DNA from: Nitrospinaceae bacterium
GTDB taxonomy: Bacteria; Nitrospinota; Nitrospinia; Nitrospinales; Nitrospinaceae
Reading direction: 5' to 3'
DNA: 64,000 nt
Assembly (NCBI GenBank): GCA_965223665.1
Contig: OZ245011.1
Coordinates: 2,176,001 to 2,240,000, forward strand
Shown here: in pieces, positions 1 through 64,000 of the stretch
Position numbering within the stretch: the stretch's first letter is position 1
Layout of the letters: the number at the start of each line of letters is the position of its first letter
Made by a program: the position numbers and the translations under genes
Notes under the pieces: model-generated
The model's database searches: none
Told to the model about the DNA's origin: nothing
What the model saw: only the letters and a program-made list of their open reading frames with translations

Positions 1-1
1 C

Positions 2-2293
2 GATGCGCTCTCTTGCGATCACCGCTCCCGAAGGATCTTTCACCGGTTTTAAAGTTCGATCGCTGGAAAACTTTTCCAGGAACATCCGACCCAGGTTTTC
101 CCGTGTAATCAGAATTCCCTTCCTCTTCAATTCCCTTCGCATCGCCCCCAGGGTCGGTCCCGGCAGAGAATCAATATCTCGGACTCTCACCTTTTTGTCA
201 TCCACCCAAACATAAGCCAATGGTTTCTGTTCTTCATCTAACTCGGAATAAAATTTGCCGGGCCCTATATGGTGCAACCCCTCCAAATGCACCCGATCGT
301 TCAGTAAACTTTCCGCAAAAAATCTCTGGTCGCTTTCCGTAAACTTTGGACCCGCTTTTCTTTTGATACGGGCAAACTCTTTTTGCAAAGTATGCTTCGC
401 AGTATCAATCGATTCTTTAGGAACCAGGGAAATTAAAGGAACGGTTTCAAGGGAGTGTTCAAACATCTCATTGAAAGCATTTGGATCGACTGCGTTAATA
501 ATCTGAGTCCATTCATTATAATTTTTTTCATTCAATTGAGATTTCACCCAGTCATTCAGTTGAGATTCTGTATAGTTATACTCCGATTGAATTGCAAGAG
601 GCACAATAGTCTTCATCATATGGGCAAACCCAACCTCCTGATAATTGTCCCCAATGTCTTCCTTTTCAAGCCTCCTTGCAATTGCCTGCACCAGATTGAT
701 TTTCTTTTGATACTGCTCCTTCACTCTTTGTCGATCCGCAACATTTTGCAGCTGACCCGGATTCTAGATCAGCCGATGGTCTTCCTGCATTCCATTTAAA
801 AATTCTGAAAGGACCGGGTCAAATTTATTGTATTGATGAACACCGGAGCCGAAGTACAGGGAAAACTTATTCTGCAGATTCGGGTTATCCGACGTGGCCA
901 AATCCATCAAAGGCTTATAAGCGTTTGCCTCCTTTTGCAGTTTGAGTAACAACTCATCTCTTTTCCGGTTCGCATTGTTTTGCTCAGAAGTTCCCCCTGC
1001 CGGAACAGCTCCCTGTGTAAAATCCTCCGGGTTGATTTCCGTCGACAGTGAAACCGGTTGGCCTCGGTCCACGGCCAATTCAGCATGACCGGTAGCTTCA
1101 GGGGAAAGCGGGGGTTGTGTACCTTTCAACCGGAACTCGATAATTTCTTCCAAAGCCTCTTGGGTTTCTTTACTGACGAGAGGCCATTCCGATCGCTTTT
1201 TCAAATCGGTCAACGAGGGAACTACCGGGCTTTCGGCAGCAAATTGAAACAAGGATTCCTCATTCTCGTATTTGGCGGTATATTCTTTTAACGTGTTTGT
1301 GTATTGTTGGTGATCCCTTAACTTTTCAGTCATCTTCCGTTCTTACGGATCGTCAATATTCCGGAGAGCTTCCTGTTGTTCTTCCTCCGTCAGGGACTCC
1401 AGCGCTGCCACATTGTGCTGGGCTTTATTCATCACCACCTGCTCCCGGATTCTCGCTTCGAGTGGTTCCGTATCGTTCGTTTTAAATTCTTTTTTATGCG
1501 CGGTAAAATATTCCTGCGCTTCTTCAGGTTGTTCGGATTTCAACATACTTTCAATCACCGTCAGGTTCACCCGCTCCAACACTTTTCCCTTTTCCGCAGC
1601 GACCCGTTCATCGCTCAATCCCATCGAAACCTGCAACATTTCAATGGAGCGGTTGATGACCTCAATTTCATCTTCGATCACTTGAGAATCTAAAGGATTT
1701 TTTCGAATCGATTCCAGAGAGGTGCGCGCCGTGTTCTGGTGATTTTGAATTACAGACCGTTTCCATTGCACTTCTTCATAGTCCCGCATTCCATCCAACA
1801 ACCGGGAAATTTTCTTTTCCAGAATCGGTTGGTATTCTTCGCGCAAATACTGCGGCATCTCGGCAAAACCTTTTCGTAGAGCCTGGAAATTTTCCGAGGA
1901 CGAATCCAACTGATACGTTTCCAACAGTTCCGGATCCGGGTCTGCAAAGTCTACGGGTGTTCCATCGGAAGGCTGATCCAACAAAGTTATAAATCTTTGA
2001 AACGCGTGTGCGAACCCGAAACTCTTTTCACCTTTTAACGACGCCATGCCCTCACGCACCTCACCCGCGGCCCCGGTGAGCGCTTTCTCCATTTTCATGA
2101 TCGATTGAGTATCACGCCGCTGTCGCTGCACATCCATGAACACCGCCGCTTCGCCCAGGGTGTTGCTGAGCGCATCCAGGTTACGCACTTTCGCTCCGCC
2201 AACCAGTTCCGGAGTCACATTCAATCGCAACTCCCCGCCCCCTAACGACTGCGGCTGTATTGTCGGATTATTAAGATGAGGTATTTTTGGCAT
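2..2293 (-). pseudogene. Phage internal virion/ejection-like protein (>760 codons, runs off the left edge), interrupted by two in-frame stops
   Basis: ORFs 1343..2302 and 764..1333 and an open frame 763..2 are all in one frame. TAA at 1343-1345 reads ...NIDDP*ERKMTEK and TAG at 764-766 reads ...HRLI*NPGQLQ. The MPKIP start (ATG 2293) and helical, charged composition resemble podovirus internal virion proteins (inference from context). Confidence 0.6.
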
Positions 2294-2325
2294 TAAGGTC
2301 ACCTGAGTTGAAAGTTTTATTCATT

Positions 2326-4452
2326 TTATTTTTTACTTTGAGTATTGGGTTTACTTTTTCCTTGAGAAGATCGAAACTCGTCTAATGAAATTTTCCCAAC
2401 CGGATTACTCGGATTAAATTCAACAGCATCGATTAATTTTCCATCCTCGAGGAAATAAAATACATAATCCTCAAGTGATATCTCTACTCGCGTTCCCTGC
2501 TTTAAATTATCTAGTTCCTCGGAAAGACCAGGAAGAAAGTTATCCAATTTTTTCTTTGCAGTTCCATTTTCTCTAATATAATTTTTAAACCGATCTCCTT
2601 CTATTGAAACCGTTCCCATCTCATTTTTTTCGCCCAAATCAGAAATAAATTCTTTGAATTTTTCGGGATACTTTTCTCTCGCTTTTGAATTTCTGATTAT
2701 TAAAAGTAAGGTGATCTGAAAGTTATTAGAGTTTATCTTTTTTAATCTTTGGCTGGCCGTTTCTGACTTTGAGCCTGTTATTGAGGGAGTATTTGATGGA
2801 TTTGCAGCGTCCCGTTGTATTTTTTCTACTTGTTTTTTTAATTGGCCTTTGAGAGGAACCGTAACAGGTGCCGTGGTCACTCCTTTTTTAAAGCCTTTCT
2901 TTGCCGCTTTTATCGCACGTATCAACAAATCATTAACATTTTTTTCAGACGAGAACGAAGTTCCTCTCTTTGCCAGAGTTCCATCCTCCTCAGCTCCTAA
3001 AATGATTCCCAAATCTTCCGCCCCGGCGGTTAATAGTTCATTCACCGTAGTTTTTTCGGTTCCTTCCAGGGTTTCCATTGCAATGTTTTTGAGTAATGTA
3101 CGTGCTTTGCGTCCCTTATTAGAGGCTAAATAAGTTTTTAATTCTTCTAAGAGTACATTTTTGGTGGCCTCTCCGATGCGTTTTGAAGCCACTCCCCCGG
3201 GAATCAAATCAAACCCTGTCATGAGAAAGGCCATCCCCTCCGCCACCTCTTTCGCCACATCTCGTTTAATGCCTCCCATTATCAAATCGACTACGAGGAT
3301 GCCGCGTTGCATTTTCCAGTTATCTCTGGCACTGACCACCTTGTAAGTAATTCCCGCTGCGGTAAGACCCGCAGGTAAGGCCAATGGCCCCGTCTCCGCA
3401 GCTGCGAATGCGCCAATCGCAAATCCCGCTCCTACCTGTTGGTCTATTCGAAGCCATTGCTGTCCCCAATCAATGAACGTACTTATTCCTAAATTAGCCA
3501 GACTGTCCGGGCCTTGGTTAAAAGCAATATGATTATTGAGGTTTTCTACTTCTTTTTTTATTTTTATCAACTCTTCTTCAGAAATATCACCCTCAAAAAA
3601 TCTGTTCCCAATTTCCGATTTTTTAAAATTTAGAGACGATACCTCGTTAGCCTTTTTAGCCAAGTCCCAAAAGGCTTCCATTCCGGATAAATGTTTTAGT
3701 TCCTCCAGGGAAAGAGAGTTTGGCGGCAAGCTTTTATAAAATTCTTTAGTAAGTTGAAATAATTTCAATATGTGTGTCGTTTCTAATTCTTCATATTTTT
3801 GTTTCGCCATTTCCGGAAGGCTCAAAACTTTAGACAATTTCCACTTTGTCCTACGCTGATATTTTTCTACATTCCTGACATATTTTTCAGCGTCTTCCTC
3901 GGACAGTTGGGGTTCCCATTTTTTTACCAAGGAGCGGATTTTATCTAATCTTTCCTGATCTGACTCTTTCCTACCCTCTAACCACGGGGACAGAAACTCA
4001 AGAAGCGGATCGTTATTATTCTGTTTTTCTGAAGCACCTTCAAGGAGACCGTTCGGCTCTTCTTTTTCTCCTGATAAATTCCCTGCAGAAGCGGAACTGG
4101 AACTTTCGCTAGTCATTGCGCCCTGTCCCGCCTGGGCCAGCAGGGTGCCTGCAGAAGGATCGGGCGCAGGGTCGGTTTCGCTGCTAGATGCCGGGTTTTC
4201 CTCGGTGAAGTTTGCCGGATCTGTCAAACCCTCTTCATCCCCTCCGCCTAAGAAATTAGAGGATTGGGAATTCTCCGGGTTTACCAGCGATGCCAGTTGA
4301 TTTGGATTCTCTTCGGATTCCAGCGAAGAATCGGAGGTGTCCAATTTCGACTCACTAACTCCGGCTTTCTGAGACGATGCCTTTCCTATGACCTTCCCGG
4401 ATGATGTGGGGTTTGCAGTTTTTATAGAATCCACCATAGAGCTTATACTCAT
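2326..4452 (-). CDS. Large phage-like protein, putative internal virion/ejection protein
   Basis: 708-aa ORF directly downstream of terL. Low-complexity Ser/Glu/Pro N-terminus and a Gly/Ala hydrophobic stretch (VGAGFAIGAFAAAETGPLALPAGLTAAG), as in ejection proteins. Confidence 0.55.
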   Translation of the reverse strand: MSISSMVDSIKTANPTSSGKVIGKASSQKAGVSESKLDTSDSSLESEENPNQLASLVNPENSQSSNFLGGGDEEGLTDPANFTEENPASSSETDPAPDPSAGTLLAQAGQGAMTSESSSSASAGNLSGEKEEPNGLLEGASEKQNNNDPLLEFLSPWLEGRKESDQERLDKIRSLVKKWEPQLSEEDAEKYVRNVEKYQRRTKWKLSKVLSLPEMAKQKYEELETTHILKLFQLTKEFYKSLPPNSLSLEELKHLSGMEAFWDLAKKANEVSSLNFKKSEIGNRFFEGDISEEELIKIKKEVENLNNHIAFNQGPDSLANLGISTFIDWGQQWLRIDQQVGAGFAIGAFAAAETGPLALPAGLTAAGITYKVVSARDNWKMQRGILVVDLIMGGIKRDVAKEVAEGMAFLMTGFDLIPGGVASKRIGEATKNVLLEELKTYLASNKGRKARTLLKNIAMETLEGTEKTTVNELLTAGAEDLGIILGAEEDGTLAKRGTSFSSEKNVNDLLIRAIKAAKKGFKKGVTTAPVTVPLKGQLKKQVEKIQRDAANPSNTPSITGSKSETASQRLKKINSNNFQITLLLIIRNSKAREKYPEKFKEFISDLGEKNEMGTVSIEGDRFKNYIRENGTAKKKLDNFLPGLSEELDNLKQGTRVEISLEDYVFYFLEDGKLIDAVEFNPSNPVGKISLDEFRSSQGKSKPNTQSKK

Positions 4453-4648
4453 AGCACCTTCCCTATCGCCGGAGTTCTTCGTTGAGTGTGCATGGGCGGA
4501 AAGTCCTCGCGATAATTTGTTTTAAGGGTTCGTCATTTAGTTTTAATTTTATTTTCCATGAAGATTAAGATCTCAATTAATATGGGTAAAAAAATTGGGA
4601 ATAGCAGGTTCTTCTGTTATTACGTAATTTCTAAAAACTATTAAGGAT

Positions 4649-6139
4649 TTAACTTTGAAAAATCTTTCTATTTTTTAATGCGTTGTAGTTTCGGCGTTCG
4701 TTTTGGGAGCCGGCGGTTCCAAAGGCGGACTTTTTAAACGCTACCGGATAGGCAAAGGTGAGTGCCAACGCATCGCCACGATTCGGCGAAGCCAGCCCGC
4801 GTTCCTTCATCTGCTCTTTACTTTCCAGTTGAATTTTTCCATCGGGTCTTGGTACGGTTTCGGGTCCGATTAAATCCTGATACAACACATCATCTTTCGG
4901 AATTGCCCCGCCCTCCTGCAGCCATTTCTTAACACCGCCCCACATTTCGGCCCGCTTGTTTAAAAACCCTGCATCGTTCGCCTTCTCCCCAAACCATACC
5001 AACTGCCAGTTGCGCTGCATGGTTCTGCCGGCGCTCACTATACCTGTCCCATAACCGGCATCGACAAATACGGCATCGGCTTGAAGCTCGTCTTCCAACC
5101 GGGCAATGAGGTTGGCCACTTGAATATCGTTGTCGTTTTTGGGAATGGTCCGCAGTATTTTAAAATATAATCCCTGCCGCATGGCGATGACCAGTTCATC
5201 GTCGCCACCCCAGGCGGGATCGCAGGCAATAATCTTCGGCGCATAATTGTATTGCTCCGGTTTTAGATGCTTGCCCAGTGCCGCGTCCACCCACTCTGTT
5301 GAAATAAACTGCCTGGCCGAAACTGCGGGAAACATGCCGCGCACGCGGACTTTAACGAAATCCGAATCCTCTCCGTAATCGTCAATCCATTTTTGAATTT
5401 TGGCTTTGTTGGTGATGGCCACCTGTCGCGAGTCGATTTGATAACTTTTCCAACGGTGGCGAAAGCGTCGCCAGCATTCGCGGAAGCGCCCGGTGTTGCG
5501 AGTGGGATTTCCAAACGCGGCCCAGATCATTTCGGTATCGCTGTCGGTGAGCGCGCCTTCGGACACCTCCCAAATTGCATCGGGAATGGCCGAGCCTTCA
5601 TCAAAGATGAGAAGAATCCGTTTGCCTTTATTGTGCAAGCCGGCAAACGCCTCGCTCCGTTTCTCCGACCAGGGAATAATATCCATGCGCCAGGTCTTGG
5701 CGTGATCAGGATCCACCGAATGATAACTGGTCGCTTCCAACTGGAAGAAACTTTTGTAAGCACTGAGGCGATGCCACTTTTCCAACTCCGCCCAGGTTTT
5801 GGTCTTCAATTGATTCTCTGTATTCGCGGTGACCACGCCGCGAGTGTCCACTTTGGTGGTCATGCCCCAGTCGATGACCCACGCCACCAGTGCAGATTTC
5901 CCGACACCATGTCCCGAGGCGACAGCAATTTGGATCGCTTCACCGGGAGTGAGCAACCCGTCGCGGATTTCTTTCAGCACTTGAATTTGCCACGGTTCGG
6001 GTCCGGTGTGATCTTTCAGTTCGCCTTCACCCCACGGGTAGGCAAACAAAACGTACGCGTAAGGGTCATGTTCGAACTCGGCGATGGCATCGATGAGTTG
6101 ATCGAGCGTTTCCAGTTCCTGTTCAATCACTGCTGGCAT
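4649..6139 (-). CDS. terL: Phage terminase large subunit
   Basis: Walker A VASGHGVGKS, Walker B LLIFDE, coupling motif GNPTR, nuclease motifs ACDPAWGGDD and SPNRGDALAL. Start taken at ATG 6139 (MPAVIEQ), which overlaps the terS end. Confidence 0.93.
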   Translation of the reverse strand: MPAVIEQELETLDQLIDAIAEFEHDPYAYVLFAYPWGEGELKDHTGPEPWQIQVLKEIRDGLLTPGEAIQIAVASGHGVGKSALVAWVIDWGMTTKVDTRGVVTANTENQLKTKTWAELEKWHRLSAYKSFFQLEATSYHSVDPDHAKTWRMDIIPWSEKRSEAFAGLHNKGKRILLIFDEGSAIPDAIWEVSEGALTDSDTEMIWAAFGNPTRNTGRFRECWRRFRHRWKSYQIDSRQVAITNKAKIQKWIDDYGEDSDFVKVRVRGMFPAVSARQFISTEWVDAALGKHLKPEQYNYAPKIIACDPAWGGDDELVIAMRQGLYFKILRTIPKNDNDIQVANLIARLEDELQADAVFVDAGYGTGIVSAGRTMQRNWQLVWFGEKANDAGFLNKRAEMWGGVKKWLQEGGAIPKDDVLYQDLIGPETVPRPDGKIQLESKEQMKERGLASPNRGDALALTFAYPVAFKKSAFGTAGSQNERRNYNALKNRKIFQS

Positions 6140-6647
6140 CTTTTGCTTTCTGCAAACGTTCGGCGATGCGGTCGGCAAGGCCGTGTTTAAAATCGACTTC
6201 GTGCTTTTGCACAAACATTCCCAGGTGGTCTGCCAGAATTTTTAAGGAACGAATTTTATCGTGAAGCTTGAACTTGATGGTGCTGCCTTTGTCGTTCAAG
6301 GTGGCGTTGATTTCAGCGACAGCGGCCATTTGTTCGCGGGACAGTTTATCTTTAGCAATCATCGTCGCTTCATGCGAGTTCCAGTCTAAGTAGTCCCCAA
6401 CATTGGCAAACGCGACGTTGACCAATTCATCGAGAACGCGATCCTGTGTGATCTCCGTTCGCTGCGACAATTTGGCCTTGCCTTTTTGAATCGCTTTCTG
6501 AATTTCCGGCAATGCCATAAGCTTCCCCACGTTGGGTCCGGCAAACTTTTTGGCGTATCCGGCGCGGATGTAGGCTTGCGTGGCATTTAAATCCACCAGG
6601 TACTCTTCCACAAACCGCTCCTGCTTTAACGATAATTTTTTAGCCAC
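6123..6647 (-). CDS. terS: Phage terminase small subunit
   Basis: N-terminus LSLKQERFVEEYLVDLNATQAYIRAGY is typical of Terminase_2; KLHDK motif; immediately upstream of terL. Confidence 0.92.
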   Translation of the reverse strand: MAKKLSLKQERFVEEYLVDLNATQAYIRAGYAKKFAGPNVGKLMALPEIQKAIQKGKAKLSQRTEITQDRVLDELVNVAFANVGDYLDWNSHEATMIAKDKLSREQMAAVAEINATLNDKGSTIKFKLHDKIRSLKILADHLGMFVQKHEVDFKHGLADRIAERLQKAKDASSD

Positions 6648-6699
6648 TGCTTTAACGTGAAATTGATGTGATATAATATTTAGTTATGAGACGGATCTT
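6637..6699. repeat. Divergent promoter/junction block, copy 1 (copies at ~8707-8769 and ~10617-10679)
   Basis: TTTTTAGCCACTGCTTTAACGTGAAATTGATGTGATATAATATTTrGTTATGAGACGGATCTT occurs three times, at offsets of 2070 and 1910 bp. Confidence 0.95.
6669..6677 (+). promoter_or_regulatory. Extended -10 promoter (TGnTATAAT) 8 nt before the ATG of the first secreted paralog
   Basis: TGATATAAT at 6669-6677 and ATG at 6686, with no Shine-Dalgarno. The same geometry occurs before 8756 and 10666, and as TGATAAAAT before 7199. Confidence 0.6.
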
Positions 6700-7165
6700 G
6701 ATTTTATTGATAGTTTTCGGCTTACTTATGAGTGGGCCACAAATCGTAAACGCTGCCGACCAGAATTACATTATTGAAAACTGCGATCGCGAGTACCTTT
6801 GGACGGAAATTTTGAAGGATATTCGTTGGCGCGCACTGGAAGAAGCTAAGTTTATTGAGGAACACATTCAACCTACCCCAAACCGTCCAAAACTTACAGA
6901 AAAGGACTTCCGGGACATCGATAAATTGGACAAAAAAATCCGTTGGTACGCCTCCGAATGTATTTTGCTGATGAAAGAGATCAATGAATTTATGAGTGCT
7001 ATTCATTCTAAAAAACCCAATATGGGTTCTGAACTGGCATTTGAAGTTGATGGTACTTTAAACAAGTTCGACATCCCTTTTTTTAGACATTTTGATCGAG
7101 AAAATGATTTTAAACCTTTTTTCGAATTTAAGTATTATCTTTATAAGCCTTCCGGAAAGCTTTAA
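6686..7165 (+). CDS. Secreted/periplasmic protein, putative SLT inhibitor (immunity paralog I1, orphan)
   Basis: Sec-type signal peptide (MRRILILLIVFGLLMSGPQIVNA), conserved ENC..W and SECILLMKEIN motifs, about 82% identical by manual count to 10666..11145. Confidence 0.8.
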   Translation: MRRILILLIVFGLLMSGPQIVNAADQNYIIENCDREYLWTEILKDIRWRALEEAKFIEEHIQPTPNRPKLTEKDFRDIDKLDKKIRWYASECILLMKEINEFMSAIHSKKPNMGSELAFEVDGTLNKFDIPFFRHFDRENDFKPFFEFKYYLYKPSGKL

Positions 7166-7198
7166 GATATTCTGCTACCTGTGATAAAATGCTTTGTT

Positions 7199-7687
7199 AT
7201 GAGACAAATCTTTTCGACAATTATGTGTTTATTTTTTTTAGTTGTCCTACCTCACATTGTCCACGCCGGAGATGGAGGTTATGATATTGAGAACTGCGAT
7301 CGGGGAAAAATTTGGCCATTAATTCTATCTGACATGAAACGCCTGGACCCTAAAACCGCAAATTATATTGATCAAAATATTCAACCCTCGAAAAAACGGC
7401 CCACCTTAACGGTGGCGGACTACAAAGAAATCGATAAATTTCCGGAACCCTATCGCAAAGATATTTCTGAATGCATTCTGCTGATGAAGGAAATCAATCA
7501 ACTGATCCTGACAATCCATAAGAAAGATACCGAAATATCAATAATAACTAGTCTTGATATTGAACAGTTCCTTGGCATGCATGAAATTCCATTTATTTAT
7601 TTATGGAATTCCCAAAAAAAACTCATCACCTTCACTTTTGATTTCACAACGGTGAAAACTTTATTGCTAGGTCGCGAAAGTTACTAG
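7199..7687 (+). CDS. Secreted protein, putative immunity paralog I2 (partner of SLT 7644..8681)
   Basis: Signal peptide MRQIFSTIMCLFFLVVLPHIVHA, ENC and SECILLMKEIN motifs, 44-bp 3' overlap with the convergent SLT gene. ATG 7199 is preferred over GTG 7181, which lies in the -10 element. Confidence 0.8.
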   Translation: MRQIFSTIMCLFFLVVLPHIVHAGDGGYDIENCDRGKIWPLILSDMKRLDPKTANYIDQNIQPSKKRPTLTVADYKEIDKFPEPYRKDISECILLMKEINQLILTIHKKDTEISIITSLDIEQFLGMHEIPFIYLWNSQKKLITFTFDFTTVKTLLLGRESY

Positions 7688-8681
7688 GCACCGGTTTCCC
7701 TTGCCTCACCAAATTTAAAACATACCTGAATTGCCTTAAATACTTTCTTGTTTGAAGCGGCATTTTCTTTTCTACCTTAGCAATTATCTCTTCATCTCCT
7801 TGGTTTCCTTTTATTAGGACATTTGTACGCGCCCTATTAATTGCTTCTATTCCTGCGTTATACTCCATGGCAACAAACCCTAAATAATCATCTGTGCCCT
7901 TCCACCTTCGGGCCATGTCTTTAAAAATGAGCCATTTGGCCGCTCGGACATTAGACGCAGGATCCTTAGTGATTTGAGTTTGCGTCAAATTTAACATAGC
8001 TGATTTTGTATTTACTATATCTCCCGCCGTTTTTGGCATTATCTGCATTAATTGTCTTGCCCCTTTAGAACTTGGTTGGTTATTTTTTCCAACATCGGTT
8101 TCTAAATGCGCAATAGTGATCAATATATCTCCCACATCTTTTTCAGAAAAGTCCTTGGGAATCTCCATTCCTGATTCGCCTGCAATGACACGAATCGATT
8201 TGTAGGTATTAGGAGCATAGTTTTTTACTCCTTTTTTTATATTGTTCTTAACAGTGGATGAGCTATCAAAAACTAAATTTGGTGTGTAATATTTAGAAGG
8301 ATCATATTTCGTTGCAGTCAATTTTTTAGGACTCTGGCCTTTCGGTGCGTTGACGAGGTTTTGCTGCATAGCCCAGTCCATTTGAGCGTTACCGCTGCCG
8401 AGGGCACTGGGACTTAATGGATGCGGTTTTGTATGATCCTCGGTGTTGTACAAAATACCGGGATCAATGGTCCTCTCCGATGGTGGCAGACTTCCCTCTG
8501 TGGTTAAACCTCCATTCAATAATGTTGGTCTTCGATTTCTTCGTCTTCCTCTTTGGGTGCCAACCCGGCGGTCATCCTTTTTTCCGGAGCCATCTCCGTA
8601 AAGAATTTCTGCCATCTCTTCCCATCTTTCCCGACTCGGGAGATTGGAACTACCATATCCGCTTAAATTAATTCTTCCCAT
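7644..8681 (-). CDS. Lytic transglycosylase (SLT domain) with conserved N-terminal leader, variant T1
   Basis: Catalytic Glu in AHLET, QLMQIMP, DPASNVRA, EYNAG, QTRKYL motifs. First ~115 aa nearly identical to T2 and T3. Confidence 0.88.
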   Translation of the reverse strand: MGRINLSGYGSSNLPSRERWEEMAEILYGDGSGKKDDRRVGTQRGRRRNRRPTLLNGGLTTEGSLPPSERTIDPGILYNTEDHTKPHPLSPSALGSGNAQMDWAMQQNLVNAPKGQSPKKLTATKYDPSKYYTPNLVFDSSSTVKNNIKKGVKNYAPNTYKSIRVIAGESGMEIPKDFSEKDVGDILITIAHLETDVGKNNQPSSKGARQLMQIMPKTAGDIVNTKSAMLNLTQTQITKDPASNVRAAKWLIFKDMARRWKGTDDYLGFVAMEYNAGIEAINRARTNVLIKGNQGDEEIIAKVEKKMPLQTRKYLRQFRYVLNLVRQGKPVPSNFRDLAIKFSPL

Positions 8682-8755
8682 TTTTTATCCTTGTTCTAAA
8701 AATAACTTTTTAGCCACTGCTTTAACGTGAAATTGATGTGATATAATATTTGGTT

Positions 8756-9229
8756 ATGAGACGGATCTTAATTATATTTGTAGTTGTTGGCTTATTTATA
8801 AGTGGACCACAAATCGGAAACGCTGCCGACCAGAATTACATTATTGAAAACTGCGACCGCTCTATATTGTGGCCAGCCATATTGAAAGACTTAGAAACTC
8901 GTGATCCTTCGGCATCCGATTTTGTTAAAAACAATGTTAAAATTCCAAAAGAAAAACCCAGATTGACAGCCGATGAATTAAAGCAAATTCAATATTTTGA
9001 TCCGAAATTACATTGGCATGTTTCGGAGTGCATATTGTTGATGAAAGAAATTAATCAATTTGTTTCTGCAGTACATAAGTTTGGATATTCAAGAAGTTGG
9101 GATGTATCAATGGAAATCGAAGGCACATTAAATATTTATGATATCCCTTTTATTTCCATATGGGATAAAACCAAAAAATTTGTATTCTTTGTCAATTTTT
9201 CAAAATTAAGGCCACATAAAAACTTTTAA
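8756..9229 (+). CDS. Secreted protein, putative immunity paralog I3 (orphan)
   Basis: Signal peptide and first ~34 codons essentially identical to I5, divergent afterwards; ENC and SECILL motifs. Confidence 0.8.
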   Translation: MRRILIIFVVVGLFISGPQIGNAADQNYIIENCDRSILWPAILKDLETRDPSASDFVKNNVKIPKEKPRLTADELKQIQYFDPKLHWHVSECILLMKEINQFVSAVHKFGYSRSWDVSMEIEGTLNIYDIPFISIWDKTKKFVFFVNFSKLRPHKNF

Positions 9230-9246
9230 AAATTTTCTCAATCATA

Positions 9247-9726
9247 ATGAAAACCAAACTAACTATAATTTCGTTAATTCTTATCTGTTTCTTATTTTCT
9301 GGAACCCGGTTTGGGAATGCGGCGAATCGAAATTATCGCGTTGAAAATTGCAGCCGGGCCCAACTGTGGCCGGAAATACTGAAAGATTTGAAATGGCGTG
9401 ATCCGGAAACCGCTGAGTTCATCGATAAAAATATCAAGCCTGTCCAAGAACGCCCTCAACTGACCGATGAGGACTATCAACAAATTGAACGGTTTGATAA
9501 AAGGATTCATTATTTTCTATCCGAGTGCATGCTTTTGATTAAAGAAGTAAATGTGTTGATTAAGGAGGTCCATAAAATTGATCCCAATAAAACTTGGGCG
9601 GTTGGAGATGAAATTAGAGGAACCCTAGACAAGTATGAAATTCCTTTTGATTACAAATATACAAAAAAAGATGAATTTATTTTTTATGTCATTTTTGCGC
9701 CTTTAACGCCGGGCGAAACCTTTTAA
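9247..9726 (+). CDS. Secreted protein, putative immunity paralog I4 (partner of SLT 9689..10591)
   Basis: Signal peptide ending FGNA, ENC..W and SECMLLIKEVN motifs, 38-bp 3' overlap with T2. Confidence 0.8.
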   Translation: MKTKLTIISLILICFLFSGTRFGNAANRNYRVENCSRAQLWPEILKDLKWRDPETAEFIDKNIKPVQERPQLTDEDYQQIERFDKRIHYFLSECMLLIKEVNVLIKEVHKIDPNKTWAVGDEIRGTLDKYEIPFDYKYTKKDEFIFYVIFAPLTPGETF

Positions 9727-10591
9727 GATAATTCTGTGTTTCCTGCGGCATAAACTGTATTACCTTATCTATTTTTTGATTTGCTCCAACTCCAAACTTA
9801 TTTACCGCTTTTCTCCTTGCCTCTTTCACCGCATTTGGGCTTGAATTATACTCAATGATCGAAAATTCTAATCGGTTATCCACTCTTGGATAGCGTCTCC
9901 AAATATCACTAAACAACAACCACTTGGTTGCCCGAATGTTTGAAGCTGAGTCATTTAAAATTTGTTGTTGCGATAAATTTAATCCGCTTTGATTGGCAAT
10001 TCCCTGGGCAGTTCCCGGCATGATCTGACCCAAGCCTTTGGCTCCCATTGGACTGGTTTGACCGGGCACAAAACTGGATTCTAATTCCACGATGGTTTTA
10101 ATAATTCGAGCTGCGTCTCTATTAGTAAACCCTGTGGGAATTTTTACATCCGGTTCACTCGTTATTATTTCAATAGATTTCTTAACCTCCTTCACCGTAC
10201 TGAATTTATAATTGGTATTAAATTTTCCCTGCTGACCGGGTTGCTTGCTTTGGCCTTTCGGGGCGTTGACCAGGTTCTGTTGAATAGCCCAGTCCATTTG
10301 AGCATTGCCACTGCCGAGGGCACTGGTGGGAAGAGGTTTATCCGGGTTCTCTGTGTTGTACAAAATACTTGGATCAATCGTCCTCTCTGAGGCTGGAAGA
10401 CTTTCCTGTGCGGTTAAACCTCCATTCAATAACATTGGTCTTCGATTTCTTCGTCTTCCTCTTTGGGTGCCAAGCCGGCGGTCATCCTTTTTTCCGGAGC
10501 CATCTCCGTAAAGAATTTCTGCCATCTCTTCCCATCTTTCCCGACTCGGGAGATTGGAACTACCATATTCACTTAAATTAATTCTTCCCAT
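9689..10591 (-). CDS. Lytic transglycosylase (SLT domain) with conserved leader, variant T2
   Basis: ELESSF (catalytic Glu), SPMGAKGLGQIMPGTA, EYNS, PQETQNYL motifs. Confidence 0.9.
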   Translation of the reverse strand: MGRINLSEYGSSNLPSRERWEEMAEILYGDGSGKKDDRRLGTQRGRRRNRRPMLLNGGLTAQESLPASERTIDPSILYNTENPDKPLPTSALGSGNAQMDWAIQQNLVNAPKGQSKQPGQQGKFNTNYKFSTVKEVKKSIEIITSEPDVKIPTGFTNRDAARIIKTIVELESSFVPGQTSPMGAKGLGQIMPGTAQGIANQSGLNLSQQQILNDSASNIRATKWLLFSDIWRRYPRVDNRLEFSIIEYNSSPNAVKEARRKAVNKFGVGANQKIDKVIQFMPQETQNYLKRFRPALKAQK

Positions 10592-10665
10592 TTTCTATCC
10601 TTGTTCTAAAAATAACTTTTTAGCCACTGCTTTAACGTGAAATTGATGTGATATAATATTTGGTT

Positions 10666-11145
10666 ATGAGACGGATCTTAATTATATTTGTAGTTGTTGG
10701 CTTATTTATAAGTGGACCACAAATCGGAAACGCTGCCGACCAGAATTACATTATTGAAAACTGCGATCGCGAGTATCTTTGGGCTGAAATTTTGAAAGAC
10801 ATTCGCTGGCGCGCTCCGGAGGATGCTAAGTTTATTGAGGAACATATTCAACCTACCAAAAATCATCCAAAGCTGACAGAAAAGGACTACCGGGACATCG
10901 ATAAAATGGACAAAGCAATTCGTTGGTACGCCTCCGAATGCATTTTGCTGATGAAAGAAATCAATGAATTTTTGGGTGCTATTCATTCTAAGAACTCTGA
11001 TATTGCTATGGGTTTAACCTTTGAGATTGATGGAACCCTAAACAAATTTGATATACCGTTTTTCAGGCACTTTAATCGAGAAAATGAATTTAAACCTTTT
11101 TTTGAATTCATGTATTATCTTTATAAGCCTTCCGGAAAGCTTTGA
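10666..11145 (+). CDS. Secreted protein, putative immunity paralog I5 (partner of SLT 11108..12037)
   Basis: Signal peptide, family motifs, 38-bp 3' overlap with T3. Confidence 0.8.
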   Translation: MRRILIIFVVVGLFISGPQIGNAADQNYIIENCDREYLWAEILKDIRWRAPEDAKFIEEHIQPTKNHPKLTEKDYRDIDKMDKAIRWYASECILLMKEINEFLGAIHSKNSDIAMGLTFEIDGTLNKFDIPFFRHFNRENEFKPFFEFMYYLYKPSGKL

Positions 11146-12037
11146 GATATTCTGCCGGTGATAAATCGTTCTTATTCGGTCGTGTATTCATGGATTTCAG
11201 CTTCAAGACTTCCTTAATCTTGTTTCCTGCTCCCTGACCAAATGATTTTTCAGCTTCCTTTCTCGCTTTTTTTACATCATTCGCCCCTATTTTGTACTCC
11301 AATACCAGAAACCCGATTCGATCATCCGCCTTATCATAGCGTTTCCAGCCATCAAAAAATAAAACCTGTCCGGCAATGATATTAGCTTCATTTTTATCCA
11401 AAATATCGGTTTTGGTAAAACCCGTATTTAGATTTTGGGCAATTAAACCTGCTGTCCCATCAAGTATCTGCATCAATCCGGAAGCTGTGGAGTTTGGATT
11501 TTTTACTTTTGGCCTAAAACTGGATTCAATTTGAATTAACGATTTTGTGATTCGACTCACCTCTTGAACAGGAACCGGATAACCAAATTTCTTATGGGTT
11601 TTAACGGTAATTAAATCCACCAAATGTTTGACCTCTTTCACCGTACCAAATTTATAATTGGTATTAAATTTTCCTTGCTGACCGGGTTGCTTGCTTTGGC
11701 CTTTCGGTGCGTTGACGATTGCCTGCTGCATAGCCCAGTCCATTTGCGGGTTACCGCTGCCGAGGGCGCTGGGGGGAAGAGGTTTATCCGGGTTCTCTGT
11801 GTTGTACAAAATACTTGGATCAATCGTCCTCTCTGAGGCTGGAAGACTTTCCTGTGCGGTTAAACCTCCATTCAATAATGTTGGTCTCCGATTTCTTCGT
11901 CTTCCTTTTTTAGTGCCAACCCGGCGGTCATCCTTTTTTCCGGAGTCATCTCCGTAAAGAATTTCTGCCATCTCTTCCCATCTTTCCCGACTCGGTGGAT
12001 TGGAACTACCATATTCACTTAAATTAATTCTTCCCAT
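11108..12037 (-). CDS. Lytic transglycosylase (SLT domain) with conserved leader, variant T3
   Basis: QIESSFRP (catalytic Glu), STASGLMQI, ANIIAG, EYKIG motifs; RBS AAGGATAG upstream. Confidence 0.9.
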   Translation of the reverse strand: MGRINLSEYGSSNPPSRERWEEMAEILYGDDSGKKDDRRVGTKKGRRRNRRPTLLNGGLTAQESLPASERTIDPSILYNTENPDKPLPPSALGSGNPQMDWAMQQAIVNAPKGQSKQPGQQGKFNTNYKFGTVKEVKHLVDLITVKTHKKFGYPVPVQEVSRITKSLIQIESSFRPKVKNPNSTASGLMQILDGTAGLIAQNLNTGFTKTDILDKNEANIIAGQVLFFDGWKRYDKADDRIGFLVLEYKIGANDVKKARKEAEKSFGQGAGNKIKEVLKLKSMNTRPNKNDLSPAEYLKAFRKAYKDNT

Positions 12038-12280
12038 TTTCTATCCTTTAATTAATTCCCGGAATGTGAATCACCCCAGCCCGGCCCCCGGCCGGCAGGA
12101 ACATTCTTTTGCGATGATTTAATTTCAATGCTATATCTTCACAAAGTTTTCGAGGATTATAGTTGCCCCCAATCGCTAGATTGGAAAAGGGGAGCGCATT
12201 GGCTTCCCATTTTTATATTTGCTTCTAAAAGTAAAATTTGAGAACAGTTTCTGTCGATTCAATGTTCGCCACCGATCAGC

Positions 12281-12397
12281 GCAAATGAAAGTTGCCGCCA
12301 CGGCGAGTGAGTGCCCCCAATCGCTAGATTGGAAAAGAGGGAGCACATCGGCTTCCATAGAAACTCAACGCAAATGAAAGTTGCCGCCACGGCGAGT
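12281..12397. repeat. Short direct repeat within a cluster of dispersed palindromic elements
   Basis: GCAAATGAAAGTTGCCGCCACGGCGAGT at 12281 and 12370; CCCCCAATCGCTAGATTGGAAAAG at ~12166 and ~12314. Confidence 0.85.
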
Positions 12398-12657
12398 GGT
12401 GAATCACCCTGACCCTCTTTAGGAAAGAGGGAGCACATCGTTTTCCCCTGCGTCATATTCTCCAAAAGACAAAATCTGAGTTTGAAAATTTTCTGAAGAT
12501 TCCCTTCTATATATAGAACAAACTCACTTCCCTTTCTTAGATCACTGATCGGTATTCCGCCAGTTCAGGAAGCGGGCCCAAAGGCGGCGCAGCCAGCGTT
12601 TCAGTTTTTGCCAAAATCCGGGAGGGTCTTCTTGGGGTTTTCTATTTTGCCAGGGCA

Positions 12658-14775
12658 TCAGTTCATTCCATTTTCAAAGAGGAGTAATAAGTCTATGTCT
12701 GTATTCCAGAACGGTCCCGGTACGGTCGGGCCGCTTAAAACCATCACTGCGTTCGGCGTCACCACCAGCGGAACGTTGCCCACCAATACAAAGCTGGATT
12801 GGCCGGCGCTGTAATCCATTGGTGAATTGGCACTCAAAACCGCGGCCACGTCTCCATCCACCCAGGGATGTTTGTTTTGCTCCAAAACTGAACTGACCGC
12901 CAAAGCCAACGTGATATCTCCCGCAATTTCCGGGTGACGGTTCATTAACATTCCGGCCTGAGGTGTCAATTCCAGATCCACATTGCCGGCAATCGAATAC
13001 GCGCCGAACGCACTCATTCCGGATTGTGGGGTGAGGGTGACGGAAACGGTTCCGTCGATGGAGGGATGGATTTGAACGTCCATCACCGATGCGGCCTCAA
13101 ACTGGCTGGTCACGTTGCCATCAATCGAAGGATGAATATTAAAATCGAAAATTCCTTCGGCAGACAGGGTTAAGGGAATATTGCCGCTCAACGACGGATG
13201 AATGTTTTTCACAAATGTGGACAGCGGTGTGATGTCCAACGGAACCGATCCGGTCAAATTCAAATGTTGATTGTATTGCTCGATTCCATCCGGGGAGAGA
13301 GTGACCATTACATTGCCGACGACGGAAAAATCAAAATGCGCGGTCATGATCGCCGCGGGTGTAACGTCGGCAGTGACGTTGCCGGTAATGGAGTAACTTG
13401 CCGCAGGAGTGCCGACGGTAATGGATGGAGTTTGCGTGATCGTATTTAAAATTTGGAAAGACTCTTGTCGGGCTAGACGGAACTCAATGACATCAGTATC
13501 CACTGTGTCTGCATCGACGATCTTAATGACAAACTCAACTTCGGTTTCGTCATTGCCGGCAAAGGTGATTTTCTTACCCTGCCAATCGTTCTCCATCACG
13601 TATCCGGTGGCAAACGTGCCCGAACCTAAACGCTGAGTACTGTTTTCGAGATCCGTGATATTCGAACTCAATACGAGTTGGGCAACCGAAGAAGCATTGG
13701 TCACGCCACCCCAGGAACCTGAATTTAATCGTCGTTGCAATGAAAGCGCATCGACAGCACCATTAGCCGTTGCACACTTCACCAGGAAGCGCAACCGAAC
13801 TGTGGTTTCCGCTTGGAGAGTAATGTCTGTGTTCAATGCGGCTTTAAATGTAGCTGCCGACTCCGAGCCGTCGTCATTAATAAAACGAAATGAATGTTGA
13901 TCCAATACTGGTTCGTCAACGGTTATGCGTGGGGTTTGGGTGTAGGCATCGAGGGCAGTGGACCCGTCGTAAACACGAAAATCGATGGTGTCTAAATCCG
14001 CGACTTCCTGAGGTCGAATCCAAAAACAGAATTCCACTTCGGTGTGTTCGCTAGCGGCTAAAGTAATCGCGGCGGCTTGTCCGTCAGATTCGTCAAACTC
14101 ACCGGCTTTAAACGTTCCGGTTCCTCCAAGTTGGTCGGTGGTTGCAGTGCCATTCGAAATATTAGGTGAACCAATAGACCGAGCAATCGAGGAAGCACCG
14201 TCAACGCGAGTGTAAGTTCCACTGGAGTGACTGCGATACAAAGTAGGCGTGAACGTAATTCCGGAACCGCCCGTTTCCTGAACGACAAACCGTAAGCGCA
14301 CCGGGACATCTGTCGAATGGTTGATGCTGGTATTTTCTGTTGCCAGCCAGGTTGCGGTGGTTTCGCTTCCATCGGTATCTCTAAATCGGAACCCGGTCTG
14401 ATCCAGTGTAGCGGATACAGCGTTGACCGTAATAGTTTGGCTGGAACTGTTGGTGGCGGCACCGCCGTTGTTGTTATCGATAACGCGGATGCGAACCGCA
14501 TAAGTCCCGGCGGTGTTGCAGGTAATGGTCTGGGTGTGCTCCAGCTCATCCCCTAAATTGGAGAGCGTGTTGGTGGGCGTGGTGAGTGCCGCGCCACTGG
14601 AGGGAATGTTCACCCAGGTGCTGGTGCCCTGGTCCCACTGCCAGATCATGTTGTAATCCCCACCGCCGTGATTGGACAGAGTGACCTGCCCTCCCATGGT
14701 AAACGTTTGGCCTTCGTTTAGATTCGGGTCGCTAGTGGGTTGAGTTAAGCTGACACTGGTTACGGTTTTAGCCAT
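12658..14775 (-). CDS. Large beta-rich phage fibre/structural-like protein with internal repeats
   Basis: Thr/Ser/Gly-rich. Two ~165-aa homologous domains (LDQTGFRFRDTDGSETTAT / LDQHSFRFINDDGSESAAT) and about ten ~22-aa C-terminal repeats of the form SIxGNVxLxLTP. Confidence 0.6.
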   Translation of the reverse strand: MAKTVTSVSLTQPTSDPNLNEGQTFTMGGQVTLSNHGGGDYNMIWQWDQGTSTWVNIPSSGAALTTPTNTLSNLGDELEHTQTITCNTAGTYAVRIRVIDNNNGGAATNSSSQTITVNAVSATLDQTGFRFRDTDGSETTATWLATENTSINHSTDVPVRLRFVVQETGGSGITFTPTLYRSHSSGTYTRVDGASSIARSIGSPNISNGTATTDQLGGTGTFKAGEFDESDGQAAAITLAASEHTEVEFCFWIRPQEVADLDTIDFRVYDGSTALDAYTQTPRITVDEPVLDQHSFRFINDDGSESAATFKAALNTDITLQAETTVRLRFLVKCATANGAVDALSLQRRLNSGSWGGVTNASSVAQLVLSSNITDLENSTQRLGSGTFATGYVMENDWQGKKITFAGNDETEVEFVIKIVDADTVDTDVIEFRLARQESFQILNTITQTPSITVGTPAASYSITGNVTADVTPAAIMTAHFDFSVVGNVMVTLSPDGIEQYNQHLNLTGSVPLDITPLSTFVKNIHPSLSGNIPLTLSAEGIFDFNIHPSIDGNVTSQFEAASVMDVQIHPSIDGTVSVTLTPQSGMSAFGAYSIAGNVDLELTPQAGMLMNRHPEIAGDITLALAVSSVLEQNKHPWVDGDVAAVLSANSPMDYSAGQSSFVLVGNVPLVVTPNAVMVLSGPTVPGPFWNTDIDLLLLFENGMN

Positions 14776-15175
14776 GGTCCTCCACTTTTACAACTTTGAG
14801 ATAACAACGTTTTTCGCCCTGGGCGTATAAGTCATTGAGAGTGTCAATGTCCAGTTGCCGACGCGGCCAGACAACACAGGAAATGGGCTTGCAGGACCGC
14901 CCGCCCTTCTCCTGTTGGCCGCACTTGAGTGTGTCTTGATTCAAATGCTCGCAGGAAGTGCCCACCGGCCCGATCAACGGCATAGCCTGACAACATAACG
15001 CCTGACATTTTTCGGTGGGGCACCGCACCTGACCGTTTTCATCTTCCACATACCCCTGCACTTCGTACTGCTGGCCGTCTTTATCGACAAACTTCATTTG
15101 GTCCCAGTTTTCGGTACGCAGTACGACGTACGAGTATTGTGCGGAACTCTCTGTCTCCGTTGGGGGGATTGACAT
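14768..15175 (-). CDS. Cys-cluster (YkgJ/CxxCxxCC-like) metal-binding protein
   Basis: CPTEKCQALCC...CEHL...KC...KPISCVVWP pattern. Confidence 0.6.
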   Translation of the reverse strand: MSIPPTETESSAQYSYVVLRTENWDQMKFVDKDGQQYEVQGYVEDENGQVRCPTEKCQALCCQAMPLIGPVGTSCEHLNQDTLKCGQQEKGGRSCKPISCVVWPRRQLDIDTLNDLYAQGEKRCYLKVVKVEDHG

Positions 15176-15195
15176 ATAAGATTCGCCGAGTGTTC

Positions 15196-15507
15196 TCAGG
15201 AAAATTTATGAAGTTTAGCTCGGCGATCATCCGCCGCAACAGCGGTGTTATCCAAAGCCAAAGTCAATTGGTGCATCGCCAGCGCGGTGTTAATAGCATC
15301 TTGGGTTTTCGTTACCTGCTCCGAGGTTGCTGTGCCGCCATCGGTGAACAGTTGATCGGCCAATTCCTGATCGGACAAGGTTCCCTTGACTTCCTGCAGG
15401 TCTTTGTATTCCTCTTCAGCCTGAGCAAGGGTCACTAAAATCTGCTTACTGTGCTGTTCTAACCTGCGAACCACATCCGGCCATTTCATTTCACTTGAGT
15501 AAGGCAT
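15196..15507 (-). CDS. Hypothetical protein (phage structural operon)
   Basis: 103-aa helical ORF with RBS, co-oriented within the operon. Confidence 0.7.
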   Translation of the reverse strand: MPYSSEMKWPDVVRRLEQHSKQILVTLAQAEEEYKDLQEVKGTLSDQELADQLFTDGGTATSEQVTKTQDAINTALAMHQLTLALDNTAVAADDRRAKLHKFS

Positions 15508-15525
15508 AATTTATTTTGACTCCTG

Positions 15526-15954
15526 TTATTCCGCAGAGATTTGCGGGGTGATGTCGTAAGTATCGCCATCGTTTAAGGTATATGGTCCGTTACCGTCTAC
15601 TTCAATCGCAAGGATTCGCGCCGTTCCTGTGCCTGCGGGCTTCGTTGCAATGAAATATCCATATATACTTCCGGAGTAATTGCCGCCCGATGGTGAAAAC
15701 TGCTGAACGGCGTAGGTCATGGGATTGGCCGAGGTCCAACTACCATCAGTAAGCGTCTTGCGTGCATAGCCCCCGCCGGTAGGTTCTGTGATGGTAGCTT
15801 CCGTGATGGTGTCCCCAGGAGCAGAATTTGTAAACAGACCCAATTCCAGATCGGCTCCTCTATCGGTGTTAGTGTTAAACGTTGAAACGTTTTCGGCGGA
15901 CAAGGCTAAATCTAAAAAAACCTGTTCCCCTTCATTGGGCACAAATCCGGGCAT
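15526..15954 (-). CDS. Phage fibre-associated structural protein
   Basis: LGLFT...EPTGGGYARKTL...W...YGYFI...LNDGD pattern seen in small phage fibre-associated proteins; strong AGGAGG RBS. Confidence 0.65.
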   Translation of the reverse strand: MPGFVPNEGEQVFLDLALSAENVSTFNTNTDRGADLELGLFTNSAPGDTITEATITEPTGGGYARKTLTDGSWTSANPMTYAVQQFSPSGGNYSGSIYGYFIATKPAGTGTARILAIEVDGNGPYTLNDGDTYDITPQISAE

Positions 15955-15965
15955 ATCTTTACCTC

Positions 15966-16259
15966 CTATTCGTTAACCGCAACCGCGTGCGGGATTAAAT
16001 GTTCTCGTGGTATTTCTCGATATTCTCGCGGGTCCGGTCCCTCGAATTCGGGATGGGTGACCAAATCGTTAGTGAAAATCACTTCGTAACCTTTGCGCGC
16101 CATGATGCGTTGAAAGCTGGCGGGGTCATCGTTCTCTCCCACTCGCCCTCTAAAGTTGAACTGTCCGGATGGCTCGCCCTGACCGGGCATAAACTGGTGC
16201 TGTCCTTCCGCCTCGCTCTCGTTTTCTTTTTTCTTTGAAGTTTCCAAATAGCAAAACAT
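15966..16259 (-). CDS. Hypothetical protein
   Basis: 97-aa ORF abutting both neighbours in the operon. Confidence 0.6.
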   Translation of the reverse strand: MFCYLETSKKKENESEAEGQHQFMPGQGEPSGQFNFRGRVGENDDPASFQRIMARKGYEVIFTNDLVTHPEFEGPDPREYREIPREHLIPHAVAVNE

Positions 16260-16658
16260 TTATCTCACTCCTGCGGTTAAAGTTATGTTGGTATTAGATC
16301 CTGCGAGCCGGGCCGCCTCTATTCGTATGGCATCGAATCCACTAGGGTATAACAGAAACCAGCCGCGGGTCCCCGACGGCAAAGTCGTCAGGTCGCTACT
16401 GGCGCCGATCAGGACGCCTTCCGGCGTGGTGTAATCGGTCGGAGTGGAATACAACACGCTCCAGGCGCCGCTTTTTTGGGCTCGTGCCGAAATGACAAAT
16501 TGATCAAGATCGGTGGTGTCGGAAAGGATTTGCACAAAGAGGGCATAACGGTAGAGGATCCGTATATCCTTGATGACAGTTAGAGATTCGTCTTCCAACA
16601 CCACCGATGCGGAGACGTATTCTATCGGCTGCGATTTATATCCGTCGTGATTCGACAT
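16260..16658 (-). CDS. Hypothetical protein, beta-rich, possible virion component
   Basis: 132-aa ORF with upstream GAGGAG; operon context. Confidence 0.65.
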   Translation of the reverse strand: MSNHDGYKSQPIEYVSASVVLEDESLTVIKDIRILYRYALFVQILSDTTDLDQFVISARAQKSGAWSVLYSTPTDYTTPEGVLIGASSDLTTLPSGTRGWFLLYPSGFDAIRIEAARLAGSNTNITLTAGVR

Positions 16659-16694
16659 TCTATATGTTGACTCCTCGCTTGAAGATCGCGGTTA

Positions 16695-17024
16695 TCATTG
16701 ACAGCATGGACCGTGAACATCCATAGCCAGTTGGTTTTCTAATCCGGAAACGTATTGGGTGTGTTTGATGAAATCGGCCTTGTTCAAGCAGGACAGCATT
16801 TCCTGATCGACCACCCCGCTGTTTAAGTATTGCCATTCGATGAAGGGTCGTTGAAACCTTCGAGGCTTTGAAGATACCTGGCTCCACGTGAACCGATCCG
16901 GGTGCCGGGAAGTTTCCACTTGCGAAGTGGCCAGGCGCTGTTGGCACGCATAACTTTCGATGGCATAGTAAACGGCAAAACAAATGCTGTAGACAATCAC
17001 TGCCATTAAAAGGAAACGTTTCAT
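16695..17024 (-). CDS. Hypothetical secreted/membrane-anchored protein
   Basis: N-terminal hydrophobic helix; ATGA overlap with the upstream ORF. Confidence 0.55.
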   Translation of the reverse strand: MKRFLLMAVIVYSICFAVYYAIESYACQQRLATSQVETSRHPDRFTWSQVSSKPRRFQRPFIEWQYLNSGVVDQEMLSCLNKADFIKHTQYVSGLENQLAMDVHGPCCQ

Positions 17025-17227
17025 GATCGCGGCACCCCGACCTTATTGACGGGTTTGTCCTTAGGGTTGGAATGAGGTGAGTTTTTCAGTAAATTCCGTT
17101 CCTTTAAGTCGCTTTTCCCTGAGGTCCTTCCATAAGACTGGCGGCTGCCGAGCCAGGCCGCATAAAGCAACAAAACCGTGATGGAAATTATCACTACGAC
17201 TAAAGCTTCGACCATTCCTGCCTCCAC
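17021..17227 (-). CDS. Small single-TM protein
   Basis: Hydrophobic N-terminus; coupled to neighbours. Confidence 0.5.
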   Translation of the reverse strand: MEAGMVEALVVVIISITVLLLYAAWLGSRQSYGRTSGKSDLKERNLLKNSPHSNPKDKPVNKVGVPRS

Positions 17228-17427
17228 TCTTCATCTTTGGGATCCGGGAACATCACGTCCAGCGTTTGTCTCACCGATTCCGAAACATTGGTAGACCCCG
17301 GTTGGTTCTTGCGAATCGAATCTTCGTTTTGCCAGAACTGGTCCCAGTAGATTTTGCTGAGTTGTTGTCCCGAGAGGACATCTTTCACGGTTCCGTCGGG
17401 ACGCTTGACGCGAACTTCATAAAACAT
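17200..17427 (-). CDS. Small hypothetical protein (paralog of 57300..57575)
   Basis: MFYEVRVKRPDGTVKDVLS...YWDQFW versus MIFECKVFSAQGELKQVLD...HWEGFW. Confidence 0.65.
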   Translation of the reverse strand: MFYEVRVKRPDGTVKDVLSGQQLSKIYWDQFWQNEDSIRKNQPGSTNVSESVRQTLDVMFPDPKDEEWRQEWSKL

Positions 17428-17624
17428 GGAAAACCCTGTAAGGAATCAGAATTCAGGCGGGCCGCACTCACACGTTCGCCCAATACTCTATTAATTTACA
17501 AGGTTTCGAAACAAAATGTAATGGAAGGGATAAGTGGAAGTTGGTTGTGGAAGTAATTTATGAATGTTTCACAAGGAACGTAACGTATCAGATAATTTAA
17601 ATATAAGATTCTAGAGGGTGATAC

Positions 17625-17804
17625 CCCCAGCCCTCTTTAAAAAGGAGACCTTTGCGTAAGTCAGAAAAAATAAAACCCCTGAATGTGAATCACCCCGACC
17701 CTCTTTAGGAAAGAGGGCGAACATGGGTTTCCAGTTTTTAATTAGACCTGTTTGTTCAATAATCCTTGCTTATGCAAGGCTCTCTTTAAAAAGAGGGAGC
17801 ACAT
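17625..17804. repeat. ~180-bp dispersed palindromic (REP/MITE-like) element
   Basis: Near-identical to 27745..27924 and, inverted, to 52243..52384; contains CCCTCTTT-n-AAAGAGGG hairpins. Confidence 0.9.
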
Positions 17805-17870
17805 CTACTTTTATTTTTATGTTTTCTTCTGAAGGAAAAATCCGGAAAGCTATTTCATTGAATTTTGTAT

Positions 17871-19712
17871 TCATTCTTTTGATTTAGGTTTTTGGCGGCG
17901 GATGTGTTCGAGGTTTTTTTGGATGGCCAGGACGTTGGCGTGGTCTTTGCCAAAGGCGGTTTTGAAAATGGCCAACGCGTTTTCAAAATATTCCGTGGCG
18001 ATTTTAGAGTTGCCTTTCATGTACCAGGCGCCGGCCAGGGTGCTCCAATGAAACCCCATCTTCGGATGACTTTTTCCATAAGTGACTCTATCGATGTCCA
18101 TTGCCTTTTCATAATACTCGATCGCTTTGTCCTGATCGCCCTTGCTGCTCCAGGCCACTCCCAGATGGTTCCAGCGTGCGGCCAGGTTGGGATGATCTTC
18201 CCCATAAGTTTTAATATCACTGTTCAAAGCTTTTTCTAAATACTCGATGGCTTTGTCAAAATTCTCTTGTGCACCGTAGGCCGATCCCAGGTTGTTCCAG
18301 TCGGCCGCCACATGCGGATGCTCTTCGCCAAAGTTTTTGAGATCGCTCGCCAGAGCTTTTTCATAATACTCGATGGCATTTTTGTAATTGCCTTTATCCT
18401 GCCAGGCGGTGCCCAGGTTGTTCCAACTGGTGGCCACTCGCGGATGTTTTTCTCCAAACGTTTTCTGGTTGACGGCTAACGCTTTTTCGAAAAACTCAAT
18501 GGCCTTATCGTACTTTTCTTTTTTGGCCCACACTTCACCAAGATGCGTCCACCTTATGGCCAGCTTGGGATGGTCCGGATCATACGTTTTCAGATCACTC
18601 GCCAACGCTTTCTCGTAATACGGAATGGCTTTGTCGTAGTTGCCTTTTCTCTCCCAGGTCATTCCGAGGTTGTTCAGGTTGGTGGCGATGCGTGGATGAT
18701 CTTCGCCATAGTTTTTGATATTGCTGGTCAGGGATTTATTAAAAAACTGGATCGCCTGTTCCAGGTTGCCCTTGTCTCTCCAGGCTTCTCCCAGGTTATT
18801 CCACGCCATGGCGATGAGAGGATGATCGGCACTGTGAGATTTTTTTAAATTTCTAACGGACCTGCCGTAATACTGAATGGCCTTATCGTAGTTACCGAGT
18901 TTTTTAAAAAGAAAACCGTTGGCGTTGGCATACAACGCATTGTCCTGGGCCAGTTGGGCCGCACTTTCCAAATGCTGCAGCGCCTGTGCGTATCTGGCCT
19001 GCTCGCTGTAAATTTTTCCCAGTCGGTAATGAACTAAAGCCTCATCGTCTTTACTGGGGAGTCGTGTTGGATGTCCCACCAATTCCTGCAACAGCTTTTC
19101 TGCTTCGGAGGTATCGCCTTTTTTCAAGGCCTGCCCGGCCAGTTTCAATTGTTCGGATGAAAACTGTTTTTCGAATTTCTGGAGATCGGTGTGAGTGTCT
19201 TTCAATAGCTGAATGTGATCTTCCAGGGAATTTTGCAAATCGACTTGTTTGCTTTGAATGGCGTGCATTTGCAATTGCAGGACTTTCATTCCTGCAAGGC
19301 TTTTACCGCGCGCCTCATTGATCTCAGCGCGAATTTCGGATTCGCGTTTTTTGAGAGTCGCCAGGTGCTGTCCCAAGGTGATTTCATAGACAATTTTTTT
19401 TTCTTCCGCGGGTGGGGTTCCATCAATGGGGTTGCCGCGAACCGGCTTGCCGGATCCTTGAGCCCAGGAAAGACTAACGGAACTTAAGGAGATCATTATA
19501 AAAAGGAGAAGAGTAATCAGAAAATATAAAACCCCTGGAGGTGAATCACCCCGACCGCGGGGAAGGCCCCGCCACCTGCATTTCATCTTCGATGGGTTCC
19601 ATCGATTTCTTAAATCCATCGACTTTTGGAAATCCTTTTTGCCTCCAACCGCTAGGTTGGGAAAGAGGGCGAACATGGGTCTCCGATTATTTTCTGTATT
19701 TGATTGTTCCAT
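17871..19712 (-). CDS. Tetratricopeptide repeat protein (42-aa kinesin-light-chain-type TPRs), probably exported
   Basis: About eight HPxxAxxWNNLGxxWxxKGxYDKAIxYYEKAL repeats. The true start is probably downstream (ATG 19586 or 19496) because the 5' extension runs through a repeat element. Confidence 0.88.
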   Translation of the reverse strand: MEQSNTENNRRPMFALFPNLAVGGKKDFQKSMDLRNRWNPSKMKCRWRGLPRGRGDSPPGVLYFLITLLLFIMISLSSVSLSWAQGSGKPVRGNPIDGTPPAEEKKIVYEITLGQHLATLKKRESEIRAEINEARGKSLAGMKVLQLQMHAIQSKQVDLQNSLEDHIQLLKDTHTDLQKFEKQFSSEQLKLAGQALKKGDTSEAEKLLQELVGHPTRLPSKDDEALVHYRLGKIYSEQARYAQALQHLESAAQLAQDNALYANANGFLFKKLGNYDKAIQYYGRSVRNLKKSHSADHPLIAMAWNNLGEAWRDKGNLEQAIQFFNKSLTSNIKNYGEDHPRIATNLNNLGMTWERKGNYDKAIPYYEKALASDLKTYDPDHPKLAIRWTHLGEVWAKKEKYDKAIEFFEKALAVNQKTFGEKHPRVATSWNNLGTAWQDKGNYKNAIEYYEKALASDLKNFGEEHPHVAADWNNLGSAYGAQENFDKAIEYLEKALNSDIKTYGEDHPNLAARWNHLGVAWSSKGDQDKAIEYYEKAMDIDRVTYGKSHPKMGFHWSTLAGAWYMKGNSKIATEYFENALAIFKTAFGKDHANVLAIQKNLEHIRRQKPKSKE

Positions 19713-20051
19713 TATCTTTTGTTATGCAAAGAACCCTTCATGAAAGGGGGAGCACATCCACTTTGTTTAAATACTTGTTGTATAGGGTTCATTGCAGAGT
19801 GATAGGAGACACTCTGGCAAAAGGGAATAATTTTATAAAACCCCTGGCGGCAAATCCCTCCAGCTCGGCCCCCGGCCGATTGGAAAATTGATTTACGATG
19901 AGCTAATTTCAATTCCATATCTTCACGAAGCTTTTTAATATTACTTCTACTTCTATCCACTAATTTAAAAAAGTGAAGTTTGATTCGTTTTTTCTTTTCT
20001 GTTTTTTCTCGGGGGCCGTTGCTAACCACATGCAAGTTCATATAAGGAACT

Positions 20052-21539
20052 TCATTTTTTTGGGAGGCGATCCAGGTAGTACTTCACATCATTATACTTA
20101 TGGTTAAGCCCGAAGTTTTGGTAAATCCCGGCGGCTTCTTGATAATTGACCAGAGCAGAATCATAATTGTTTTGCAGATCATAGGTATAACCGAGGTTGA
20201 ACTTTCGGTCCGCCACTTTGGGATGGTTGTTACCAAAAGTGTCTATATCGCTGGCCAGGGCCTGCTCAAAATAATCTAAGGCCTTCGGGTAATCTTCCTT
20301 ATCTCTCCATGCGGCACCCAGGTTATTCAATCCGACCGCAACTAAAGGATGCCCGGCACCGAGGGATTTTTTCCAGCTTCCCAGAGCTTTGGTGTAATAA
20401 TCGATGGCTTTGTCATAGTTTCCCTGGAGTCGGCACACTTCGCCCAGGTTGTTTTGATTGGTCGCCACCTGGGGATGCTCATCTCCATAGACCTGAACAT
20501 TGATGTCCAGCGCAGACTGATAATATTCGGTGGCCAAATCGTATTCGCCTTTGGCCCGGTAAGCGTCCCCCAGGTTGTTTCGATTCAATGCGACTGCAGG
20601 ATCTTCTTCCCCCAGATTTTTCACATTACTGTTGAGGGCTTTTTGATAATACTCCACCGCTTTATCGAGGTCTCCTTTATCCTGCCAAACGTCTCCCAGG
20701 TTGTTCCAGTTGGTGGCAATTTTAGGGTGGTCTTCCCCGTATACCTTGATATTGCCGGCCAGCGCTTTTTCATAAAATTCAATGGCCTTATCGTACTGAC
20801 CTTTGCTTTTCCAGGCTAACCCCAAATTGTTCATTCCCGTAGCAATGTCTGGGTAATCATCGCCCTCGCGGATCCGCCAGCTTTCGGTCGCCTTTTCATA
20901 AAACTCGATGGCTTTATCGTAATAACCCAGTGTCGAGTAAAGAATCCCAGTTTCGTTCGAATACAAACCGTCTCCCGGATCCAATTGAGCGGCTCGTTCA
21001 AAGTTTTTCAACGCTTCCGGATAATTCACTTCATCATCGGCCATTTTGGCTAGCCGGTAATGTCCCACCGCCAGTTTTTCGACGGCAGCCAACAAGTCTT
21101 TATTTTCGATCACTTCTTTAATGAGTTTTTTAGCTTCTTCGAGATCGCCCTTTTCCAGGGCCTGGGTGGCGCGGTCCATCTGACCGGATGAAAACAGATC
21201 CTTGAACTTTTGCAGGTCTTCGTTAGTGTCTTGCAGTTGCTGGATGCGTTGCTGATAAGATTCTTCCAGGTTTTCCTGTTTCGCCTGAATACCACTCAAT
21301 TCCATTTCCAATCCATGAATCCGGGCACGGTCTTTTCCATGCTCACGTTCCAGTTCAGCGCGAATCTGGGCTTCCCGTTTCTGCAAAAAATCATGGTGTT
21401 GTTCCAGGGTGATGCCGGTGTAAATGATTTTGTCGCGGCCAATCTTATCTTCGCCGACTTTATCGCCTCCTACCTGGTCCCCTTGCACCGAATGACCCAA
21501 AGGCGGAACATTTTTTTCTGAGGTTTTGTCGTCACTCAT
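20052..21539 (-). CDS. TPR protein with N-terminal GDKxG repeats and coiled coil
   Basis: VQGDQVGGDKVGEDKIGRDKI, then GITLEQH coiled coil, then 42-aa TPRs. Confidence 0.9.
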   Translation of the reverse strand: MSDDKTSEKNVPPLGHSVQGDQVGGDKVGEDKIGRDKIIYTGITLEQHHDFLQKREAQIRAELEREHGKDRARIHGLEMELSGIQAKQENLEESYQQRIQQLQDTNEDLQKFKDLFSSGQMDRATQALEKGDLEEAKKLIKEVIENKDLLAAVEKLAVGHYRLAKMADDEVNYPEALKNFERAAQLDPGDGLYSNETGILYSTLGYYDKAIEFYEKATESWRIREGDDYPDIATGMNNLGLAWKSKGQYDKAIEFYEKALAGNIKVYGEDHPKIATNWNNLGDVWQDKGDLDKAVEYYQKALNSNVKNLGEEDPAVALNRNNLGDAYRAKGEYDLATEYYQSALDINVQVYGDEHPQVATNQNNLGEVCRLQGNYDKAIDYYTKALGSWKKSLGAGHPLVAVGLNNLGAAWRDKEDYPKALDYFEQALASDIDTFGNNHPKVADRKFNLGYTYDLQNNYDSALVNYQEAAGIYQNFGLNHKYNDVKYYLDRLPKK

Positions 21540-22474
21540 TCGCTTTCATTCAGCACCGAGTATTCACGCAATGGATCGAGATAAGTTTTTACATCTTTCA
21601 CCAAATGATCCAACCCGAATTTCTGGTAGGTCGCTAAAGCTCTTTCGTAATATTGCAAAGCGGTGGGGTTTTTCTCTAAAAACTCATACATAAATCCAAG
21701 ATTAAAACAGCGGTCTGCAATCTTCAGATGATCTTCCCCAAAGTTTTTGAGATCGATGGACAAAGCTTTTTCATAAAACTTCACTGCCTTTTCGTATTGG
21801 CCCAGTGCAAAGAAAAGGTACCCTGTATTTTCCAGATACAATATTTTATCCGGAACCAGTTGGATGGCGCTTTGAAAATAGTCCAGGGCTTTGGGGTAGT
21901 CGAAATCGTTCTCGGCCAGTCGACCAATCTGGAAAGCGACTTCAGCCGCCTGCAGCTTGAACTGGTCTAACGGTTTATCCGGGTGAGCGATAAAGGTCAG
22001 ATAATGATCCAAAGCCTGTTGGAAAAGATTTTCAGCCTTTTCTGTTTTACCTTCGTTGAGAAGAGCTTCCGCTTCATTAAGCTGTCCCTTTGGAATCGTG
22101 GGTTGCCGCTCTAATGCTTCCATTGCTTCGGCCAAATAAGTTTTGGTTTTTGGCAAATCGTTTTCGATATGCTTGAGCCGATCGAGGGTCAGGTTTAAAA
22201 TATTTTCCAGGAAATCAATTTCTTTATCATCTCGGAGATCCCCTTTGGCATATTCCTTTTCCAGCTCCTTTTGGACCTGGTGAATTTCTCTCTCCAACTC
22301 CTTCTTGTGACCGGCCAGTGAGACTCCCGTTATATTATTTCCCAGACTCGCATCCCCACTGTAAATATCTTCTTGAACATGATCTCTATAAAACTTGATT
22401 CTTCGAGTCAAAGAAAGGGTTGCCCTTTTCTTAAAAGGAACCTGGATATTCCGGGATTTCATATTTTTAGCCAT
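21536..22474 (-). CDS. Short TPR protein, paralog of the neighbours
   Basis: GVSLAGH coiled coil plus three TPRs; C-terminus FGLDHLVKDVKTYLD matches FGLNHKYNDVKYYLD of the next gene; ATGA coupling. Confidence 0.88.
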   Translation of the reverse strand: MAKNMKSRNIQVPFKKRATLSLTRRIKFYRDHVQEDIYSGDASLGNNITGVSLAGHKKELEREIHQVQKELEKEYAKGDLRDDKEIDFLENILNLTLDRLKHIENDLPKTKTYLAEAMEALERQPTIPKGQLNEAEALLNEGKTEKAENLFQQALDHYLTFIAHPDKPLDQFKLQAAEVAFQIGRLAENDFDYPKALDYFQSAIQLVPDKILYLENTGYLFFALGQYEKAVKFYEKALSIDLKNFGEDHLKIADRCFNLGFMYEFLEKNPTALQYYERALATYQKFGLDHLVKDVKTYLDPLREYSVLNESE

Positions 22475-22556
22475 TACTTAATTCCTAACATAACTTTAAA
22501 ACATTAATCACTTTTCACCGGTCAGGGGGGAACATTCCCACCTCAACGGAGATCTC

Positions 22557-23099
22557 TTATATTAAGGCCAAAGCAAAGCCGACCAGTTTGCCGATCTTTT
22601 TCGCAATGGGTACTGCTTTCTCATAAATGCTGGTCACCTTATCCGCTAAACTTGCGGTTTTTTCTACGGTGGTATTCACTTTTCCTAAAAACCCTTCCGC
22701 GCCTTTCACGAAATCTGAGACCTTATGGGTCGCTTCTTCAGAAGCCGCTTCACCAACTTCTACGGACTCGACACTTTCTTTAGCAGTTTTCAAATCTTTC
22801 AGTTGGCTGGTGGCTTCGAGAATCAAATCATTTTTGTCGTCATCGTTTACATCTTCTGAGTTCATTATTTCAGTGCGGATTCCTTCTATGAGAACTTTTA
22901 ATTCCTCCATTCCGTCGACAGTCTCTTTTTTGGCTTCTGGTTTTTCGAACCAGGTTTGCGAAATATTGTGGGTAATTTTATTACCGCCAATTTTATCGCC
23001 CATAATTTTATCGCCGCCGACTTTATCCCCCTGGATAATGTCACCACCCGCGGATATATTACCGCCAGCTGAAATACCGCCTTTATTTTCGTCGCCCAT
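22557..23099 (-). CDS. Hypothetical protein with N-terminal Gly-rich GDKxG pseudo-repeats and a helical C-terminal domain
   Basis: GGISAGGNISAGGDIIQGDKVGGDKIMGDKIGGNKIT; AGGAG RBS. Confidence 0.85.
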   Translation of the reverse strand: MGDENKGGISAGGNISAGGDIIQGDKVGGDKIMGDKIGGNKITHNISQTWFEKPEAKKETVDGMEELKVLIEGIRTEIMNSEDVNDDDKNDLILEATSQLKDLKTAKESVESVEVGEAASEEATHKVSDFVKGAEGFLGKVNTTVEKTASLADKVTSIYEKAVPIAKKIGKLVGFALALI

Positions 23100-23618
23100 G
23101 TTTACTTTCTCCTGTGAAAGTTTTTTTTACAGACTGTTTTTATCCAAATAGTTTTGGGAAAAACTGAATGTTTTCAGGAAATTCCATTTCAACTTAATAG
23201 GATCCCCATCCGGTGGGCGAAACTGCCAATCCTTTTACCTCTTGCAAGGGCTACCTAAAAGGACTGTTCCTATATTCGATATTTATCAAAACATACTCCT
23301 TTCAATTTTGAGGTGCAAGAGTAAATTCCTGATCTTTTTAACTATCGAGGCCTTTATTTTAATGGGTTTACGTAAGGGTTTAATTCTCAAACACTTCCCC
23401 TTAACCGGGGCGCTTCTATATATATAAATTTAATTCAGGATTAGGACTCGATGAGGTTAGCCGTGCGTTGGGATAGGGAGAAAAATGGGGAAAGATCTTC
23501 TTTTCGAAGGGCGGGGGTATTAAACTTGAGCGGGGTTTCTTTTCAAAAATTCTGAAAACTTAAAAGCTTTTTAGATTTTGGATCTGGTTCAAGTGGGAGG
23601 GAAAAACTGGGAACGCTG

Positions 23619-23876
23619 TTATTTGTTTTGGCTGATCTCTTTATCTTGTTCTTCTGAGGAAATTTTTACCTCGTCCCAATGATCAATAATCTGGTGCGCA
23701 ATACTTTCCAAATTCGAATGCGGCCCATAACCTCCGGGGCAAGACCAAAGCGGTTGTTTTTCTCCATGAAGGTAAGCTTCAAATTTTACCAACCTGTCAA
23801 TATGAACCTCGCCCACTTTCTGGTTTTCATAAATTTCCACTTGATGCCCTTTGTAGGCAAACAACTTTTTATTCAT
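23619..23876 (-). CDS. Hypothetical protein
   Basis: ORF with GAGGAGG RBS before ATG 23876. Confidence 0.6.
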   Translation of the reverse strand: MNKKLFAYKGHQVEIYENQKVGEVHIDRLVKFEAYLHGEKQPLWSCPGGYGPHSNLESIAHQIIDHWDEVKISSEEQDKEISQNK

Positions 23877-24533
23877 AGACTGCCCCTCCTCTGTATTCAC
23901 AGGCGCGCTATTAAAAAATGAACTCGAAGTTTAATTTCAAAATATTCTTATGAATTTCTAAAACACTTCCAACAATTTAAGTTTAGGATAAAATTGGTCC
24001 ACCATTTTCCAACCCACTTAAAGCGCCTCTTGAGACATTGGTTGGTATGAGTCACGGGGATTCATTGAGTTTGAGTGGACCCAACAGAACTTAAGCTCAA
24101 ACTTAAAATTTCATATTTTATAGCAATCCAATATTTTTGATAAAACGAACCTATAAAAAAAAATATCGGAATCTACTAGGTTTATACCACAAAAAGGGCT
24201 TACGTTTCCTTAATTTTTGAAAAATTTTTATTTTGATTTTCAAAAAAATTCCTAACACAAAAAAGTTATTTATTTTCAAATACTTGTAAAGGCGTAATTT
24301 AGAGATAGATAATTGAAATAAACCGATTCAGTTCCTGCTCACCCCAAACAAACTATTCGAATCAAATATTTTAAATGTCCCTCGAATATAGTAGATAATT
24401 TTATTAGGTTTAAGAATATGGTTCTTCTCCACATTACCCTGATGTTAATAATGAGGCTTTTCGTTATTATGTGACAACCCAATCGTAAAACTGGGAGCGG
24501 TTCAATTTAATTTTTTACTCGCAGCAGGTACTC

Positions 24534-25190
24534 ATGAATTTCATGTTTCTGATCCGGTGGATCCCTCCAAAAATACTGTCGGCCCAGGCCAGGAAGCCAA
24601 GGGGTTTTCTGGGTCGTTATTTAATGAAGAATATTTTTATTAATAACAACGCCGACCTGAATGCATTTATAAAGGAAAACCTGGGCTTAAAGTCCAACGA
24701 TCACGTTTTAGAAATCGGATTTGGACCCGGGCGACTCATTCACGCCATGGCGAAAACAGTTTCTGAGGGAGTCATTGAAGGAATCGATTTTTCCCGCGTG
24801 ATGCATGAGGAAGCAAGTGCTTTTAACCAGGAGTCCATTGCTTCGGGAAAGGTTCAGCTGCATTCGGGAAATTGTGAAAGCCTCCCTTTTTTAGACCAAA
24901 CGTTTCATAAACTCTGCTCCGCCAACACTCTTTACTTTTGGAAGGATCCCTTACCCTACTTTCAAGAGATGTATCGTGTCCTCAAACCCGGAGGAAGCCT
25001 GGTGATTGGGTTTCGTGATGATGAGCAAATGAAACCGCTGCGGTTGGACCGTACGGTATTTAATACCTACACTCAGGATGAAGTGAAGAACCTGCTTTCC
25101 CGAGTCGGGTTTCAGGAAATCGACATTAAAAGCAAAATCGGGAAGCCCTTTGACTCGCTTTGCGCGGTAGGAACCCGGCAAAACCAATAG
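24534..25190 (+). CDS. Class I SAM-dependent methyltransferase
   Basis: VLEIGFGPG, GIDFS, LPF...F, RVLKPGG motifs. Confidence 0.92.
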   Translation: MNFMFLIRWIPPKILSAQARKPRGFLGRYLMKNIFINNNADLNAFIKENLGLKSNDHVLEIGFGPGRLIHAMAKTVSEGVIEGIDFSRVMHEEASAFNQESIASGKVQLHSGNCESLPFLDQTFHKLCSANTLYFWKDPLPYFQEMYRVLKPGGSLVIGFRDDEQMKPLRLDRTVFNTYTQDEVKNLLSRVGFQEIDIKSKIGKPFDSLCAVGTRQNQ

Positions 25191-25835
25191 GAATTCCAAT
25201 ATATTTTTGGCATAACAAATTAATTTCATGGTTTTTTTTCCACCCTTTAGAAAAATGTTGTGAATCCAATCTACATTTTTCTGGTTAAGGAACACCTCGA
25301 TTCACACCCTTATTTAATTAAAGTTCAGGGTTTTCCCAGGGGGTTCCAGGAAAATTAAGATTGAGTTTTCTGTTTTTACGGAGAATGATCCAATAAGACG
25401 TTGACCTGTAACCTATTTTAGCTGAAACTGGAAAACAAAAACGTATTAATTGTTCCGATATTAAGGGGGCTTATTTTTGAAGGAACTCCCCAGAGTTCAT
25501 TTGAAAAGGTAGAAATATCGGATAAAGAAGTTTAGGTAAATTAGAAAGGAAAAGAGAGAAACAAGGAAAATTGGATTTTTTCATAATTTTCTAAGGGGGG
25601 GAAGGTAAAGTCACCTTCTCTATAGACGCGCCTACAACTCATTACCTTGTTTTTTGCGGTTATAGTTTAATTCCGGAGGGACTGTGTAATTTTTCCGGGA
25701 ATAGATTCTAAAACTCAAGGTCTTTAATTCACTCTAAAGCTGCTCCCCTAAATAGAAATTCGTAATTCCGGCTCAAATTGTTTAGTGAGCGATTCGTACA
25801 CTATCAATAACAATTATTAGAATATATAAAATCAA

Positions 25836-26843
25836 ATGACCCAGGAAACCGCTGAAAGAGTTATACCTACTGAATTTACTGATCGTGTTTGCAACATCCT
25901 TATCGTTTGTATTAAAGGAATGCGGGACCAGCTTCTCATCGAAGATCCTTTAAACCAAAAATTAGAACAGTTAGAAAAAGTCATCCGTAAAGCTGCCCGT
26001 ATCGGCCAAATGACGGATTTAGGTAAAGCCATTGAAGATTTCTTCAAGGGTAAAAAACTGGAGAGCCAGTTTAAAGAATCAGAGAAAGAAGAAACCAAAA
26101 CCATTGTTCTTAGCATGGTGGGCGTGCTCAAAGAGGTGGTGGGCAATTTGGGAAGTTGCGACGATCATTTTGATGACTATATTAAAAAGATCGATGCTGC
26201 CGAAGACCTGAAAGATATTTTAGAAATCAAAAAACACCTCACCGATGAAACGCAAAAAATCAAAGACAGCACACAAAGCCTGAGAAAAGATTTAGAGAAT
26301 AGTCACCAAACCATTGAAGAGCTTACCAAAAGACTGGAGGACTCCAAAAATGAAAGTATGGTCGACGCGCTCACCAAAACCTTAAACCGGGCGGCGTATA
26401 ATTTGAAAATCAGCCATGCGTTACGCCAGTTCAAATTGACTCAAAAAACAAGTGTGCTGATGGTTTGCGATATCGATCATTTCAAAAAGTTCAATGACAC
26501 CTACGGTCACAAACTGGGAGACAAAGTGCTTTGTGCCGTGGCCTCTTCCATTCAAGGGAGTGTCCGCAAATCAGACGATATCTTTCGCTATGGAGGTGAA
26601 GAGTTTGTGGTCTTGTTGGGAGAATGTCCGCTGGAAGTGGGAAAACGCATTGCTGAAAAAATTCGTTCCACTATTGAGGGGGATTACCTGGTGCATCAGG
26701 AAGAAAAAATTTCCGTCACCATCAGTATCGGCGTGACTGCCCTCAAACCGGAAGACACTGAGGAATCGTTTTTTGAGCGTGCCGATAAAGCCATGTACCG
26801 CGCAAAAGAAGAAGGCCGCAACCGGATAGAAATCGAAAAGTAA
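25836..26843 (+). CDS. Diguanylate cyclase (GGDEF) with N-terminal coiled coil
   Basis: DIDHFKKFNDTYGH, RKSD I-site, RYGGEEF, RADKAMYRAK. Confidence 0.95.
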   Translation: MTQETAERVIPTEFTDRVCNILIVCIKGMRDQLLIEDPLNQKLEQLEKVIRKAARIGQMTDLGKAIEDFFKGKKLESQFKESEKEETKTIVLSMVGVLKEVVGNLGSCDDHFDDYIKKIDAAEDLKDILEIKKHLTDETQKIKDSTQSLRKDLENSHQTIEELTKRLEDSKNESMVDALTKTLNRAAYNLKISHALRQFKLTQKTSVLMVCDIDHFKKFNDTYGHKLGDKVLCAVASSIQGSVRKSDDIFRYGGEEFVVLLGECPLEVGKRIAEKIRSTIEGDYLVHQEEKISVTISIGVTALKPEDTEESFFERADKAMYRAKEEGRNRIEIEK

Positions 26844-27027
26844 TTCCAGAAAATCCACTGGCCTTCAAAAAGTTTCCACCTTCTTTCTTTTGAAAACCCT
26901 CTTCTTACCCATAGATTTTTAGAATGGCTGAAGGCCCGGGCTCGTCCTATTTTTTTCTTTATTCCCCCCGTTTTTTTTATACAATTAATCTCACAAGTGT
27001 TATCGCCTTCAGGGAGAGTATGGGTTT

Positions 27028-27675
27028 ATGAATGAAACCCCGATAAAAATTTTTATGGTGGACGACCATAACCTGTTTCGAGACTGTTTGAGTGACGCGC
27101 TGAAAAACCGGGGTGGAGACATTGAGGTTGTGGGTCAGGCACAGGATGATCAAGGCCTGCTGCAAAAGATCAAAGATTCAGGATGCAATATCATCCTGCT
27201 GGACATCATCATCCCGGGTTGTGATTCTTTGGATCTTTTGAAAACCTTTAAAATCGAATTCCCCGATACACCGGTTCTGGTATTGAGTTCCCACTCGGAG
27301 GAAAAATTTGGTCCCCGGTATTTAAAAGCAGGAGCTTCCGGGTATTTTTGCAAAATGGATACTCTGGATGAACTGATAGACAGTGTCCTCAAAGTGAAGA
27401 GCGGGCAAATTGCCATCAGTTCTTCCCTTTCCAACCTGATCGTTCAAAGTAGTTTGAATCAGAAACAACCTGAAAGTCATGATATTTTATCGGACCGCGA
27501 ATTTCAGGTGATGTGTTTAATGGGGTCCGGTCTCCAGTTATCGGAAGTGGCCGAGCGGCTCCACTTAAGTCCTAAAACCGTGAGTGGCTACCGGTGCCAG
27601 ATTTTAGAAAAAATGGGATGGAAAAATAACGCGGAAATGATGCGTTATACCATTGAAAACGATTTGGCGTTTTGA
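27028..27675 (+). CDS. NarL/UvrY-family response regulator
   Basis: VDDH, LLDI receiver domain; LSDREFQV...LSPKTVSGYR LuxR HTH. Confidence 0.93.
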   Translation: MNETPIKIFMVDDHNLFRDCLSDALKNRGGDIEVVGQAQDDQGLLQKIKDSGCNIILLDIIIPGCDSLDLLKTFKIEFPDTPVLVLSSHSEEKFGPRYLKAGASGYFCKMDTLDELIDSVLKVKSGQIAISSSLSNLIVQSSLNQKQPESHDILSDREFQVMCLMGSGLQLSEVAERLHLSPKTVSGYRCQILEKMGWKNNAEMMRYTIENDLAF

Positions 27676-27744
27676 CGATTATTCCGGGAAACTCATTTAT
27701 CTTCCTCACTTCCTAAATTTAAGAAAACCCCTGAAGGTCAATCA

Positions 27745-27924
27745 CCCCAGCCCTCTTTAAAAAGAGACTTTTGCGTAAGTCAGAAAAAATAAAACCCCTG
27801 AATGTGAATCACCCCGACCCTCTTTAGGAAAGAGGGCGAACATGGGTTTCCAGTTTTTAATTAGACCTGTTTGTTCAATAATCCTTGCTTATGCAAGGCT
27901 CTCCTTTAAAAAGAGGGAGCACAT
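27745..27924. repeat. ~180-bp dispersed palindromic element, copy 2
   Basis: Near-identical to 17625..17804. Confidence 0.9.
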
Positions 27925-28202
27925 TAACTCCCCCATTTAATATTTTTTGTGTTCTATTCAGAAATTCCACCTATGTGACGGTCCAGTTTATCTTTTGCCT
28001 TCCTCATTCTATTGATCCTCCAAAATTCAAAACCCTTGATTTTTGCGTACTTAATAATTTTTGCCATCCAATTCCCTGTCATCAATCAAGCCAAATTCCG
28101 GTACCCCTTTTATCGAATTCTTTATAAATTTCTATACGACCCGAAAGTTGGGTCATTACTTAAAAACCTGGAGATGAAAATTTAAAAAGGAGTGACAACA
28201 CA

Positions 28203-28607
28203 ATGAAAAGAATATTCTCAATGCTCGCGGTTTTAGTGGTTTTTGGTTTCTCCACCGGTGCGTTCGCTAACAACTCAGTGAGCATTACCAAACCCGCAGA
28301 TGGTGCCACCGTTTCCGGACCGGTTGAAGTCTGTCTGGAAACTCATGGTGTCGAAGTGGAACCTGCAAAAAAAGGCGTGAACGATGGAAAAGGACATCAC
28401 CATATTCTCATCGATGTCGACCTCCCCGGAGATTTGAGCAAACCTATCGGAAAAGACGCCAACCATGTGCATATGGGCGATGGTTCCACCTGTAAGACTT
28501 TAGAATTGAGTGCAGGAAAACACACCATTCGTGCTTTGTTTGCAAAGGGAAATCATGTTCCTTATAGCCCTGCAATCACAGCAACGGCGACCATAACGGT
28601 GAAGTAA
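28203..28607 (+). CDS. Secreted DUF4399-like protein
   Basis: Signal peptide; PADGATVSGPV, GHHHILID, HVHMGDG, GKHTI motifs. Confidence 0.8.
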   Translation: MKRIFSMLAVLVVFGFSTGAFANNSVSITKPADGATVSGPVEVCLETHGVEVEPAKKGVNDGKGHHHILIDVDLPGDLSKPIGKDANHVHMGDGSTCKTLELSAGKHTIRALFAKGNHVPYSPAITATATITVK

Positions 28608-28687
28608 TTCTCCAAAGTCGACACGGAGTCGAAATGGGAGGGTATGGAGAAACTTCTTCGTTTTAATTTTTTACCTGGAGAATCGTC

Positions 28688-29260
28688 ATGAAAGCTAAAT
28701 CACTTGGTATGAAAGTAGTGGGTATGGCCATGCTGTTACTTCTCCTGGCGGCTAACTCTGCCTGGGCCAATAGAGGGAACGGCCCAGCCAGAGCATCCGC
28801 GGACATTTTTGGCTGTACCGAAGATAGTCCCGTAGAAGGAACGGCAAAACTTCGTGAACGGGTTTCCGAAGAAGGCGTCAAGCAAATTGAAATTAATATG
28901 CTGGTGAAAGGTTTAGAAGACGGAAAACATGCGGTTCATATTCATGAAGCTGCATCTTGTGAACCTTGCGGATCTGCATTGGGGCACTTCGATCCCGGCC
29001 CTAATGGAAACAGCAGCCCGGATGGCAACCATCCGTTTCATATGGGGGATCTTGAAAATATAGATTCCGGTCACGGTGTGGGTACATTACAAACCACCAC
29101 GACACGGGTCACCCTTTCAGATGGACCGTTAAGTTTGTTTGATGAAAATGGAAGTTCTTTCATCATTCATATTAACGAAGATACTTATTGTCCTGATGGA
29201 GTTGTCAGTGGATGCGCCGGAGGCGGAAGAGCCGCCTGCGGAATCATTTATCCAGATTAG
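28688..29260 (+). CDS. sodC: Periplasmic Cu/Zn superoxide dismutase family protein
   Basis: Signal peptide; HAVHIH, GHFDP, HPFHMGDL, IIH, GGGRAACG. Confidence 0.9.
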   Translation: MKAKSLGMKVVGMAMLLLLLAANSAWANRGNGPARASADIFGCTEDSPVEGTAKLRERVSEEGVKQIEINMLVKGLEDGKHAVHIHEAASCEPCGSALGHFDPGPNGNSSPDGNHPFHMGDLENIDSGHGVGTLQTTTTRVTLSDGPLSLFDENGSSFIIHINEDTYCPDGVVSGCAGGGRAACGIIYPD

Positions 29261-29351
29261 GTTTTGCTTTAATAGCAAAACCGGAGCCGGAGAAAACGCG
29301 CTTTTGCCCCTTGTTTTCTCCGGTTTTCTTTAGGTGAAGCGAAACCAAACT

Positions 29352-29386
29352 AAAGCCCTCCTGGCTTCCCGGGAGGGCTTTTCTTT
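29352..29386 (+). terminator. Rho-independent terminator after sodC
   Basis: AAAGCCCTCC...GGGAGGGCTTT stem followed by a T-rich tract. Confidence 0.7.
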
Positions 29387-29621
29387 ATCCTTCCGTCTTG
29401 CTATTTTCACCCAAACCGAAAAAACTCAACCCTTTCAAGCCGGCATACCTGGCCAATTTTCATTAAAAAAGAGAGTCGTTCCCGATAATTGCTGTTGATA
29501 TAATGGGAAAAGGGTACATATTGACCACGAAGAAAAAAAATGAGAAACTTCGACACATACGCACATAAATATTGGACTGGGAATTCTTAAAACTAGACTT
29601 TCAAATTCAATCGGCACTTGC

Positions 29622-30044
29622 ATGAAAAAACCCTTTAAAAAATTACTTACCGGAACGATAGGTCTTCTGATTGTCAGTATTGTTGGATTTCCTTCTTACC
29701 TGACAGGTCAGCACCGCAAATTAACCATTGTGCAGCCGTTCCACAACCAGGTTGTCAAAAGTCCGGTGACCATTTGCATGGAAGTAGAAGGTTTGGGGTT
29801 AGAACCGGCAAAACGAGGCGTTCGAGAAGGTTACGGGCATCACCATATCCTGTTTTCCTCCTTACCGGCGGACTTGAGTCAACCTATTGGCAAAAACGAA
29901 GCCATTCACGTTTCGGACGGATCCAAATGCAAAGAAGTCGACCTCATTCCCGGTCAACACATTATCCAATCTTTGTTTGCCTACGGGGACCACACTCCGT
30001 ATAACCCGCTGGTTCACGATAAAGTTCTCATCACAGTCGAATGA
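29622..30044 (+). CDS. Secreted DUF4399-like protein, paralog of 28203..28607
   Basis: LEPAKRGV...GHHHIL...DLSQPIGK...IHVSDGSKC. Confidence 0.8.
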   Translation: MKKPFKKLLTGTIGLLIVSIVGFPSYLTGQHRKLTIVQPFHNQVVKSPVTICMEVEGLGLEPAKRGVREGYGHHHILFSSLPADLSQPIGKNEAIHVSDGSKCKEVDLIPGQHIIQSLFAYGDHTPYNPLVHDKVLITVE

Positions 30045-30087
30045 ACTTCCCCAAAGCCAACCTTTCTGGCGCTGACTTCTCAATGAA

Positions 30088-31545
30088 TTGGAACGAAGTC
30101 CTGTGTTTTCTTTCCTAAAAATATTTTCGCGGTGGTCCATTCGTTTAAAATTTGCGGTCTGTTCTATTCTGACTCTTATTCTGATGACCCTGTTCATCTG
30201 GTTTTACTTCTCCCAAAAACAGGAAACGTTTGCCCTGCAAATTATGAAAACCCAAATTGAGGAAACCGCGCTGGTGCTTTCCGCATCGATTGGCGCCGGC
30301 TATAAACATCTCGACTTCGCCGCCATCAACGCATCCCTGAAAGGAATGGTAAAAAATCCGAATCTAGTCTACCTGGGAATTTTCAATACAAACGACAAAC
30401 CCACTTCCACTTTTAATCCCCGCAAACTGGAATTGAATTTTCAGGAAATGATCCACCATAAAACTCCCATCACGGAAGGAGAGGTCTATTATATTGCAAC
30501 GCCCATTCAATTTGAGAATGAAGTTTTTGGAAACCTGCTGATCGGGTACTCTCTCGAAGAAATTCATGAGCAGATAAGAACGAATACCTTTCAGGGTTTG
30601 TTCATCTGTCTGGCTCTGCTTCTTATCAGTACTCTTTTAATTATTTTTATCAGCCAGATCATCACGAAAAATATCAGCAAATTGAAAGACGCGGCCAAAA
30701 GCTTTGTCCCGGGGCGCAAATACAATTCCATTTCCATCCAGAGCGAAGATGAAGTGGGAGAACTGTCTACGGCGTTTAACCATTTGACTTCCGAGATCAA
30801 CTCGGTAGTCAAAAATCTGGAGACAAAAAATCAGGAGCTGGGGGACTTTATCAATATCGCTTCCCACGATATCAATGAACCGCTGGTCGATATCGCCAAC
30901 ATTCGCGACCTGATGGAAACTTCCGTTTCCATGTCCACGGTCGAAGCGACGAATCAGAAATACAGCAATTATCTGGAAACGATGCAAACGCCGCTCAAAC
31001 GAATTCGGCGACTGCTGACCGATCTTTTGAAATACTCTTACGTCATGGTGGAGACGGATTATCAGTTTCAATCGGTTCCACTGGAAAACCTTATTGAAAA
31101 AGTGATTTCGGAATTGGATGTTCAAATTAAAAAGTGCTGTGCCAATATTGAGGTGGGACCGATGCCCACCATTGAAGCTCATCCGTTTCACATTCAACAG
31201 GTGTTTACCAATTTGATCAGCAACTCCCTAAAGTTTCAGGAAAGGAATGCGGCTCCCCTGATACAAATCAATTCCGAAACGTTTGAAGACAAAGATGGAA
31301 AGACTCACTGCAAGATTTCAGTTCAGGATAATGGAATTGGTTTCGACAGCGATAAAGTTCAAGATGTGTTTAAACCGTTAGTCCGTCTGACCCCCAAAAG
31401 CGATTACGAAGGAACCGGCATGGGACTTTCCATTTGTAAACGGATCATAGAACGCCATGGAGGCACCATCACCGCCGAGAGCTCTCCCGGCCACGGCGCC
31501 AGGTTCATCATCACTTTGCCTACCCGACAACAACCCGCGGCCTGA
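30088..31545 (+). CDS. Membrane sensor histidine kinase (HAMP-HisKA-HATPase)
   Basis: Two TM segments, DEVGELSTAFN HAMP, ASHDINEPL, NLISNSLKF, DNGIG, GTGMGL. Confidence 0.93.
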   Translation: MERSPVFSFLKIFSRWSIRLKFAVCSILTLILMTLFIWFYFSQKQETFALQIMKTQIEETALVLSASIGAGYKHLDFAAINASLKGMVKNPNLVYLGIFNTNDKPTSTFNPRKLELNFQEMIHHKTPITEGEVYYIATPIQFENEVFGNLLIGYSLEEIHEQIRTNTFQGLFICLALLLISTLLIIFISQIITKNISKLKDAAKSFVPGRKYNSISIQSEDEVGELSTAFNHLTSEINSVVKNLETKNQELGDFINIASHDINEPLVDIANIRDLMETSVSMSTVEATNQKYSNYLETMQTPLKRIRRLLTDLLKYSYVMVETDYQFQSVPLENLIEKVISELDVQIKKCCANIEVGPMPTIEAHPFHIQQVFTNLISNSLKFQERNAAPLIQINSETFEDKDGKTHCKISVQDNGIGFDSDKVQDVFKPLVRLTPKSDYEGTGMGLSICKRIIERHGGTITAESSPGHGARFIITLPTRQQPAA

Positions 31546-31804
31546 CACCCCAAACCATTTTAACGGAAATAGGATATTAAGTTTGAAAGCTTTTATCAGT
31601 CGGTTTCGCATGGCTTTTTTGACCCAAAAATAATTCAAAATTGTGCTGGCATATTGGCATTCTCTGAATTACTCTTACAAATAGATTAAGACAGCAACCC
31701 CGGAGAGAGGCCCTTAAATAAGGGTAAAACGCTATATGGGCTGATCGCCAGCGAACCTTTTATAGAACATTGGCAACACCCATTGCAGGACCTATATTTA
31801 AATT

Positions 31805-32383
31805 ATGAAAGCCAATTATACCTGGAAAGATTATTGCCAAAGTATTGATGACGCGCTTTTAGACGACAACCTGGAACTGTTTCAATGCGCCATCGAGGCA
31901 GTCGAATTATTTATTATCGACCACTGCGAAAAGTTTCCACAAAACCTGTTTGCGGAGCTCATCCACCTCATCCAGCGTCATAAATTTTTTAAGTTCACGG
32001 ATGGCTTTCATCTACTCAATATTTTTGCAGATGATCTCGACCTTTTAAACACCACGCAGAAAAAAACTTTAGTGAAAACCTTAAAAGAGATTTATCCTCA
32101 GCTGGAAGATTCGGCAACCTGCGTCGTGGCCAGTGAAATTGTGATTGAGGTCATGAGCCCTGAAGACGCCTGGGAAACTCTGAAACTTTGGATGGCCGAC
32201 AGCCACCCTGCAGCTCGGGAAATCCTTCCTTATGCGTTAAGTTATTTTTACGATGAGTGTTCCCATGAAACTTTAAGAAAACGGATTTTAACCTCTCTTA
32301 AAAAAATGACAACCGACCCTAATCCAAACGTTCAACTGGAAGCCGAGTTCAATTTAAAAATGCTGACCCATAAGTATTCTTAA
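31805..32383 (+). CDS. Hypothetical helical (HEAT-like) protein
   Basis: 192-aa ORF with DSHPAAR and DPNPNVQ HEAT-like turns. Confidence 0.65.
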   Translation: MKANYTWKDYCQSIDDALLDDNLELFQCAIEAVELFIIDHCEKFPQNLFAELIHLIQRHKFFKFTDGFHLLNIFADDLDLLNTTQKKTLVKTLKEIYPQLEDSATCVVASEIVIEVMSPEDAWETLKLWMADSHPAAREILPYALSYFYDECSHETLRKRILTSLKKMTTDPNPNVQLEAEFNLKMLTHKYS

Positions 32384-32413
32384 TTTTCGAAAATTTTTTA
32401 CATACTCTAATTC

Positions 32414-32731
32414 TCACCTTGAATAAAACGCTATAAAACCACCAACATAGGCCAGAATTCCTACTAAGTTCAAACCCACTCCCAAACCTTTGTATTTTTC
32501 TTTACTTTTAAGAGCTGTAATTAATCCAGTGAATAAGAAAATTAAAGATGCTAAAAACATTAACCACAAAAATACTGTAGCCCATAATACGCTTGAATGA
32601 CTTCCCCAATTAAAATTTAAATTAGCGTACACAATTAAAACACCCGTTAAAATTAGCCCAACGCTTAAACTAAAGTACTTCACCGATAACGGAAGTTTTC
32701 CTAGGCTTGGATTTTCTAGGTTATTTCGCAT
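32414..32731 (-). CDS. Small membrane protein
   Basis: Three hydrophobic segments. Confidence 0.6.
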   Translation of the reverse strand: MRNNLENPSLGKLPLSVKYFSLSVGLILTGVLIVYANLNFNWGSHSSVLWATVFLWLMFLASLIFLFTGLITALKSKEKYKGLGVGLNLVGILAYVGGFIAFYSR

Positions 32732-32850
32732 TGAAACAGTCTCGCACGTTTTCCTGTAAATTTCTGGTAAAATAATTACTGGAAATTAACTCAGGGTCGC
32801 AGCATGAGTCCTGAACGTTTTTTGCGATCGATCAAAACCTGTGGGTCGTT

Positions 32851-33099
32851 ATGCAAATATTCATTACAATTCTGGCTACCTTTTTTCTTGTATTGGGTTT
32901 TTATTTTGTGAATACCCAAGGCCCGGATGCTTTTTCCTTCATGTTGTATTCTATGGAATGCGGTCTCCTGGCGGCGGTCTTTTATTCGTACAATCTTAAA
33001 AAAGTCCAAGGTGGGTTTAGAGTTGCAATGTACGTGGGAATTGTTTTAGCCAGTATCCAGTTCCTCTATTCACTCCTGATGTTTATTTTAATGGCATAA
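32851..33099 (+). CDS. Small membrane protein
   Basis: Three hydrophobic segments. Confidence 0.6.
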   Translation: MQIFITILATFFLVLGFYFVNTQGPDAFSFMLYSMECGLLAAVFYSYNLKKVQGGFRVAMYVGIVLASIQFLYSLLMFILMA

Positions 33100-33462
33100 A
33101 AATTATTCCGGATGGTGCCATCAGAGGAACCCAAAACTCTCCCTGTACCCAGCGCGAACATGTCCATTGAAATCCGAGTTCCTCTTCCCTGCAAAGACAT
33201 AAATTAATTTCGCATTCAAACAGTATCGCATCCCGCTCCCAAAATTCCAACCTGCCTAAACGAAAAGGTTTGTAAAACCGCCTCCTAACCATCCCCCCTT
33301 GCTATTCAACCTATTTTGTCTGACACTGAAATTATCGAGATAAACATCACAATAATTTTGGGAATCGCCAAAACCCTTGGCGTGGGTTTCAAGTCTTTTT
33401 TCTGCAGAAAGTAAAACCCGCCCCCAAGGACCACAGCCCTTCTCTCTAAATGGAGGTGTCTT

Positions 33463-33789
33463 ATGACATGTCGCATTTCTTCGAACCTGGGTTTCATCAA
33501 ATCCTGGATCCTTTACCAGTTGGCAGAGGAAAACTCTCCTCAAAAAGAAAGTCTGTTATGGACGGAAGAAAAAATGAAAGCCATGGTGACTTCGGAACCT
33601 GAACTGGCCCTCAGAACTTTCGGCGATATTTTAAAACTGGATTCCAGTGATCCGATCTGCACCTGTCTTGCCAACGGCCCTTTACACGAGTTTTTAGTTT
33701 TGCATGGAAATCAATTTACGAAACAACTGGATGAACTGGCTCACAAAAATGAAAAGTTTAAACAATTGCTGAGCAGCGCTTGTCATTAG
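33463..33789 (+). CDS. DUF6869-like protein (paralog of 34288..34653)
   Basis: EPELAL...LANGPLHEFLVLHG...NEKFKQLL; GGAGG RBS. Confidence 0.7.
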   Translation: MTCRISSNLGFIKSWILYQLAEENSPQKESLLWTEEKMKAMVTSEPELALRTFGDILKLDSSDPICTCLANGPLHEFLVLHGNQFTKQLDELAHKNEKFKQLLSSACH

Positions 33790-33809
33790 ACTGCACCCAA
33801 CATTAAAGG

Positions 33810-34043
33810 ATGCCTTTCCATTTAATTTCGATCGCCGAGGTTATATTAGAAATCATCTCTTCTTTTCTCTGGCTTTACCGCGGGTGGGCGTTTTTAATTT
33901 CCTCGAAATACAGAACGTCCTGCTTACAGGAGTGGAAAAAGTCGAGCCTTCTCTGGAAATTTTTTGATGTCCTTCTTACCCTGGTTTTTTTCATCGCGGA
34001 ATGGGTATTGCTTTATGATTTATTTAAATTACTTCTGATATAG
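33810..34043 (+). CDS. Small membrane protein
   Basis: AAAGG upstream; two hydrophobic segments. Confidence 0.55.
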   Translation: MPFHLISIAEVILEIISSFLWLYRGWAFLISSKYRTSCLQEWKKSSLLWKFFDVLLTLVFFIAEWVLLYDLFKLLLI

Positions 34044-34287
34044 AGTTTCCCCTTCAATCAGGTAGCTCAAATCCCATCCTTCCCTATTTCCATAATTCTA
34101 CCCACACTGAAACTTATTGAAAAAAAATGGCTTTAAATCAATATCTTGCCTTTTCCGATATTTTATTCGATAATAAAAATAGTCTTTATAGGGTGCGTCT
34201 TGAGGGGAGATGGGCCATTTGGACCTTTTGAAACAAAGGTTCCTGGGACATCACCGGACCCCTGATTAAACACACCACCACATTCAA

Positions 34288-34653
34288 ATGAACACGAAGT
34301 TTATTCACGCTTGGATTCTTTACCAGATGGCGGAGGAGAAATCTCCTAACCAGGAAAAATACTATTGGGCCGAGGAAAAAATGCAAAACCTCGTTTCCTT
34401 TGAACCTGAACTGGCCCTGGTCACTTTTTTAAATATTTTAAAACTGGATGTCAGCGAGCGAGTGCTTTCTTATCTGGCAACAGGTCCTTTGTTAGATTTT
34501 TTTGTTCTTCATGGATCCAAGTTTATTAGCTACGCAGAAGAACGGGCTCAAAACAATCCCAAGTTTAAGGAATTGTTACGCCATATGGATCAAAATACAA
34601 TTTCCGAAAACGTTTGGAAACGCATCGTCTCATTGAGAAGTGAGGATGAATAA
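34288..34653 (+). CDS. DUF6869-like protein
   Basis: EPELAL...LATGPLLDFFVLHG...NPKFKELL...VWKRI. Confidence 0.72.
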   Translation: MNTKFIHAWILYQMAEEKSPNQEKYYWAEEKMQNLVSFEPELALVTFLNILKLDVSERVLSYLATGPLLDFFVLHGSKFISYAEERAQNNPKFKELLRHMDQNTISENVWKRIVSLRSEDE

Positions 34654-34743
34654 ATCTATTGACGCCCAGATGAAAGGGTAGAAGAAGAAACCTGACTTTC
34701 AACCCCATTTGTTTGTAAGTATCACCACTAAACTACGATTTTT

Positions 34744-35412
34744 ATGAAAACTTTTCTGTCCACTCATCCAAACCGTATTCAAAGTATGGACAAGAAAACT
34801 GAATTCAAAAACCTGATCACCGAAGCGTATTTCTTACTGAAGAAATTCGGTTTTAAAAAGCGGAAGGAAACGTTTTATCTTTTACAGGATGACAATTGGG
34901 GACTGATCAATTTTCAGACCAGTCAAAAAAGTTGTCAGTCGGAAATCATTTTTACCCTCAACGTCGGCATCATGTCGCGCAGACTGTATCAATTTTTAGA
35001 ATCGAAAGCACTGCCCGATTTTCCACCCTTGCTGGATTGCCATTTACAACAGCGTGCGGGAATCTTATTGCCGGAGCGCGGCGACAAGTGGTGGCTCCTC
35101 AACGCAAACCATTCCACAAAAGATTGCTTCACTCAAATTAAAACCGCTTTGGAAAAATGGATCACTCCTTACCTTCAAAAAAATATGACGGATTCTAATT
35201 TGATTGAGCTGTGGGAAGACGGCACCTCCCCGGGTTTGACGGAGTTTGGACGGCTCCTGAACCTGTTAATTTTAAAAACACTCACGCTCACAAATCCGGA
35301 CACTGCACCTCTGATTTCTCAATTGAAAAAAGAGGCAAAAGATAAACCCATGGAAGACTATTTAGACACAGTGTTAAAAAAACTCAAACATTTTGAAGAC
35401 AGTCAAACTTGA
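34744..35412 (+). CDS. DUF4304-like protein
   Basis: LKKFGFKKR..F...LINFQ.S...FTLNVGI pattern. Confidence 0.7.
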   Translation: MKTFLSTHPNRIQSMDKKTEFKNLITEAYFLLKKFGFKKRKETFYLLQDDNWGLINFQTSQKSCQSEIIFTLNVGIMSRRLYQFLESKALPDFPPLLDCHLQQRAGILLPERGDKWWLLNANHSTKDCFTQIKTALEKWITPYLQKNMTDSNLIELWEDGTSPGLTEFGRLLNLLILKTLTLTNPDTAPLISQLKKEAKDKPMEDYLDTVLKKLKHFEDSQT

Positions 35413-35486
35413 ACAATCCTTTCCTGTCGCATCCGTTTTACCCACGGCCATTTTGAATTATTTGCGGACAAGAGGAACATTCCTTT

Positions 35487-35915
35487 ATGGATAAGATACA
35501 TTTCCAACTGGGTAACGTAAATCAAATTCACCAACCCAATTTTCATGACTCCCACCTTTATAAACTGGAATTCATGGAAGACGCCGTCGAGCTGGGTTTC
35601 AGGCTGGCGGACGGTGCGTTGTATCGCCTTCTCCTCTCAGGAAAGGTCGTCTTTAAAGGAAACGGTCTCAGAGAAGGAAATATTATTTTCAATATTACGA
35701 TTGAAGAAGGGGAGAACGCAGACCTGTCCCTGTTGAATGAAATTTTAGATATCCGTCCCGATACCACTATTAAGCAACAACACAATTATTTGCAGAATAC
35801 CCGGGATCAAGTTAAGAAAAAACAACTCAAGGTCATTTATATCAGCCCGTCCTATGGGGCAGAAATCATGGCTCTGTGTAAAACCATCGAAGTGTTTCCG
35901 GTGGAACCTGAGTGA
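35487..35915 (+). CDS. Hypothetical protein (immunity-like)
   Basis: FHDS.L N-terminus, GNII, PSYGAE C-terminus; GAGG RBS. Confidence 0.65.
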   Translation: MDKIHFQLGNVNQIHQPNFHDSHLYKLEFMEDAVELGFRLADGALYRLLLSGKVVFKGNGLREGNIIFNITIEEGENADLSLLNEILDIRPDTTIKQQHNYLQNTRDQVKKKQLKVIYISPSYGAEIMALCKTIEVFPVEPE

Positions 35916-35927
35916 GTTTGTTTAAAA

Positions 35928-36374
35928 ATGGGAATTAATCAGACCATAAAAAACAACCGAATTCGAAAAGGATTAAGTGAAGAAGAACTGGCACAAAAAA
36001 TCGGGCTCACTCTTATGGAATATCACGACATAGAAGCCTACCCCGACGAAATAAAAACCGTGACTCATTTAAAAGAAGTAAGACTTTTATGTAAGGCCTT
36101 GGACATAAATTTATTGGATCTACTTGGAGTGGGTGAAAAATTTAGAGATGAAAAGGATTCCATTCCCCGCAATCAACTTATCCAAAGATCCAGAGAAAAC
36201 TTAAATCTATCCAGGGAAGAATTAGCAGATAAAATCGGATTCGAAAAAATTACGGTGCAAGAGATTGAAAATGATGAAAGCTTTTTGGAGCAATGGTCCA
36301 TTGAACTCATATCCAATCTCGCTAGGGAATTATATCTTCCCATTGAGCGTCTTTTGAATAAAAAGAGTAACTAA
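35928..36374 (+). CDS. Tandem XRE-family HTH protein
   Basis: Two HTHs: RIRKGLSEEELAQKIG and RENLNLSREELADKIG. Confidence 0.8.
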   Translation: MGINQTIKNNRIRKGLSEEELAQKIGLTLMEYHDIEAYPDEIKTVTHLKEVRLLCKALDINLLDLLGVGEKFRDEKDSIPRNQLIQRSRENLNLSREELADKIGFEKITVQEIENDESFLEQWSIELISNLARELYLPIERLLNKKSN

Positions 36375-36375
36375 A

Positions 36376-36840
36376 ATGAACCGTTATACCTATGACACCT
36401 TTTCCAATATTGAAGGAGAGTTGTATCAATCCCTTCTCCATGTGGGAATGCAGTTTGCTAATCAGGGGGGATTTGTAATTCGGTCTCAGGGAGAGACGAT
36501 TAATCAAGTGCTGGAGGAATTTTTACCCTACTTCATCGAAGACTCCCTGCAATCCGCCTGGCCCGGAACCCAGTTGACTTCGAGCCAGGAAAGAGTGATC
36601 CTCTTTGAATTGAACCCAACCACTTTGGAATTGCTACAGCAAAACTCAAACTCTATTTTTTCCTGGATCCTACCGGACCTTCCTGAAGATTTATTTTTAT
36701 TGAGAGAAGACGGCACTCCCTGGATGGGTTCCGTAGCGCACGAGGAATACATCTTTTTTGAATTCACCGAGGAAGAATCCCGAATATTTTTTGAAGAATT
36801 CCCCACTCTCAAAAAACGCCTCACCAAATACAATCGTTAA
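36376..36840 (+). CDS. Hypothetical protein (immunity-like)
   Basis: WPGT, LPEDL..LREDG, SVAHE motifs. Confidence 0.7.
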   Translation: MNRYTYDTFSNIEGELYQSLLHVGMQFANQGGFVIRSQGETINQVLEEFLPYFIEDSLQSAWPGTQLTSSQERVILFELNPTTLELLQQNSNSIFSWILPDLPEDLFLLREDGTPWMGSVAHEEYIFFEFTEEESRIFFEEFPTLKKRLTKYNR

Positions 36841-36961
36841 CGGGAATTCACTCACCAAAGAGACTTCCTTATTCCCACTCCCCCTTGCCTTTTTTGAAAC
36901 TCTGTTTGATACTAAAACTAGATTATTTTGCTTGGATACGTTTCATCAAGGATTAGTTTTT

Positions 36962-37282
36962 ATGAACATCAAAACTATGTACCCGCTAACCCTCAAAAAC
37001 ATTGGCATTGATCTCCTGATCCTTGGGTTGTGCGCCACGTCCATTTTAATTGCGAGAAACAATACGGAGTCTCCGGCTCCCATGTGGCATTTCTATTTGA
37101 TGGTTTTTGCCGGTGGGGTGTTTTTATTTCGCTGGACTTATTTGTCCTACGCCTACTTTTATGGAAAGAACCAGCCGTCGCACCAAAGTTTATTTTTCAA
37201 AGCGCATCGTGCTTTTATGACCCTAGGAGCCGTATTGGCCTGCGGTATGTACTTCACCTTTATATTTATATTTTTGCTTTAA
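36962..37282 (+). CDS. Membrane protein
   Basis: Three TM segments; ATG 36962 preceded by AAGGA. Confidence 0.6.
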   Translation: MNIKTMYPLTLKNIGIDLLILGLCATSILIARNNTESPAPMWHFYLMVFAGGVFLFRWTYLSYAYFYGKNQPSHQSLFFKAHRAFMTLGAVLACGMYFTFIFIFLL

Positions 37283-37300
37283 GCACTCTATACATTAAAA

Positions 37301-37564
37301 ATGAACCACAAATATATGAAGCCTATTTCAACAATTGTTTTGGTATTGCTAGTGGGATACGGATGCATCCGCAGTTACGCAAGCCTTTCCAAAGGATATC
37401 CTTGGGAAGAAATGGATTGGAATAACAATGGGTCCACGTCTCCCTGGGAATTTTTACAAGCGAGTGACATAGGAATGCGACAAGTCAAAAGAAACGGAAG
37501 CAACTGCAAAGAGTATTACGCCTATAAAGATGGGTTAACCCTAAAACAGGATTGCGATTTATAA
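37301..37564 (+). CDS. Small exported protein with EF-hand-like loop
   Basis: N-terminal TM; DWNNNGSTSPWE loop; CKEYYAYKDGL. Confidence 0.65.
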   Translation: MNHKYMKPISTIVLVLLVGYGCIRSYASLSKGYPWEEMDWNNNGSTSPWEFLQASDIGMRQVKRNGSNCKEYYAYKDGLTLKQDCDL

Positions 37565-37624
37565 ATAATGGATTGTTTTAGAATCATGATCAACTCCCTG
37601 ATCCTTGCTCAAGAATGAAGGATT

Positions 37625-38320
37625 ATGAATTACATTTTCACCTATAAAAGTATTTATATATTTTTACTGACCTTGAATCTGGCAATTTTTACAGCATTTA
37701 TGAGTAAATATCCGATAAATTGGTTTGTATTTCTTCTGTTTTCCCAAATTGCATTTTATATTGGACTCAATTCATTCATACTTTGGAAAATAAAAACTCG
37801 GCGGGTGGGTGCCTTTATTTTTAAAGTGGATCGGGCAATTTCGTTATACAGGATGACGGAAGTCATCCTTTCTGGATGCTTAATGGTCGATTATTTTCTG
37901 AAATTGGTGGAATTACGTTCTCTAGCTCCTTTCTTTTTCTTCAATCCATTATCTTTAGTTTTCGTGGAGCCGGCTATGTTAATTTTAAAACTGGACGATA
38001 GGGTTTTCTATTTCTACCTATTACTGGGAATTCTTTTTTCTCTTGAGTTGATCAATTTTAAACTTTTAAAAAAGAACCGACAGGAACTGGAAAGCACTTT
38101 AAATCCAAAAATAGAAACCATTCCTGTTTATCCCATCAAAGTAAAATACCTGGAAGACAATGAAGAGTCTCTCCATTTAGACGAAATCGATCTCACCTGC
38201 GACCTGGAGTGGATTGACAGTGAAAACCCAGAAGAACAGGTAATGGTAACCGACGCTTTGGGCCGCGAAGTGATTTTAAAAATAGAATCCTTGGAACTTC
38301 TTAAGTTTGAATTGAAGTAA
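37625..38320 (+). CDS. Membrane protein fused to an acidic C-terminal domain
   Basis: Four to five TM segments, then a ~65-aa acidic domain (DLEWIDSE...VTDALGR). Confidence 0.6.
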   Translation: MNYIFTYKSIYIFLLTLNLAIFTAFMSKYPINWFVFLLFSQIAFYIGLNSFILWKIKTRRVGAFIFKVDRAISLYRMTEVILSGCLMVDYFLKLVELRSLAPFFFFNPLSLVFVEPAMLILKLDDRVFYFYLLLGILFSLELINFKLLKKNRQELESTLNPKIETIPVYPIKVKYLEDNEESLHLDEIDLTCDLEWIDSENPEEQVMVTDALGREVILKIESLELLKFELK

Positions 38321-38543
38321 ATATTTTTGGAATGGATGGGAAATTGCTCATGAATAACGGAGAAGATCATAAATTTTTTTTAAAGATACTTTTCGCTGCA
38401 ATGCTAGTTGCCTTTATTCTAGCTTATCTCGCCCCTTTCTTAGGTGACCTGGGAATTTGGCCGACGGTAGAACAGTAGAAATAACTTATAAATATTCTAT
38501 AGCCATGAAATCAACAATGTATTTAATCTCAAATTAAACCATC

Positions 38544-39494
38544 GTGTCTCCCAAAACTATCCACAAACTAATTTCCGTTTTTTTAATCCTCGTTTTTGCT
38601 CCATGGATCTTAATCTTTTTTTTACCCAATATAAAAGTGGACTATCCTAAACCTTCTATTAAATTAGGGGGAGAGATCATCTGTGCTTGGGGAGGAATTG
38701 ATATTATTGGTTTTGATCTAAATAATTATCAGAGAGAGGATTTAAGATATTTCACAAATTATGATTCTACTCATTTCGTCCAGGATATTACCATTGGCCC
38801 TGAAAACAGTTTTTTGTTTTCCGATTTGGACGAGTGCTATTTAAGACAGGTAGATTTAAGCAATAAAGAAAAGATCCACCATGTTGGCAAAGCCTGTCAC
38901 CCGACTTATTTAAAAGATGTCGACAAACTTTTCTATTACTTACATGACAGGAAACGAGGTTGGGAGCTTTGGGTTTCTGACGGTTTGCCCATTCGAAAGA
39001 CAAAACAAATTCCTCTGGATATATCGAATCAAATTGGTCCTTATCAGGGGTATGGTGCCATAATTTCTGAGGTGGTCAGGATTTCGGCAGAGGAAATTGT
39101 ATACACTGGAAAAAATAGCCAATTAATTTCATATAATTTTATTAATGGTGAAATTAAGTTCTTTAAGATCAACGATTGCATTCCCGAGGCATGGAGAACA
39201 AAACAAAATAAGCTCGTGTGTAAAGATTTAAACCGGAGAAAAATTTCTTACTTTCAAATAGACCTTAAAACCCTGGTGAAGGAAAACCTACCGGCCCTTG
39301 AAGAATCATCAGGGCTTATTTACCTTCCACATGTGGATGGGTTTATTTTCGAAAGCCATCCGATCGAATTTTTGGAGTACATTCAAGTAATGCCTCACTG
39401 GGTGCTTTATCTTCACCGACCGGACCAACCTGTTTTACGAATCGGCTACGGATCTTTGCGCAGGGGAATTTGGGTTTCGCATGGGGTCCTCTGA
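38544..39494 (+). CDS. Hypothetical membrane-anchored protein, possibly a beta-propeller
   Basis: 316-aa ORF with an N-terminal TM and beta-rich sequence. Confidence 0.6.
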   Translation: MSPKTIHKLISVFLILVFAPWILIFFLPNIKVDYPKPSIKLGGEIICAWGGIDIIGFDLNNYQREDLRYFTNYDSTHFVQDITIGPENSFLFSDLDECYLRQVDLSNKEKIHHVGKACHPTYLKDVDKLFYYLHDRKRGWELWVSDGLPIRKTKQIPLDISNQIGPYQGYGAIISEVVRISAEEIVYTGKNSQLISYNFINGEIKFFKINDCIPEAWRTKQNKLVCKDLNRRKISYFQIDLKTLVKENLPALEESSGLIYLPHVDGFIFESHPIEFLEYIQVMPHWVLYLHRPDQPVLRIGYGSLRRGIWVSHGVL

Positions 39495-39719
39495 AAAAAA
39501 TTTTTTCTGCCGCACCTTTCACTTTGGATTCAGTACCGATTGGTCCACAACTCTGATTAATAACGACTTAATCGAAATTTCCCTCTAAATGCCACAATTT
39601 CAATGTTTTAAAGCAAACCGAAACTGTCACAATCCCTAAAAAACCTCTTGAATTCAATATATTTTTAATATATTCCTTCCTATATCACTAGACAATTGAG
39701 GGGAGATGGGGGCAACAGT

Positions 39720-40649
39720 ATGAGTACATTTTTTACCTTTGGGGGGAATTCGCTTGGCGGACGATTCCACCTGGGGCTTAGGGGAGAAAACCGCATGTCG
39801 GTCGCGTGGGCAGTTCACGATGGAGACACCGTTCACGTTCAACCGGAAGCCAATTTAAGCATCCGCTTTTTGGCGATCGATACTCCCGAAGTATCTTTTC
39901 AGTTTCCCGGCACCAGCAGTTTTGTCAAAATCTCTGATGAACGCTGGGCCACCTATTTGTCCGATCTGCCTCCCACGATTAACATTTCACCGGAACTCCG
40001 AGAATATTTGGCATCAAAACTAGGTCCCGATTGCGCACAGAATCATGCCACTCATGCCGAGGCGGCGCATCGTGCACTTGAACGAATCATGACCGAAGAC
40101 CTGGAGGCGCTGAACCATACGATAGAATCTTTCAAATTTTTTCTGGCGTTCGCTTACGAAGCGCTCGATACTTACGGTCGCCTTCTCGCTTACGTGCACC
40201 CGAACCAACCCAACACGGCCGCAGAAGACCGTCTGGATTCATATAATTTTCGAATGCTGGAACAGGGGCTGGCGGTTCCCTATTTTATTTTTCCGAACAT
40301 TGATCCGTTTCGGTCCCCGGGGACACTGGTCAATTCCGTGGAAGGATTACACAACCCGGGGGATATATTAACCCGCGCTCCTAAACTGAGAGAGGCCCGC
40401 GAAGCCGTGCAACGCGCACGCGCCGCTTCCGCCGGGGTGTTTAACGCAGAGAATCCCCTGCGGCTTTCCCCCTTTGAACTCCGGATGCTCGCGCGGGCAC
40501 AACTTCCCAACCGGTTTCTCATCAACCTGGGAAATCCCGAAGACAACATCCTTCATCCTCCGGGTGAGTACTTCCGCTTCGTGGAAGAAAACCGACTGTG
40601 GATTCCCGAAGAGTTCGTTCCCCTCTTTCAAGGCCACGGGTGGAATTGA
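39720..40649 (+). CDS. Thermonuclease (SNase-like) family protein
   Basis: VHDGDT, IRFLAIDTPE, DTYGRLLAYV, N..MLEQGLA motifs. Confidence 0.88.
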   Translation: MSTFFTFGGNSLGGRFHLGLRGENRMSVAWAVHDGDTVHVQPEANLSIRFLAIDTPEVSFQFPGTSSFVKISDERWATYLSDLPPTINISPELREYLASKLGPDCAQNHATHAEAAHRALERIMTEDLEALNHTIESFKFFLAFAYEALDTYGRLLAYVHPNQPNTAAEDRLDSYNFRMLEQGLAVPYFIFPNIDPFRSPGTLVNSVEGLHNPGDILTRAPKLREAREAVQRARAASAGVFNAENPLRLSPFELRMLARAQLPNRFLINLGNPEDNILHPPGEYFRFVEENRLWIPEEFVPLFQGHGWN

Positions 40650-41350
40650 CCTCTAACTAGCCGTTAGAGGCAGCGGGCCAGCGCCCGCGGGCAACTTTAA
40701 TTCTCGATGACTGGCTAGCCGCCAGAGGCAACTTTATTCTTCGAAGAGTGAGTGTGTATACAGAATCCTCAGAACCCTTTCTAAAGTAAAGTTGCCCTTT
40801 AGAAAAAACTATTGAGAGAGAACGATGTACTCCCTCTTTTCCCAACCTGGCGATTGGATGCAGCAGGAATATTCATAAAGTTTCTGACCATCCCGTTGGC
40901 AGGCAAACCCATCGAAGATAAATTCTGGCAGCGAGGCCTACCCCGCGGCTTTTTTCGGGTCCAATCTATTATTTTTTTCAAGCACTTCGGAATTACGATG
41001 TTTTGGCTCAAAATTCATAATTCCCTGTTTTTGTTAATTTTAAGCTCATAGATTCCCTATATGCCAAAAAAACTTAGGAGGAATTTAAATTTATCTAACA
41101 GTTTTTAGGTGAATTCCCTATTTTCTTCAGGTAGACTGAATCCAATCCAATTAGGGTACTGGAGGGAACCCGGGTTGGTGGCGATCTTTTTTTTCGTAAA
41201 GGCTTGTTTTACGCCTAATGAGAACACAGGCCAAACACCGTTTTCATCTCCCTCTAGTGCTGCCCAGGCACGACCCTTTTTAGTCTGGCTCGATAAAAAT
41301 TTTGTTGAGGATAATCAGGGCGGATTACCTCATACCACAAAGAGACTACT

Positions 41351-42357
41351 ATGGCTGGTACTTTTATTATTTCATTTGATTGCGAGGGGAAGTGGGGAAT
41401 CTCCGATTGTCTCAAATCAAAACACAAAGACATCCTTACCAACTCCAAACTGTTTACGGCTTATAAAACATTACGGAAATTTTAGAAGACAATGAGATTA
41501 GAGCGACCTTTGCGTTTGTAGGGGCTTACACTTTAACGATTGACGAATACCTGAGTCACCCGGAGTGGTTTTCCGACCTGGGAGAAAACAGGGATCGTTG
41601 GCTTTCGGCATTTAAGAACGCGGCCCAGCAAAATGATTTTGATGGTTGGTTGAACCCGAAAGTATTTAACTGGATTGCCAAAAGACAGGAACATGAAATT
41701 GCCTCGCATGGGTTCAGTCATCTTCCTCTCGGTGAATCGGAGGTAACACAAAGTGAGTTTTGCCAAGAGATGGAACTGATTGGACAGGTGGAAAAACTCA
41801 AAAAGATTGAATTCAAAACCTTCATTTACCCGCGCAATTTAGTAGGTTATGTCGATCAACTTCGCGATTATGGATTTATCGGGTACCGGGAAAACTTAAA
41901 AAGAAAATACGACAATCCTCTGCTGAAAAATATATGCACTCTTCTGGGAGAGTTCGATCTAAATCCCATCCCGCAAAGTCATCCGGAGAGTGAAGTCCCC
42001 ATCCAAATTCCTGCGGGATACTTTTTGAACTGGCGGTACCGGCTTCGAAAAACCATTCCTCTGGAAGTCACCTACAAACGATGGACCAATTTAATTTCGC
42101 GTGCCATTCGGCAAAACAAGGTGGTGCATCTCTGGACCCATCCCAACAATTTTATTGACGGCGAAAATATGTATTTTCTTTTGGATAAAATTCTTCAATT
42201 TGTCGGTCAGGCTCAAAAGCGCGGCGAGATTGATGTTCTCACTCAAAGTGAATATTCCACCCGAAGAATTCTATTGGAAAAACCACCCACTCGGGTGGAG
42301 TCTCCCCAATTGAGTATTAAAATGGAAAATCCTTCGACCTATCCGCTGAGTTCTTAA
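41351..42357 (+). pseudogene. Polysaccharide deacetylase family gene with a single frameshift
   Basis: ATG 41351 gives MAGTFIISFDCEGKWG...AYKTL then TAG at 41483. The -1 frame from ~41476 gives EILEDNEIRATFAFVG and runs open into HEIASHGFSH...YPRN...HLWTHP. Confidence 0.8.
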
Positions 42358-42360
42358 CGA

Positions 42361-43713
42361 TTAAAATGCCAGCTTGATCTCTTCGCGGGACTTCTCTTCC
42401 CATAACCGGATCTGGCCGGACGTTCTCTCGCAAAATATATTTTCTTTTCCCACGCGTTTATAAACAAAATCCAAAATCGGTTCCTGGACTGATAAAGGAA
42501 GGTCCGCAATGAGTTTGTATTGAAAAGGTTTCACCTGGCCATAGTCACCCATGTAACCACGGGTGTTGGGAACAGGTGAGCCGGAGGCTTTACGACTCTT
42601 CCTTTTGGCAAAACTTCCCAGCGCCTGTTTGATTTTATGGTTGAATCCCTTTTTGCGACCCCACACTTTCGCACGCAAATAAGTGGAATCCCATTTCATG
42701 ACACATCGGTTTTTGAAAGACGGGTTGGGTATAAACAAATAACGTGAGCTCTCTTTCTTGCCCTGCGCCCAGGCCTTTTTGTCAATAGTCTCTCCTTTAG
42801 AAAAATCATAAATTTGAATTCCCATTTCCCGACACGGGTCAAACGAAAGGCTCCGGTTCAATTGCCCTAACCGAAACGGCGCAAACGCAGGATGAAACGC
42901 AATGATGTATTCGAAAAAGGTGGTCCCAATTCGAAATCCCAAAGTGAACATTAAATGCTCTCCGTCCAGGCTGGAGATGAAACCAAGAATATGGGATTGC
43001 TTCGCATGTTGAATCAAATCGGTGAGGAACTGTTTATTTTCCTCTTCACACCAGGCATTGCCCGTTCCCAAATGACGTTGTTCATGCAAGGCAAAGAGAT
43101 CCTTGATCAACCGCAAGGCTTCTTCCCGGTCTTCATCAAAATCGACAATCGTAAATTCAAACCGGCCCATTTTTTTTAATTTTTTGTGGTTGCCTCGAAG
43201 CCGCGACAAAAAACGTTTTTGCGAGGAAGAACGTTTTTGTTTTTGTTCCACGGTCAAATCTCTATAGGGATAGAAATAGAGCGGAATTTTTTCAAAATGA
43301 GGAAACAACGACGAGTCTGCAAAAACTTTGCTTAATGGATTCGACTCGGAAATATCGTTGAACGAAAAGATGGCATCGGGGAATTCCTTGAGAACTTCAT
43401 CCACCACTGCCTGAAGCATCGGGCCATCCACCGGACCCACAAATCCTAAATAATCGGACAATCCGTCACCCAGAAGTTGGACCTGCGGAACTCCTCCCAC
43501 CCGGGGCTGAATGGTTAAAGGTGCCAGAGTGGTGATCTTTTGGTCTTGATAAACTCCGACCAGAAAAAGCTGCTTGCCCGAAGACTTACCAAAATGGTTC
43601 CAATATTTCCAAAGCCAGTCAAAGGTCGAGAACGGAACACGATTGTGATTTTCCAAAAAAGGTCGTCCCTCCCCTTCGCAACTCTCGAAAGATTTCCAAA
43701 CTCGAATTTCCAA
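42361..43713 (-). CDS. GNAT family N-acetyltransferase (CelD/BcsL-like)
   Basis: PFSTFDWL..W, LGDGLSDYLGFV, LFALHEQR, YDFSKG...K..W. Confidence 0.8.
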   Translation of the reverse strand: MEIRVWKSFESCEGEGRPFLENHNRVPFSTFDWLWKYWNHFGKSSGKQLFLVGVYQDQKITTLAPLTIQPRVGGVPQVQLLGDGLSDYLGFVGPVDGPMLQAVVDEVLKEFPDAIFSFNDISESNPLSKVFADSSLFPHFEKIPLYFYPYRDLTVEQKQKRSSSQKRFLSRLRGNHKKLKKMGRFEFTIVDFDEDREEALRLIKDLFALHEQRHLGTGNAWCEEENKQFLTDLIQHAKQSHILGFISSLDGEHLMFTLGFRIGTTFFEYIIAFHPAFAPFRLGQLNRSLSFDPCREMGIQIYDFSKGETIDKKAWAQGKKESSRYLFIPNPSFKNRCVMKWDSTYLRAKVWGRKKGFNHKIKQALGSFAKRKSRKASGSPVPNTRGYMGDYGQVKPFQYKLIADLPLSVQEPILDFVYKRVGKENIFCERTSGQIRLWEEKSREEIKLAF

Positions 43714-44212
43714 TCTCTTTCCTTATATATAGAACGTTTAATTCCCAGGAGTTTTTCCATCCACCCCTGGCAAAAAGTCCGATATTTGAACTGGATTTTC
43801 TATAATGAAAAGGGTACCCTTTATGGACTATATCTCAATTGACCTCATTTCGTCCAATGAATAAACGACCTCAAATTGAATTTTTCTCCTCCGCAGGAAA
43901 TCTCAATTCAAAAGGAGATCATTTGAGGATATTGAATTTTGATTTATTTCAATTTTTTAAAATTTTTTTCTTTGAAAATCCAGAAGGTTGCAACTACTCT
44001 TAAGGTAATGAATTGGCTCCCATTTAACCTGTTTTGCCAGTATCGGATAAGTTATATTGCTGATAAATTTGTTTTTACGCCTTAGGAAATACTTCGAACG
44101 GTTTTGAAATTCGCTCCAAATTAAACTGACTATGTATTGATTCCCGGCTGTCCGGGCTTAACATTTTTCACTTCAATCTCTTTAAACATCTCGGTGTTTT
44201 AAATTAAAAACA

Positions 44213-46195
44213 ATGAGTTTTCACAGTTGGTCACTGAAGACTTTTCTTGTCGTCAGTGTATTTTTTATATTTTCAACAAAAAGTTTTGCAGAGCCCCATC
44301 CTCCTGTCACTGCTGACGAGGATGAAGAACTCGAACATCTGTTGAGTTTGGATCTGGAAAACCTCAAAGTCTTTGCGGCTTCCAAACGTGAAGAAAAACT
44401 GACTCAGGCTCCGGGAATTATCACGGTGATCACTCAAGATCAAATTCGCAAATTCGGTGCGCTGAGTTTGCGCGATATCTTGAATCGTCAAACCAGTATT
44501 CAGATTACGGGAAATCATTTTCAACAAAGAGCGCGCACCAGTTTACGCGGTGTCGGCAATGAACACCATGATCGCAAAGTCTTGTTGCTCCTCAATGGCC
44601 GACCCATGCGCGAAGCAGGTACCACCGGCATCAATATAGATATCTACGCAGGATTCCCTGTCAATGCAATTGAGCGCATCGAAATCATTCGTGGACCAGG
44701 CTCTGTTTTATATGGAACCAACGCGGTATCCGGCGTCATCAATATTGTTACGAAATCTCCAGACGAAGAATCCGAGTTCTCCGGTGCTGTCACCTACGGC
44801 TCGTATCACCGCCGACAATTGACTCTGAACGGGGGCGGAAAAATAGGGGAGTTGGAAATGTACGGCAGCGCCAATCTATTAAACAGCGGCAACGTCAAAG
44901 TCAAAGGAATTCGTGATCAAACCTTGACCACCGGGGACTGGCCCATGGGGGAAGAAACGTTTCAAGGAGTCCTCACCGCCAAATGGAAAAACTTAAAACT
45001 GAATGCTTATGCCAATCGACATGTCTTCTCCAGCCTTCCTCTTGCCGCAGTCACCTTTCCTCCGCAGGATAATATTACGGAACGCTACTTTTTTGATGTT
45101 GGCTACACCCACTTTTTTAACAGCAAGTGGCAAGCGTCGATCAACACCCTCTACCACCAACATAAAATCGAACGCTACTTATTGTTTAACACGGTTCCTT
45201 ACAACCAGGTGGCTCGCAACCTATTAACTGAACTGAGTGTCCGCGGCCAAATAATGAAAAACCTGGACGTACTGTTCGGTGGATTTTATGACCACCAAAA
45301 CGGGGACCTGGAAATCGAACCGGGGGCACTAACCGACTTTTGGGACATCACCAATCATAATTTGTATGGTCAATTGGAATACCAGGTGGCCGAATGGGTT
45401 CGCTTCATCGGCGGACTCCAGTGGAACCAGCGCAAAGATGGGCCCAGTCGGATTTCTCCACGGGCGGACTTGATCTTTTTCATCGATAAATTCTGGCACG
45501 CCAAGTTGTCTTATGGCGAAGCGTTTCGGTCGCCGGTGGCGGAAGAATTTCAAAGAGTCGTCCCTCCTCTGGGCAATCCAAATCTCTCGCCCGAAACGAT
45601 TAAAACTCTCGCCGCGCAAATTTCATTCAATCACGTAAAAGGGAACGTTGCGCTAACTTTTTATTACAGTTGGCAAAAAAATATTATCGGAGGAACTGCC
45701 GTTTACAACAACAGTGGCAACATTCGTTACCATGGTGTGGAACTGGAGGGCAAATACCTGGTGACACCTCGGCTTACTCTCATCGGCAACGCCACTTATC
45801 AGAACAACCGCGATCAAACCGGGAATTATCAGACCACCCTCGCTCCTTCATGGATGGTGAAAACTGGAGCGACGTATTCCTTTCCCATCGGAATCATCCT
45901 CAGTGTATTCAACAATTACTTTGGCGCGCCTCCGCGAAACAATGAATTCGTCGCCGGAGTGATCAACGCCAATCCGCCACCGGATTCGTATTCGCTTCTC
46001 ACAGCTAATGTGATTTTCGAACTCGGTAAACTCACTCATCAATCCTGTCTGGATGGCGTGAGCTTGTCCATCTACGGAGACAACCTGCTCGACGAAGATG
46101 TCTTCTTCCCCAACATCAATCCGCAAACCTTCAATAGCATTCCCTTTCACCAGGGCCGAGGCGTCTTCGCCACTCTCCGCTTCGAAACCAACTAG
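44213..46195 (+). CDS. TonB-dependent receptor
   Basis: Signal peptide; plug IERIEIIRGPGSVLYGTNAVSGVINIVTK; GNPNLSPE; NLLD near the C-terminus. Confidence 0.93.
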   Translation: MSFHSWSLKTFLVVSVFFIFSTKSFAEPHPPVTADEDEELEHLLSLDLENLKVFAASKREEKLTQAPGIITVITQDQIRKFGALSLRDILNRQTSIQITGNHFQQRARTSLRGVGNEHHDRKVLLLLNGRPMREAGTTGINIDIYAGFPVNAIERIEIIRGPGSVLYGTNAVSGVINIVTKSPDEESEFSGAVTYGSYHRRQLTLNGGGKIGELEMYGSANLLNSGNVKVKGIRDQTLTTGDWPMGEETFQGVLTAKWKNLKLNAYANRHVFSSLPLAAVTFPPQDNITERYFFDVGYTHFFNSKWQASINTLYHQHKIERYLLFNTVPYNQVARNLLTELSVRGQIMKNLDVLFGGFYDHQNGDLEIEPGALTDFWDITNHNLYGQLEYQVAEWVRFIGGLQWNQRKDGPSRISPRADLIFFIDKFWHAKLSYGEAFRSPVAEEFQRVVPPLGNPNLSPETIKTLAAQISFNHVKGNVALTFYYSWQKNIIGGTAVYNNSGNIRYHGVELEGKYLVTPRLTLIGNATYQNNRDQTGNYQTTLAPSWMVKTGATYSFPIGIILSVFNNYFGAPPRNNEFVAGVINANPPPDSYSLLTANVIFELGKLTHQSCLDGVSLSIYGDNLLDEDVFFPNINPQTFNSIPFHQGRGVFATLRFETN

Positions 46196-47081
46196 CAGGC
46201 TAGCGCCTGCAGGCAGCATTTCATCTTCGATGTGTTTTCTTACAAACCGTATTGTCAGAATCTTTTCGAATATTCCTTTTGCATCCAATTGCAAATTGGC
46301 GGGGAAGGCCCCGCAACCAGAATTTCATCTACGATGTGATTCCCTGCAAACTGAATCGTCAGAATCTTTGCGATAATTCTATTTCACTCAATCCTAAAAA
46401 CTAAACTCCGCTAAAGGGGGGCATTTATTTTCGATGGCAGCGGGCCAGCGCCCGCGAGCAACTTTAATCCTCGATAGGTTTGCATGAATTTTTAATCCTC
46501 AGACCTTCTCATAAATTTTACATACCTTTAGAACCAAACTAGAAAATGGGAGTCGATGATCGCCCTCTTTCCTAAAGAGGGCTGGGGTGATTGACCACTT
46601 GGGTTTTTACTTGTTTCTATATATAGACTTTCTTTAGAAAATTTTGCTGAAGGAAAGATCCATGCGTCCCCCTCTTTTCCAATCTAACGATTGGAGGCAG
46701 CAGAGATTTTCGTATAGTTTCTGGAGATACCTTAATGGCAAACATTTCTGAGAATGAATTTTACTTGCAGGCGTTGCCTGCGGGCTGGGGTGATTCACCT
46801 TCAGGAAGCACTCGCTGTGACAAAGTTGAATATCTTCATTCGATTTTGCTCTAAACGAATAGATTTGCTTGCCGTATTTCTACTACATAAATTTCGTAAT
46901 TCGAACGATTTTATATTCTTTTAATTTAACTATACTTTGTGGGTAATTCTGAAAACATTAAGGATCCTTTTAAGGAAGACTTAATTTCAACCCAGACAGA
47001 AATATGAAAACTTTTTCCTGCTCAGGATTCAATAATTTTCATTTAAATGTAACTGATAAATTTTTATTAAAAGGAAACGTC

Positions 47082-47594
47082 ATGAACAAAACATTAAAAG
47101 TCAATGCAGCATTATTTGTGGCAATAGCCATGTTTTTATTTTTCGTGAGTGGGCTGAATGCTTTTGAGTCCTCGGATCAGCCAAAAACAATGGAAGAAGT
47201 AAAAAGGGAATTTGGTCCCGTATTAAAACTCAAGGGAGTGGCAAAGAAAGAAATCAACGCAATAGCAAAATTAATTTCTCCGGGTTCGAAGCTGGTTGCA
47301 ATCGATGCCACCAGTGCCAGTGGTGAATATTGCATGCTGGAAACCGTCACCAAACATAACATGACTCATTTCTCAAGTAATCCTGAAAAAACTCATGAGG
47401 ATGTAGTGTACTACATTAACCCGGCTACATTTATTGCAAACGGTTTAGACGTAAGCAAACTTCCCAAACAACCGAAAGAACTCGGGAAAATGAAACCACT
47501 GCAGTGGTACTACTACGATGGAACCTACGTGGAACCACATCAGGGAACAAGAATGAATAAAGAGTATGTAATCATGGCGGTAGATGTCATTTAA
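47082..47594 (+). CDS. Hypothetical secreted protein
   Basis: AAGGA RBS; signal peptide ending GLNA. Confidence 0.75.
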   Translation: MNKTLKVNAALFVAIAMFLFFVSGLNAFESSDQPKTMEEVKREFGPVLKLKGVAKKEINAIAKLISPGSKLVAIDATSASGEYCMLETVTKHNMTHFSSNPEKTHEDVVYYINPATFIANGLDVSKLPKQPKELGKMKPLQWYYYDGTYVEPHQGTRMNKEYVIMAVDVI

Positions 47595-47602
47595 CTATTA
47601 TC

Positions 47603-47641
47603 GAAGACACCCCTGGTTTTCGAAACCACACGGTGTCTTCG
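47603..47641. terminator. Hairpin between convergent genes
   Basis: GAAGACACC...GGTGTCTTC outer stem with inner TGGTTT/AAACCA stem. Confidence 0.45.
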
Positions 47642-47788
47642 GTTGAATATCTTGAGGGAAGGGAAGTTGGGACTTTAGAGAAAATCACTAAGAAGGAGGA
47701 TGGACAGGGGGGATTTGCCCCAAAACTTCTCAACAAAATTCTCTAAAGCCCTTTTTAGATTTTATTCAAAACTAATATTTCAATCTAT

Positions 47789-50716
47789 TCATTTAGATTT
47801 CGTTTGGTTAACAATACTTTGCAATTCATTAGAAAGCTTGGATAACTCCATTGCCGCATTGAGAGAATCATTCGCTCCCTGAGTGGTGCTTTGTGCCGCG
47901 CTGGCCACTCCCGTAATGTTCTCATTGATTTCGGCGCTTCCCTGATTGGCATCGGATGCGCTTCTTCCAATTTCAGATGTGGTGGCCGTTTGTTCTTCCA
48001 CTGCACTGGCAATGGTTGAGGAAATATCATTAATCTGATTAATCACCTGAGTGATTTCCTGAATGGCCACCACCGACCCTTGCGTGTCTTCTTGAATCGC
48101 CCTTATTTTGTCACTTATTTCTTCCGTGGCTTTAGCCGTTTGATTCGCCAGTTCTTTCACCTCATTGGCCACCACTGCAAACCCTTTGCCGGCTTCACCG
48201 GCGCGAGCTGCTTCAATGGTTGCATTGAGCGCCAGCAGATTGGTTTGCTCTGCTATGGAGGTGATCACTTTTATGACCTGACCAATCTCATCTGAGCTTT
48301 CACCCAACCGGGAAATCGTTGAATTGGTTTTTTCAGCAAGTTGTACCGCCGTGCTGGTGATCTGTGCCGCTTCATTCGAGTTTTTGGCAATTTCTTTAAT
48401 GCTCGCACTCATTTCATCTGCCCCACTCGCCACGGCTTGAATATTTTTACCTACATTTTCACAAACAGAGGAGACGACATTTGCTTGAGCAGAAGTTTCT
48501 TCGGCATTCGTTGTCATTTGCTGACTGGTCGCCGTTAACTCCTCCGCCGATCCGGCTAAAGTTTGAGCCGTTTCGGCTACACGCGCCATCACTTCCTTTT
48601 CTCTTTCTTCCATGGCTTTTTTCTCGGTTACCACTTCCCAGGAAACCATGGGTCCCTCGTATTCGCCCTCATTATTGTAAACCGCCGAAATTGTCAGATC
48701 GAAAACTTCGGGACCGACCTGGACAACAGCCCTATGCGGCAGGTTGCTGGGGTCGGCAAGAATCTTACGTTGATATTCCGGATTTTTATGGAACACATCA
48801 ATCGGTTTCCCCACTAAATCGGACACGTCCACTGAAAAATATTTCTGCAGACTGGTTAAAAGTTTTTTCGTAGCTGGGTTTATATATTTAATGTTCAGAT
48901 CCTTGTCCGCCAACATTAAATTAATTGGAGCATTGTCCACCAAAGAAGAGACAGACTGAATTTTTTCCTGGTAAGCCAGTTTTTCAGTAACAATATCCCA
49001 GGTCAGCATGTTCCCTATATGCTTCCCGTGTTTATCATGAATATCCGCAACCAACAGGTCCAAAGATTCGGGACCTACTTTGATAATGGTTTGAATGGGG
49101 AAATTTCTCGCATCCGACAGCAGGCTGCGTTGATGCGATGGATTTTTATGAAATATATCAATGCTCTGACCCACAATATTTTTTGGATCTATTGGAAGAT
49201 GTTCTTTAATTTTGTCCAGAGTTTTTATCGATGCAGGATTCGCATACGTAATATTAAAATCCATATCCGCATATAATACGTTGGATCGGGAACTTTCAAT
49301 AATCGCCAAAGACCGATAGGCCTCCCGTTCGGAGTTCTTTTTTTCATCAACGAATTTAATAAATTTATTCAATTCTTTTTTGAAGTCCCCTTCCAGTCCC
49401 AGCCCTTGAGAAGATCGCGTTTCACCTACTAATACTTTCTGTGAATGGGTCAAATAACTTTTGAAAGTTGCCAGAAGCTTTTCAAATGAATTTTTCAGGC
49501 TTCCATATTCATCTTCGGTTTTTATTTTTAATTCCTCAATGGCATCGATTTCTCCAAGGGAAAGTTTTTCTAATTCCCTTTTCAGTGAAACAATGGGTTT
49601 CGTAATCAAACCGGAACTCCAGAGACCAAAAATTGAAATCACTCCGGCAAAGACGGCAATCAACATAAATAACTGCGACTGAATGGAATTGATCGATTCA
49701 TTAACAACAGAATCCGGCGCCCGCACCAATACCGACCAATCCATTCCGGGGAATCCCAGGGCTCCGTTGAGATGGGCATACCCGGCGGCCTGCTCAATTT
49801 TTTTGCGAGCATGAAACGCATATTCAAATCCGGTTTGTTTTTTTTGAGCCGAATTGATCGCAGCGGTTACTCCTTTTTCAGCTAAATTAAATTTCATCAA
49901 AACATCCAGGTCATGACTGATGGAAGAATCATTGCCCTTGCCTGCACTCGGATCATAATCGATGATAATATTTCCTTTTCCATCCAATAAGGTGAGCTCG
50001 GTTTGCCCCAATCCCTTTTCTTTTAAATCTCCAAAAGCATCTATAAAAATTTCTTCCACCAGGGAAAACTTGGCGTAATTGTGCCAAACCGCCATCACGT
50101 CACCATTGGCATCATATACAGGCGCCGCAAACCCCAGGGTCAGTCCTTCATCGTTCTTGTAAACCTTTTTCACGTCCTGATCTATATGAAGAGGAACCAC
50201 CACGGTGCCGGTAAAACTTCCGCCTCCTCCCACATTTCCTTTCTGGCTGGTATAGAACCGTTCACGAATGACATCTTTAAACCACTGAGTATTTTTATAA
50301 TTTTTCCCATAGAAATCCGCAGTGGAAATAGAATTTCCATCCTGATCTTTGCTGTTAACGGAAATCACATTACCCTGCAGATCGACAAGAAGCGTCAGGT
50401 AATAAATGTCATAAGTATCGACATATTTATTCATTGCCGTCTCAATGGGGGACCCGGGCTGATGCCAGTATTCTTTTTTCTGGAGGACGGTGTTTAGGCC
50501 AAACGCCTGGACATCGCCATATCTTTCGAACAGGTTTCTATCGATTTTATCAGCAATGTTTTTTGCCATCCCTTGAAAGGACTCTGCATTGAGATCTTTG
50601 ATTTCTCTAAAGGCTACTTTATTAAGAACAAATACAGAAATTAAGGGAATTAATCCGGCTACCAGCAATAGACAAACTTGTTTCCATTTAATACTAAGTC
50701 GACTCCAGAAAGTCAT
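47789..50716 (-). CDS. Methyl-accepting chemotaxis protein (Cache-HAMP-PAS-PAS-MA)
   Basis: Two TM segments, [12 protein letters not shown], two PAS domains with FHKNP, and [34 protein letters not shown]. Confidence 0.95.
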
Positions 50717-51335
50717 TAGTTTCCTCCATAAACCATTTTTGAAAATGAACGGCGCAAATTTTATTAATTAGATTTTTGAAATTGAATTTTTCGGTATGCG
50801 AAACAGAATAAAGGCAAGCCTTTGAATTTAAATGTTTAATTTAAACTCAAAACCAAAATTATGACTTTCTGATTTTTTTCATTGAAAAATGGGCAATTAG
50901 GTTCGCAGTAAACACAAACTCTGCATGTAGGAAAACACCTGCCCTGCTAGAAATCACCCCAATATGACTATAAGGATAAAACCAGATCGGATTTACCCCC
51001 GGCAGAAGACCTGAAAAACCGTCCTTTAAAGAAAGGGGATAAGAAATAATTTGTTAGTCTAAATTTTTTATCACAAAATTTTGCAAGGCCAAAAAAATTC
51101 CCCTGTTTAATGCCCTCCCTTTAATCATTAAAAATCATAATTGAGTGGGTTCTATATCTATAGATAATCTTCAGAAACAACTAACAGAAGTACAGACAAT
51201 ACGTTCCCCATTTTCCAACCTGGCAATTGGAAGCAACTCACCTATTCGAAAATCTTTGTGGATTCTGCATTCACACCAACTCATCGAAAATAAAAGCTGC
51301 CCGCGGGCGCTGGCCCGCTGCGGGGATTTCCCTGC

Positions 51336-52187
51336 TTAAACGTTTCCGCTCTTTGAGCACTGCAGGCTTTTGCCCTGCCAGAAGGTTTTGACTTTTTCCA
51401 CCGAGTGCAGAGTTTTGCCGTCCAGGGGATCCCAGATCTCCGCCTGCCCTGCCTGCATCCCCATGAACGCCACGGCGTGAGTTTCCGGCCCGAGTTGGGC
51501 ATTGTCGATGAACAGCATTGCCGGTGCGGTCAATTGGGTGATGTCTGAATCCATCACCCACTTTTTGGAACAACTCACACCCACCTGGCCCAGTGCATGG
51601 ATGGCGCGGCCGGCGTTGGTGCCGGTCATTTTGGTGGTGCGCATTCTAAGGGCCATTTCCTTTTCTGTTTTTTCGATCCCTAACCAACCGGCAATGTTGG
51701 CTCCCGAAGCGGCGACACAGGTAGAAGGATGACTCTGCAATATGACTCCCTTGACCTTCAAATGGTTCAGCTCCGGAACCACCAAGTCCGAGTACTGCCA
51801 ATGGAGAATGGGAAAAATGGCGACCAGCATCACGGAAGCCATGGCGATGGCCCACTTCTCCTTATGCCCGGTTTTGAAGGCGACGCAGGAAACCAGCGTG
51901 TATAGAAAAGCAAAACACGCGATGACGATTCGGAAACCGGCGTCATTGGCGTAAAGATCGAACCAAATGGGAACCTGCCACCTCAGGGTTCGGTTGACCA
52001 TGGGGACGCCAACGATGGTGAACACCAGAAGAAGGATCGCAATGATGAAATAAATGTATCTGGCCTGGTGATGCAGCGTTTCCAGTTTTACGTTTTGGTG
52101 CTTCGAATGAAGCCGCTGGCCCGCCCGCAGACCCAGCACGCCAAAGATCAATACAATCGCAACATTAACGATCAGGTGAAGGTTCAT
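51336..52187 (-). CDS. Membrane protein with C-terminal peptidase C39-like domain
   Basis: Four TM segments, then QSHPSTCVAAS (Q...C), THAV (H) and IWDP (D) triad. Confidence 0.75.
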   Translation of the reverse strand: MNLHLIVNVAIVLIFGVLGLRAGQRLHSKHQNVKLETLHHQARYIYFIIAILLLVFTIVGVPMVNRTLRWQVPIWFDLYANDAGFRIVIACFAFLYTLVSCVAFKTGHKEKWAIAMASVMLVAIFPILHWQYSDLVVPELNHLKVKGVILQSHPSTCVAASGANIAGWLGIEKTEKEMALRMRTTKMTGTNAGRAIHALGQVGVSCSKKWVMDSDITQLTAPAMLFIDNAQLGPETHAVAFMGMQAGQAEIWDPLDGKTLHSVEKVKTFWQGKSLQCSKSGNV

Positions 52188-52242
52188 CTATTTTATTTTT
52201 CCTTTCGCGTGTTAAGAGTCTGATTGGGATTCCCATCGGTAT

Positions 52243-52384
52243 AGAGAGCTTTGCATAACCAAGGATTATTGAATAAACAGGTCTAATTAAAAACCGGAAA
52301 CCCATGGTCTCCCTCTTTCCTAAAGAGGGCCGGGGTGATTCACATTCAGGGGTTTTCTTATTTTGTAGTTACACAAAAGTCTCC
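52243..52384. repeat. Dispersed palindromic element, inverted copy 3
   Basis: Reverse complement of the 17625/27745 element with scattered substitutions. Confidence 0.85.
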
Positions 52385-52742
52385 CGGTTATAAGGGCCGC
52401 CCCTGAATCGGAATTTTAAAAACCAGGTTCCTTTTTATTCCTCGGGACATCCCCATTCAATTTTTGCTATGAATTCAGGTTAATTTAAGGATGGGATAAA
52501 AACAATACCAAAACCCGGCAGGCCTGTTTTTTCGGGTTTTGAAGTGCGTTCTATAACAATATCAAGGTCAATCATTAAAATAAATGCGGATACGAGAAGG
52601 ATTCATTGTTCATTTAAGTGAGATAGGAGAATTTTACCTTCAGAGATTTTACTTCGAATCCTCCACCCCACCCGGCCTGCGGTTTTGAACAAGGCCGGGC
52701 TTAGGTGAGGTTTTATTCCTTACAGTTTCGAAACACGTTTCG

Positions 52743-53933
52743 CTAATTAGGTTCCGACAGACTACCGGCGGCCCAGTTGTTGTCATTGGGTGCGGTGCGA
52801 CCAAACCCGCCGCTGACGCTGGACGAATCTCCATCGGCAATATTCTCGGCGCCGCCACTGACACTGGATTGCGAATCTCGGGCGCTGTTAAACAGACCGC
52901 CACTCACGCTGGCCCCTTCCCCGCTGGCAGTGTTGCGTCCACCGCCACTGACACTGGCGCTGTGACCGCTGGCAACGTTCGCCGCGCCTCCGCTAACCGT
53001 CGAATAAGGTCCGGAAATCTCGTTGACATCGCCGGCCACCAATCCGCCAAAGCTGGAGTAATTGTGACCATTGCCGATCACTACATTGTGCGAACCGGTC
53101 TTGTTGGAGGGACTGATTCTGGAGTCTTCATCGTATCCCACAATCAAATTACCCAGTCCATTGACTTGCGCACCGGCTGAGAAAGGGCTGTTGGGGTTTG
53201 CCGGGTCGCCATTGGTCGCGCCCAGACCATTTCGAATACGAACATTCATCCCATCAAAATTCAAATTGTTGCCGGTGCGGGTGATCCCCGCCAACAAAGC
53301 TTTAAGCCGAATGATTTCTGCGGTGAGTTCTTCATTCGTTAACGGTCTCGCAGTGAAGGTTACTCTCAAACCAGGTTCGCTAGGGCCAAACTCTCTGGAG
53401 ACCAACGAAATTCCATCGTTAGTTCCCGAAGTGCGAATCGCGAATCCATTATTAGGAATAGATCCATCCACCCACCCCTGCAACACGGCCAAACCGGCAC
53501 TGTTTAAATTTAATCTTAAATCACCCACAGATCCGGCCGGAATCACACCTAAGACATCCGTGTTTGTGGACAGATCGGTCCAATTCACTGTAGTCTCTGT
53601 CCACGGATTCAACTGCTGCAAAATATGGTACGGCTCCCCACTGGAATTGCGGACGAAAAAATATAATTCCGCCCCCGTGATTACAGAAAACGGAGGGATC
53701 GCAGAAACATCCCATTGCACCAGGCTGACCACTTCCCCAAAAGTTCCATTGGCCGGGTCCTGGCTCACACCATCGGCAATTAAAATATTTTCAGAACCAT
53801 AATTGGTGGAGGGCGAGGTTTCTCTCACATAACTATCCTGGATAACGGGGGCTATGTTTTCTGTTGCTAGCGAAGGGACACTCATAAAAATCAAAAAGAC
53901 TGGCAGAACAAAAATCTTGAATAAGCTTTTCAT
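52743..53933 (-). CDS. Secreted DNRLRE-like domain protein with C-terminal SVSGGxxNxA repeats
   Basis: Signal peptide; QDSYVRE..PSTNYG, WTETTVNW, GWVDG..PNNG, SRE; 14-aa SVSGG..N.A.G repeats. Confidence 0.75.
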   Translation of the reverse strand: MKSLFKIFVLPVFLIFMSVPSLATENIAPVIQDSYVRETSPSTNYGSENILIADGVSQDPANGTFGEVVSLVQWDVSAIPPFSVITGAELYFFVRNSSGEPYHILQQLNPWTETTVNWTDLSTNTDVLGVIPAGSVGDLRLNLNSAGLAVLQGWVDGSIPNNGFAIRTSGTNDGISLVSREFGPSEPGLRVTFTARPLTNEELTAEIIRLKALLAGITRTGNNLNFDGMNVRIRNGLGATNGDPANPNSPFSAGAQVNGLGNLIVGYDEDSRISPSNKTGSHNVVIGNGHNYSSFGGLVAGDVNEISGPYSTVSGGAANVASGHSASVSGGGRNTASGEGASVSGGLFNSARDSQSSVSGGAENIADGDSSSVSGGFGRTAPNDNNWAAGSLSEPN

Positions 53934-54114
53934 TGTTTTTCCTCCTAACTGAAATTGGCGCGCGGGGTTTGAATTGCCCTATTTAGGCATAAAGAAAAGA
54001 AGCTGTCAAGAAAAGTATCGATTTAAGACAATTTAGGTGAAATCTCAAATTTTCTTCGTTAAACTATTAAGACAAAATAAATTATTTTCACTGAGTTGAT
54101 CTCGCTAGAAAATT

Positions 54115-54882
54115 ATGAAAGCCACACTTTTCTCCATAGGATGTATTGGCCTCTTTTTGTTTGGTTTATGTTTTATTTTAACCTTTTCGGCACCCGGTAC
54201 ATTTGAAGAGTCTGCAAAAGAGTTTGTGAAACAACAAATAGAGAAGGAAATTAAGGAAAAGTATCAAGAGGTCAAAGCCTCTTCCTTTGTGGGGAAAGTG
54301 AGTGCTTTGGTAAACCAGTTTGGGTATCATGAACAGCAATTGCGAGAGGCCATTGAGAATGGGTTACCTGAAAAAATTGGAAATGTGCTCGCCAGGATGT
54401 GTGGCTATGACTGTGAAAAAAAGAAAAGTGTTATTCAATCGATTAAAAATACTTATTTAGAACAAATTTCCAATTATGATTCCGCTCAGGAAAGACTTAA
54501 GGAAATCATTAAGAACAAATATCTTACTATCTTTGGGAATTTAAAATCAGACTTAAGGATTTTTCTTGGTTCCAATACCCTTGTATTTTCTCTTTTACTG
54601 TTGATCTCAGCACTAAAACCAAGGGCCTTTGTCCAGTTATCTATTCCGGGAATACTATTGTTCATCGCCACTATAGTTTCGGTGGCATTATATGTTTTTG
54701 GACAAGATTGGTTTTACACATTGGTTTACAACGATTTTATGGGATGGGGATACCTGGCTTACATAGGTGTAATATTTTGCTCTTTAACGGATATAGTTTT
54801 TAACAAAGCAAGAGTGACCACAGAGGTCGTCAATTTCTATTTTAACCTTATAGGCTCAGCCATATCAGCGAGTCCGTGTTAA
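54115..54882 (+). CDS. Hypothetical membrane protein
   Basis: N-terminal TM, helical domain with CGYDC, three C-terminal TM segments. Confidence 0.75.
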   Translation: MKATLFSIGCIGLFLFGLCFILTFSAPGTFEESAKEFVKQQIEKEIKEKYQEVKASSFVGKVSALVNQFGYHEQQLREAIENGLPEKIGNVLARMCGYDCEKKKSVIQSIKNTYLEQISNYDSAQERLKEIIKNKYLTIFGNLKSDLRIFLGSNTLVFSLLLLISALKPRAFVQLSIPGILLFIATIVSVALYVFGQDWFYTLVYNDFMGWGYLAYIGVIFCSLTDIVFNKARVTTEVVNFYFNLIGSAISASPC

Positions 54883-54947
54883 AAGAAAAAAAAGAGAATT
54901 TCATATTAATCTTGAAATAAAGGCAGCCAAGAATCGAGAGAGTCCGT

Positions 54948-55322
54948 ATGAAAGGGATGTTCCTGAGAACGTTCCATAGCACCCGTTACTTTCTCCTGAA
55001 CCGTTTTCGAAGCAGAAATTATTTGAATTTCCCTTATTTCATTGCCTGCAATGAACTTTCACAAGAATATAATTATGCACTCTCCATCCTTGAAAAGAAA
55101 TTTGAGAATCTGACTTTTCCGGTAGATCGTTTTTATTGGTATGCATCGAATTCTTTAATTGCTGCCAATCAAAACCGCAATAATGATGCAATTGAATTTG
55201 CTAAACAGGCTCTCGAGGCAGCCCAAGTAAAAAAATCTGGATTCCGTTACCATCAGAATATAGGGCTGGTTGGAAAGGAACATCAAAAAGTGATTAAAAA
55301 ACTTGTTAAATTAGTGGGTTAA
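54948..55322 (+). CDS. Hypothetical protein, possibly an N-truncated immunity-like gene
   Basis: C-terminal FPVDRF...AKQALEAA...SGFRYH; start uncertain. Confidence 0.45.
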   Translation: MKGMFLRTFHSTRYFLLNRFRSRNYLNFPYFIACNELSQEYNYALSILEKKFENLTFPVDRFYWYASNSLIAANQNRNNDAIEFAKQALEAAQVKKSGFRYHQNIGLVGKEHQKVIKKLVKLVG

Positions 55323-55475
55323 AATTAATTATTCAAGATCACTTAAACTTCCTGTACTCACCGCCCATGATCCCCAACCGGCACCCGGAGGTAACTAAAC
55401 TATTCAAAAAGTTTCTGAAGAACCCGCACTCGCCACCGAACATCGCAAATAAATTTTCCCAATGGCCGGGGGCCA

Positions 55476-55871
55476 TTAGTCTTTGCGTTTTTCGAGTTTT
55501 TTGACTTTTTCGCGCAGGACGGAAATTTCGGAAGAGAGGTTGCGGATCATTTCCAGCGCTTCTTTGATGGCGATTCCATCGGGATGAATCACGTTGCCCG
55601 GGAGGGCATTTTTTTCAATTTCCATGACTCCCCGACCGGTCAGCATCCAGTCAAGTGATACTTTACGCGAGACGCAGAACGCCACGATGGTGTCTGTGGG
55701 AAAGTAATCCTGCTCTTCATAATTTTTGATACTTTGCCGAGAGATCCCGAATTCTCGCGCCATATGAGCCTGTTTCAGGTCTTCCACACCCAGGACCTGC
55801 CCCACCCGCTTGGCGATGACCGCAAACGGCTTAAAAACCTTCTTGTGCTGCTGTAAATTTTTATTTGACAT
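55476..55871 (-). CDS. Phage CI-like repressor (HTH, no obvious peptidase domain)
   Basis: QAHMAREFGISRQSIKNY HTH and VSLDWMLTGRG motif. Confidence 0.8.
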   Translation of the reverse strand: MSNKNLQQHKKVFKPFAVIAKRVGQVLGVEDLKQAHMAREFGISRQSIKNYEEQDYFPTDTIVAFCVSRKVSLDWMLTGRGVMEIEKNALPGNVIHPDGIAIKEALEMIRNLSSEISVLREKVKKLEKRKD

Positions 55872-55893
55872 ATGTCAGGTTTTAATTTACATT
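55865..55893 (+). promoter_or_regulatory. Rightward sigma70 promoter overlapping the repressor start, with a palindrome
   Basis: TTGACA(55865)-17 bp-TACATT(55888); palindrome TGACATATGTCA at 55866-55877. Confidence 0.6.
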
Positions 55894-56384
55894 GCTCTCG
55901 TAGGCACATTGCCCCGGAGGACGCGGACGAAATGGAAAATCCCGACAGTATCACAATTCCGGATTCCAAACAAGGTTCCCAACCTGGCGGTTGGCAGCGT
56001 GATGCTGGCCACTCGCCGTGGCGGCAGAATTTATTCGCGATGTTCGGAGGTAAATACAAAATACTCTGAAAATTTTCGGAGAGTTTACTTTCCATTGATA
56101 AAACTCCCGGGTCGCGAGGACAACTCTATTTTCCATGGACCTGTGGCATGTGCCGAGCACTCAAAAATTTTTTAATAATAAAGTTAGCCTTTAGGAAAAA
56201 ATTTCCCTGCCGGCATAAAGCCTGCCGGTCTCATCTCCCTGGTGGGGGTTTTTCACCCTCCCGGAACTCCCGCCGGGGAGGCTTTAAAAATTAAGAATGA
56301 ATCAGTGAAAAGATTCTGATGATCTCGTTTGAAAGTAAATAAAGGAGCATCCGTATTCACGACTTTGACACATACCAAACCCAG

Positions 56385-56729
56385 GTGCAGCAACGAATCG
56401 ACCAGATCGGTCTGGTGGAACCACATGAAGTGGCCGCACCGGATGCCATTTTGCCGCAACTTAAAAAACTGGTTTCGTTATGGAATGAAGTGGAGGACTT
56501 TCACCGCATTGCTGAAGACAATTTTGATGAAGACGATATTTACACCGCCCTCACCGCCATCGCCATAGGCTTTGATGAAGTGGGGAACCAATGCATCGAC
56601 GCCTGCGAGCAGATTGCGCTGATACGGGACCAGATTCAGAACCACCAGGGCCACATGTGCGCTGAATATAACGAGGGCACTCGCCTGTCTCAACAGGAGG
56701 ATGAATGGGAACAGAGACATTACTATTAA
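56385..56729 (+). CDS. Hypothetical protein (prophage remnant)
   Basis: 114-aa acidic ORF; start uncertain. Confidence 0.55.
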   Translation: MQQRIDQIGLVEPHEVAAPDAILPQLKKLVSLWNEVEDFHRIAEDNFDEDDIYTALTAIAIGFDEVGNQCIDACEQIALIRDQIQNHQGHMCAEYNEGTRLSQQEDEWEQRHYY

Positions 56730-56803
56730 GAGTTGTTCTGGGTGGCATTACCGGACTGTTAGTGTGGATTTTTTGGGACGAAATTGAGGAGTTGTTTCGA
56801 TGA
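56705..56803 (+). CDS. Small membrane peptide (32 aa)
   Basis: AGGAGG RBS; MGTETLLLRVVLGGITGLLVWIFWDEIEELFR. Confidence 0.5.
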   Translation: MGTETLLLRVVLGGITGLLVWIFWDEIEELFR

Positions 56804-56901
56804 ATATTCAATGGACGCTGCTGCTTCTTGGCACTCTATGGTGTTTCGCCCTTTCCCTGTGGGCGTGGAAGCGGTTGTGGGACATCGTGTCAAGGCCCTG
56901 A
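56800..56901 (+). CDS. Small membrane peptide (33 aa)
   Basis: ATGA coupling, GAGGAG RBS; MNIQWTLLLLGTLWCFALSLWAWKRLWDIVSRP. Confidence 0.5.
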   Translation: MNIQWTLLLLGTLWCFALSLWAWKRLWDIVSRP

Positions 56902-57299
56902 TCCTTTAAGCTTGCGGTACAGGCTTCCGTTAGTTCGAGAAGGGTTGTCTGCTCAATAATATTGGGTCGAAAGCGAACCAGGGTGGGGCCAGTGGGGTTT
57001 ACGCAGGCGTGCGAGTTTCCCCCGAGCAAACCCTCGCGAAAGACAACCAACAAGCCTACAACTTTTTCGAGATATCAGCTAGCCATAATGAAAGAACAAA
57101 ACAATAAATTAAAAATAAAAAGCAAATGCGTTCCCTCTTTTCTAAAGAGAGTTAGGGTGATTCACCTTCAGGGGTCTTCACTTATAAAAATAATTTATTC
57201 TTTCAGCAAGAATGATGACACGCGTTTTTTTAAGCGCAAATTTAATTTTTCTAAATTTTCAAAACAAAAAAATCATCTCTTTTTATGGAGCCCGGCCAC

Positions 57300-57575
57300 A
57301 TGATCTTCGAGTGCAAAGTATTTTCAGCCCAAGGCGAGTTGAAACAAGTATTGGACCCGGAACGAATTATCAAAAAACATTGGGAAGGATTTTGGTTAGG
57401 CGAAGGACCCAGCGATAACCGAAACTTTCCCCTGCGAAACTGCGAATTATGCCAGGAGGAATACAAACCCACATCCAGCACTCAGAAAATTTGTCTCACA
57501 GAAGCGTGCCGGGTTCGGCTCCGCCGATTGAACCGCAAACGCGCCCAACTGCGCAAACAACAGCAACTGAATTAA
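57300..57575 (+). CDS. Small protein with a C-terminal Cys4 zinc-ribbon-like motif
   Basis: CELC...CLTEAC; N-terminus paralogous to 17200..17427. Confidence 0.65.
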   Translation: MIFECKVFSAQGELKQVLDPERIIKKHWEGFWLGEGPSDNRNFPLRNCELCQEEYKPTSSTQKICLTEACRVRLRRLNRKRAQLRKQQQLN

Positions 57576-57675
57576 AAAATAAATGCCGCAACATCAATTG
57601 AAACAGGATGTGGTACCATGGGGTCATCCAATGAACCACAAAGCTTGCCCTTATAACGATAAGGAGGGTGAGCCC

Positions 57676-58713
57676 ATGAGAATGCGATTGAAAGGAAACC
57701 GCTGGTACGCGGCGTTCCGATGGAAAGGCCAATGGCGCGGCGATTCGCTGGAAGCGTTTGCACACCAAACGATGAAAGCCCAGATGAACCTCGGCCGCCT
57801 GATAGAAAGACTGGAGAGAGGAGACGACCCCAAAATCACCAAAAAGCCGATTGCCTCGGCTCAGAAATTGTACGCAGAGCAGATCCGGCATCGGTCCCAG
57901 TCCGTCAAGTTACGCAGCACATCGATTTTAAAACTGCACATCATTCCTTTTTTCGGTGAGACTCCGTTTGAAAAAGTCCCCCCCGACATGGTTGCCCACT
58001 ATAAGGAAAAACGGGAAGCCAGCGGCACCACGCAGAGTACGCTGCAAAAAGAGTTGCGCGTGCTGAAAGAAGTCATGCGCCTGGCAATAAAAGATTGGGA
58101 AATACCGACCGCCAGAGAAAGTGCGCGGATGGTTTTCAAGAATCCCGGAAAGACGCCGCAACAAGTCCTGCAGCTGGCGGATCTGAAGCACGCCGCACCG
58201 TGGGTGCCAAAGCAATCCGCAAGGTACGGAGAACAATATTTAAGAGCCTTCTGGTTTATGGCCTTCACCGGATTGGACGCGTCCGACGTATTGAAAATCA
58301 CCCCCGGGCATATCAAGAACGGATGGATAGAAGGCAAACGCGGAAAAAATAAGAAACCCTATTTCATTTATATCTCCCGATCATTACATGGGTTGATCGA
58401 GTCCATGCCCAGTCCACTGACCGAGGATCAGCCCTATCTGACCGGCATCAAAAGCAATCCCCTGTGCAAGGCGATCAAGCGAGCGTTTGTGAAAGCCGGG
58501 CTGGACTGGGCCAATACCAAAAGCCTGCGACACTTTTTTGCGTCGTACCTGCACAATGCCGGGTTGCCGAAGCAAGTCATCGCCGAAGCCGTGGGGCACG
58601 CCGAGAACTCGAAATGCACCCCGGTGTATTTACATTTATATAAAGATAACCTGAAGGCCGCATTTGAAGTCTTCGACCAGACCGTCGACCCCATGCTGCC
58701 ATTCGAAAAATGA
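57676..58713 (+). CDS. Tyrosine recombinase/integrase (atypical active site)
   Basis: AAGGAGG RBS; KSLRH, VGH, PVY box II motifs; box I reads FTGLDASD. Confidence 0.88.
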   Translation: MRMRLKGNRWYAAFRWKGQWRGDSLEAFAHQTMKAQMNLGRLIERLERGDDPKITKKPIASAQKLYAEQIRHRSQSVKLRSTSILKLHIIPFFGETPFEKVPPDMVAHYKEKREASGTTQSTLQKELRVLKEVMRLAIKDWEIPTARESARMVFKNPGKTPQQVLQLADLKHAAPWVPKQSARYGEQYLRAFWFMAFTGLDASDVLKITPGHIKNGWIEGKRGKNKKPYFIYISRSLHGLIESMPSPLTEDQPYLTGIKSNPLCKAIKRAFVKAGLDWANTKSLRHFFASYLHNAGLPKQVIAEAVGHAENSKCTPVYLHLYKDNLKAAFEVFDQTVDPMLPFEK

Positions 58714-58809
58714 GAGGACGAATAGTGAAAAAATAGATTCAGAAAATTCTAATTAAGCTTAAAGAGGTGAACAAAATAAACTCAATCGGCGACCAGATTT
58801 TTAGAGAAA

Positions 58810-59494
58810 GCTCCATCTCGTCGAAGATGAGACGGATGAAGGGTGGCCGGACAACGTCAGGATGGAACGAGGAAATGGGAAAAGAACTTCAATTTAATTC
58901 TAAGATTTACAAAATTTAAAAAATGTTCACTCTTTTAGAAAAAAAAGTAAGCGGAAAACGATGTGCTCCCTCTTTCCCAACCTGGCGGTTGGAGGCAAGA
59001 AAAATTTTCGAAAAGTTTCTGATGATTCTGTCATCTTAGAAATTTACCGAAAATGAATTTTACTGGCAGGCGTTGGCCTGCGGGCTGGGGGGATTGACCT
59101 CCAGGGTTTTTATAAAGTAAGAATGAAGAAAATCCTTCTAGCCGCGGTCCCCGACAGCTGTGGGATTCACATTCAAGAGAAGAAATTTTTATGGGAAAAG
59201 ACGATGCGCTCCTTCTTTTTAGAGAAAGCTCCATCTCATCGAAGAGGAGACTGGCGAAGCCGGGCCGGACACCGTCCGGATGGAGCGTTGAAAGTGGAAA
59301 TAAGAAGGGGACTTCAAACGGGTTGGACATTCCATTGAATCAAAAATTTAAAGAAGAGTTCTGGAAAACGGTATTTTTAAAAACCGCAACAAACAAATTA
59401 AAAAAAATTTGTCCGTTACCAACTTTTTAGGAAATGCTCCATCTTATCAAAGATAAGACAGGCGAAGCCCGGCCGGACAACATCCGGATGGAGT
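58810..59494. repeat. Three copies of a ~60-bp structured repeat (58810, 59228, 59436)
   Basis: GCTCCATCT....GGCCGGAC...GGATGGA conserved in all three copies. Confidence 0.85.
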
Positions 59495-59686
59495 AGAAAA
59501 AATCGAAAAATATCACGAACAACCTTAATAGCTCTAAAGAAAAACACCTTGGGAGAGGGAAAAGCCAGCAACAAACTAGAAGTTACCTGACAAAAAAAGC
59601 GACTTTCTGAATAAAATTAAGGGTAGAGAAATAGGAGAGTTTCCAAGTAACCATAAGGATCAAATAGAATCGGTACAAAGAGAAGA

Positions 59687-60331
59687 GGAAGGTGACGTTT
59701 GGATCGGTGACGAGAAGTGTTGACCGAATGTGAGCCAAGTATAAACATGGCTTCCTGAATAAACCCAAATCGTGGATAATGGTGATAATTTTCAAATATT
59801 ACTTAGCCATCAAAGAGAAACTGGGCAAAGACTATAGGAAGGTGACGTTTGGATCGGTGACGAGAAGTGTTGACCGAATGTGAGCCAAGTATAAACATGG
59901 CTTCCTGAATAAACCCAAATCGTGGATAATGGTGATAATTTTTAAATATTACTTAGCCATCAAAGAGAAACTGGGCAGAGACTATAGGAAGGTAACGTTT
60001 GGATCGGTGACGAGAAGTGTTGACCGAATGTGAGCCAAGTATAAACATGGCTTCCTGAATAAACCCAAATCGTAGATAATGGTGATAATTTTCAAATATT
60101 ACTTAGCCATCAAAGAGAAACTGGGCAGAGACTATAGGAAGGTGACGTTTGGATCGGTGACGAGAAGTGTTGACCGAATGTGAGCCAAGTATAAACATGG
60201 CTTCCTGAATAAACCCAAATCGTGGATAATGGTGATAATTTTTAAATATTACTTAGCCATCAAAGAGAAACTGGACAGAGACTATAGGAAGGTGACGTTT
60301 GGATCGGTGACGAGAAGTGTTGACCGAATGT
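59687..60331. repeat. Non-coding 150-bp tandem repeat, 4.3 copies
   Basis: Units start at 59687, 59837, 59987, 60137 and 60287; few substitutions; stop codons in all six frames of the unit. Confidence 0.97.
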
Positions 60332-60392
60332 TGCCGATAGAAAAATGAGCATTCTCAAAATCGCAATAACCGGAGCAAAAACAAAGGAGGGA

Positions 60393-60436
60393 TGGCGTCC
60401 CCAGCGGGATTCGAACCCGCGTCGCCGGCGTGAAAG
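60393..60436 (-). mobile_element. Prophage att site: 3' 44 nt of tRNA-Glu(TTC)
   Basis: Minus strand CTTTCAC-GCCGGCGAC-GCGGGTTCGAATCCCGC-TGGGGACG-CCA gives the anticodon loop, T arm, acceptor 3' strand and CCA. The 5' half is absent; the fragment lies 85 bp from the integrase stop. Confidence 0.88.
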
Positions 60437-60521
60437 TTACCCACCCCAAAAATCGACCCTTGTTTTTGATACTCTTCTACTTTTTTTGAGAATCTCAACT
60501 GCACGTTTCTCCCACGTTAGC

Positions 60522-61490
60522 CTAAAATGCCTCATTAAATGCTTGCTTCAAAGTGTCTTCATACACCCCCGGATACACCTCCGTAATCCTCGATCCGGGA
60601 GAATGCCCCAAGGCTTTTGCGATCCAATCCAAGCTGTATCCCGCATCCAACAACCGACTGGCCACATACCGCCTGAGGTCCTTCGCGGAATACTCTTTGT
60701 ACCCAATTTTTTCAAATGCCCGTTTCACTTGCTTGGCAAATAACCTGGCATCAAACCCGGGCAATATTTTTTGATCGGCTTTTAAAGGAAACGGAACCTT
60801 CTTCAATTTTTCCTGCAACCCCTTACACACCGGAACCTGAATCATCGGTTGGGATTTGTACCGACTGGATTTACTCCGAACCTTTTTGATCAATCCATCC
60901 TTGAAATGACCTTTCTCCAACTGCTCAATGTCTTTCGGTTCCATCCCGGTATAGGCCATGATCCAAAACCCGATTAAACTTTGCTCTTTCATGTGAGTGG
61001 CCGCCAGGGCAATCAGTTCCGGGGTTAACGGAGCTTTCTGAATGCTGCTCTTCTTTTGCACATAAGAATACCTGGGCAATTCCCATTTGGGCATCCCCCT
61101 ACAAATAACCGTCTTTAAAACTCTCAGTTCTTTATCTAAAGTAGATTTAACGCCAAAGGGTTTTCCGTCCTTTTGCCCCCACCGATGCACGATATAACTT
61201 TCAATCAATTCCCGGGTAATATCTTTCACATAATATTCCCCAAAGAACGGTTTGACATTAGTCTCCCAAATACTAATCCCCCGCGGATCTTTCTCCGGGT
61301 ATTTCATGGTTTTAAACTTTTTCCGGCTGGTGATGGGATCTTCACCCCGTTCCAACCGTTCCCGCAAAGCCCCCAGGTTTTTTAACGCTTTCCAGGGTTC
61401 TTTTTCGTAGGCATCTAAAGACACCTCAATCTTTCGACCCTTGAAACGGAAATTAGAGACCCACTTGCCGTCCTTAAGACGCATCATCAT
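60522..61490 (-). CDS. Tyrosine recombinase/integrase (atypical active site), paralog of 57676..58713
   Basis: KDLRR, LGH, EVY motifs; box I reads YTGMEPKD; shares MRLK..W, ERLERGxDP and STLxKELRVLK with the other integrase. Confidence 0.88.
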   Translation of the reverse strand: MMMRLKDGKWVSNFRFKGRKIEVSLDAYEKEPWKALKNLGALRERLERGEDPITSRKKFKTMKYPEKDPRGISIWETNVKPFFGEYYVKDITRELIESYIVHRWGQKDGKPFGVKSTLDKELRVLKTVICRGMPKWELPRYSYVQKKSSIQKAPLTPELIALAATHMKEQSLIGFWIMAYTGMEPKDIEQLEKGHFKDGLIKKVRSKSSRYKSQPMIQVPVCKGLQEKLKKVPFPLKADQKILPGFDARLFAKQVKRAFEKIGYKEYSAKDLRRYVASRLLDAGYSLDWIAKALGHSPGSRITEVYPGVYEDTLKQAFNEAF

Positions 61491-61608
61491 AGGCTCACCC
61501 CCACTATTTAAAAAAGGATGGGATGATTTTAACACAGACTGTTTTGGGTCTCTTAATTCCATTGATTTGCTTGAAACTCCTGCTTAATCCGGAAACCAGA
61601 AAAAAGAT

Positions 61609-61866
61609 TTATCCAACCGGCGATTCTGCTGCAACGGGTGGAAGAGATTCGAGGTCCAAATAAAACTCTTCCCCTACTTTTGGCAATTCACCTTTGTAAT
61701 GATGCTTATCCATGGAAAAGTTTAACGTTCCCGACGGCGTGAACTTCCAAAACAAGGAATTCTCATGGTTCTTGTCATTGTTGTGAAACACAGCGGACAT
61801 TTTACAAATCCAACCGTGCCGATGTTCTTCCACAGAATCACAAACAAACTTGCAACGCGTTTTCAT
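61609..61866 (-). CDS. Small phage protein
   Basis: RCKFVC...ENSLFWKFTPSG...GEEFYLD, a pattern common in phage early regions; GGAGG RBS. Confidence 0.75.
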   Translation of the reverse strand: MKTRCKFVCDSVEEHRHGWICKMSAVFHNNDKNHENSLFWKFTPSGTLNFSMDKHHYKGELPKVGEEFYLDLESLPPVAAESPVG

Positions 61867-62120
61867 AATTCCTCCTTTTCATTTAATGGATTATCCATTG
61901 GGGTGATGTCGACATAATATTCGTCCCCCACCGTTGGGAGTTCGCCTTTGTAATGCGATGTTTCTGGACAAAACTCTAAGGTGCCTGGAAAATTGTAATT
62001 CACGAATTTATAATTTACATGTTTTATATAACGTTCCGGGTGGACCGGTTTGAACTCAACCTTCACATTATGTATGCGGCGACTAACTTCTACACACTTC
62101 ATTAAAATTCGAGCTTTCAT
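61863..62120 (-). CDS. Small phage protein, tandem paralog of 61609..61866
   Basis: Shared GTL.F....HYKGELP.VG.E.Y.D. Confidence 0.75.
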   Translation of the reverse strand: MKARILMKCVEVSRRIHNVKVEFKPVHPERYIKHVNYKFVNYNFPGTLEFCPETSHYKGELPTVGDEYYVDITPMDNPLNEKEEL

Positions 62121-62422
62121 TCGCTCTCCTGTTTTACGCGGACGGCATCGATCTCTTCATCCAACCCTTTTTGCTCTTTCAGTTCTCTGTTCTTCAAGTC
62201 CAATAACCACTGGGGACAATAAAACCCGTCGGACTTTTCAGAAATCCTTTGCTCGGGAAACCACATCCGCCATTGCCGGCGCTCTCCCTGAGAGTTTTTC
62301 AACTGAACCAACAGGTTGATGCCCTTCCCTTTGATCTCAATTTTTTCCGCATCGATTAATCTGAAATAAATGGTTCGCTTTTTCGTTTTTTTACTTTTGA
62401 TTTTTGTTTTTGTTGAAACCAT
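62117..62422 (-). CDS. Hypothetical phage protein
   Basis: Translationally coupled; WFP...CPQWL. Confidence 0.65.
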   Translation of the reverse strand: MVSTKTKIKSKKTKKRTIYFRLIDAEKIEIKGKGINLLVQLKNSQGERRQWRMWFPEQRISEKSDGFYCPQWLLDLKNRELKEQKGLDEEIDAVRVKQESE

Positions 62423-62445
62423 TTCAAATACTATTCGCTCCCAGA

Positions 62446-62676
62446 TTAAAGACGGCCCGGCGTTTCCGGGAGGGTGAGAAACGCCGGGCCCAAGAGCCCA
62501 TCCAAATAAACAGGGGCCTCAATATTTCTGAAATAAAAGTTTTCCATTTTGTATTCAGTACCAAAAGCATCCGCCGCCCAGGCAATGACAAGGACAATAG
62601 AAAGCCAAAACACAATCAATAAAATCAGGGGCCAAAACAAATCATGAAAAGGATCCTGAGGTTTTTGGTTACACAT
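62446..62676 (-). CDS. Small membrane protein
   Basis: Single TM; operon context. Confidence 0.5.
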   Translation of the reverse strand: MCNQKPQDPFHDLFWPLILLIVFWLSIVLVIAWAADAFGTEYKMENFYFRNIEAPVYLDGLLGPAFLTLPETPGRL

Positions 62677-62881
62677 TGATTTCCCCCGCGGCGGGGCTCC
62701 GTAAATAAGAAACCCGGATTACCGATGCCTTGAGGAGGTAAGCAATAATCCGGGCCGAGGAGAATTTGATTTCAAATGCAAAGGCTGAAATCAAAAAAAT
62801 ACCCAAGAAAGTGAGGGTTACGGGTCCCTTCTCGCTTGGGCAACGTAATTGATTGAAATTTTGAAATATGGTAGTGTGCAT
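62669..62881 (-). CDS. Small hypothetical protein
   Basis: First ORF after the leftward promoter; GGGG RBS. Confidence 0.45.
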   Translation of the reverse strand: MHTTIFQNFNQLRCPSEKGPVTLTFLGIFLISAFAFEIKFSSARIIAYLLKASVIRVSYLRSPAAGEINV

Positions 62882-62987
62882 AGTTCCCCGTAATTAGTGT
62901 TTGAACTAGCGTGATTCCCTATACGAAAAATTCGTTAGGGCTTACCACCCAAACCCGATCCATACTTGAAATTAGGTGGTATACGCG

Positions 62988-63016
62988 AATATATTCCTAT
63001 CACGAATAACTGTCAA
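62988..63016 (-). promoter_or_regulatory. Leftward sigma70 promoter divergent from the repressor; possible operators nearby
   Basis: Minus strand TTGACA(63016-63011)-17 bp-TATATT(62993-62988); palindrome ACGAA-AAA-TTCGT at 62923-62935. Confidence 0.6.
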
Positions 63017-63030
63017 GAAAATATTCGTAA

Positions 63031-63483
63031 ATGAATAAAAAAACTGAGAACTACAGTAACCCTAATATGGGAAAAATCATTTCTGAAATCCGCGGAAGCC
63101 TTAAACAAGAAGAGTTTTGCGAGATCATAGGAACTACCCAGGGTAATCTATCGAAAATTGAAAAAGGAATGGTCCCTAGCTTAGATATTCTTATACGAAT
63201 ATCTGAGTATGGTCAGGTAAGCATTAATGATCTCTATAAGGGAATTAACAAGAAATATCGGAGTAACCCTCTTGATTCGGCGCACCATGAAAAGATAGAA
63301 TCGGAAGACGTTGATAAATGGTATGTTGAAGGTCCACAGGGGGAAGAAATGCGGAATTTTATGGAGCGGTTGGTCGATAAACTGAGTGAAGCCAATGTCA
63401 AGATTAATGAATTAGAGAAGGAAAACGCCCACCTTAAGGAAGAATTGGCTAAAGCGAAAAAGCAAAATTTCGCCCAGGGTTGA
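63031..63483 (+). CDS. XRE-family HTH repressor with C-terminal coiled coil
   Basis: LKQEEFCEIIGTTQGNLSKIEKG.PS motif. Confidence 0.85.
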   Translation: MNKKTENYSNPNMGKIISEIRGSLKQEEFCEIIGTTQGNLSKIEKGMVPSLDILIRISEYGQVSINDLYKGINKKYRSNPLDSAHHEKIESEDVDKWYVEGPQGEEMRNFMERLVDKLSEANVKINELEKENAHLKEELAKAKKQNFAQG

Positions 63484-63590
63484 CGGCCATTACCCCCAGG
63501 AAAACCGTTGTAAAATCAACCACCCCCAAATCCGCACAAGTGATTGATATTCGGACGAGATAGATTAATTTCAAATCAGGTAAAACTTCA

Positions 63591-64000
63591 ATGAAAAAGA
63601 AATTTTCAGAACGCATAGGTTTAAGCCCACCTCCCAAAATTCAAATTGATGAAATGAACGAGGTTTTAAGGAATTCTATTTGGAATTTTCTTTATGAAAA
63701 TTTTAACGACTCTTCCTCTAGTATAAAAACCAATTGGATAAAACTCGCTAAACACATCGCCGTATTATTCAGGAAAACTCCTGTTGATAATATAAGTATA
63801 AATAATTTCGATTGTTTAAACTGGGTAAAGAGATATTTTTTTAGTCTTAATTGGTATCAAGTTTATGACCTTTTAGAATTTTTATATGGTGAATATAATA
63901 ATATCAGAGGATATTCCTCATGTAATAAAGAAAGGTTTGTAGAGATTACCAATAAAATTTTAAAAGAAGAACTTTCTGGCTATCGTTTTATTGATGGACA
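63591..64000 (+). CDS. AbiJ-NTD4-like protein (partial, runs off the right edge); putative anti-phage gene
   Basis: Manual translation: MKKKFSERIG...QIDEMNEVLRNSIWN...WYQVYDLLEF...NKILKEELSGYRFIDG; AT-rich. Confidence 0.7.
   Translation, partial: MKKKFSERIGLSPPPKIQIDEMNEVLRNSIWNFLYENFNDSSSSIKTNWIKLAKHIAVLFRKTPVDNISINNFDCLNWVKRYFFSLNWYQVYDLLEFLYGEYNNIRGYSSCNKERFVEITNKILKEELSGYRFIDG

Follow-up and report, generated by a model that had tools for sequence, protein, structure and literature searches.

A Nitrospinaceae prophage array of paired SLT-domain genes and candidate secreted binder genes that looks like a mutual lock-out between related phages

Introduction

Phage-encoded inhibitors of a virion-carried wall hydrolase are represented in our literature search by one case only, the Spackle protein of phage T4. 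In the available text of its description, Spackle is a helical protein with a disulfide bond that resides in the periplasm, binds the virion lysozyme away from the catalytic residues and spares the endolysin (PMC7677548). The homologs of Spackle are reported in the same text to be highly conserved, and Ivy, MliC/PliC and PliG, together with PliI, are characterised there as for the most part beta-sheet proteins, a loop of which enters the active site (PMC7677548). As regards prophages of the Nitrospinota, a literature search, at the level of listed records, surfaced no dedicated study.

The locus considered here is a prophage region in the genome of a marine Nitrospinaceae bacterium (GCA_965223665.1, contig OZ245011.1). 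The window, that is, the whole stretch of DNA that was analysed, comprises 64,000 nt at positions 2,176,001 to 2,240,000 of the forward strand. It holds an array of genes for SLT-domain proteins (T1–T3) and for small, putatively exported proteins (I1–I5), and this array looks like a previously undescribed mutual lock-out between related phages.

Locus and genome context

The genes to the left of the array lie on the minus strand and are of phage type. Of a large virion-type protein, the first (1..2302) encodes the N-terminal two thirds in a single frame that two stops interrupt (ORFs of 319, 189 and 571 aa); the C-terminal SLT-like domain of this protein, and the I partner belonging to it, are located immediately left of the window. 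It is followed by a gene for a 708-aa protein (2326..4452), paralogous to a 1112-aa protein with a PHROG 'internal virion protein' match, and by the gene for the terminase large subunit of 521 aa (4649..6214). The latter assignment is based on 53–55% identity to phage genes so annotated and on phrog_5902 (E 7e-67); Pfam and PDB sequence searches returned no matches for this protein. The terminase small subunit gene terS (6123..6647), which an initial annotation of this DNA had placed beside the array, is borne out by Pfam Terminase_2 (E 2e-33) and phrog_51 (E 2.5e-36), and the ORFs of T1–T3 on the minus strand and I1–I5 on the plus strand likewise sit at the coordinates given to them then. The array is not confined to the window, for seven further I copies with SLT partners are found 1–47 kb leftward on the same contig.

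Short-read contigs (four runs of one study) match the unique parts 7136–8464 and 8827–10259 with 0 differences and end at the repeated blocks of the array. The region is syntenic in two species, namely this genome and a sister species. It also contains broken copies, including a frameshifted T, remnants of 80–226 aa and the two in-frame stops, and the locus may thus be partly in decay. The cassettes are surrounded by phage structural genes, among which no secretion-system genes were seen.

The T proteins

T1 (7644..8681, 345 aa), T2 (9689..10591, 300 aa) and T3 (11108..12037, 309 aa), all encoded on the minus strand, combine a common leader with an SLT domain. All three pass Pfam SLT PF01464, the family-1 lytic transglycosylases, scoring 34.8, 44.6 and 47.8 bits where the cut-off is 21.3 (E 1.3e-8 for T1 and 1.3e-12 for T3). 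The leader consists of 117 aa, is basic and predicted to be disordered; according to the alignment it occupies about 8331–8681 in T1, and in T2 residues 1–125 are predicted to be disordered. The near-identical N-terminus described initially is confirmed, with 74–82 of the first 88 residues agreeing pairwise and invariant columns up to S117, and so is the divergence past the leader, where overall identity to T1 drops to 57% and 48% for the other two. The break between constant and variable parts is sharp and falls near residue 117–125.

Family-1 lytic transglycosylases are marked by a catalytic Glu in E-S, by G-L-x-Q and by (A/E)-Y-N. The T proteins carry LETD, LESS and IESS, then GLGQ, GLMQ and QLMQ, and EYN in T1 and T2 or EYK in T3; the catalytic Glu-Ser claimed for them (LET, LES, IES) is present in the alignment. 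The predicted SLT fold of T2 spans residues 133–298, mostly with a pLDDT of at least 80 apart from the loop 174–185 (below 50), and its catalytic residue is E171. The top Foldseek matches listed for it are all Slt70, Slt, MltC, MltE or MltF, at a probability of 1.00 and with E-values of only 3e-3 to 0.1. From their sequences, the T proteins are SLT-domain proteins with putative lytic-transglycosylase activity. They show no signal peptide and no TM segment. The leader has no match in Pfam, PHROG or NCBIfam and contains no recognised delivery or trafficking domain, its relatives being confined to two genomes (11 proteins); the suggestion that it lies outside every described family agrees with these negative searches. 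Moreover, the T2 SLT domain is 39% identical (E 4e-38) to a 453-aa SLT protein from a virion-protein block, and this SLT-domain homology and the gene orientation suggest that T may be packaged in virions.

The I proteins

I1 (6686..7165), I2 (7199..7687), I3 (8756..9229), I4 (9247..9726) and I5 (10666..11145) are encoded on the plus strand as putatively secreted two-Cys proteins. The ORFs drawn for them initially hold, whereas the starts of I2, I3 and I5 probably do not: these frames open at 7181, 8750 and 10660, and the probable start codons are the ATGs at 7199, 8756 and 10666. Full-length alignment supports their description as paralogs, with 35–82% identity to I1 and invariant ENC and SEC motifs. 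I1 is an orphan copy with I5 as its nearest paralog (82%), and I5 itself is a mosaic whose first 38 residues are identical to I3 and whose remainder is I1-like. I3 is an orphan as well, and its closest relative (94%, in the sister genome) adjoins a T class not represented in this genome, in keeping with the proposed existence of orphan I genes.

The signal peptides attributed to the I proteins can be read by eye in each of them as a basic n-region, a hydrophobic stretch and an (N/H)A↓A(G) cut-site motif; the signal is of the cleavable type, without lipobox or membrane anchor, and would direct I to the periplasm. The mature protein of ~135 aa has a pI of 5.3–5.7 in four of the five, and I4 is modelled as a helical bundle with a beta-hairpin (pLDDT 84.8). 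Searched by profile HMMER against 1.84 billion representatives, the I family has matches in 6 clusters, every one from this genus. Four of the I proteins drew no Pfam family at E ≤ 1, and I4 drew a single unrelated one at chance level; there was no PHROG or PDB match, and the PADLOC anti-phage defence models produced no credible match for any of 8 proteins, the sole row being Csn2 (E 0.024) for I3. The I family can on these searches be regarded as undescribed, as had been supposed. Membership of I in Ivy, MliC/PliC, PliG or PliI was considered and is not supported, Pfam giving no match and the model being helical.

Pairing and predicted transcription

Twelve intact I genes occur in this genome and 14 in the sister species, giving 26 distinct loci, and their pairing with SLT genes is strict. 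At 22 loci the I gene converges directly on an SLT or SLT-like gene; 17 of these ORF pairs overlap by exactly 38 nt, 2 overlap by 44 nt and 3 face each other across 44–67 nt. At the remaining four the I gene leads an I-I tandem, and each T-family gene found has an I. A neighbourhood survey of the kind proposed with the initial annotation accordingly finds no I away from an SLT or SLT-like gene, and the tail-to-tail overlaps within the window are as first described, namely 44 nt for I2/T1 and 38 nt for both I4/T2 and I5/T3.

An extended -10 box, TGATATAAT, ends 8 nt before the ATG of I1 (6669..6677, plus strand) in the manner of a leaderless-type promoter, and motif matches, likewise TGATATAAT, precede I3 (8739..8747) and I5 (10649..10657) on the same strand. 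I2 has TGATAAAAT 8 nt upstream of its probable start, and I4 begins 17 nt past I3 without a promoter box of its own. TGnTAnnnT ends exactly 8 nt ahead of the ATG in 20 of the 26 I genes, even amid unrelated flanking DNA; genome-wide (4.35 Mb) there are 112 exact copies of TGNTATAAT. A box at this distance implies that the I transcripts would be leaderless, independent and antisense to the late genes. None of the available RNA runs contains this region.

Virion-protein partners

The array had been taken as a feature of the packaging locus; this does not hold, because the module of SLT domain and I is also present on proteins of 453–1151 aa encoded amid internal-virion-protein genes. In the sister genome, within a separate integrase-bearing prophage, an I gene overlaps the gene of the 453-aa SLT protein, the flanking genes of which match PHROG internal virion proteins (phrog_418, E 9e-23; phrog_6651, E 4e-43). 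Partners of 893–1151 aa adjoin a phrog_6651 match, a portal and a tail tubular protein. The SLT-like C-terminal domains of these 893–1151-aa partners align with the T SLT domain at a hhalign probability of 99.2–99.5%, and reach only 16–17.5 bits with Pfam SLT, which is under the cut-off.

The catalytic column is variable in these proteins. E-S is kept in the 571-aa and 453-aa partners; Leu replaces Glu in the 1105/1111/226-aa group, Asn/Gly stands in this column of the 893-aa protein, and Glu is missing from the 490/1151-aa pair. Several large partners without the catalytic Glu still retain an I and the 38-nt overlap. The T proteins had been proposed to be either toxins or entry enzymes, and since several partners are devoid of Glu, the part of that proposal in which I blocks an entry protein fits better than the part in which it confers immunity to an enzyme toxin.

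Co-variation, predicted binding and selection

The type of I follows the type of SLT domain, as allele matching had led one to expect. Distances between mature I proteins and between SLT domains correlate at a Mantel r of 0.81 across 20 pairs, and 0 of 5000 permutations reach this r, a correlation for which physical linkage alone would suffice, overlapping genes being inherited together.

The one T-I pair that was modelled, the cognate T2 (125–300) and I4 (27–159), is predicted to bind, as anticipated, with an ipSAE of 0.84 (runs 0.82, 0.86, 0.84) against 0.00 for the best of three controls. Among solved complexes, 58 of 80 attain this ipSAE mark, as do 2 of 110 mismatched pairs. The runs have 91% or more of their contacts in common, the partner pLDDT is at least 85, and a memorised similar complex is impossible because I has no PDB relative. 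The model thus predicts that I4 binds the T2 SLT domain. Since the confident contacts do not include the catalytic E171, the model does not imply inhibition. Residues at the predicted interface are more variable than the others, at 2.12 versus 1.46 bits in I4 (p 0.0009) and 2.39 versus 1.95 bits in T2 (p 0.002), differences that are inflated by the greater variability of surface over buried residues in general. Additionally, charges are complementary, with the SLT domains at pI 9.8–10.1 and four of the five mature I proteins acidic. An I protein may be specific for its SLT allele, and given the signal-like N-terminus of I and the lack of export or membrane segments in T, the two could meet only in the periplasm.

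Between the two genomes, dN/dS is 0.12–0.24 for I and 0.12–0.29 for SLT, so that both are under purifying selection; positive selection was not detected at pairwise resolution, dN/dS being well below 1 everywhere. Structural genes have a dN/dS of 0.00–0.07 at a dS of 0.35–0.63, and the dS of neighbouring non-structural genes is 0.5–1.15. The lower dS of the phage genes suggests that they were shared after the hosts split.

Interpretation

The preferred reading, to which we assign a probability of about one in two, is that the I proteins are periplasmic, allele-matched binders of virion-borne SLT domains which cause superinfection exclusion, in a Spackle-like manner but apparently without relation to Spackle. 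Each cassette would comprise a phage SLT domain and a secreted I of ~135 aa as the periplasmic binder of this SLT variant. The SLT domains would ride in the virion on large internal-virion or ejection proteins and on the short T proteins, breaching the cell wall during infection, and the conserved disordered basic T leader may act as a packaging or ejection handle. The I genes, separately transcribed from extended -10 promoters into leaderless mRNAs antisense to the late genes, would load the periplasm of the lysogen with I proteins; these could capture the SLT domain brought in by a related phage and halt its entry. Phages may have responded by diversifying and stacking SLT alleles (T1–T3), and lysogens by stacking I alleles, orphans included. 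The repeated block of ~0.5 kb, made up of T leader, divergent promoter and I signal peptide, would offer homology for cassette duplication and swapping. The gene anatomy, the strict pairing, the co-variation, the purifying selection, the lack of known relatives of I and the promoter motif are observed, and binding is predicted; periplasmic location, inhibition, virion delivery of T, allele specificity and the role in exclusion are what we infer.

A bolder version, tentative and somewhat doubtful as a whole, is that temperate podophages of one Nitrospinaceae genus compete at the cell wall through matched 'key and lock' SLT/I alleles. A virion would bring several exchangeable entry proteins with SLT domains, and a lysogen would export a set of I proteins, each of them clamping one SLT allele. 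The dead SLT-like domains of ejection proteins would be clamped too, so that ejection would be arrested rather than an enzyme inhibited; I would be a new fold, and the overlapping pair would evolve as a unit, expressed leaderlessly and shuffled via the leader-promoter block.

The main rival is a polymorphic toxin-immunity system, in which T proteins are cell-wall toxins sent into or released onto competitors by phage or phage-derived particles and I shields the producer and its kin. This we regard as rather unlikely. The conserved leader with its variable C-terminal enzyme domain breaking near residue 117–125, the stacked cassettes with orphan I genes and the predicted T2-I4 binding all suit it, and the two-species synteny with strong purifying selection on structural genes is what a domesticated particle would show; however, the low dS of the phage genes relative to neighbouring non-structural genes points to phage exchange instead of purely vertical domestication. 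Many I partners are of structural size and lie in internal-virion-protein blocks, and those devoid of the catalytic Glu present no toxin requiring immunity. A lone transglycosylase delivered with a genome is, furthermore, in our assessment a weak killer, the leader is no known trafficking domain, and the I gene is convergent and overlapping instead of downstream and co-oriented. This rival and the exclusion reading share the same core, I binding SLT in the periplasm, and differ in pay-off, bacterial competition in the one and phage exclusion in the other.

It is improbable that I binds the SLT domain to help it, for instance in docking or assembly in the periplasm, or has no protein-level role, the pairing being a shared mobile cassette with antisense regulation via the 38-nt overlap. 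The overlap length conserved in 17 of 26 loci could reflect coupling at the RNA level, and the catalytic residue is uncontacted in the model, but a helper made by the resident prophage can be of no use for entering naive cells, purifying selection on I as a protein argues against an antisense-only role, and the predicted interface is confident and falls on hypervariable residues. Least probable of all is that T1–T3 are duplicated endolysins and I tunes lysis, for example by restraining enzyme leaked into the periplasm, or is a spanin-like partner: the SLT domains do match PHROG 'endolysin' families (phrog_669, E 6e-12 for T2) and the T genes adjoin terS in late-gene orientation, yet the matched profiles are 700–1946 positions long, as in large virion-type proteins, ORF inspection revealed no holin- or spanin-like gene between the T genes, the 117-aa disordered basic leader of T is not an endolysin feature, and I is antisense, multi-copy, free of lipobox and membrane anchor behind its cleavable-type signal, and also paired with virion-type proteins of 453–1151 aa.

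If the exclusion reading is true, an arms race can be fought allele by allele over the enzymes of phage entry, the new SLT-binding family would be a scaffold for specific lytic-transglycosylase inhibitors, and the Nitrospinota would provide a clear case both of convergent genes whose overlap is conserved and of lysogen-protecting genes expressed without leaders. The host is uncultured, yet ordinary E. coli expression suffices for work on the cassettes.

Comparison with known systems

Polymorphic toxins (CDI CdiA-CT/CdiI, Rhs and phage MuF-toxin fusions) resemble the array in their constant N-terminus, swappable enzymatic C-terminus, adjacent cognate binder, orphan binders and exchange repeats. 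Their immunity gene lies directly downstream and is co-oriented, whereas the I gene is convergent with an overlap of 38–44 nt; the T leader is no known delivery domain, and the same module is found on virion structural proteins, including catalytically dead ones. In T6SS and T4SS effector systems (Tse/Tsi, Tge/Tgi, X-Tfe/X-Tfi), as far as the available text of the sources goes, a periplasmic immunity protein similarly neutralises an injected cell-wall enzyme, but the present cassettes stand among phage structural genes and I has no Pfam or PADLOC match. Ivy, MliC/PliC and PliG, together with PliI, which are bacterial inhibitors of lysozyme or lytic transglycosylases, are likewise exported binders of peptidoglycan-cleaving enzymes; unlike them, I is predicted to be helical, is phage-borne and is without a Pfam match.

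The likeness to Spackle is closest, as judged from the available text on the T4 Spackle/gp5 pair. Both are small phage-encoded proteins with a Cys pair, helical and exported (putatively so for I); both target a virion-carried peptidoglycan-cleaving domain and not the endolysin (again predicted for I); and both bind beside, not on, the catalytic residues, an acidic partner sitting on a basic enzyme surface (in the model for I). Spackle is absent from the Foldseek/VIA matches listed for I (best Z 5.8, generic helical), and the PDB sequence profile search gave one chance-level match (E 0.43). Mature I has ~135 aa and a beta-hairpin against 75 aa in Spackle, and its target is a family-1 lytic transglycosylase instead of a T4-type lysozyme. 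The I gene, unlike that of Spackle, overlaps its target gene tail to tail, is multi-allelic and arrayed, and resides in a prophage whereas Spackle belongs to a virulent phage; I is hypervariable at the predicted interface, in contrast to the high conservation of Spackle homologs in that text. If the exclusion reading is true, the array would be a second solution besides Spackle, apparently unrelated to it, aimed at lytic transglycosylases and arranged like a polymorphic toxin locus.

Organisation of the array

The eight ORFs proposed in the initial annotation are found at the same positions. T1 (7644-8681), T2 (9689-10591) and T3 (11108-12037) lie on the minus strand and encode an N-terminal leader followed by an SLT domain; I1 (6686-7165), I2 (7199-7687), I3 (8756-9229), I4 (9247-9726) and I5 (10666-11145) lie on the plus strand and encode putatively secreted paralogs with two Cys residues. 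The SLT identity of the T proteins holds for all three, which score 34.8-47.8 bits against a cut-off of 21.3 for Pfam SLT (PF01464) and retain the catalytic Glu-Ser in the alignment. Their N-termini agree pairwise at 74-82 of the first 88 residues, and invariant columns continue up to S117. Beyond this nearly identical leader of about 117 residues the proteins diverge, the other two being 57% and 48% identical to T1 overall. The leader is basic (pI 9.4-9.6) and predicted to be disordered, with pLDDT below 50 for residues 1-125 of the T2 model. The SLT part is modelled as well folded and resembles Slt70, MltC, MltE and MltF. I1-I5 align from end to end and are 35-82% identical to I1; the motifs ENC and SEC are invariant, their Cys residues being C33 and C92 in I1. 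The N-termini run from basic to hydrophobic to (N/H)A|A(G), which reads by eye as a cleavable signal peptide. Tail-to-tail overlaps join I2 to T1 (44 nt), I4 to T2 (38 nt) and I5 to T3 (38 nt).

A DNA block recurs along the array, spanning the leader, 68 nt of divergent intergenic DNA and the beginning of the I gene that follows. The repeats fall into families of 300 and 80 nt with 83-91% identity. Additionally, I5 is a mosaic whose residues 1-38 are identical to I3 and whose remainder is I1-like. An inversion switch or shufflon was rejected, as 6000-12700 holds no inverted repeats. Short-read contigs (four runs, a single study) match the array exactly over its unique stretches and are interrupted at the repeats. 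The adjoining terS gene matches Terminase_2 of Pfam. Its 521-aa neighbour shares 53-55% identity with phage genes that carry the annotation terminase large subunit, one of them in an Uetakevirus, and has no match in Pfam or PDB sequences. Rfam gave no match in 1-26000, and no tRNA occurs in the window or in three left-hand loci.

Two further features flank the array. In the intergenic region upstream of T3 (12150-12450) a 34-nt word occurs twice (12276-12309 and 12365-12398, 97% identical) within a longer imperfect repeat without an Rfam match; the equivalent spacer of the sister genome, a second genome of the same genus, is shorter. Downstream of the array, adjacent minus-strand genes at 17871-22474 encode a paralogous trio of 613-, 495- and 312-aa proteins, which share the PHROG families phrog_7590 and phrog_5208, both of function unknown in PHROG.

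Expression signals of the I genes

An extended -10 element ending exactly 8 nt before the ATG precedes 20 of the 26 I genes counted in the two genomes, in the form TGATATAAT, TGATACAAT, TGATAGAAT, TGGTATAAT or TGATAAAAT. The ATG downstream of the box opens an M-(R/K)-x-I-L start, and the spacing persists at loci whose upstream DNA has nothing else in common. Within the window the box is present for I1, I2, I3 and I5, and its position resets the starts of I2, I3 and I5; I4 has no box and starts 17 nt after I3. A spacing of 8 nt implies that the I transcripts would be leaderless or near-leaderless; lambda cI, when transcribed from PRM, sets a precedent. The I genes run antisense to all surrounding late genes. 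Generic scans performed no better than shuffles for promoters (13 found, 15.6 expected) and terminators (7 found, 7.3 expected); the promoter claim is thus based on the extended -10 word at its constant distance from the ATG and not on the generic scan.

Distribution of SLT and I loci

The I profile has 14 matches in the genome that contains the window, which all fall in 2,135,000-2,187,200 of the same contig (G000:C1); 12 are intact copies, and the remaining two are fragments of a single broken one. Each of the seven copies outside the window stands opposite an SLT or SLT-like gene. These partners comprise proteins (893, 1105 and 571 aa), shorter remnants (80 and 159 aa) and a T-like gene with a frameshift. 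The sister species carries 14 intact copies at syntenic and other places. Over the resulting census of 26 distinct loci, the pairing of I with SLT or SLT-like genes proved total: 17 loci overlap a convergent partner by exactly 38 nt, two overlap by 44 nt, three face the partner across 44-67 nt, and four stand first in an I-I tandem.

The region is podovirus-like, with a portal (phrog_332, E 6e-153), a tail protein (phrog_376, E 8e-196) and a protein of 1112 aa that matches a PHROG "internal virion protein". In a separate prophage of the sister genome, which has an integrase and a primase/helicase, an I gene overlaps a gene whose 453-aa product carries an SLT domain at its C-terminus and which lies between two genes matching internal virion proteins. 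The SLT domain of T2 is 39% identical to this protein (E 4e-38), and the T leader shows no similarity to its N-terminus. As the same pairing is found on the 453-aa and other large virion-type proteins and on T, the evolving unit is the SLT domain together with I, carried by either a large virion-type protein or the short T leader.

Parts of the region are broken. A large SLT virion-type protein on the minus strand, a single frame of about 3.3 kb from 2302 to 1 and on to G000:C1:2175009, is split into three ORFs (319, 189 and 571 aa) by an in-frame TAA and an in-frame TAG, and its paralogs in both genomes are uninterrupted at 1105-1151 aa. The split copy may be a pseudogene, a set of three genuine genes or a case of read-through. 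A fourth T gene, of the T3 class and located to the left of the window (G000:C1:2171254-2172187, 81-82% identical), has a frameshift at about residue 140 beside two intact I genes, and remnants occur as well. Further left, six plus-strand genes (G000:C1:2146500-2154600), not phage-like by N-terminal sequence alone, lie between two sets of phage structural genes and are missing at the syntenic place of the sister genome.

The I family and its history

Both protein parts were initially described as unrecognised, and both have stayed so. The T leader was found only in the two genomes, in 11 proteins, and I has no relative beyond this genus in any profile, genome, metagenome or phage search. A profile search of 5.8 billion clusters returned 24 I proteins, which lie either on contigs belonging to the two genomes or on three short contigs, and exhaustive HMMER over 1.84 billion representatives returned six clusters, all within the genus and all with E below 1e-56. 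No match occurred in 39 additional genomes from the same family or order, in GenBank phages (tblastn), or among the Pfam, PHROGs, NCBIfam and PADLOC models. Pattern matches in IMG/VR (33) and JGI metagenomes (266) gave none that was confirmed, and the ESM Atlas was blank (best score 0.77). AlphaFold predicts for I4 (pLDDT 84.8) a bundle of helices with a beta-hairpin after it, a model for which Foldseek gave no neighbour at E up to 0.001 in PDB and BFVD; the best VIA wide result (Z 5.8, rmsd 4.1 over 97 residues) belongs to generic helical matches. In a rough screen of 30 IMG/VR loci with SLT relatives, 13 had convergent 3' ORFs, none by eye with an I-like signal-peptide N-terminus, and these candidates look like antisense noise.

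Between the two genomes, dN/dS is 0.00 for the portal (dS 0.35), 0.04-0.07 for the terminase subunits (dS 0.36-0.44), 0.04 for a 335-aa protein of major-capsid size (dS 0.56) and 0.03-0.14 for eight neighbouring non-structural genes (dS 0.5-1.15). It is 0.12-0.24 for the I proteins (dS 0.21-0.69), 0.12-0.29 for the SLT domains (dS 0.23-1.88) and 0.12-0.24 for the T leaders (dS 0.38-0.52). From these values the phage element is judged to be functional, its exchange probably postdating the separation of the species. The order of cassettes differs between the genomes; the flanking structural genes are collinear. The nearest relative of I3 (94%) adjoins a T class missing from the genome studied here, and I3 is therefore regarded as a putative orphan binder. 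In one of two samples, I2 and I3 variants of 90-95% identity (7280-7725 and 8833-9229) stand beside the reference form, and the same contigs have alternative junctions or loose ends at 7604 and 10230 into unrelated sequence. These may represent strain-level cassette variation or another organism; as the contigs are metagenomic, no conclusion is drawn.

Proposed mechanism and predicted interaction

All functional statements on T and I are prediction or inference. As T lacks an export signal and I appears to have one, the two would meet only in the periplasm. The SLT domain would reach this compartment either at lysis or when an infecting particle brings it from outside. A lysogen secreting I would then seize the SLT domain of an incoming particle, and superinfection exclusion of this kind is given a probability of about one half. 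Toxin-immunity would have the same molecular core with a different pay-off and appears rather unlikely. In the large partners the C-terminal domain is a homologue of the SLT domain of T (hhalign probability 99.2-99.5%); the catalytic Glu is lost in three groups of them and retained in the 571-aa and 453-aa partners. That I is kept beside catalytically dead domains argues that its target is the entry protein as such and not a toxin.

The type of I co-varies with the type of SLT domain over 20 pairs (Mantel r 0.81, reached in 0 of 5000 permutations), which linkage alone could explain. Binding of T2 and I4 is predicted by the complex model of T2 residues 125-300 with mature I4, the sole pair modelled, at an ipSAE of 0.84 (runs 0.82, 0.86 and 0.84); the best of three controls gave 0.00. 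Of 80 solved complexes 58 attain this mark, as do 2 of 110 mismatched pairs. The runs agree in at least 91% of contacts, with a partner pLDDT of at least 85. Predicted contacts involve T2 residues 197, 201, 229, 232-236, 252-253 and helix 256-271, which adjoin the GLGQ and EYN motifs and do not include the catalytic E171, and I4 residues 46-52, 117-131 and 138-140. Interface residues are more variable than the rest in both I4 (2.12 vs 1.46 bits) and T2 (2.39 vs 1.95 bits), partly because of surface exposure. Moreover, charges are complementary (SLT domains pI 9.8-10.1; mature I pI 5.3-5.7 in four of five). A coupling of I and SLT that is non-inhibitory, or purely at the RNA level, is improbable next to such a predicted interface. 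The reading of T as duplicated endolysins with I as a lysis regulator is considered very improbable.

Under superinfection exclusion, stacked T alleles would let a phage get past lysogens holding only some I types, and stacked and orphan I alleles would be the reply of the lysogen. The initial observation is confirmed and extended, and its interpretation is supported in part.

Comparison with known systems

The closest parallel is T4 Spackle, which PMC7677548 describes as a periplasmic helical protein with a disulfide that binds the gp5 lysozyme beside its catalytic residues and spares the endolysin. The proposed action of I on the incoming SLT domain is alike, but no sequence or fold link between Spackle and I was found. 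The same source describes the Ivy, MliC and Pli inhibitors as beta-rich, and I was rejected as a member of these, having no Pfam match either. A literature search at title and abstract level gave no paper on this locus, nor on any phage protein that inhibits a virion lytic transglycosylase. The layout also resembles polymorphic toxin loci; however, the T leader matches no known delivery domain, and the binder gene is convergent and overlapping instead of downstream, as had been noted at the outset. The T-I system thus appears to belong to neither type. It would be an enzyme-inhibitor pair in phage conflict, known in kind and made of two orphan protein parts.

Follow-up and report, generated by a model that had tools for sequence, protein, structure and literature searches.

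A relic of a probably deleted lytic transglycosylase gene at the 3′ end of an orphan I gene in a Nitrospinaceae phage-derived element

The I/T array and its products

The DNA analysed here, hereafter the window, is a 64,000-nucleotide stretch of the chromosome of a Nitrospinaceae bacterium (GenBank assembly GCA_965223665.1, contig OZ245011.1, positions 2,176,001 to 2,240,000; positions on the contig itself are given below with the prefix G000 C1). Between a terminase small-subunit gene and a tail-fibre-like gene it carries an array of small I genes on the plus strand and larger T genes on the minus strand. Most of these genes face each other tail to tail with overlapping 3′ ends, and the features of the array, with emphasis on the stretch around I1, are as follows (window coordinates).

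6647-6123, minus: terS, the terminase small-subunit gene, left border of the I/T array
6637..6685, plus: conserved block upstream of I1, near-identical to the blocks preceding I3 and I5
6667-6677, plus: extended −10 element of I1, TGTGATATAAT, 8 nt before the ATG; putative promoter
6686..7165, plus: I1, intact orphan I-family gene, 159 aa
7128..7175, minus: relic, the last 15 codons and the stop of a T3-type SLT gene
7128-7165: portion of the relic that doubles as I1 coding sequence
7166..7175, minus: the only 10 nt of the relic specific to T, situated past the I1 stop and identical to T3 (codons A-E-Y and one further nt)
7176..7179: probable deletion junction, TACC, a gap between the end of homology to the I/T3 unit and the start of homology to the I2 unit
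7180..7198, plus: minimal upstream element of I2, retained; putative function
7180-7190, plus: extended −10-like element of I2, TGTGATAAAAT, followed by 8 nt to the ATG
7199..7687, plus: I2, convergent with T1, 44-bp overlap
7644..8681, minus: T1, SLT-domain enzyme, 345 aa
8756..9229, plus: I3, second orphan I gene
9247..9726, plus: I4, convergent with T2, 38-bp overlap
9689..10591, minus: T2, SLT-domain enzyme, 300 aa
10666..11145, plus: I5, paired paralogue of I1, convergent with T3, 38-bp overlap
11108..12037, minus: T3, intact SLT-domain enzyme, 309 aa, the tail of which matches the relic
14775-12658, minus: tail-fibre-like gene, right border of the I/T array

The I genes in the window that stand without a partner are thus I1 and I3, and the spacing between I1 and I2 is now 33 nt.

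As judged from their sequences, the T proteins are SLT lytic transglycosylases. T1, T2 and T3 match the Pfam family SLT (PF01464) with 34.8, 44.6 and 47.8 bits, respectively, against a curated cut-off of 21.3, and the alignment of the T profile with MltC and Slt70 covers their catalytic domains, E-S motif included. All 10 T sequences compared have E171, which falls on the IESS motif of MltC in the alignment and is presumably the catalytic glutamate of the E-S motif. The first ~125 residues are 79–91% identical among T1–T3 and the SLT parts 25–40%; no signal peptide was recognised by eye in T. An AlphaFold2 model of T3 was poor (mean pLDDT 45.8).

The I proteins, of about 159 aa, share a basic and hydrophobic N-terminus ending in VNA/AD (A-x-A-like) and two invariant cysteines, and with this signal-peptide-like N-terminus they would be exported to the periplasm. 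The model of I1 is of good quality (mean pLDDT 82, above 90 over most of the mature part, below 55 for residues 1–25) and predicts a helical bundle with a C-terminal hairpin, in which the variable segment of the protein (residues 108–122) lies at the turn between the two longest helices. Known families offered no counterpart. Pfam gave no match for the five I proteins at E up to 0.1, except a sub-threshold row of I4 with Rab11-FIP3 (E 0.066, 13.9 bits against a cut-off of 31.9 bits), and PHROGs gave none for I1, I2 and I4 at E up to 0.001. With the I1 model, Foldseek returned nothing at E ≤ 0.001 and VIA-align a best Z of 5.7, which is within the noise for helical proteins; a sequence profile search of the PDB with I reached a best E of 0.5, and an ESM Atlas search a best score of 0.75, below its noise level. 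A complex prediction for the mature domain of I5 with the SLT domain of T3 scored 0.00, which speaks neither for nor against binding. From gene linkage, the odds are about even that I proteins act as exported, allele-specific inhibitors that block the SLT domain of the matching T.

Upstream of I genes, an extended −10 motif (TGTGATATAAT; TGTGATAAAAT for I2) stands 8 nt before the ATG without a Shine-Dalgarno sequence, at 6667-6685, 8737-8755, 10647-10665 and 7180-7198, a geometry that is that of leaderless transcripts. The same motif, at the same distance from the ATG, precedes Ib, an I gene just outside the window. A scan for sigma-70-like promoters found no excess (13 found, 14.4 expected), and our statements on promoters are based on the conserved extended −10 motif by itself.

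The array also bears marks of recombination. The first codons of terS belong to a repeat of ~29 nt with further copies upstream of T1 and T2 (6619-6648, 8690-8718 and 10600-10628); this repeat is a likely substrate for unequal crossing-over that would expand and contract the array. I4 adjoins I3 after 17 nt, and its signal-peptide region has no DNA match in the relative described below. The gap between T3 and the fibre gene (12060-12440) is full of short dispersed host repeats, with 76 blastn hits in the genome and very high depth in metagenome contigs. Alternative joints within the array (6000-12700) occur in metagenome contigs of three public short-read runs (X2–X4): a contig of X4 joins 8691 to 12399 with 40 other letters between, and contigs of X2–X4 join 10679 back to 7280. 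The sides of these joints are short (28–37 nt), and they offer weak evidence, suggestive of strains with differing numbers of cassettes.

The relic at the 3′ end of I1

On the minus strand, 7175-7128 reads AEYLKAFRKAYKDNT followed by a stop, i.e., the last 15 residues of T3 and its stop, as a sequence-only reading of the window had pointed out. The DNA of 7128-7175 is identical to that of 11108-11155 at 45 of 48 nt, and the three mismatches are all silent in the T frame (ACT/ACA, stop TAA/TGA and CTT/CTC). The overlap register agrees as well: the relic, with its stop at 7128-7130, reaches 38 bp into I1, just as T3 reaches 38 bp into I5, which ends at 11145. The relic frame comprises 22 open codons (stop at 7199-7197) and has no start, and therefore this is a relic and no present gene.

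Of the 48 nt, 38 are the C-terminal codons of I1 itself read on the other strand, which leaves ~10 nt as independent evidence, and the identity over 15 residues overstates that evidence because it follows largely from the 82% identity between I1 and I5. The same reading had claimed that similarity continues about 10 nt beyond the I1 stop. Formal alignments of the I1 and I5 regions, and of four I1-type units of the genome, bear this out: instead of ending at the stop codon, identity with T3 runs on for exactly 10 nt (7166-7175, GATATTCTGC) and breaks at 7176-7179, while identity with the T gene of the relative reaches 11 nt. At a fixed register and with this base composition, a 10/10 match has a chance probability of ~1e-6. 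A match of 10–11 nt is too short to date the lost gene or to show its length directly, and since so little is independent of I1 coding, it is the comparative data that decide the interpretation.

The junction between I1 and I2 is not an assembly artefact, because short-read contigs of three of the four public runs (X1, X3 and X4, with none among the matches listed for X2), which are possibly derived from the source sample, cross 7134/7136-8464/8468 without differences.

I1 itself is intact and under purifying selection. Its 159 codons are without lesion, and its dN/dS is 0.10–0.19 against I5, Ib, M16a and M16b. The earlier figure of 82% identity between I1 and I5 holds, and so does the remark that their differences are clustered, as 11 of the ~33 non-synonymous differences fall in the 15 codons 108–122 (KKPNMGSELAFEV versus KNSDIAMGLTFEI). 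With a dS of 0.57 between them, I1 is no recent copy of I5.

Comparison with the sister species and probable origin of the scar

The sole other genome found to carry the I family is a metagenome-assembled genome of a same-genus relative, in which one array (L017) is syntenic with that of the window and has the order terS, I, truncated T, I, T3-type gene, I2-like, T1-like, I3-like, T, fibre. Window and L017 correspond as far as 7176 (L017 6491) and once more from 7180 (L017 7428) onward, so that L017 6492-7427, 936 bp, is absent from the window. What is missing is the body of the T3-type gene together with its 5′ region and the stretch preceding the I2 −10 element, and TGTGATAAAAT follows immediately on the right edge of the junction.

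An I1-like allele beside an intact T gene exists in another array of the relative (L016). This allele (L016 6001-6480) is 86% identical to I1 and has the variable loop NMGSELAFEV, also found in I1; its partner (L016 6443-7372) is an intact T3-type gene of 309 aa that ends in AEYIKAFRKAYKDNT. The gene at the syntenic position of the relative is another I sub-allele, 77% identical and with a different loop. The I1-like allele itself sits in L016 and not in the syntenic L017, and the ancestral state at the I1 position is therefore reconstructed, not observed. Going by the variable loop, the lost enzyme was probably of the sub-type that is paired with the I1-like allele of the relative, and not T3 of the window itself.

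The other orphan in the window, I3, has an allele in the relative (91% DNA identity) with its own, non-overlapping SLT gene of 346 aa (L017 9876-10916). As this T gene does not overlap I3, the homology of the window ends at the I3 stop.

Within the same genome as the window, the T genes form a decay series that runs from the intact pair I5/T3 through a T pseudogene (at Ib) and a relic of 35–48 nt (at Ia) to the 10-nt relic at I1. Opposite Ib (G000 C1 2170803-2171288, just outside the window) lies a T3-type pseudogene, disrupted near codon 140 by an insertion of 1 nt and at codon 278 by a TAA. Behind the orphan Ia (2170252-2170731) come a decayed T tail of ~35–48 nt and, after it, the −10 element of Ib, and M16a of the relative is the same kind of orphan in the same place; in both, the decayed tails (35–48 nt) stop at an I-type −10 element. 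I genes decay too, as seen in a 45-codon I fragment with a stop at 2172262-2172396. At Ib, the loop of one sub-type stands beside the pseudogene of another, and the correlation of loop to enzyme is thus imperfect.

The proposal that I1 once had its own enzyme, which was deleted while I1 was kept, is supported by the array of the relative, by the L016 pair and by the decay series. We put the probability at roughly 0.8 that 7128-7175 originated in a deletion of ~0.94 kb that left the I genes on either side and the minimal promoter of I2 in place. I1 would once have stood tail to tail with a T3-type lytic transglycosylase gene, their 3′ ends overlapping by 38 bp. The deletion would then have taken the T gene save its last 15 codons, of which 38 nt survive because they are also the last codons of I1, and 10 nt of the T tail would have been kept as a spacer at the left end. 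On the right, it would have ended just upstream of the extended −10 element of I2, and I1 would have stayed intact and constrained after the loss of T. An orphan I of this kind may protect the cell from the matching type of enzyme when it arrives on a related phage or phage-like particle, which would explain why I genes are kept while T genes are lost. As to how the deletion arose, GTGATA occurs both in the T tail and in the I −10 element and might have served in a microhomology-mediated event, but the junction seen, TACC, differs from the product that this predicts.

It is conceivable that I1 never had an enzyme at this position, and that an I-only segment (I and 10 nt of flank) from an I/T3 unit was inserted ahead of I2 by illegitimate or repeat-mediated recombination. 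The array is recombinogenic, with the 29-nt repeat of the terS 5′ end upstream of each unit, signal-peptide regions that have been swapped among I genes, and the alternative joints in metagenome contigs. However, one clean 936-bp loss explains the syntenic order of the relative, I1 is too diverged from I5 for a recent copy, and two other orphans have the same type of junction with longer T tails, all of which leaves insertion quite improbable. Gene conversion of I 3′ ends, in which a recent conversion would have made the tail of I1 uniform with I5/T3, the tract running 10 nt beyond the stop, might account for the last 12 codons of I1-type genes being far more conserved (dS 0–0.37) than the whole genes (0.5–0.7), but such conservation of the tail is expected anyway from dual coding, and conversion needs homology on both sides, of which there is none beyond 7176; we regard it as very improbable. 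Chance resemblance or an assembly artefact has a practically negligible probability in view of the ~1e-6 computed above and of the contigs that bridge the junction.

The phage-derived element and the possible role of the I/T cassettes

The I family is narrowly distributed. A word-based search of 5.8 billion proteins returned 13 I proteins, from the contig of the window itself, two contigs of the relative and one 10-kb contig, and an exhaustive profile search of 1.84 billion cluster representatives returned six. The family occurs in 2 of 21 genomes of the bacterial family, all in one of its five genera, and relatives were found in none of 128 candidate stretches of IMG/VR viral contigs and none of 187 of JGI metagenome contigs. 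The N-terminal domain of T is equally restricted (11 proteins).

By its gene content, the context of the array is a T7-like phage-derived element. It extends over about G000 C1 2154600-2193600 (window 1-17600), host-like TPR genes beginning at 17871, and includes a T7-type portal (PF12236), a capsid (PF20911), a gp14-like protein, gp15/gp16-like giants, terS and terL; no replication or integrase genes were seen inside it. In the sister species the element occupies the corresponding chromosomal site, and between the two genomes the portal, capsid, scaffold, terminase and fibre genes show strong purifying selection, with a dN/dS of 0.002–0.09, while the gp15/gp16-like proteins are 33–71% identical. 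Instead of a plain prophage, the element may represent a domesticated particle. Across the left edge of the window (window 1-2302 and G000 C1 2175009-2176000), three consecutive ORFs of 319, 189 and 571 aa are collinear with residues 1–321, 326–522 and 539–1105 of an intact 1105-aa gp16-like protein elsewhere in the element, and the gp16-like gene here is either split or broken; its last piece (571 aa) overlaps an I gene by 38 bp. On the minus strand of 16695-17227, two small ORFs (109 and 68 aa) with hydrophobic N-terminal segments are candidates for lysis or membrane genes of the element.

An hmmsearch over every ORF of 80 aa or more from the genome of the window and from six loci of the relative identified 27 I-family ORFs. 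In 18 of them a convergent ORF overlaps by exactly 38 bp and in two by 44 bp. Of the rest, two pair with a T that does not overlap them, one is opposite a pseudogene, three are without a partner (I1, I3 and Ia), and one row is a spurious antisense ORF that represents the M16a orphan. The partners include 300-aa T proteins and gp16-like proteins of ~1100 aa, and with both kinds the I-family ORF is tail to tail with an SLT-type C-terminus; residues 919–1084 of the gp16-like protein, i.e., its C-terminal part, align with the SLT domain of T3. The 38-bp overlap is kept even among I proteins that are 31–45% identical and with enzymes from 300 to 1100 aa (G000, L016-L021), and this conserved antisense dual coding suggests a regulatory or structural constraint. 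Across 10 pairs, divergence of the mature I protein is strongly correlated with that of the T SLT domain (Mantel r 0.94, p 1e-4) and not with that of the T N-terminal domain (r 0.03). As I divergence tracks the SLT domain and not the N-terminus of T, the SLT domain and I form the inherited module, similar to effector-immunity systems, a covariation that physical linkage and adjacency alone can explain.

T7 provides the nearest frame for the element, which has a T7-type portal and capsid, a gp14-like protein and a ~1100-aa gp16-like protein with an SLT-like domain. The gp16 of T7 is an internal virion protein with a lytic transglycosylase domain, which is N-terminal in T7, in contrast to the C-terminal SLT-like domain (919–1084) of the gp16-like protein here, and we know of no T7 counterpart to the separate 300-aa T proteins. 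Ivy and MliC/PliC are small, exported periplasmic inhibitors of lysozyme or lytic transglycosylase. The I proteins resemble them as small, putatively exported inhibitors of a peptidoglycan-cleaving enzyme, but all five leave the Pfam models of Ivy, MliC and PliC unmatched at E up to 0.1, and their predicted helical bundle with a C-terminal hairpin has no clear neighbour in the PDB.

A phage-encoded case is Spackle of T4, described (PMC7677548) as a periplasmic inhibitor of the gp5 virion lysozyme that acts in superinfection exclusion. Spackle and gp5 serve as a working model for I, in the sense of a small periplasmic phage protein that would block the cell-wall enzyme of an incoming particle. 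No Spackle chain appeared among the Foldseek, VIA-align (best Z 5.7) or HMM matches of I. The I system differs from the Spackle/gp5 system in that the target fold would be SLT and not T4 lysozyme, and in being polymorphic, multi-copy and accompanied by orphans, with binding by I putative.

For the orphans, the closest precedent is found in the type VI secretion loci of Vibrio cholerae, where, according to PMC5361080, orphan immunity genes outlive displaced effectors. As in those orphan arrays, immunity-type genes here outlive their partners and build up in arrays, their homologues elsewhere still have a partner, remnants of the effector 3′ end may persist, and the N-terminal part of the enzyme is conserved while its variable C-terminal part travels with the partner gene. 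The I/T genes differ from the Vibrio loci in lying in a T7-like phage-derived element and not in a classical secretion-system toxin locus, in being convergent with a 38-bp overlap and not co-directional, and in that I1 would have lost its partner by a clean internal deletion and not by displacement through an incoming module; toxicity and protection are here putative. The labels 'inhibitor' and 'immunity' are drawn from gene linkage.

A different view of function takes the T proteins as endolysins of the element and the I proteins as tuning lysis or as unrelated secreted 'moron' genes, in which case the relic would be real and the label 'orphan immunity' wrong. The T genes do occupy the interval from the tail fibre to terS, the position of the holin in T7, T proteins have PHROG matches to endolysin families, and the small membrane-protein ORFs at 16695-17227 are possible lysis genes. 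Nevertheless, gp16-like internal virion proteins, which are not endolysins, also have I genes at their SLT end, the three diverged T copies have a common N-terminal domain and one matching I each, and I genes are retained after T loss, so that we consider this view unlikely. It is possible, though somewhat doubtful, that the T/I cassettes represent a polymorphic arms race on a T7-like phage or domesticated particle. T would then be a particle-borne, ejected enzyme with a packaging domain and I a periplasmic, allele-specific inhibitor of a new fold expressed from leaderless-type promoters, with hosts stacking orphan I genes to widen exclusion, the element stacking T variants to evade them, and the conserved 38-bp overlap coupling their expression states.

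Among the matches listed by full-text literature searches, a polymorphic SLT/inhibitor array in a prophage was undescribed in the titles and abstract starts, and no title or abstract mentioned both Nitrospina and prophage, nor was there anything on this element. To our knowledge, little phage biology has been published for this environmentally important lineage of nitrite oxidisers. The scar itself is ordinary for orphan-immunity-type systems, and it is the surrounding I/T system that lacks a description among the matches listed.

The scar is a small, well-documented case in which a partner gene has outlived its enzyme. Beyond that, it draws attention to a larger system: a genus-restricted family of putatively secreted I proteins that a conserved 38-bp antisense overlap strictly couples to SLT domains of phage enzymes, arranged in recombining arrays that include orphans, pseudogenes and relics. 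If the I proteins are indeed specific inhibitors, this system would be a polymorphic counterpart of Spackle and gp5 of T4 and would provide a new inhibitor fold for lytic transglycosylases.

Follow-up and report, generated by a model that had tools for sequence, protein, structure and literature searches.

Recombining tail-to-tail pairs of SLT transglycosylase and small partner genes in a Nitrospinaceae prophage, with a possible role in superinfection exclusion

We have found three genes for SLT lytic transglycosylases (T1–T3) and five genes for small two-cysteine proteins of ~160 aa (I1–I5) close together in a 64,000-nt stretch of a Nitrospinaceae chromosome (the window, that is, the whole stretch analysed). 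They belong to an array inside one prophage-like region whose relative is the Bordetella phage BPP-1. The two families are paired at their 3' ends and their trees are congruent, and significant breakpoints mark conserved flanks and variable cores with separate histories. We consider it somewhat probable that the I proteins are periplasmic inhibitors of virion-borne transglycosylases, which would bring about an exclusion like that of Spackle, and that the pairs are toxin/immunity-like cassettes shuffled by recombination. The original prediction had assumed three enzyme/inhibitor units. This count has to be revised, since the window does not contain three one-to-one units but five I genes with three T genes; I1 and I3, which are copies without a partner, lie immediately upstream of I2 and I4 (Table 1).

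Table 1 Features of the T/I array and its neighbourhood, in window coordinates.
Feature	Position	Strand	Remarks
571-aa ORF, N-terminal part	2..724	-	last piece of gp16-like ejection-protein gene
Terminase large subunit	4649-6214	-	PHROG matches
Terminase small subunit	6123-6647	-	PF03592; PHROG matches
I1	6686-7165	+	partnerless, T3-cognate type; mature part 83% identical to I5
I2	7181-7687	+	paired with T1; likely start ATG 7199
T1	7644-8681	-	leader then SLT domain, 345 aa; PF01464, E 1.3e-8
Conserved repeat block	8332..8890		T1 leader codons, 68-nt intergenic spacer, first ~37-47 I3 codons
TATAAT preceded by TG (extended -10 motif)	8742-8747	+	9 nt upstream of I3 ATG at 8756
I3	8750-9229	+	partnerless; cognate T type (346-aa protein) present in sister genome, absent here
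I4	9247-9726	+	paired with T2; divergent signal-peptide region, outside conserved block
T2	9689-10591	-	leader then SLT domain, 300 aa; PF01464, E 1.2e-11
I5	10660-11145	+	paired with T3; mosaic: I3-like 5' end to 10727-10766, I1-like body
T3	11108-12037	-	leader then SLT domain, 309 aa; PF01464, E 1.3e-12

The terminase genes, which together span 4649..6647, place the array within the phage structural and packaging region. Besides the terminase, this neighbourhood encodes a T7-type portal (PF12236), which has 47% identity to the BPP-1 portal, as well as a capsid protein (PF20911) and a member of the T7 gp14 family. The terminase, portal and capsid genes are intact and 90–94% identical between this genome and a sister Nitrospinaceae genome. 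The gp14-family gene is followed by genes for proteins of 1112 aa and 1105 aa, the latter with an SLT-like domain at its end. The 571-aa ORF also has a C-terminal SLT-like domain, which lies with an overlapping I gene just beyond the window (G000:C1:2174564-2175046). The SLT-like domains of the 1105-, 893-, 571- and 159-aa ORFs, the four tested, matched no Pfam family at E <= 0.001. Such domains of the large proteins were recognised only by their similarity to the T domains (E 1e-10 to 1e-13) and by an HMM of the local copies, and in our own alignment an obvious catalytic Glu is missing from two of them. In addition, the gp16-like gene carries two in-frame stops. The prophage element has a partly decayed look, so the T/I system may now be inactive in this genome. 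The host of the prophage is a marine nitrite-oxidising bacterium.

Judged by sequence, T1–T3 each have a conserved leader of ~113 residues and, after it, an SLT lytic transglycosylase domain. Their PF01464 (SLT) scores are 34.8, 44.6 and 47.8 bits, respectively, against a gathering cut-off of 21.3, and T2 also has PHROG matches to an internal virion protein with an endolysin domain and to lytic tail proteins. The aligned motifs are LETD, QLMQIM and MEYNAG in T1, LESSF, GLGQIM and IEYNSS in T2, and IESSF, GLMQIL and LEYKIG in T3. All three proteins show the Glu of an E-S/T motif followed by GLMQ-like and (A/E)YN-like motifs, which we take to be the SLT catalytic signature. The leader ends in an invariant VNAPKG, after which the variable C-terminal domain follows, and no signal peptide is present in the T proteins.

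The I proteins, on their side, show an n-h-c signal peptide whose final AxA precedes an invariant A-A/G, together with two invariant cysteines, as read from the alignment. They are probably exported to the periplasm, the signal peptide looking cleavable. A reading of I as spanins (Rz-like) is out because of the conserved AxA cleavage site in the N-terminus, and is also countered by the presence of 12 copies opposite the late-gene strand, with no embedded lipoprotein gene seen. Searches of I1–I5 against Pfam, NCBIfam, PHROG and PADLOC gave no family at E <= 0.01 (a sub-threshold Pfam match of I4, E 0.066, is unrelated). Neither was there any profile match of I1–I5 to Ivy, MliC/PliC, PliI or PliG, which we take to be the known families of proteinaceous lysozyme/transglycosylase inhibitors. 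A profile of 31 I sequences gave two unrelated, chance-level matches (E 0.6 and 5) among all PDB chain sequences, and the best score in a search of the ESM Atlas was 0.77, under the level at which a match exceeds a mere lead. A word-indexed search of 5.8 billion proteins returned 6 I matches, and a full HMMER profile search of 1.84 billion representatives returned 6 I clusters, all with E < 1e-55. Scans of IMG/VR and of JGI metagenome contigs gave no I homologues, while 2 of 21 Nitrospinaceae genomes, both of one genus, have matches. Overall, as far as sequence comparison goes, I is an unannotated protein family without detectable relatives in the libraries searched, and is seen in two genomes only.

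The extended -10 motif upstream of I3 is repeated before I1 (6672-6677) and I5 (10652-10657), as read from the repeat family and the alignment. It may be the promoter of the I genes, giving a leaderless or nearly leaderless mRNA. A consensus promoter scan did not pick up this motif before the I genes, and the number of sites in the consensus promoter/terminator scan was no higher than in shuffled sequence.

Concerning the pairing, the ORF coordinates give 3' overlaps of 44 nt for I2/T1, 38 nt for I4/T2 and 38 nt for I5/T3, in agreement with the 38–44 bp that had been predicted. The genome has 12 intact I genes and one 5' fragment; all of the intact ones lie within the same prophage-like region, and 9 of them run into the 3' end of an SLT-like ORF, gp16-like ejection proteins being among these. 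The overlapped ORFs vary in their N-terminal part (T leader, gp16-like, and 893-, 571- and 159-aa proteins), and since the overlap is found irrespective of this carrier, the pairing is with the SLT domain. The sister genome contributes 13 further pairs, in one of which (R_13c343) the I2 type and the T1 type are paired as they are here. Of the 20 intact pairs of both genomes, 16 share an overlap of exactly 38 nt, two have one of 44 nt and two have none. The overlap might act as a lock on the pair, but the two non-overlapping pairs are still type-matched. The trees of the SLT domain and of I, whose comparison had been proposed as a check of the cassette idea, proved congruent: for 21 pairs, 13 of 18 splits are common, while 10,000 label shuffles gave at most 3, the Mantel r is 0.69, and no pair is mismatched at type level. 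As physical linkage alone predicts congruent trees, this is no proof of functional co-evolution. The net charges are of opposite sign in 16 of the 21 pairs and not complementary in the other 5; the sole acidic SLT (-5) has as its partner an I of +6, the most basic value, which one other I shares.

Other copies of the conserved repeat block are located at 10248-10800 and, for the leader part only, at 11694-12048. The one-base difference noticed by eye between 8682-8856 and 10592-10766 is exact, with 1 mismatch in 175 nt, at 8685 (T vs C). Compared with the latter copy, the 25-nt windows within 8525-8549, 8575-8649 and 8700-8849 have an identity of 1.0, the three windows between these stretches have 0.92–0.96, and past 8850 the identity is 0.5–0.6; the near-identity stops at I3 codon 36 (8856). 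Self-blastn aligned 8332-8890 with 10248-10800 (90.4%, 560 nt), 10182-10602 with 11628-12048 (92.9%, 421 nt), 6632-6790 with 8702-8860 (91.8%, 159 nt) and 6632-7188 with 10612-11165 (86.2%, 557 nt), and I1 is I5-like across the whole gene. The conserved 5' flank is missing from I4. As a separate observation, in Logan contigs from four DNA runs of one study, the short-read assemblies break at the repeat block, and co-occurring variant alleles are seen together with alternative joints (e.g., 10679 to 7280 and 8691 to 12399). These joints are of low depth, with sides of 28–55 nt, and may come from a co-occurring relative; we take them only as a hint that the arrangement of the array differs within the population.

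Divergence along the units, for which a uniform course had been named as the opposing case, is strongly non-uniform, and significant breakpoints were found by maximum chi-square tests (permutation p = 0.0005 in all). I5 is I3-like to 10727 (12:0 informative sites) and I1-like from 10767 (139:21), which corroborates the I3/I5/I1 mosaic of the original prediction. T1, T2 and T3 are mosaics too: T1 is T2-like from 8550 (54:2) and below 8524 resembles the T1 type of the sister genome (165:73), and the breakpoint of T2 is at 10184-10214. The similarity of T2 and T3 extends 66 nt deeper into the gene than that of T1 and T2, as had been remarked from a shared NYKFxTVKEVK. Among T1, T2 and T3, dS is 0.17–0.30 in the leader and 1.4 to saturated in the remainder of the gene. 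The sister genome provides the reverse case, in which R_13b and R_14a311 have a dS of 0.024 in the C-terminal domain and of 0.59 in the leader. This contrast in synonymous divergence indicates that flanks and cores have had separate histories. In addition, the PHI test on the leader gives p = 2e-4. Pairwise dN/dS of the cores, a gross measure, is 0.04–0.42, and shows at this crude level no sign of diversifying selection in the cores. Overall, a linked core between recombining flanks is supported by breakpoints, dS and trees, although the best-resolved transfer tract ends within the mature part of I, at ~codon 95.

The number and order of units differ between the two genomes. The partnerless I genes arose through loss of T, not through a swap. 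After the I1 stop, ~10–23 nt of a T3-type 3' end are left over, and the mature part of I3 has 94.6% nt identity to L013:13470-13838 of the sister genome, which adjoins the T gene L013:13882-14922. Intact I genes outlast decaying SLT partners, namely T4 (a T gene, not the phage), which is a pseudogene, another SLT reduced to an 80-aa remnant, the gp16-like gene with its stops, and the T genes lost beside I1 and I3.

Considering these observations, we propose that the T proteins, as peptidoglycan lytic transglycosylases, would be part of the virion or of the ejection machinery in a temperate podovirus with BPP-1 as a relative, the pointer to their packaging in virions being the gene neighbourhood only. 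Each I would bind and neutralise the SLT domain of its paired gene. The I genes are read against the late genes, seemingly from a promoter of their own, and with this promoter and orientation they could be expressed in a lysogen and fill its periplasm with inhibitors of its own and of a few foreign SLT types. Periplasmic I would then block penetration of the wall by related incoming phages, i.e., cause superinfection exclusion, to which several SLT isoforms may be the counter-move of the phage. The variable halves (mature I and SLT domain) abut tail-to-tail and the conserved block (leader, 68-nt spacer and I signal peptide) brackets them, so homologous recombination and gene conversion in this block could duplicate, delete and move the cores while the matched halves stay together. 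Taken together, this looks like an arms race of phage versus phage over cell entry. That I3 finds its match beside a T type of the sister genome that is absent here is what would be expected for protection against non-self. Against inhibition speaks that I is without a detectable relative among the known inhibitor or immunity families searched.

The array could also be an interbacterial polymorphic toxin/immunity system, where the particle chiefly kills non-immune neighbours and I protects kin, so that phage entry and exclusion would be beside the point. A leader ending in VNAPKG before a variable C-terminal domain is indeed a polymorphic-toxin-like layout, every T is linked to a small partner, there are CT remnants as well as copies without a partner, recombination takes place at the leader/domain junction, and some phage genes are decayed, as in domesticated particles. 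However, the leader occurs solely with SLT (11 of 11 leader-bearing proteins carry PF01464), and the leader-type SLT domains are one clade (SH-aLRT 95) with a single fold, not a mixture of different toxin folds. The same I pairing is seen in the gp16-like ejection proteins, which belong to the entry machinery, and the terminase, portal and capsid genes have stayed intact and similar in both genomes. We regard this explanation as unlikely.

It seems likewise improbable that I is a self-directed lysis brake or timing factor, which would buffer the prophage's own SLT in the periplasm (through leakage or holin) rather than act on incoming phages. Twelve paralogues would not be needed for such a brake, one T type has duplicate I cover (I1, I5 and two more copies), and partnerless I genes remain intact after T loss, one of them specific for a T type that this genome does not have. 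In favour of a brake are the strict one-to-one adjacency of I to SLT domains, the periplasmic signal on I with none on T, and the overlapping convergent transcription, which, from the coordinates, could couple expression levels. A mere ancestral arrangement that was tandem-duplicated, with no functional link to SLT and I being any prophage accessory "moron" such as a surface or periplasmic factor, is quite improbable: it would suit the linkage-predicted tree congruence, the lack of a recognisable I family and the purifying selection on the cores, but the pairing and the 38-nt overlap persist at 24–30% SLT identity and across unrelated N-terminal carriers, every I gene adjoins an SLT gene or SLT remnant, or else a further I gene, and none is elsewhere, the charges are inverted in pair R_15_453, and I persists while T decays.

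Returning to periplasmic inhibition, we tentatively suggest a further possibility, a combinatorial code in which ejected transglycosylase isoforms and matching periplasmic inhibitors decide superinfection among related temperate phages. The I repertoire, including partnerless copies directed at foreign T types, would set the exclusion group, the T repertoire would set which lysogens can still be entered, and the tail-to-tail cassette with conserved outer flanks would let I and T change together. If true, this would be a polymorphic self/non-self system at the step of cell-wall penetration, built on a family without known relatives. The locus offers five or more cognate types that can be tested directly, and nature supplies both the non-cognate controls and the copies without a partner. 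Moreover, a protein family that had no annotation comes to light, seen in two genomes although billions of proteins were searched. The array also suggests how the orientation of genes may promote the joint exchange of interacting specificities, when their conserved 5' ends face outwards and their variable 3' ends meet.

For phage exclusion at the cell-wall step there is one well-studied case, T4 Spackle. It is described as a small periplasmic phage protein inhibiting the virion-borne peptidoglycan hydrolase of an incoming phage, and not the cytoplasmic endolysin (PMC7677548). By analogy, I would act likewise on virion-borne SLT domains. The two have no sequence relation, the I profile having given only the chance-level PDB matches (E 0.6 and 5), and the presumed target is here an SLT transglycosylase, while that of Spackle, gp5, is a T4-type lysozyme. 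In addition, many paralogous, type-matched, 3'-overlapping pairs in a temperate prophage differ from a single early gene of a lytic phage. As for the ejection proteins, the 1105-aa and 1151-aa proteins after the gp14-family gene carry an SLT-like domain, resembling T7 gp16 and BPP-1 bbp11, the latter being the transglycosylase protein encoded in the structural cassette of BPP-1, the nearest cultured relative by portal. The muralytic domain of T7 gp16 is N-terminal, whereas the SLT-like domain is C-terminal in the large proteins of this prophage.

The known polymorphic enzyme/immunity cassettes are bacterial weapons (CDI, Rhs, T6SS and colicins). CdiA-CT/CdiI and Rhs-CT/RhsI have a conserved N-terminus, a variable C-terminal domain, a linked cognate protector and orphan modules, with recombination at a homologous junction region (PMC4436062). 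The T/I array resembles them in its orphan modules and in its breakpoints at the leader/domain junction. It differs in that the variable domains are of one fold (SLT) and not unrelated alternative toxins, that the partner gene does not follow downstream in the same direction but is convergent and overlaps, and that the leader is confined to SLT in a phage structural region. For operons of pore-forming colicins, the same source places the immunity gene on the strand opposite the toxin gene (PMC4436062). A convergent toxin/immunity layout thus has precedent, and colicins too evolve via domain exchange. Colicin immunity proteins are inner-membrane proteins, whereas I looks soluble and exported, and colicins are plasmid-borne single loci without arrays. 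In T6SS (Tse3/Tsi3 and similar), a muramidase or transglycosylase effector delivered to the periplasm is reported to meet a cognate immunity protein there, which neutralises it (PMC3792639), while no T6SS context was seen around the T/I genes and I is without similarity to Pfam or NCBIfam families. Our literature search found no prophage with 7–13 SLT-type genes, a short leader-plus-SLT family and an overlapping partner for each. The locus would unite cell-wall exclusion and polymorphic cassettes in one prophage, whose many type-matched pairs of enzyme and partner diversify through the recombination of cassettes.

The original prediction had described three enzyme/inhibitor units at this locus. 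The ORF map gives five I genes, coding for small secreted partner proteins, and three T genes, coding for lytic transglycosylases with a leader and an SLT domain, rather than three one-to-one units. Between the convergent genes, the 3' overlaps, expected to be 38–44 bp, measure 44, 38 and 38 nt. The stretches 8682-8856 and 10592-10766, said to differ by one base, have 1 mismatch in 175 positions (position 8685), and the near-identical tract actually extends from ~8525 to 8856 with 4 mismatches in total. According to self-blastn, the repeated block is ~560 nt long and covers the coding sequence of the T leader, 68 nt of spacer and the first ~37–47 I codons. The near-identity of I3 and I5 stops at codon 36, and I5 resembles I1 along the entire gene. 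We have also found significant breakpoints by the maximum chi-square method in I5, T1 and T2 (permutation p = 0.0005 for each). The patterns seen by eye, including the I3/I5/I1 and T mosaics, are all confirmed. The T/I array (6001-12000) has a G+C content of 0.37–0.42, below that of the flanking phage genes (0.48–0.52). Between the T3 start and a 705-aa gene lies a short dispersed repeat with 78 blastn matches across the genome, where contig depth in four DNA runs reaches up to ~10x that of most neighbouring bins.

Features of the T/I array and its surroundings (positions in the window; paired copies separated by a slash)
Feature	Position	Strand	Identity	Source
I1	6686-7165	+		ORF map
I2	7181-7687	+		ORF map
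T1	7644-8681	-		ORF map
I3	8750-9229	+		ORF map
I4	9247-9726	+		ORF map
T2	9689-10591	-		ORF map
I5	10660-11145	+		ORF map
T3	11108-12037	-		ORF map
Repeat block copies	8332-8890 / 10248-10800		90.4%	self-blastn
Repeat block copies	10182-10602 / 11628-12048		92.9%	self-blastn
Repeat block copies	6632-6790 / 8702-8860		91.8%	self-blastn
I1 and I5, entire gene	6632-7188 / 10612-11165		86.2%	self-blastn
I5 breakpoint	between 10727 and 10767			maximum chi-square
T1 breakpoint	between 8524 and 8550			maximum chi-square
T2 breakpoint	between 10184 and 10214			maximum chi-square
Extended -10 of I1	6672-6677
Extended -10 of I3	8742-8747
Extended -10 of I5	10652-10657
gp16-like ejection-protein gene	640-2302	-
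TAA in gp16-like gene	1343-1345
TAG in gp16-like gene	764-766
Dispersed repeat	12164-12446			blastn
Three TPR-repeat protein genes	17871-22474	-

T1–T3 score above the Pfam SLT (PF01464) cut-off, their E-S/T, GLMQ-like and EYN-like motifs are readable in the alignment, and in PHROGs they match endolysins, lytic tail proteins and an endolysin-domain internal virion protein. The T genes have a Shine-Dalgarno-like AAGGA, and their products are without a signal peptide. The leader, i.e., the first ~113 residues, hardly varies and closes with VNAPKG; both the linker behind it and the SLT domain that follows are variable. Among 5.8 billion proteins searched, the leader is present in 11, all from this genome or one other, and all 11 carry PF01464.

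The I1–I5 proteins (159–168 aa) have a predicted typical signal peptide ending in AxA, as read from the alignment, and the family shows two invariant cysteines and 13 invariant positions among 31 sequences. Searches of Pfam, PHROGs, PADLOC and NCBIfam gave no family for them, the PDB sequences gave no relative and the ESM Atlas no convincing neighbour, and by sequence they belong neither to Spackle nor to any inhibitor family. An HMM search of the 4.35-Mb genome, in which the window spans G000:C1:2176001-2240000, has given 12 full-length I genes, all at 2135-2187 kb and on the + strand; a thirteenth match is a 5' fragment that holds a stop codon and lies immediately upstream of a T pseudogene. 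The sequence TGnTATAAT, a perfect and conserved extended -10 motif, lies 9 nt ahead of the ATG in I1, I3 and I5 and also in I genes of the sister genome (a second Nitrospinaceae genome), with no Shine-Dalgarno sequence between motif and ATG; the site was absent from the output of the consensus promoter scan. The motif suggests a dedicated I promoter which may give a leaderless or nearly leaderless mRNA.

For nine of the 12 I genes, there is an SLT-like ORF on the opposite strand whose 3' end they overlap. These ORFs are T1, T2, T3, the T4 pseudogene (a fourth T gene, broken by a frameshift and a TAA; its domain and that of T3 are 82% identical), an 80-aa SLT remnant, and ORFs of 159, 571, 893 and 1105 aa. 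I is thus paired with the SLT domain, regardless of the protein that bears it. The three unpaired I genes (I1, I3 and a copy at 2170252) each lie directly upstream of another I gene. In addition, 10–25 nt of a T3-type 3' end persist after the stop of I1, of the 2170252 copy and of one sister-genome copy, which argues that partnerless I genes are leftovers after T gene loss.

The T/I system is built around a protein family that is new and whose known range is very narrow. A word-indexed protein search has returned 6 matches to I, and a full profile search over 1.84 billion representatives 6 clusters, all with E < 1e-55, while none was found in IMG/VR or JGI metagenome contigs. Within the family Nitrospinaceae, I occurs in 2 of 21 genomes, both of one genus. 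The second is the sister genome, a MAG in which ~15 I genes are intact and I/SLT pairs number 13. The arrays of the two genomes differ: three T and five I genes lie on the terminase side here, against four units in the sister, and the portal side has a single pseudogene unit here and two units in the sister, where another contig carries two more. The T2-type core (mature I plus SLT domain) belongs to the terminase side here and to a portal-side array there. Backbone phage genes are 90–94% identical at nucleotide level between the two genomes, and cores 74–88%, except mature I3 (94.6%). A lone sister-genome pair (L015:9944-11780, contig_13, ~190 kb), far from the main region, has inverted charges (SLT domain -5, I +6) and adjoins primase-like and integrase-like ORFs; it is probably part of another, distinct mobile element that employs such a pair as well.

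The comparison covers 21 pairs: the sister genome supplies 13 and this genome 8, one of which is the pseudogene, read with X at its stop. Maximum-likelihood trees were built from the C-terminal 165 residues of the SLT proteins and the C-terminal 133 of I. The expected congruence is borne out, as 13 of 18 splits are common to both trees (maximum 3 in 10,000 label shuffles) and patristic distances give a Mantel r of 0.69. The five splits that disagree lie within the T3-type clade or concern deep nodes with weak support, and no pair is mismatched at the type level. Since linkage by itself predicts congruence, this result is evidence for joint inheritance of the two halves rather than for functional co-evolution. 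The overlap may lock the halves together, as proposed. Among the 20 intact pairs, 16 have an overlap of 38 nt, two have 44 nt and two have none, and those without overlap are still type-matched.

For T1/T2/T3, the leader dS is 0.17–0.30 while the rest of the gene ranges from 1.4 to saturation, so purifying selection alone cannot explain the conserved leader. The leader is also a mosaic, with 49% of informative site pairs incompatible (PHI permutation p 2e-4), and its variants are common to neighbouring units of different SLT type. Two sister-genome pairs, R_13b and R_14a311, show the reverse, with a dS of 0.024 for the SLT part against 0.59 for the leader. Their tract of 97–100% identity runs from mid-I (~codon 95) through the whole SLT domain to ~T codon 110 (breakpoint test, chi-square 167, p = 0.0005). 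The proposal that recombination in the flanks moves both halves together therefore stands as to the recombining conserved block and the linked core, but not as to the exchange ends, one of which lies inside I; I4 is without the conserved 5' flank, and deletion gave rise to the partnerless I genes. Overall, the data support a contiguous variable core of mature I and SLT domain, one recombining conserved block that brackets it, and transfer and turnover of cores. The observation is confirmed and its interpretation partly supported, the recombination and linkage part being well supported.

The genes around the array are those of a podovirus, including a terminase small subunit (PF03592), a T7-type portal (PF12236), a capsid protein (PF20911), and a T7 gp14-family internal protein, after which come a 1112-aa protein and a 1105-aa protein with a C-terminal SLT-like domain. 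The temperate Bordetella phage BPP-1 has a portal 47% identical to this one, and its structural cassette likewise has a transglycosylase-containing protein beside an internal virion protein. The simplest reading is that the SLT domains are carried by the virion and cut the cell wall at entry; for the short T proteins, the neighbourhood is the sole basis of this reading. The prophage-like element is partly decayed in this genome, as seen in the T4 pseudogene, the SLT remnant and the gp16-like gene, which in-frame stops cut into three ORFs (319, 189 and 571 aa); its sister counterpart is a single 1151-aa ORF, 36% identical and aligned in one frame. Downstream of the structural genes lie three consecutive TPR-repeat proteins (613, 495 and 312 aa). 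Outside the window, ~10 kb of non-phage-like + strand genes with a sigma-54 activator gene (G000:C1:2145303-2154615) splits the phage-like region between two gp16-like modules, and the region may be two elements or one rearranged.

A periplasmic protein meets a cytoplasmic phage enzyme only if the enzyme comes from outside or the membrane is breached. The I genes lie on the strand opposite all late genes and are intact where the T partner has decayed; one T type is covered by duplicate I genes (I1, I5 and two more copies), and I3 matches a T type, its putative target, found only in the sister genome. The survival of I, the duplicate cover and the non-self type of I3, together with the predicted periplasmic site, point to protection against incoming related phages, in which periplasmic I would act on entering phages that carry SLT enzymes. 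The role of I as an inhibitor of the paired SLT domain is unproven. Net charges are opposite in sign in 16 of the 21 pairs, and the sole acidic SLT domain pairs with the most basic I (a value common to one other I); this pattern lends weak, non-independent support to direct I–SLT binding.

No published description of such a system was met among the papers searched, which dealt with Spackle and superinfection exclusion, transglycosylases and immunity proteins, Nitrospina and prophages, or gp16, transglycosylases and inhibitors. Phage T4 Spackle, according to PMC7677548, protects against the gp5 lysozyme of an incoming phage, and the same role is proposed for I against virion-borne SLT enzymes of incoming phages. 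In its logic, the architecture comes closest to those polymorphic toxin systems that have orphan modules and recombine at a junction, and pore-forming colicins provide a precedent for a convergent immunity gene (PMC4436062). Two defining traits of polymorphic toxins are absent here: the T leader is joined to a single domain family only, and the partner I is not co-directional with T.
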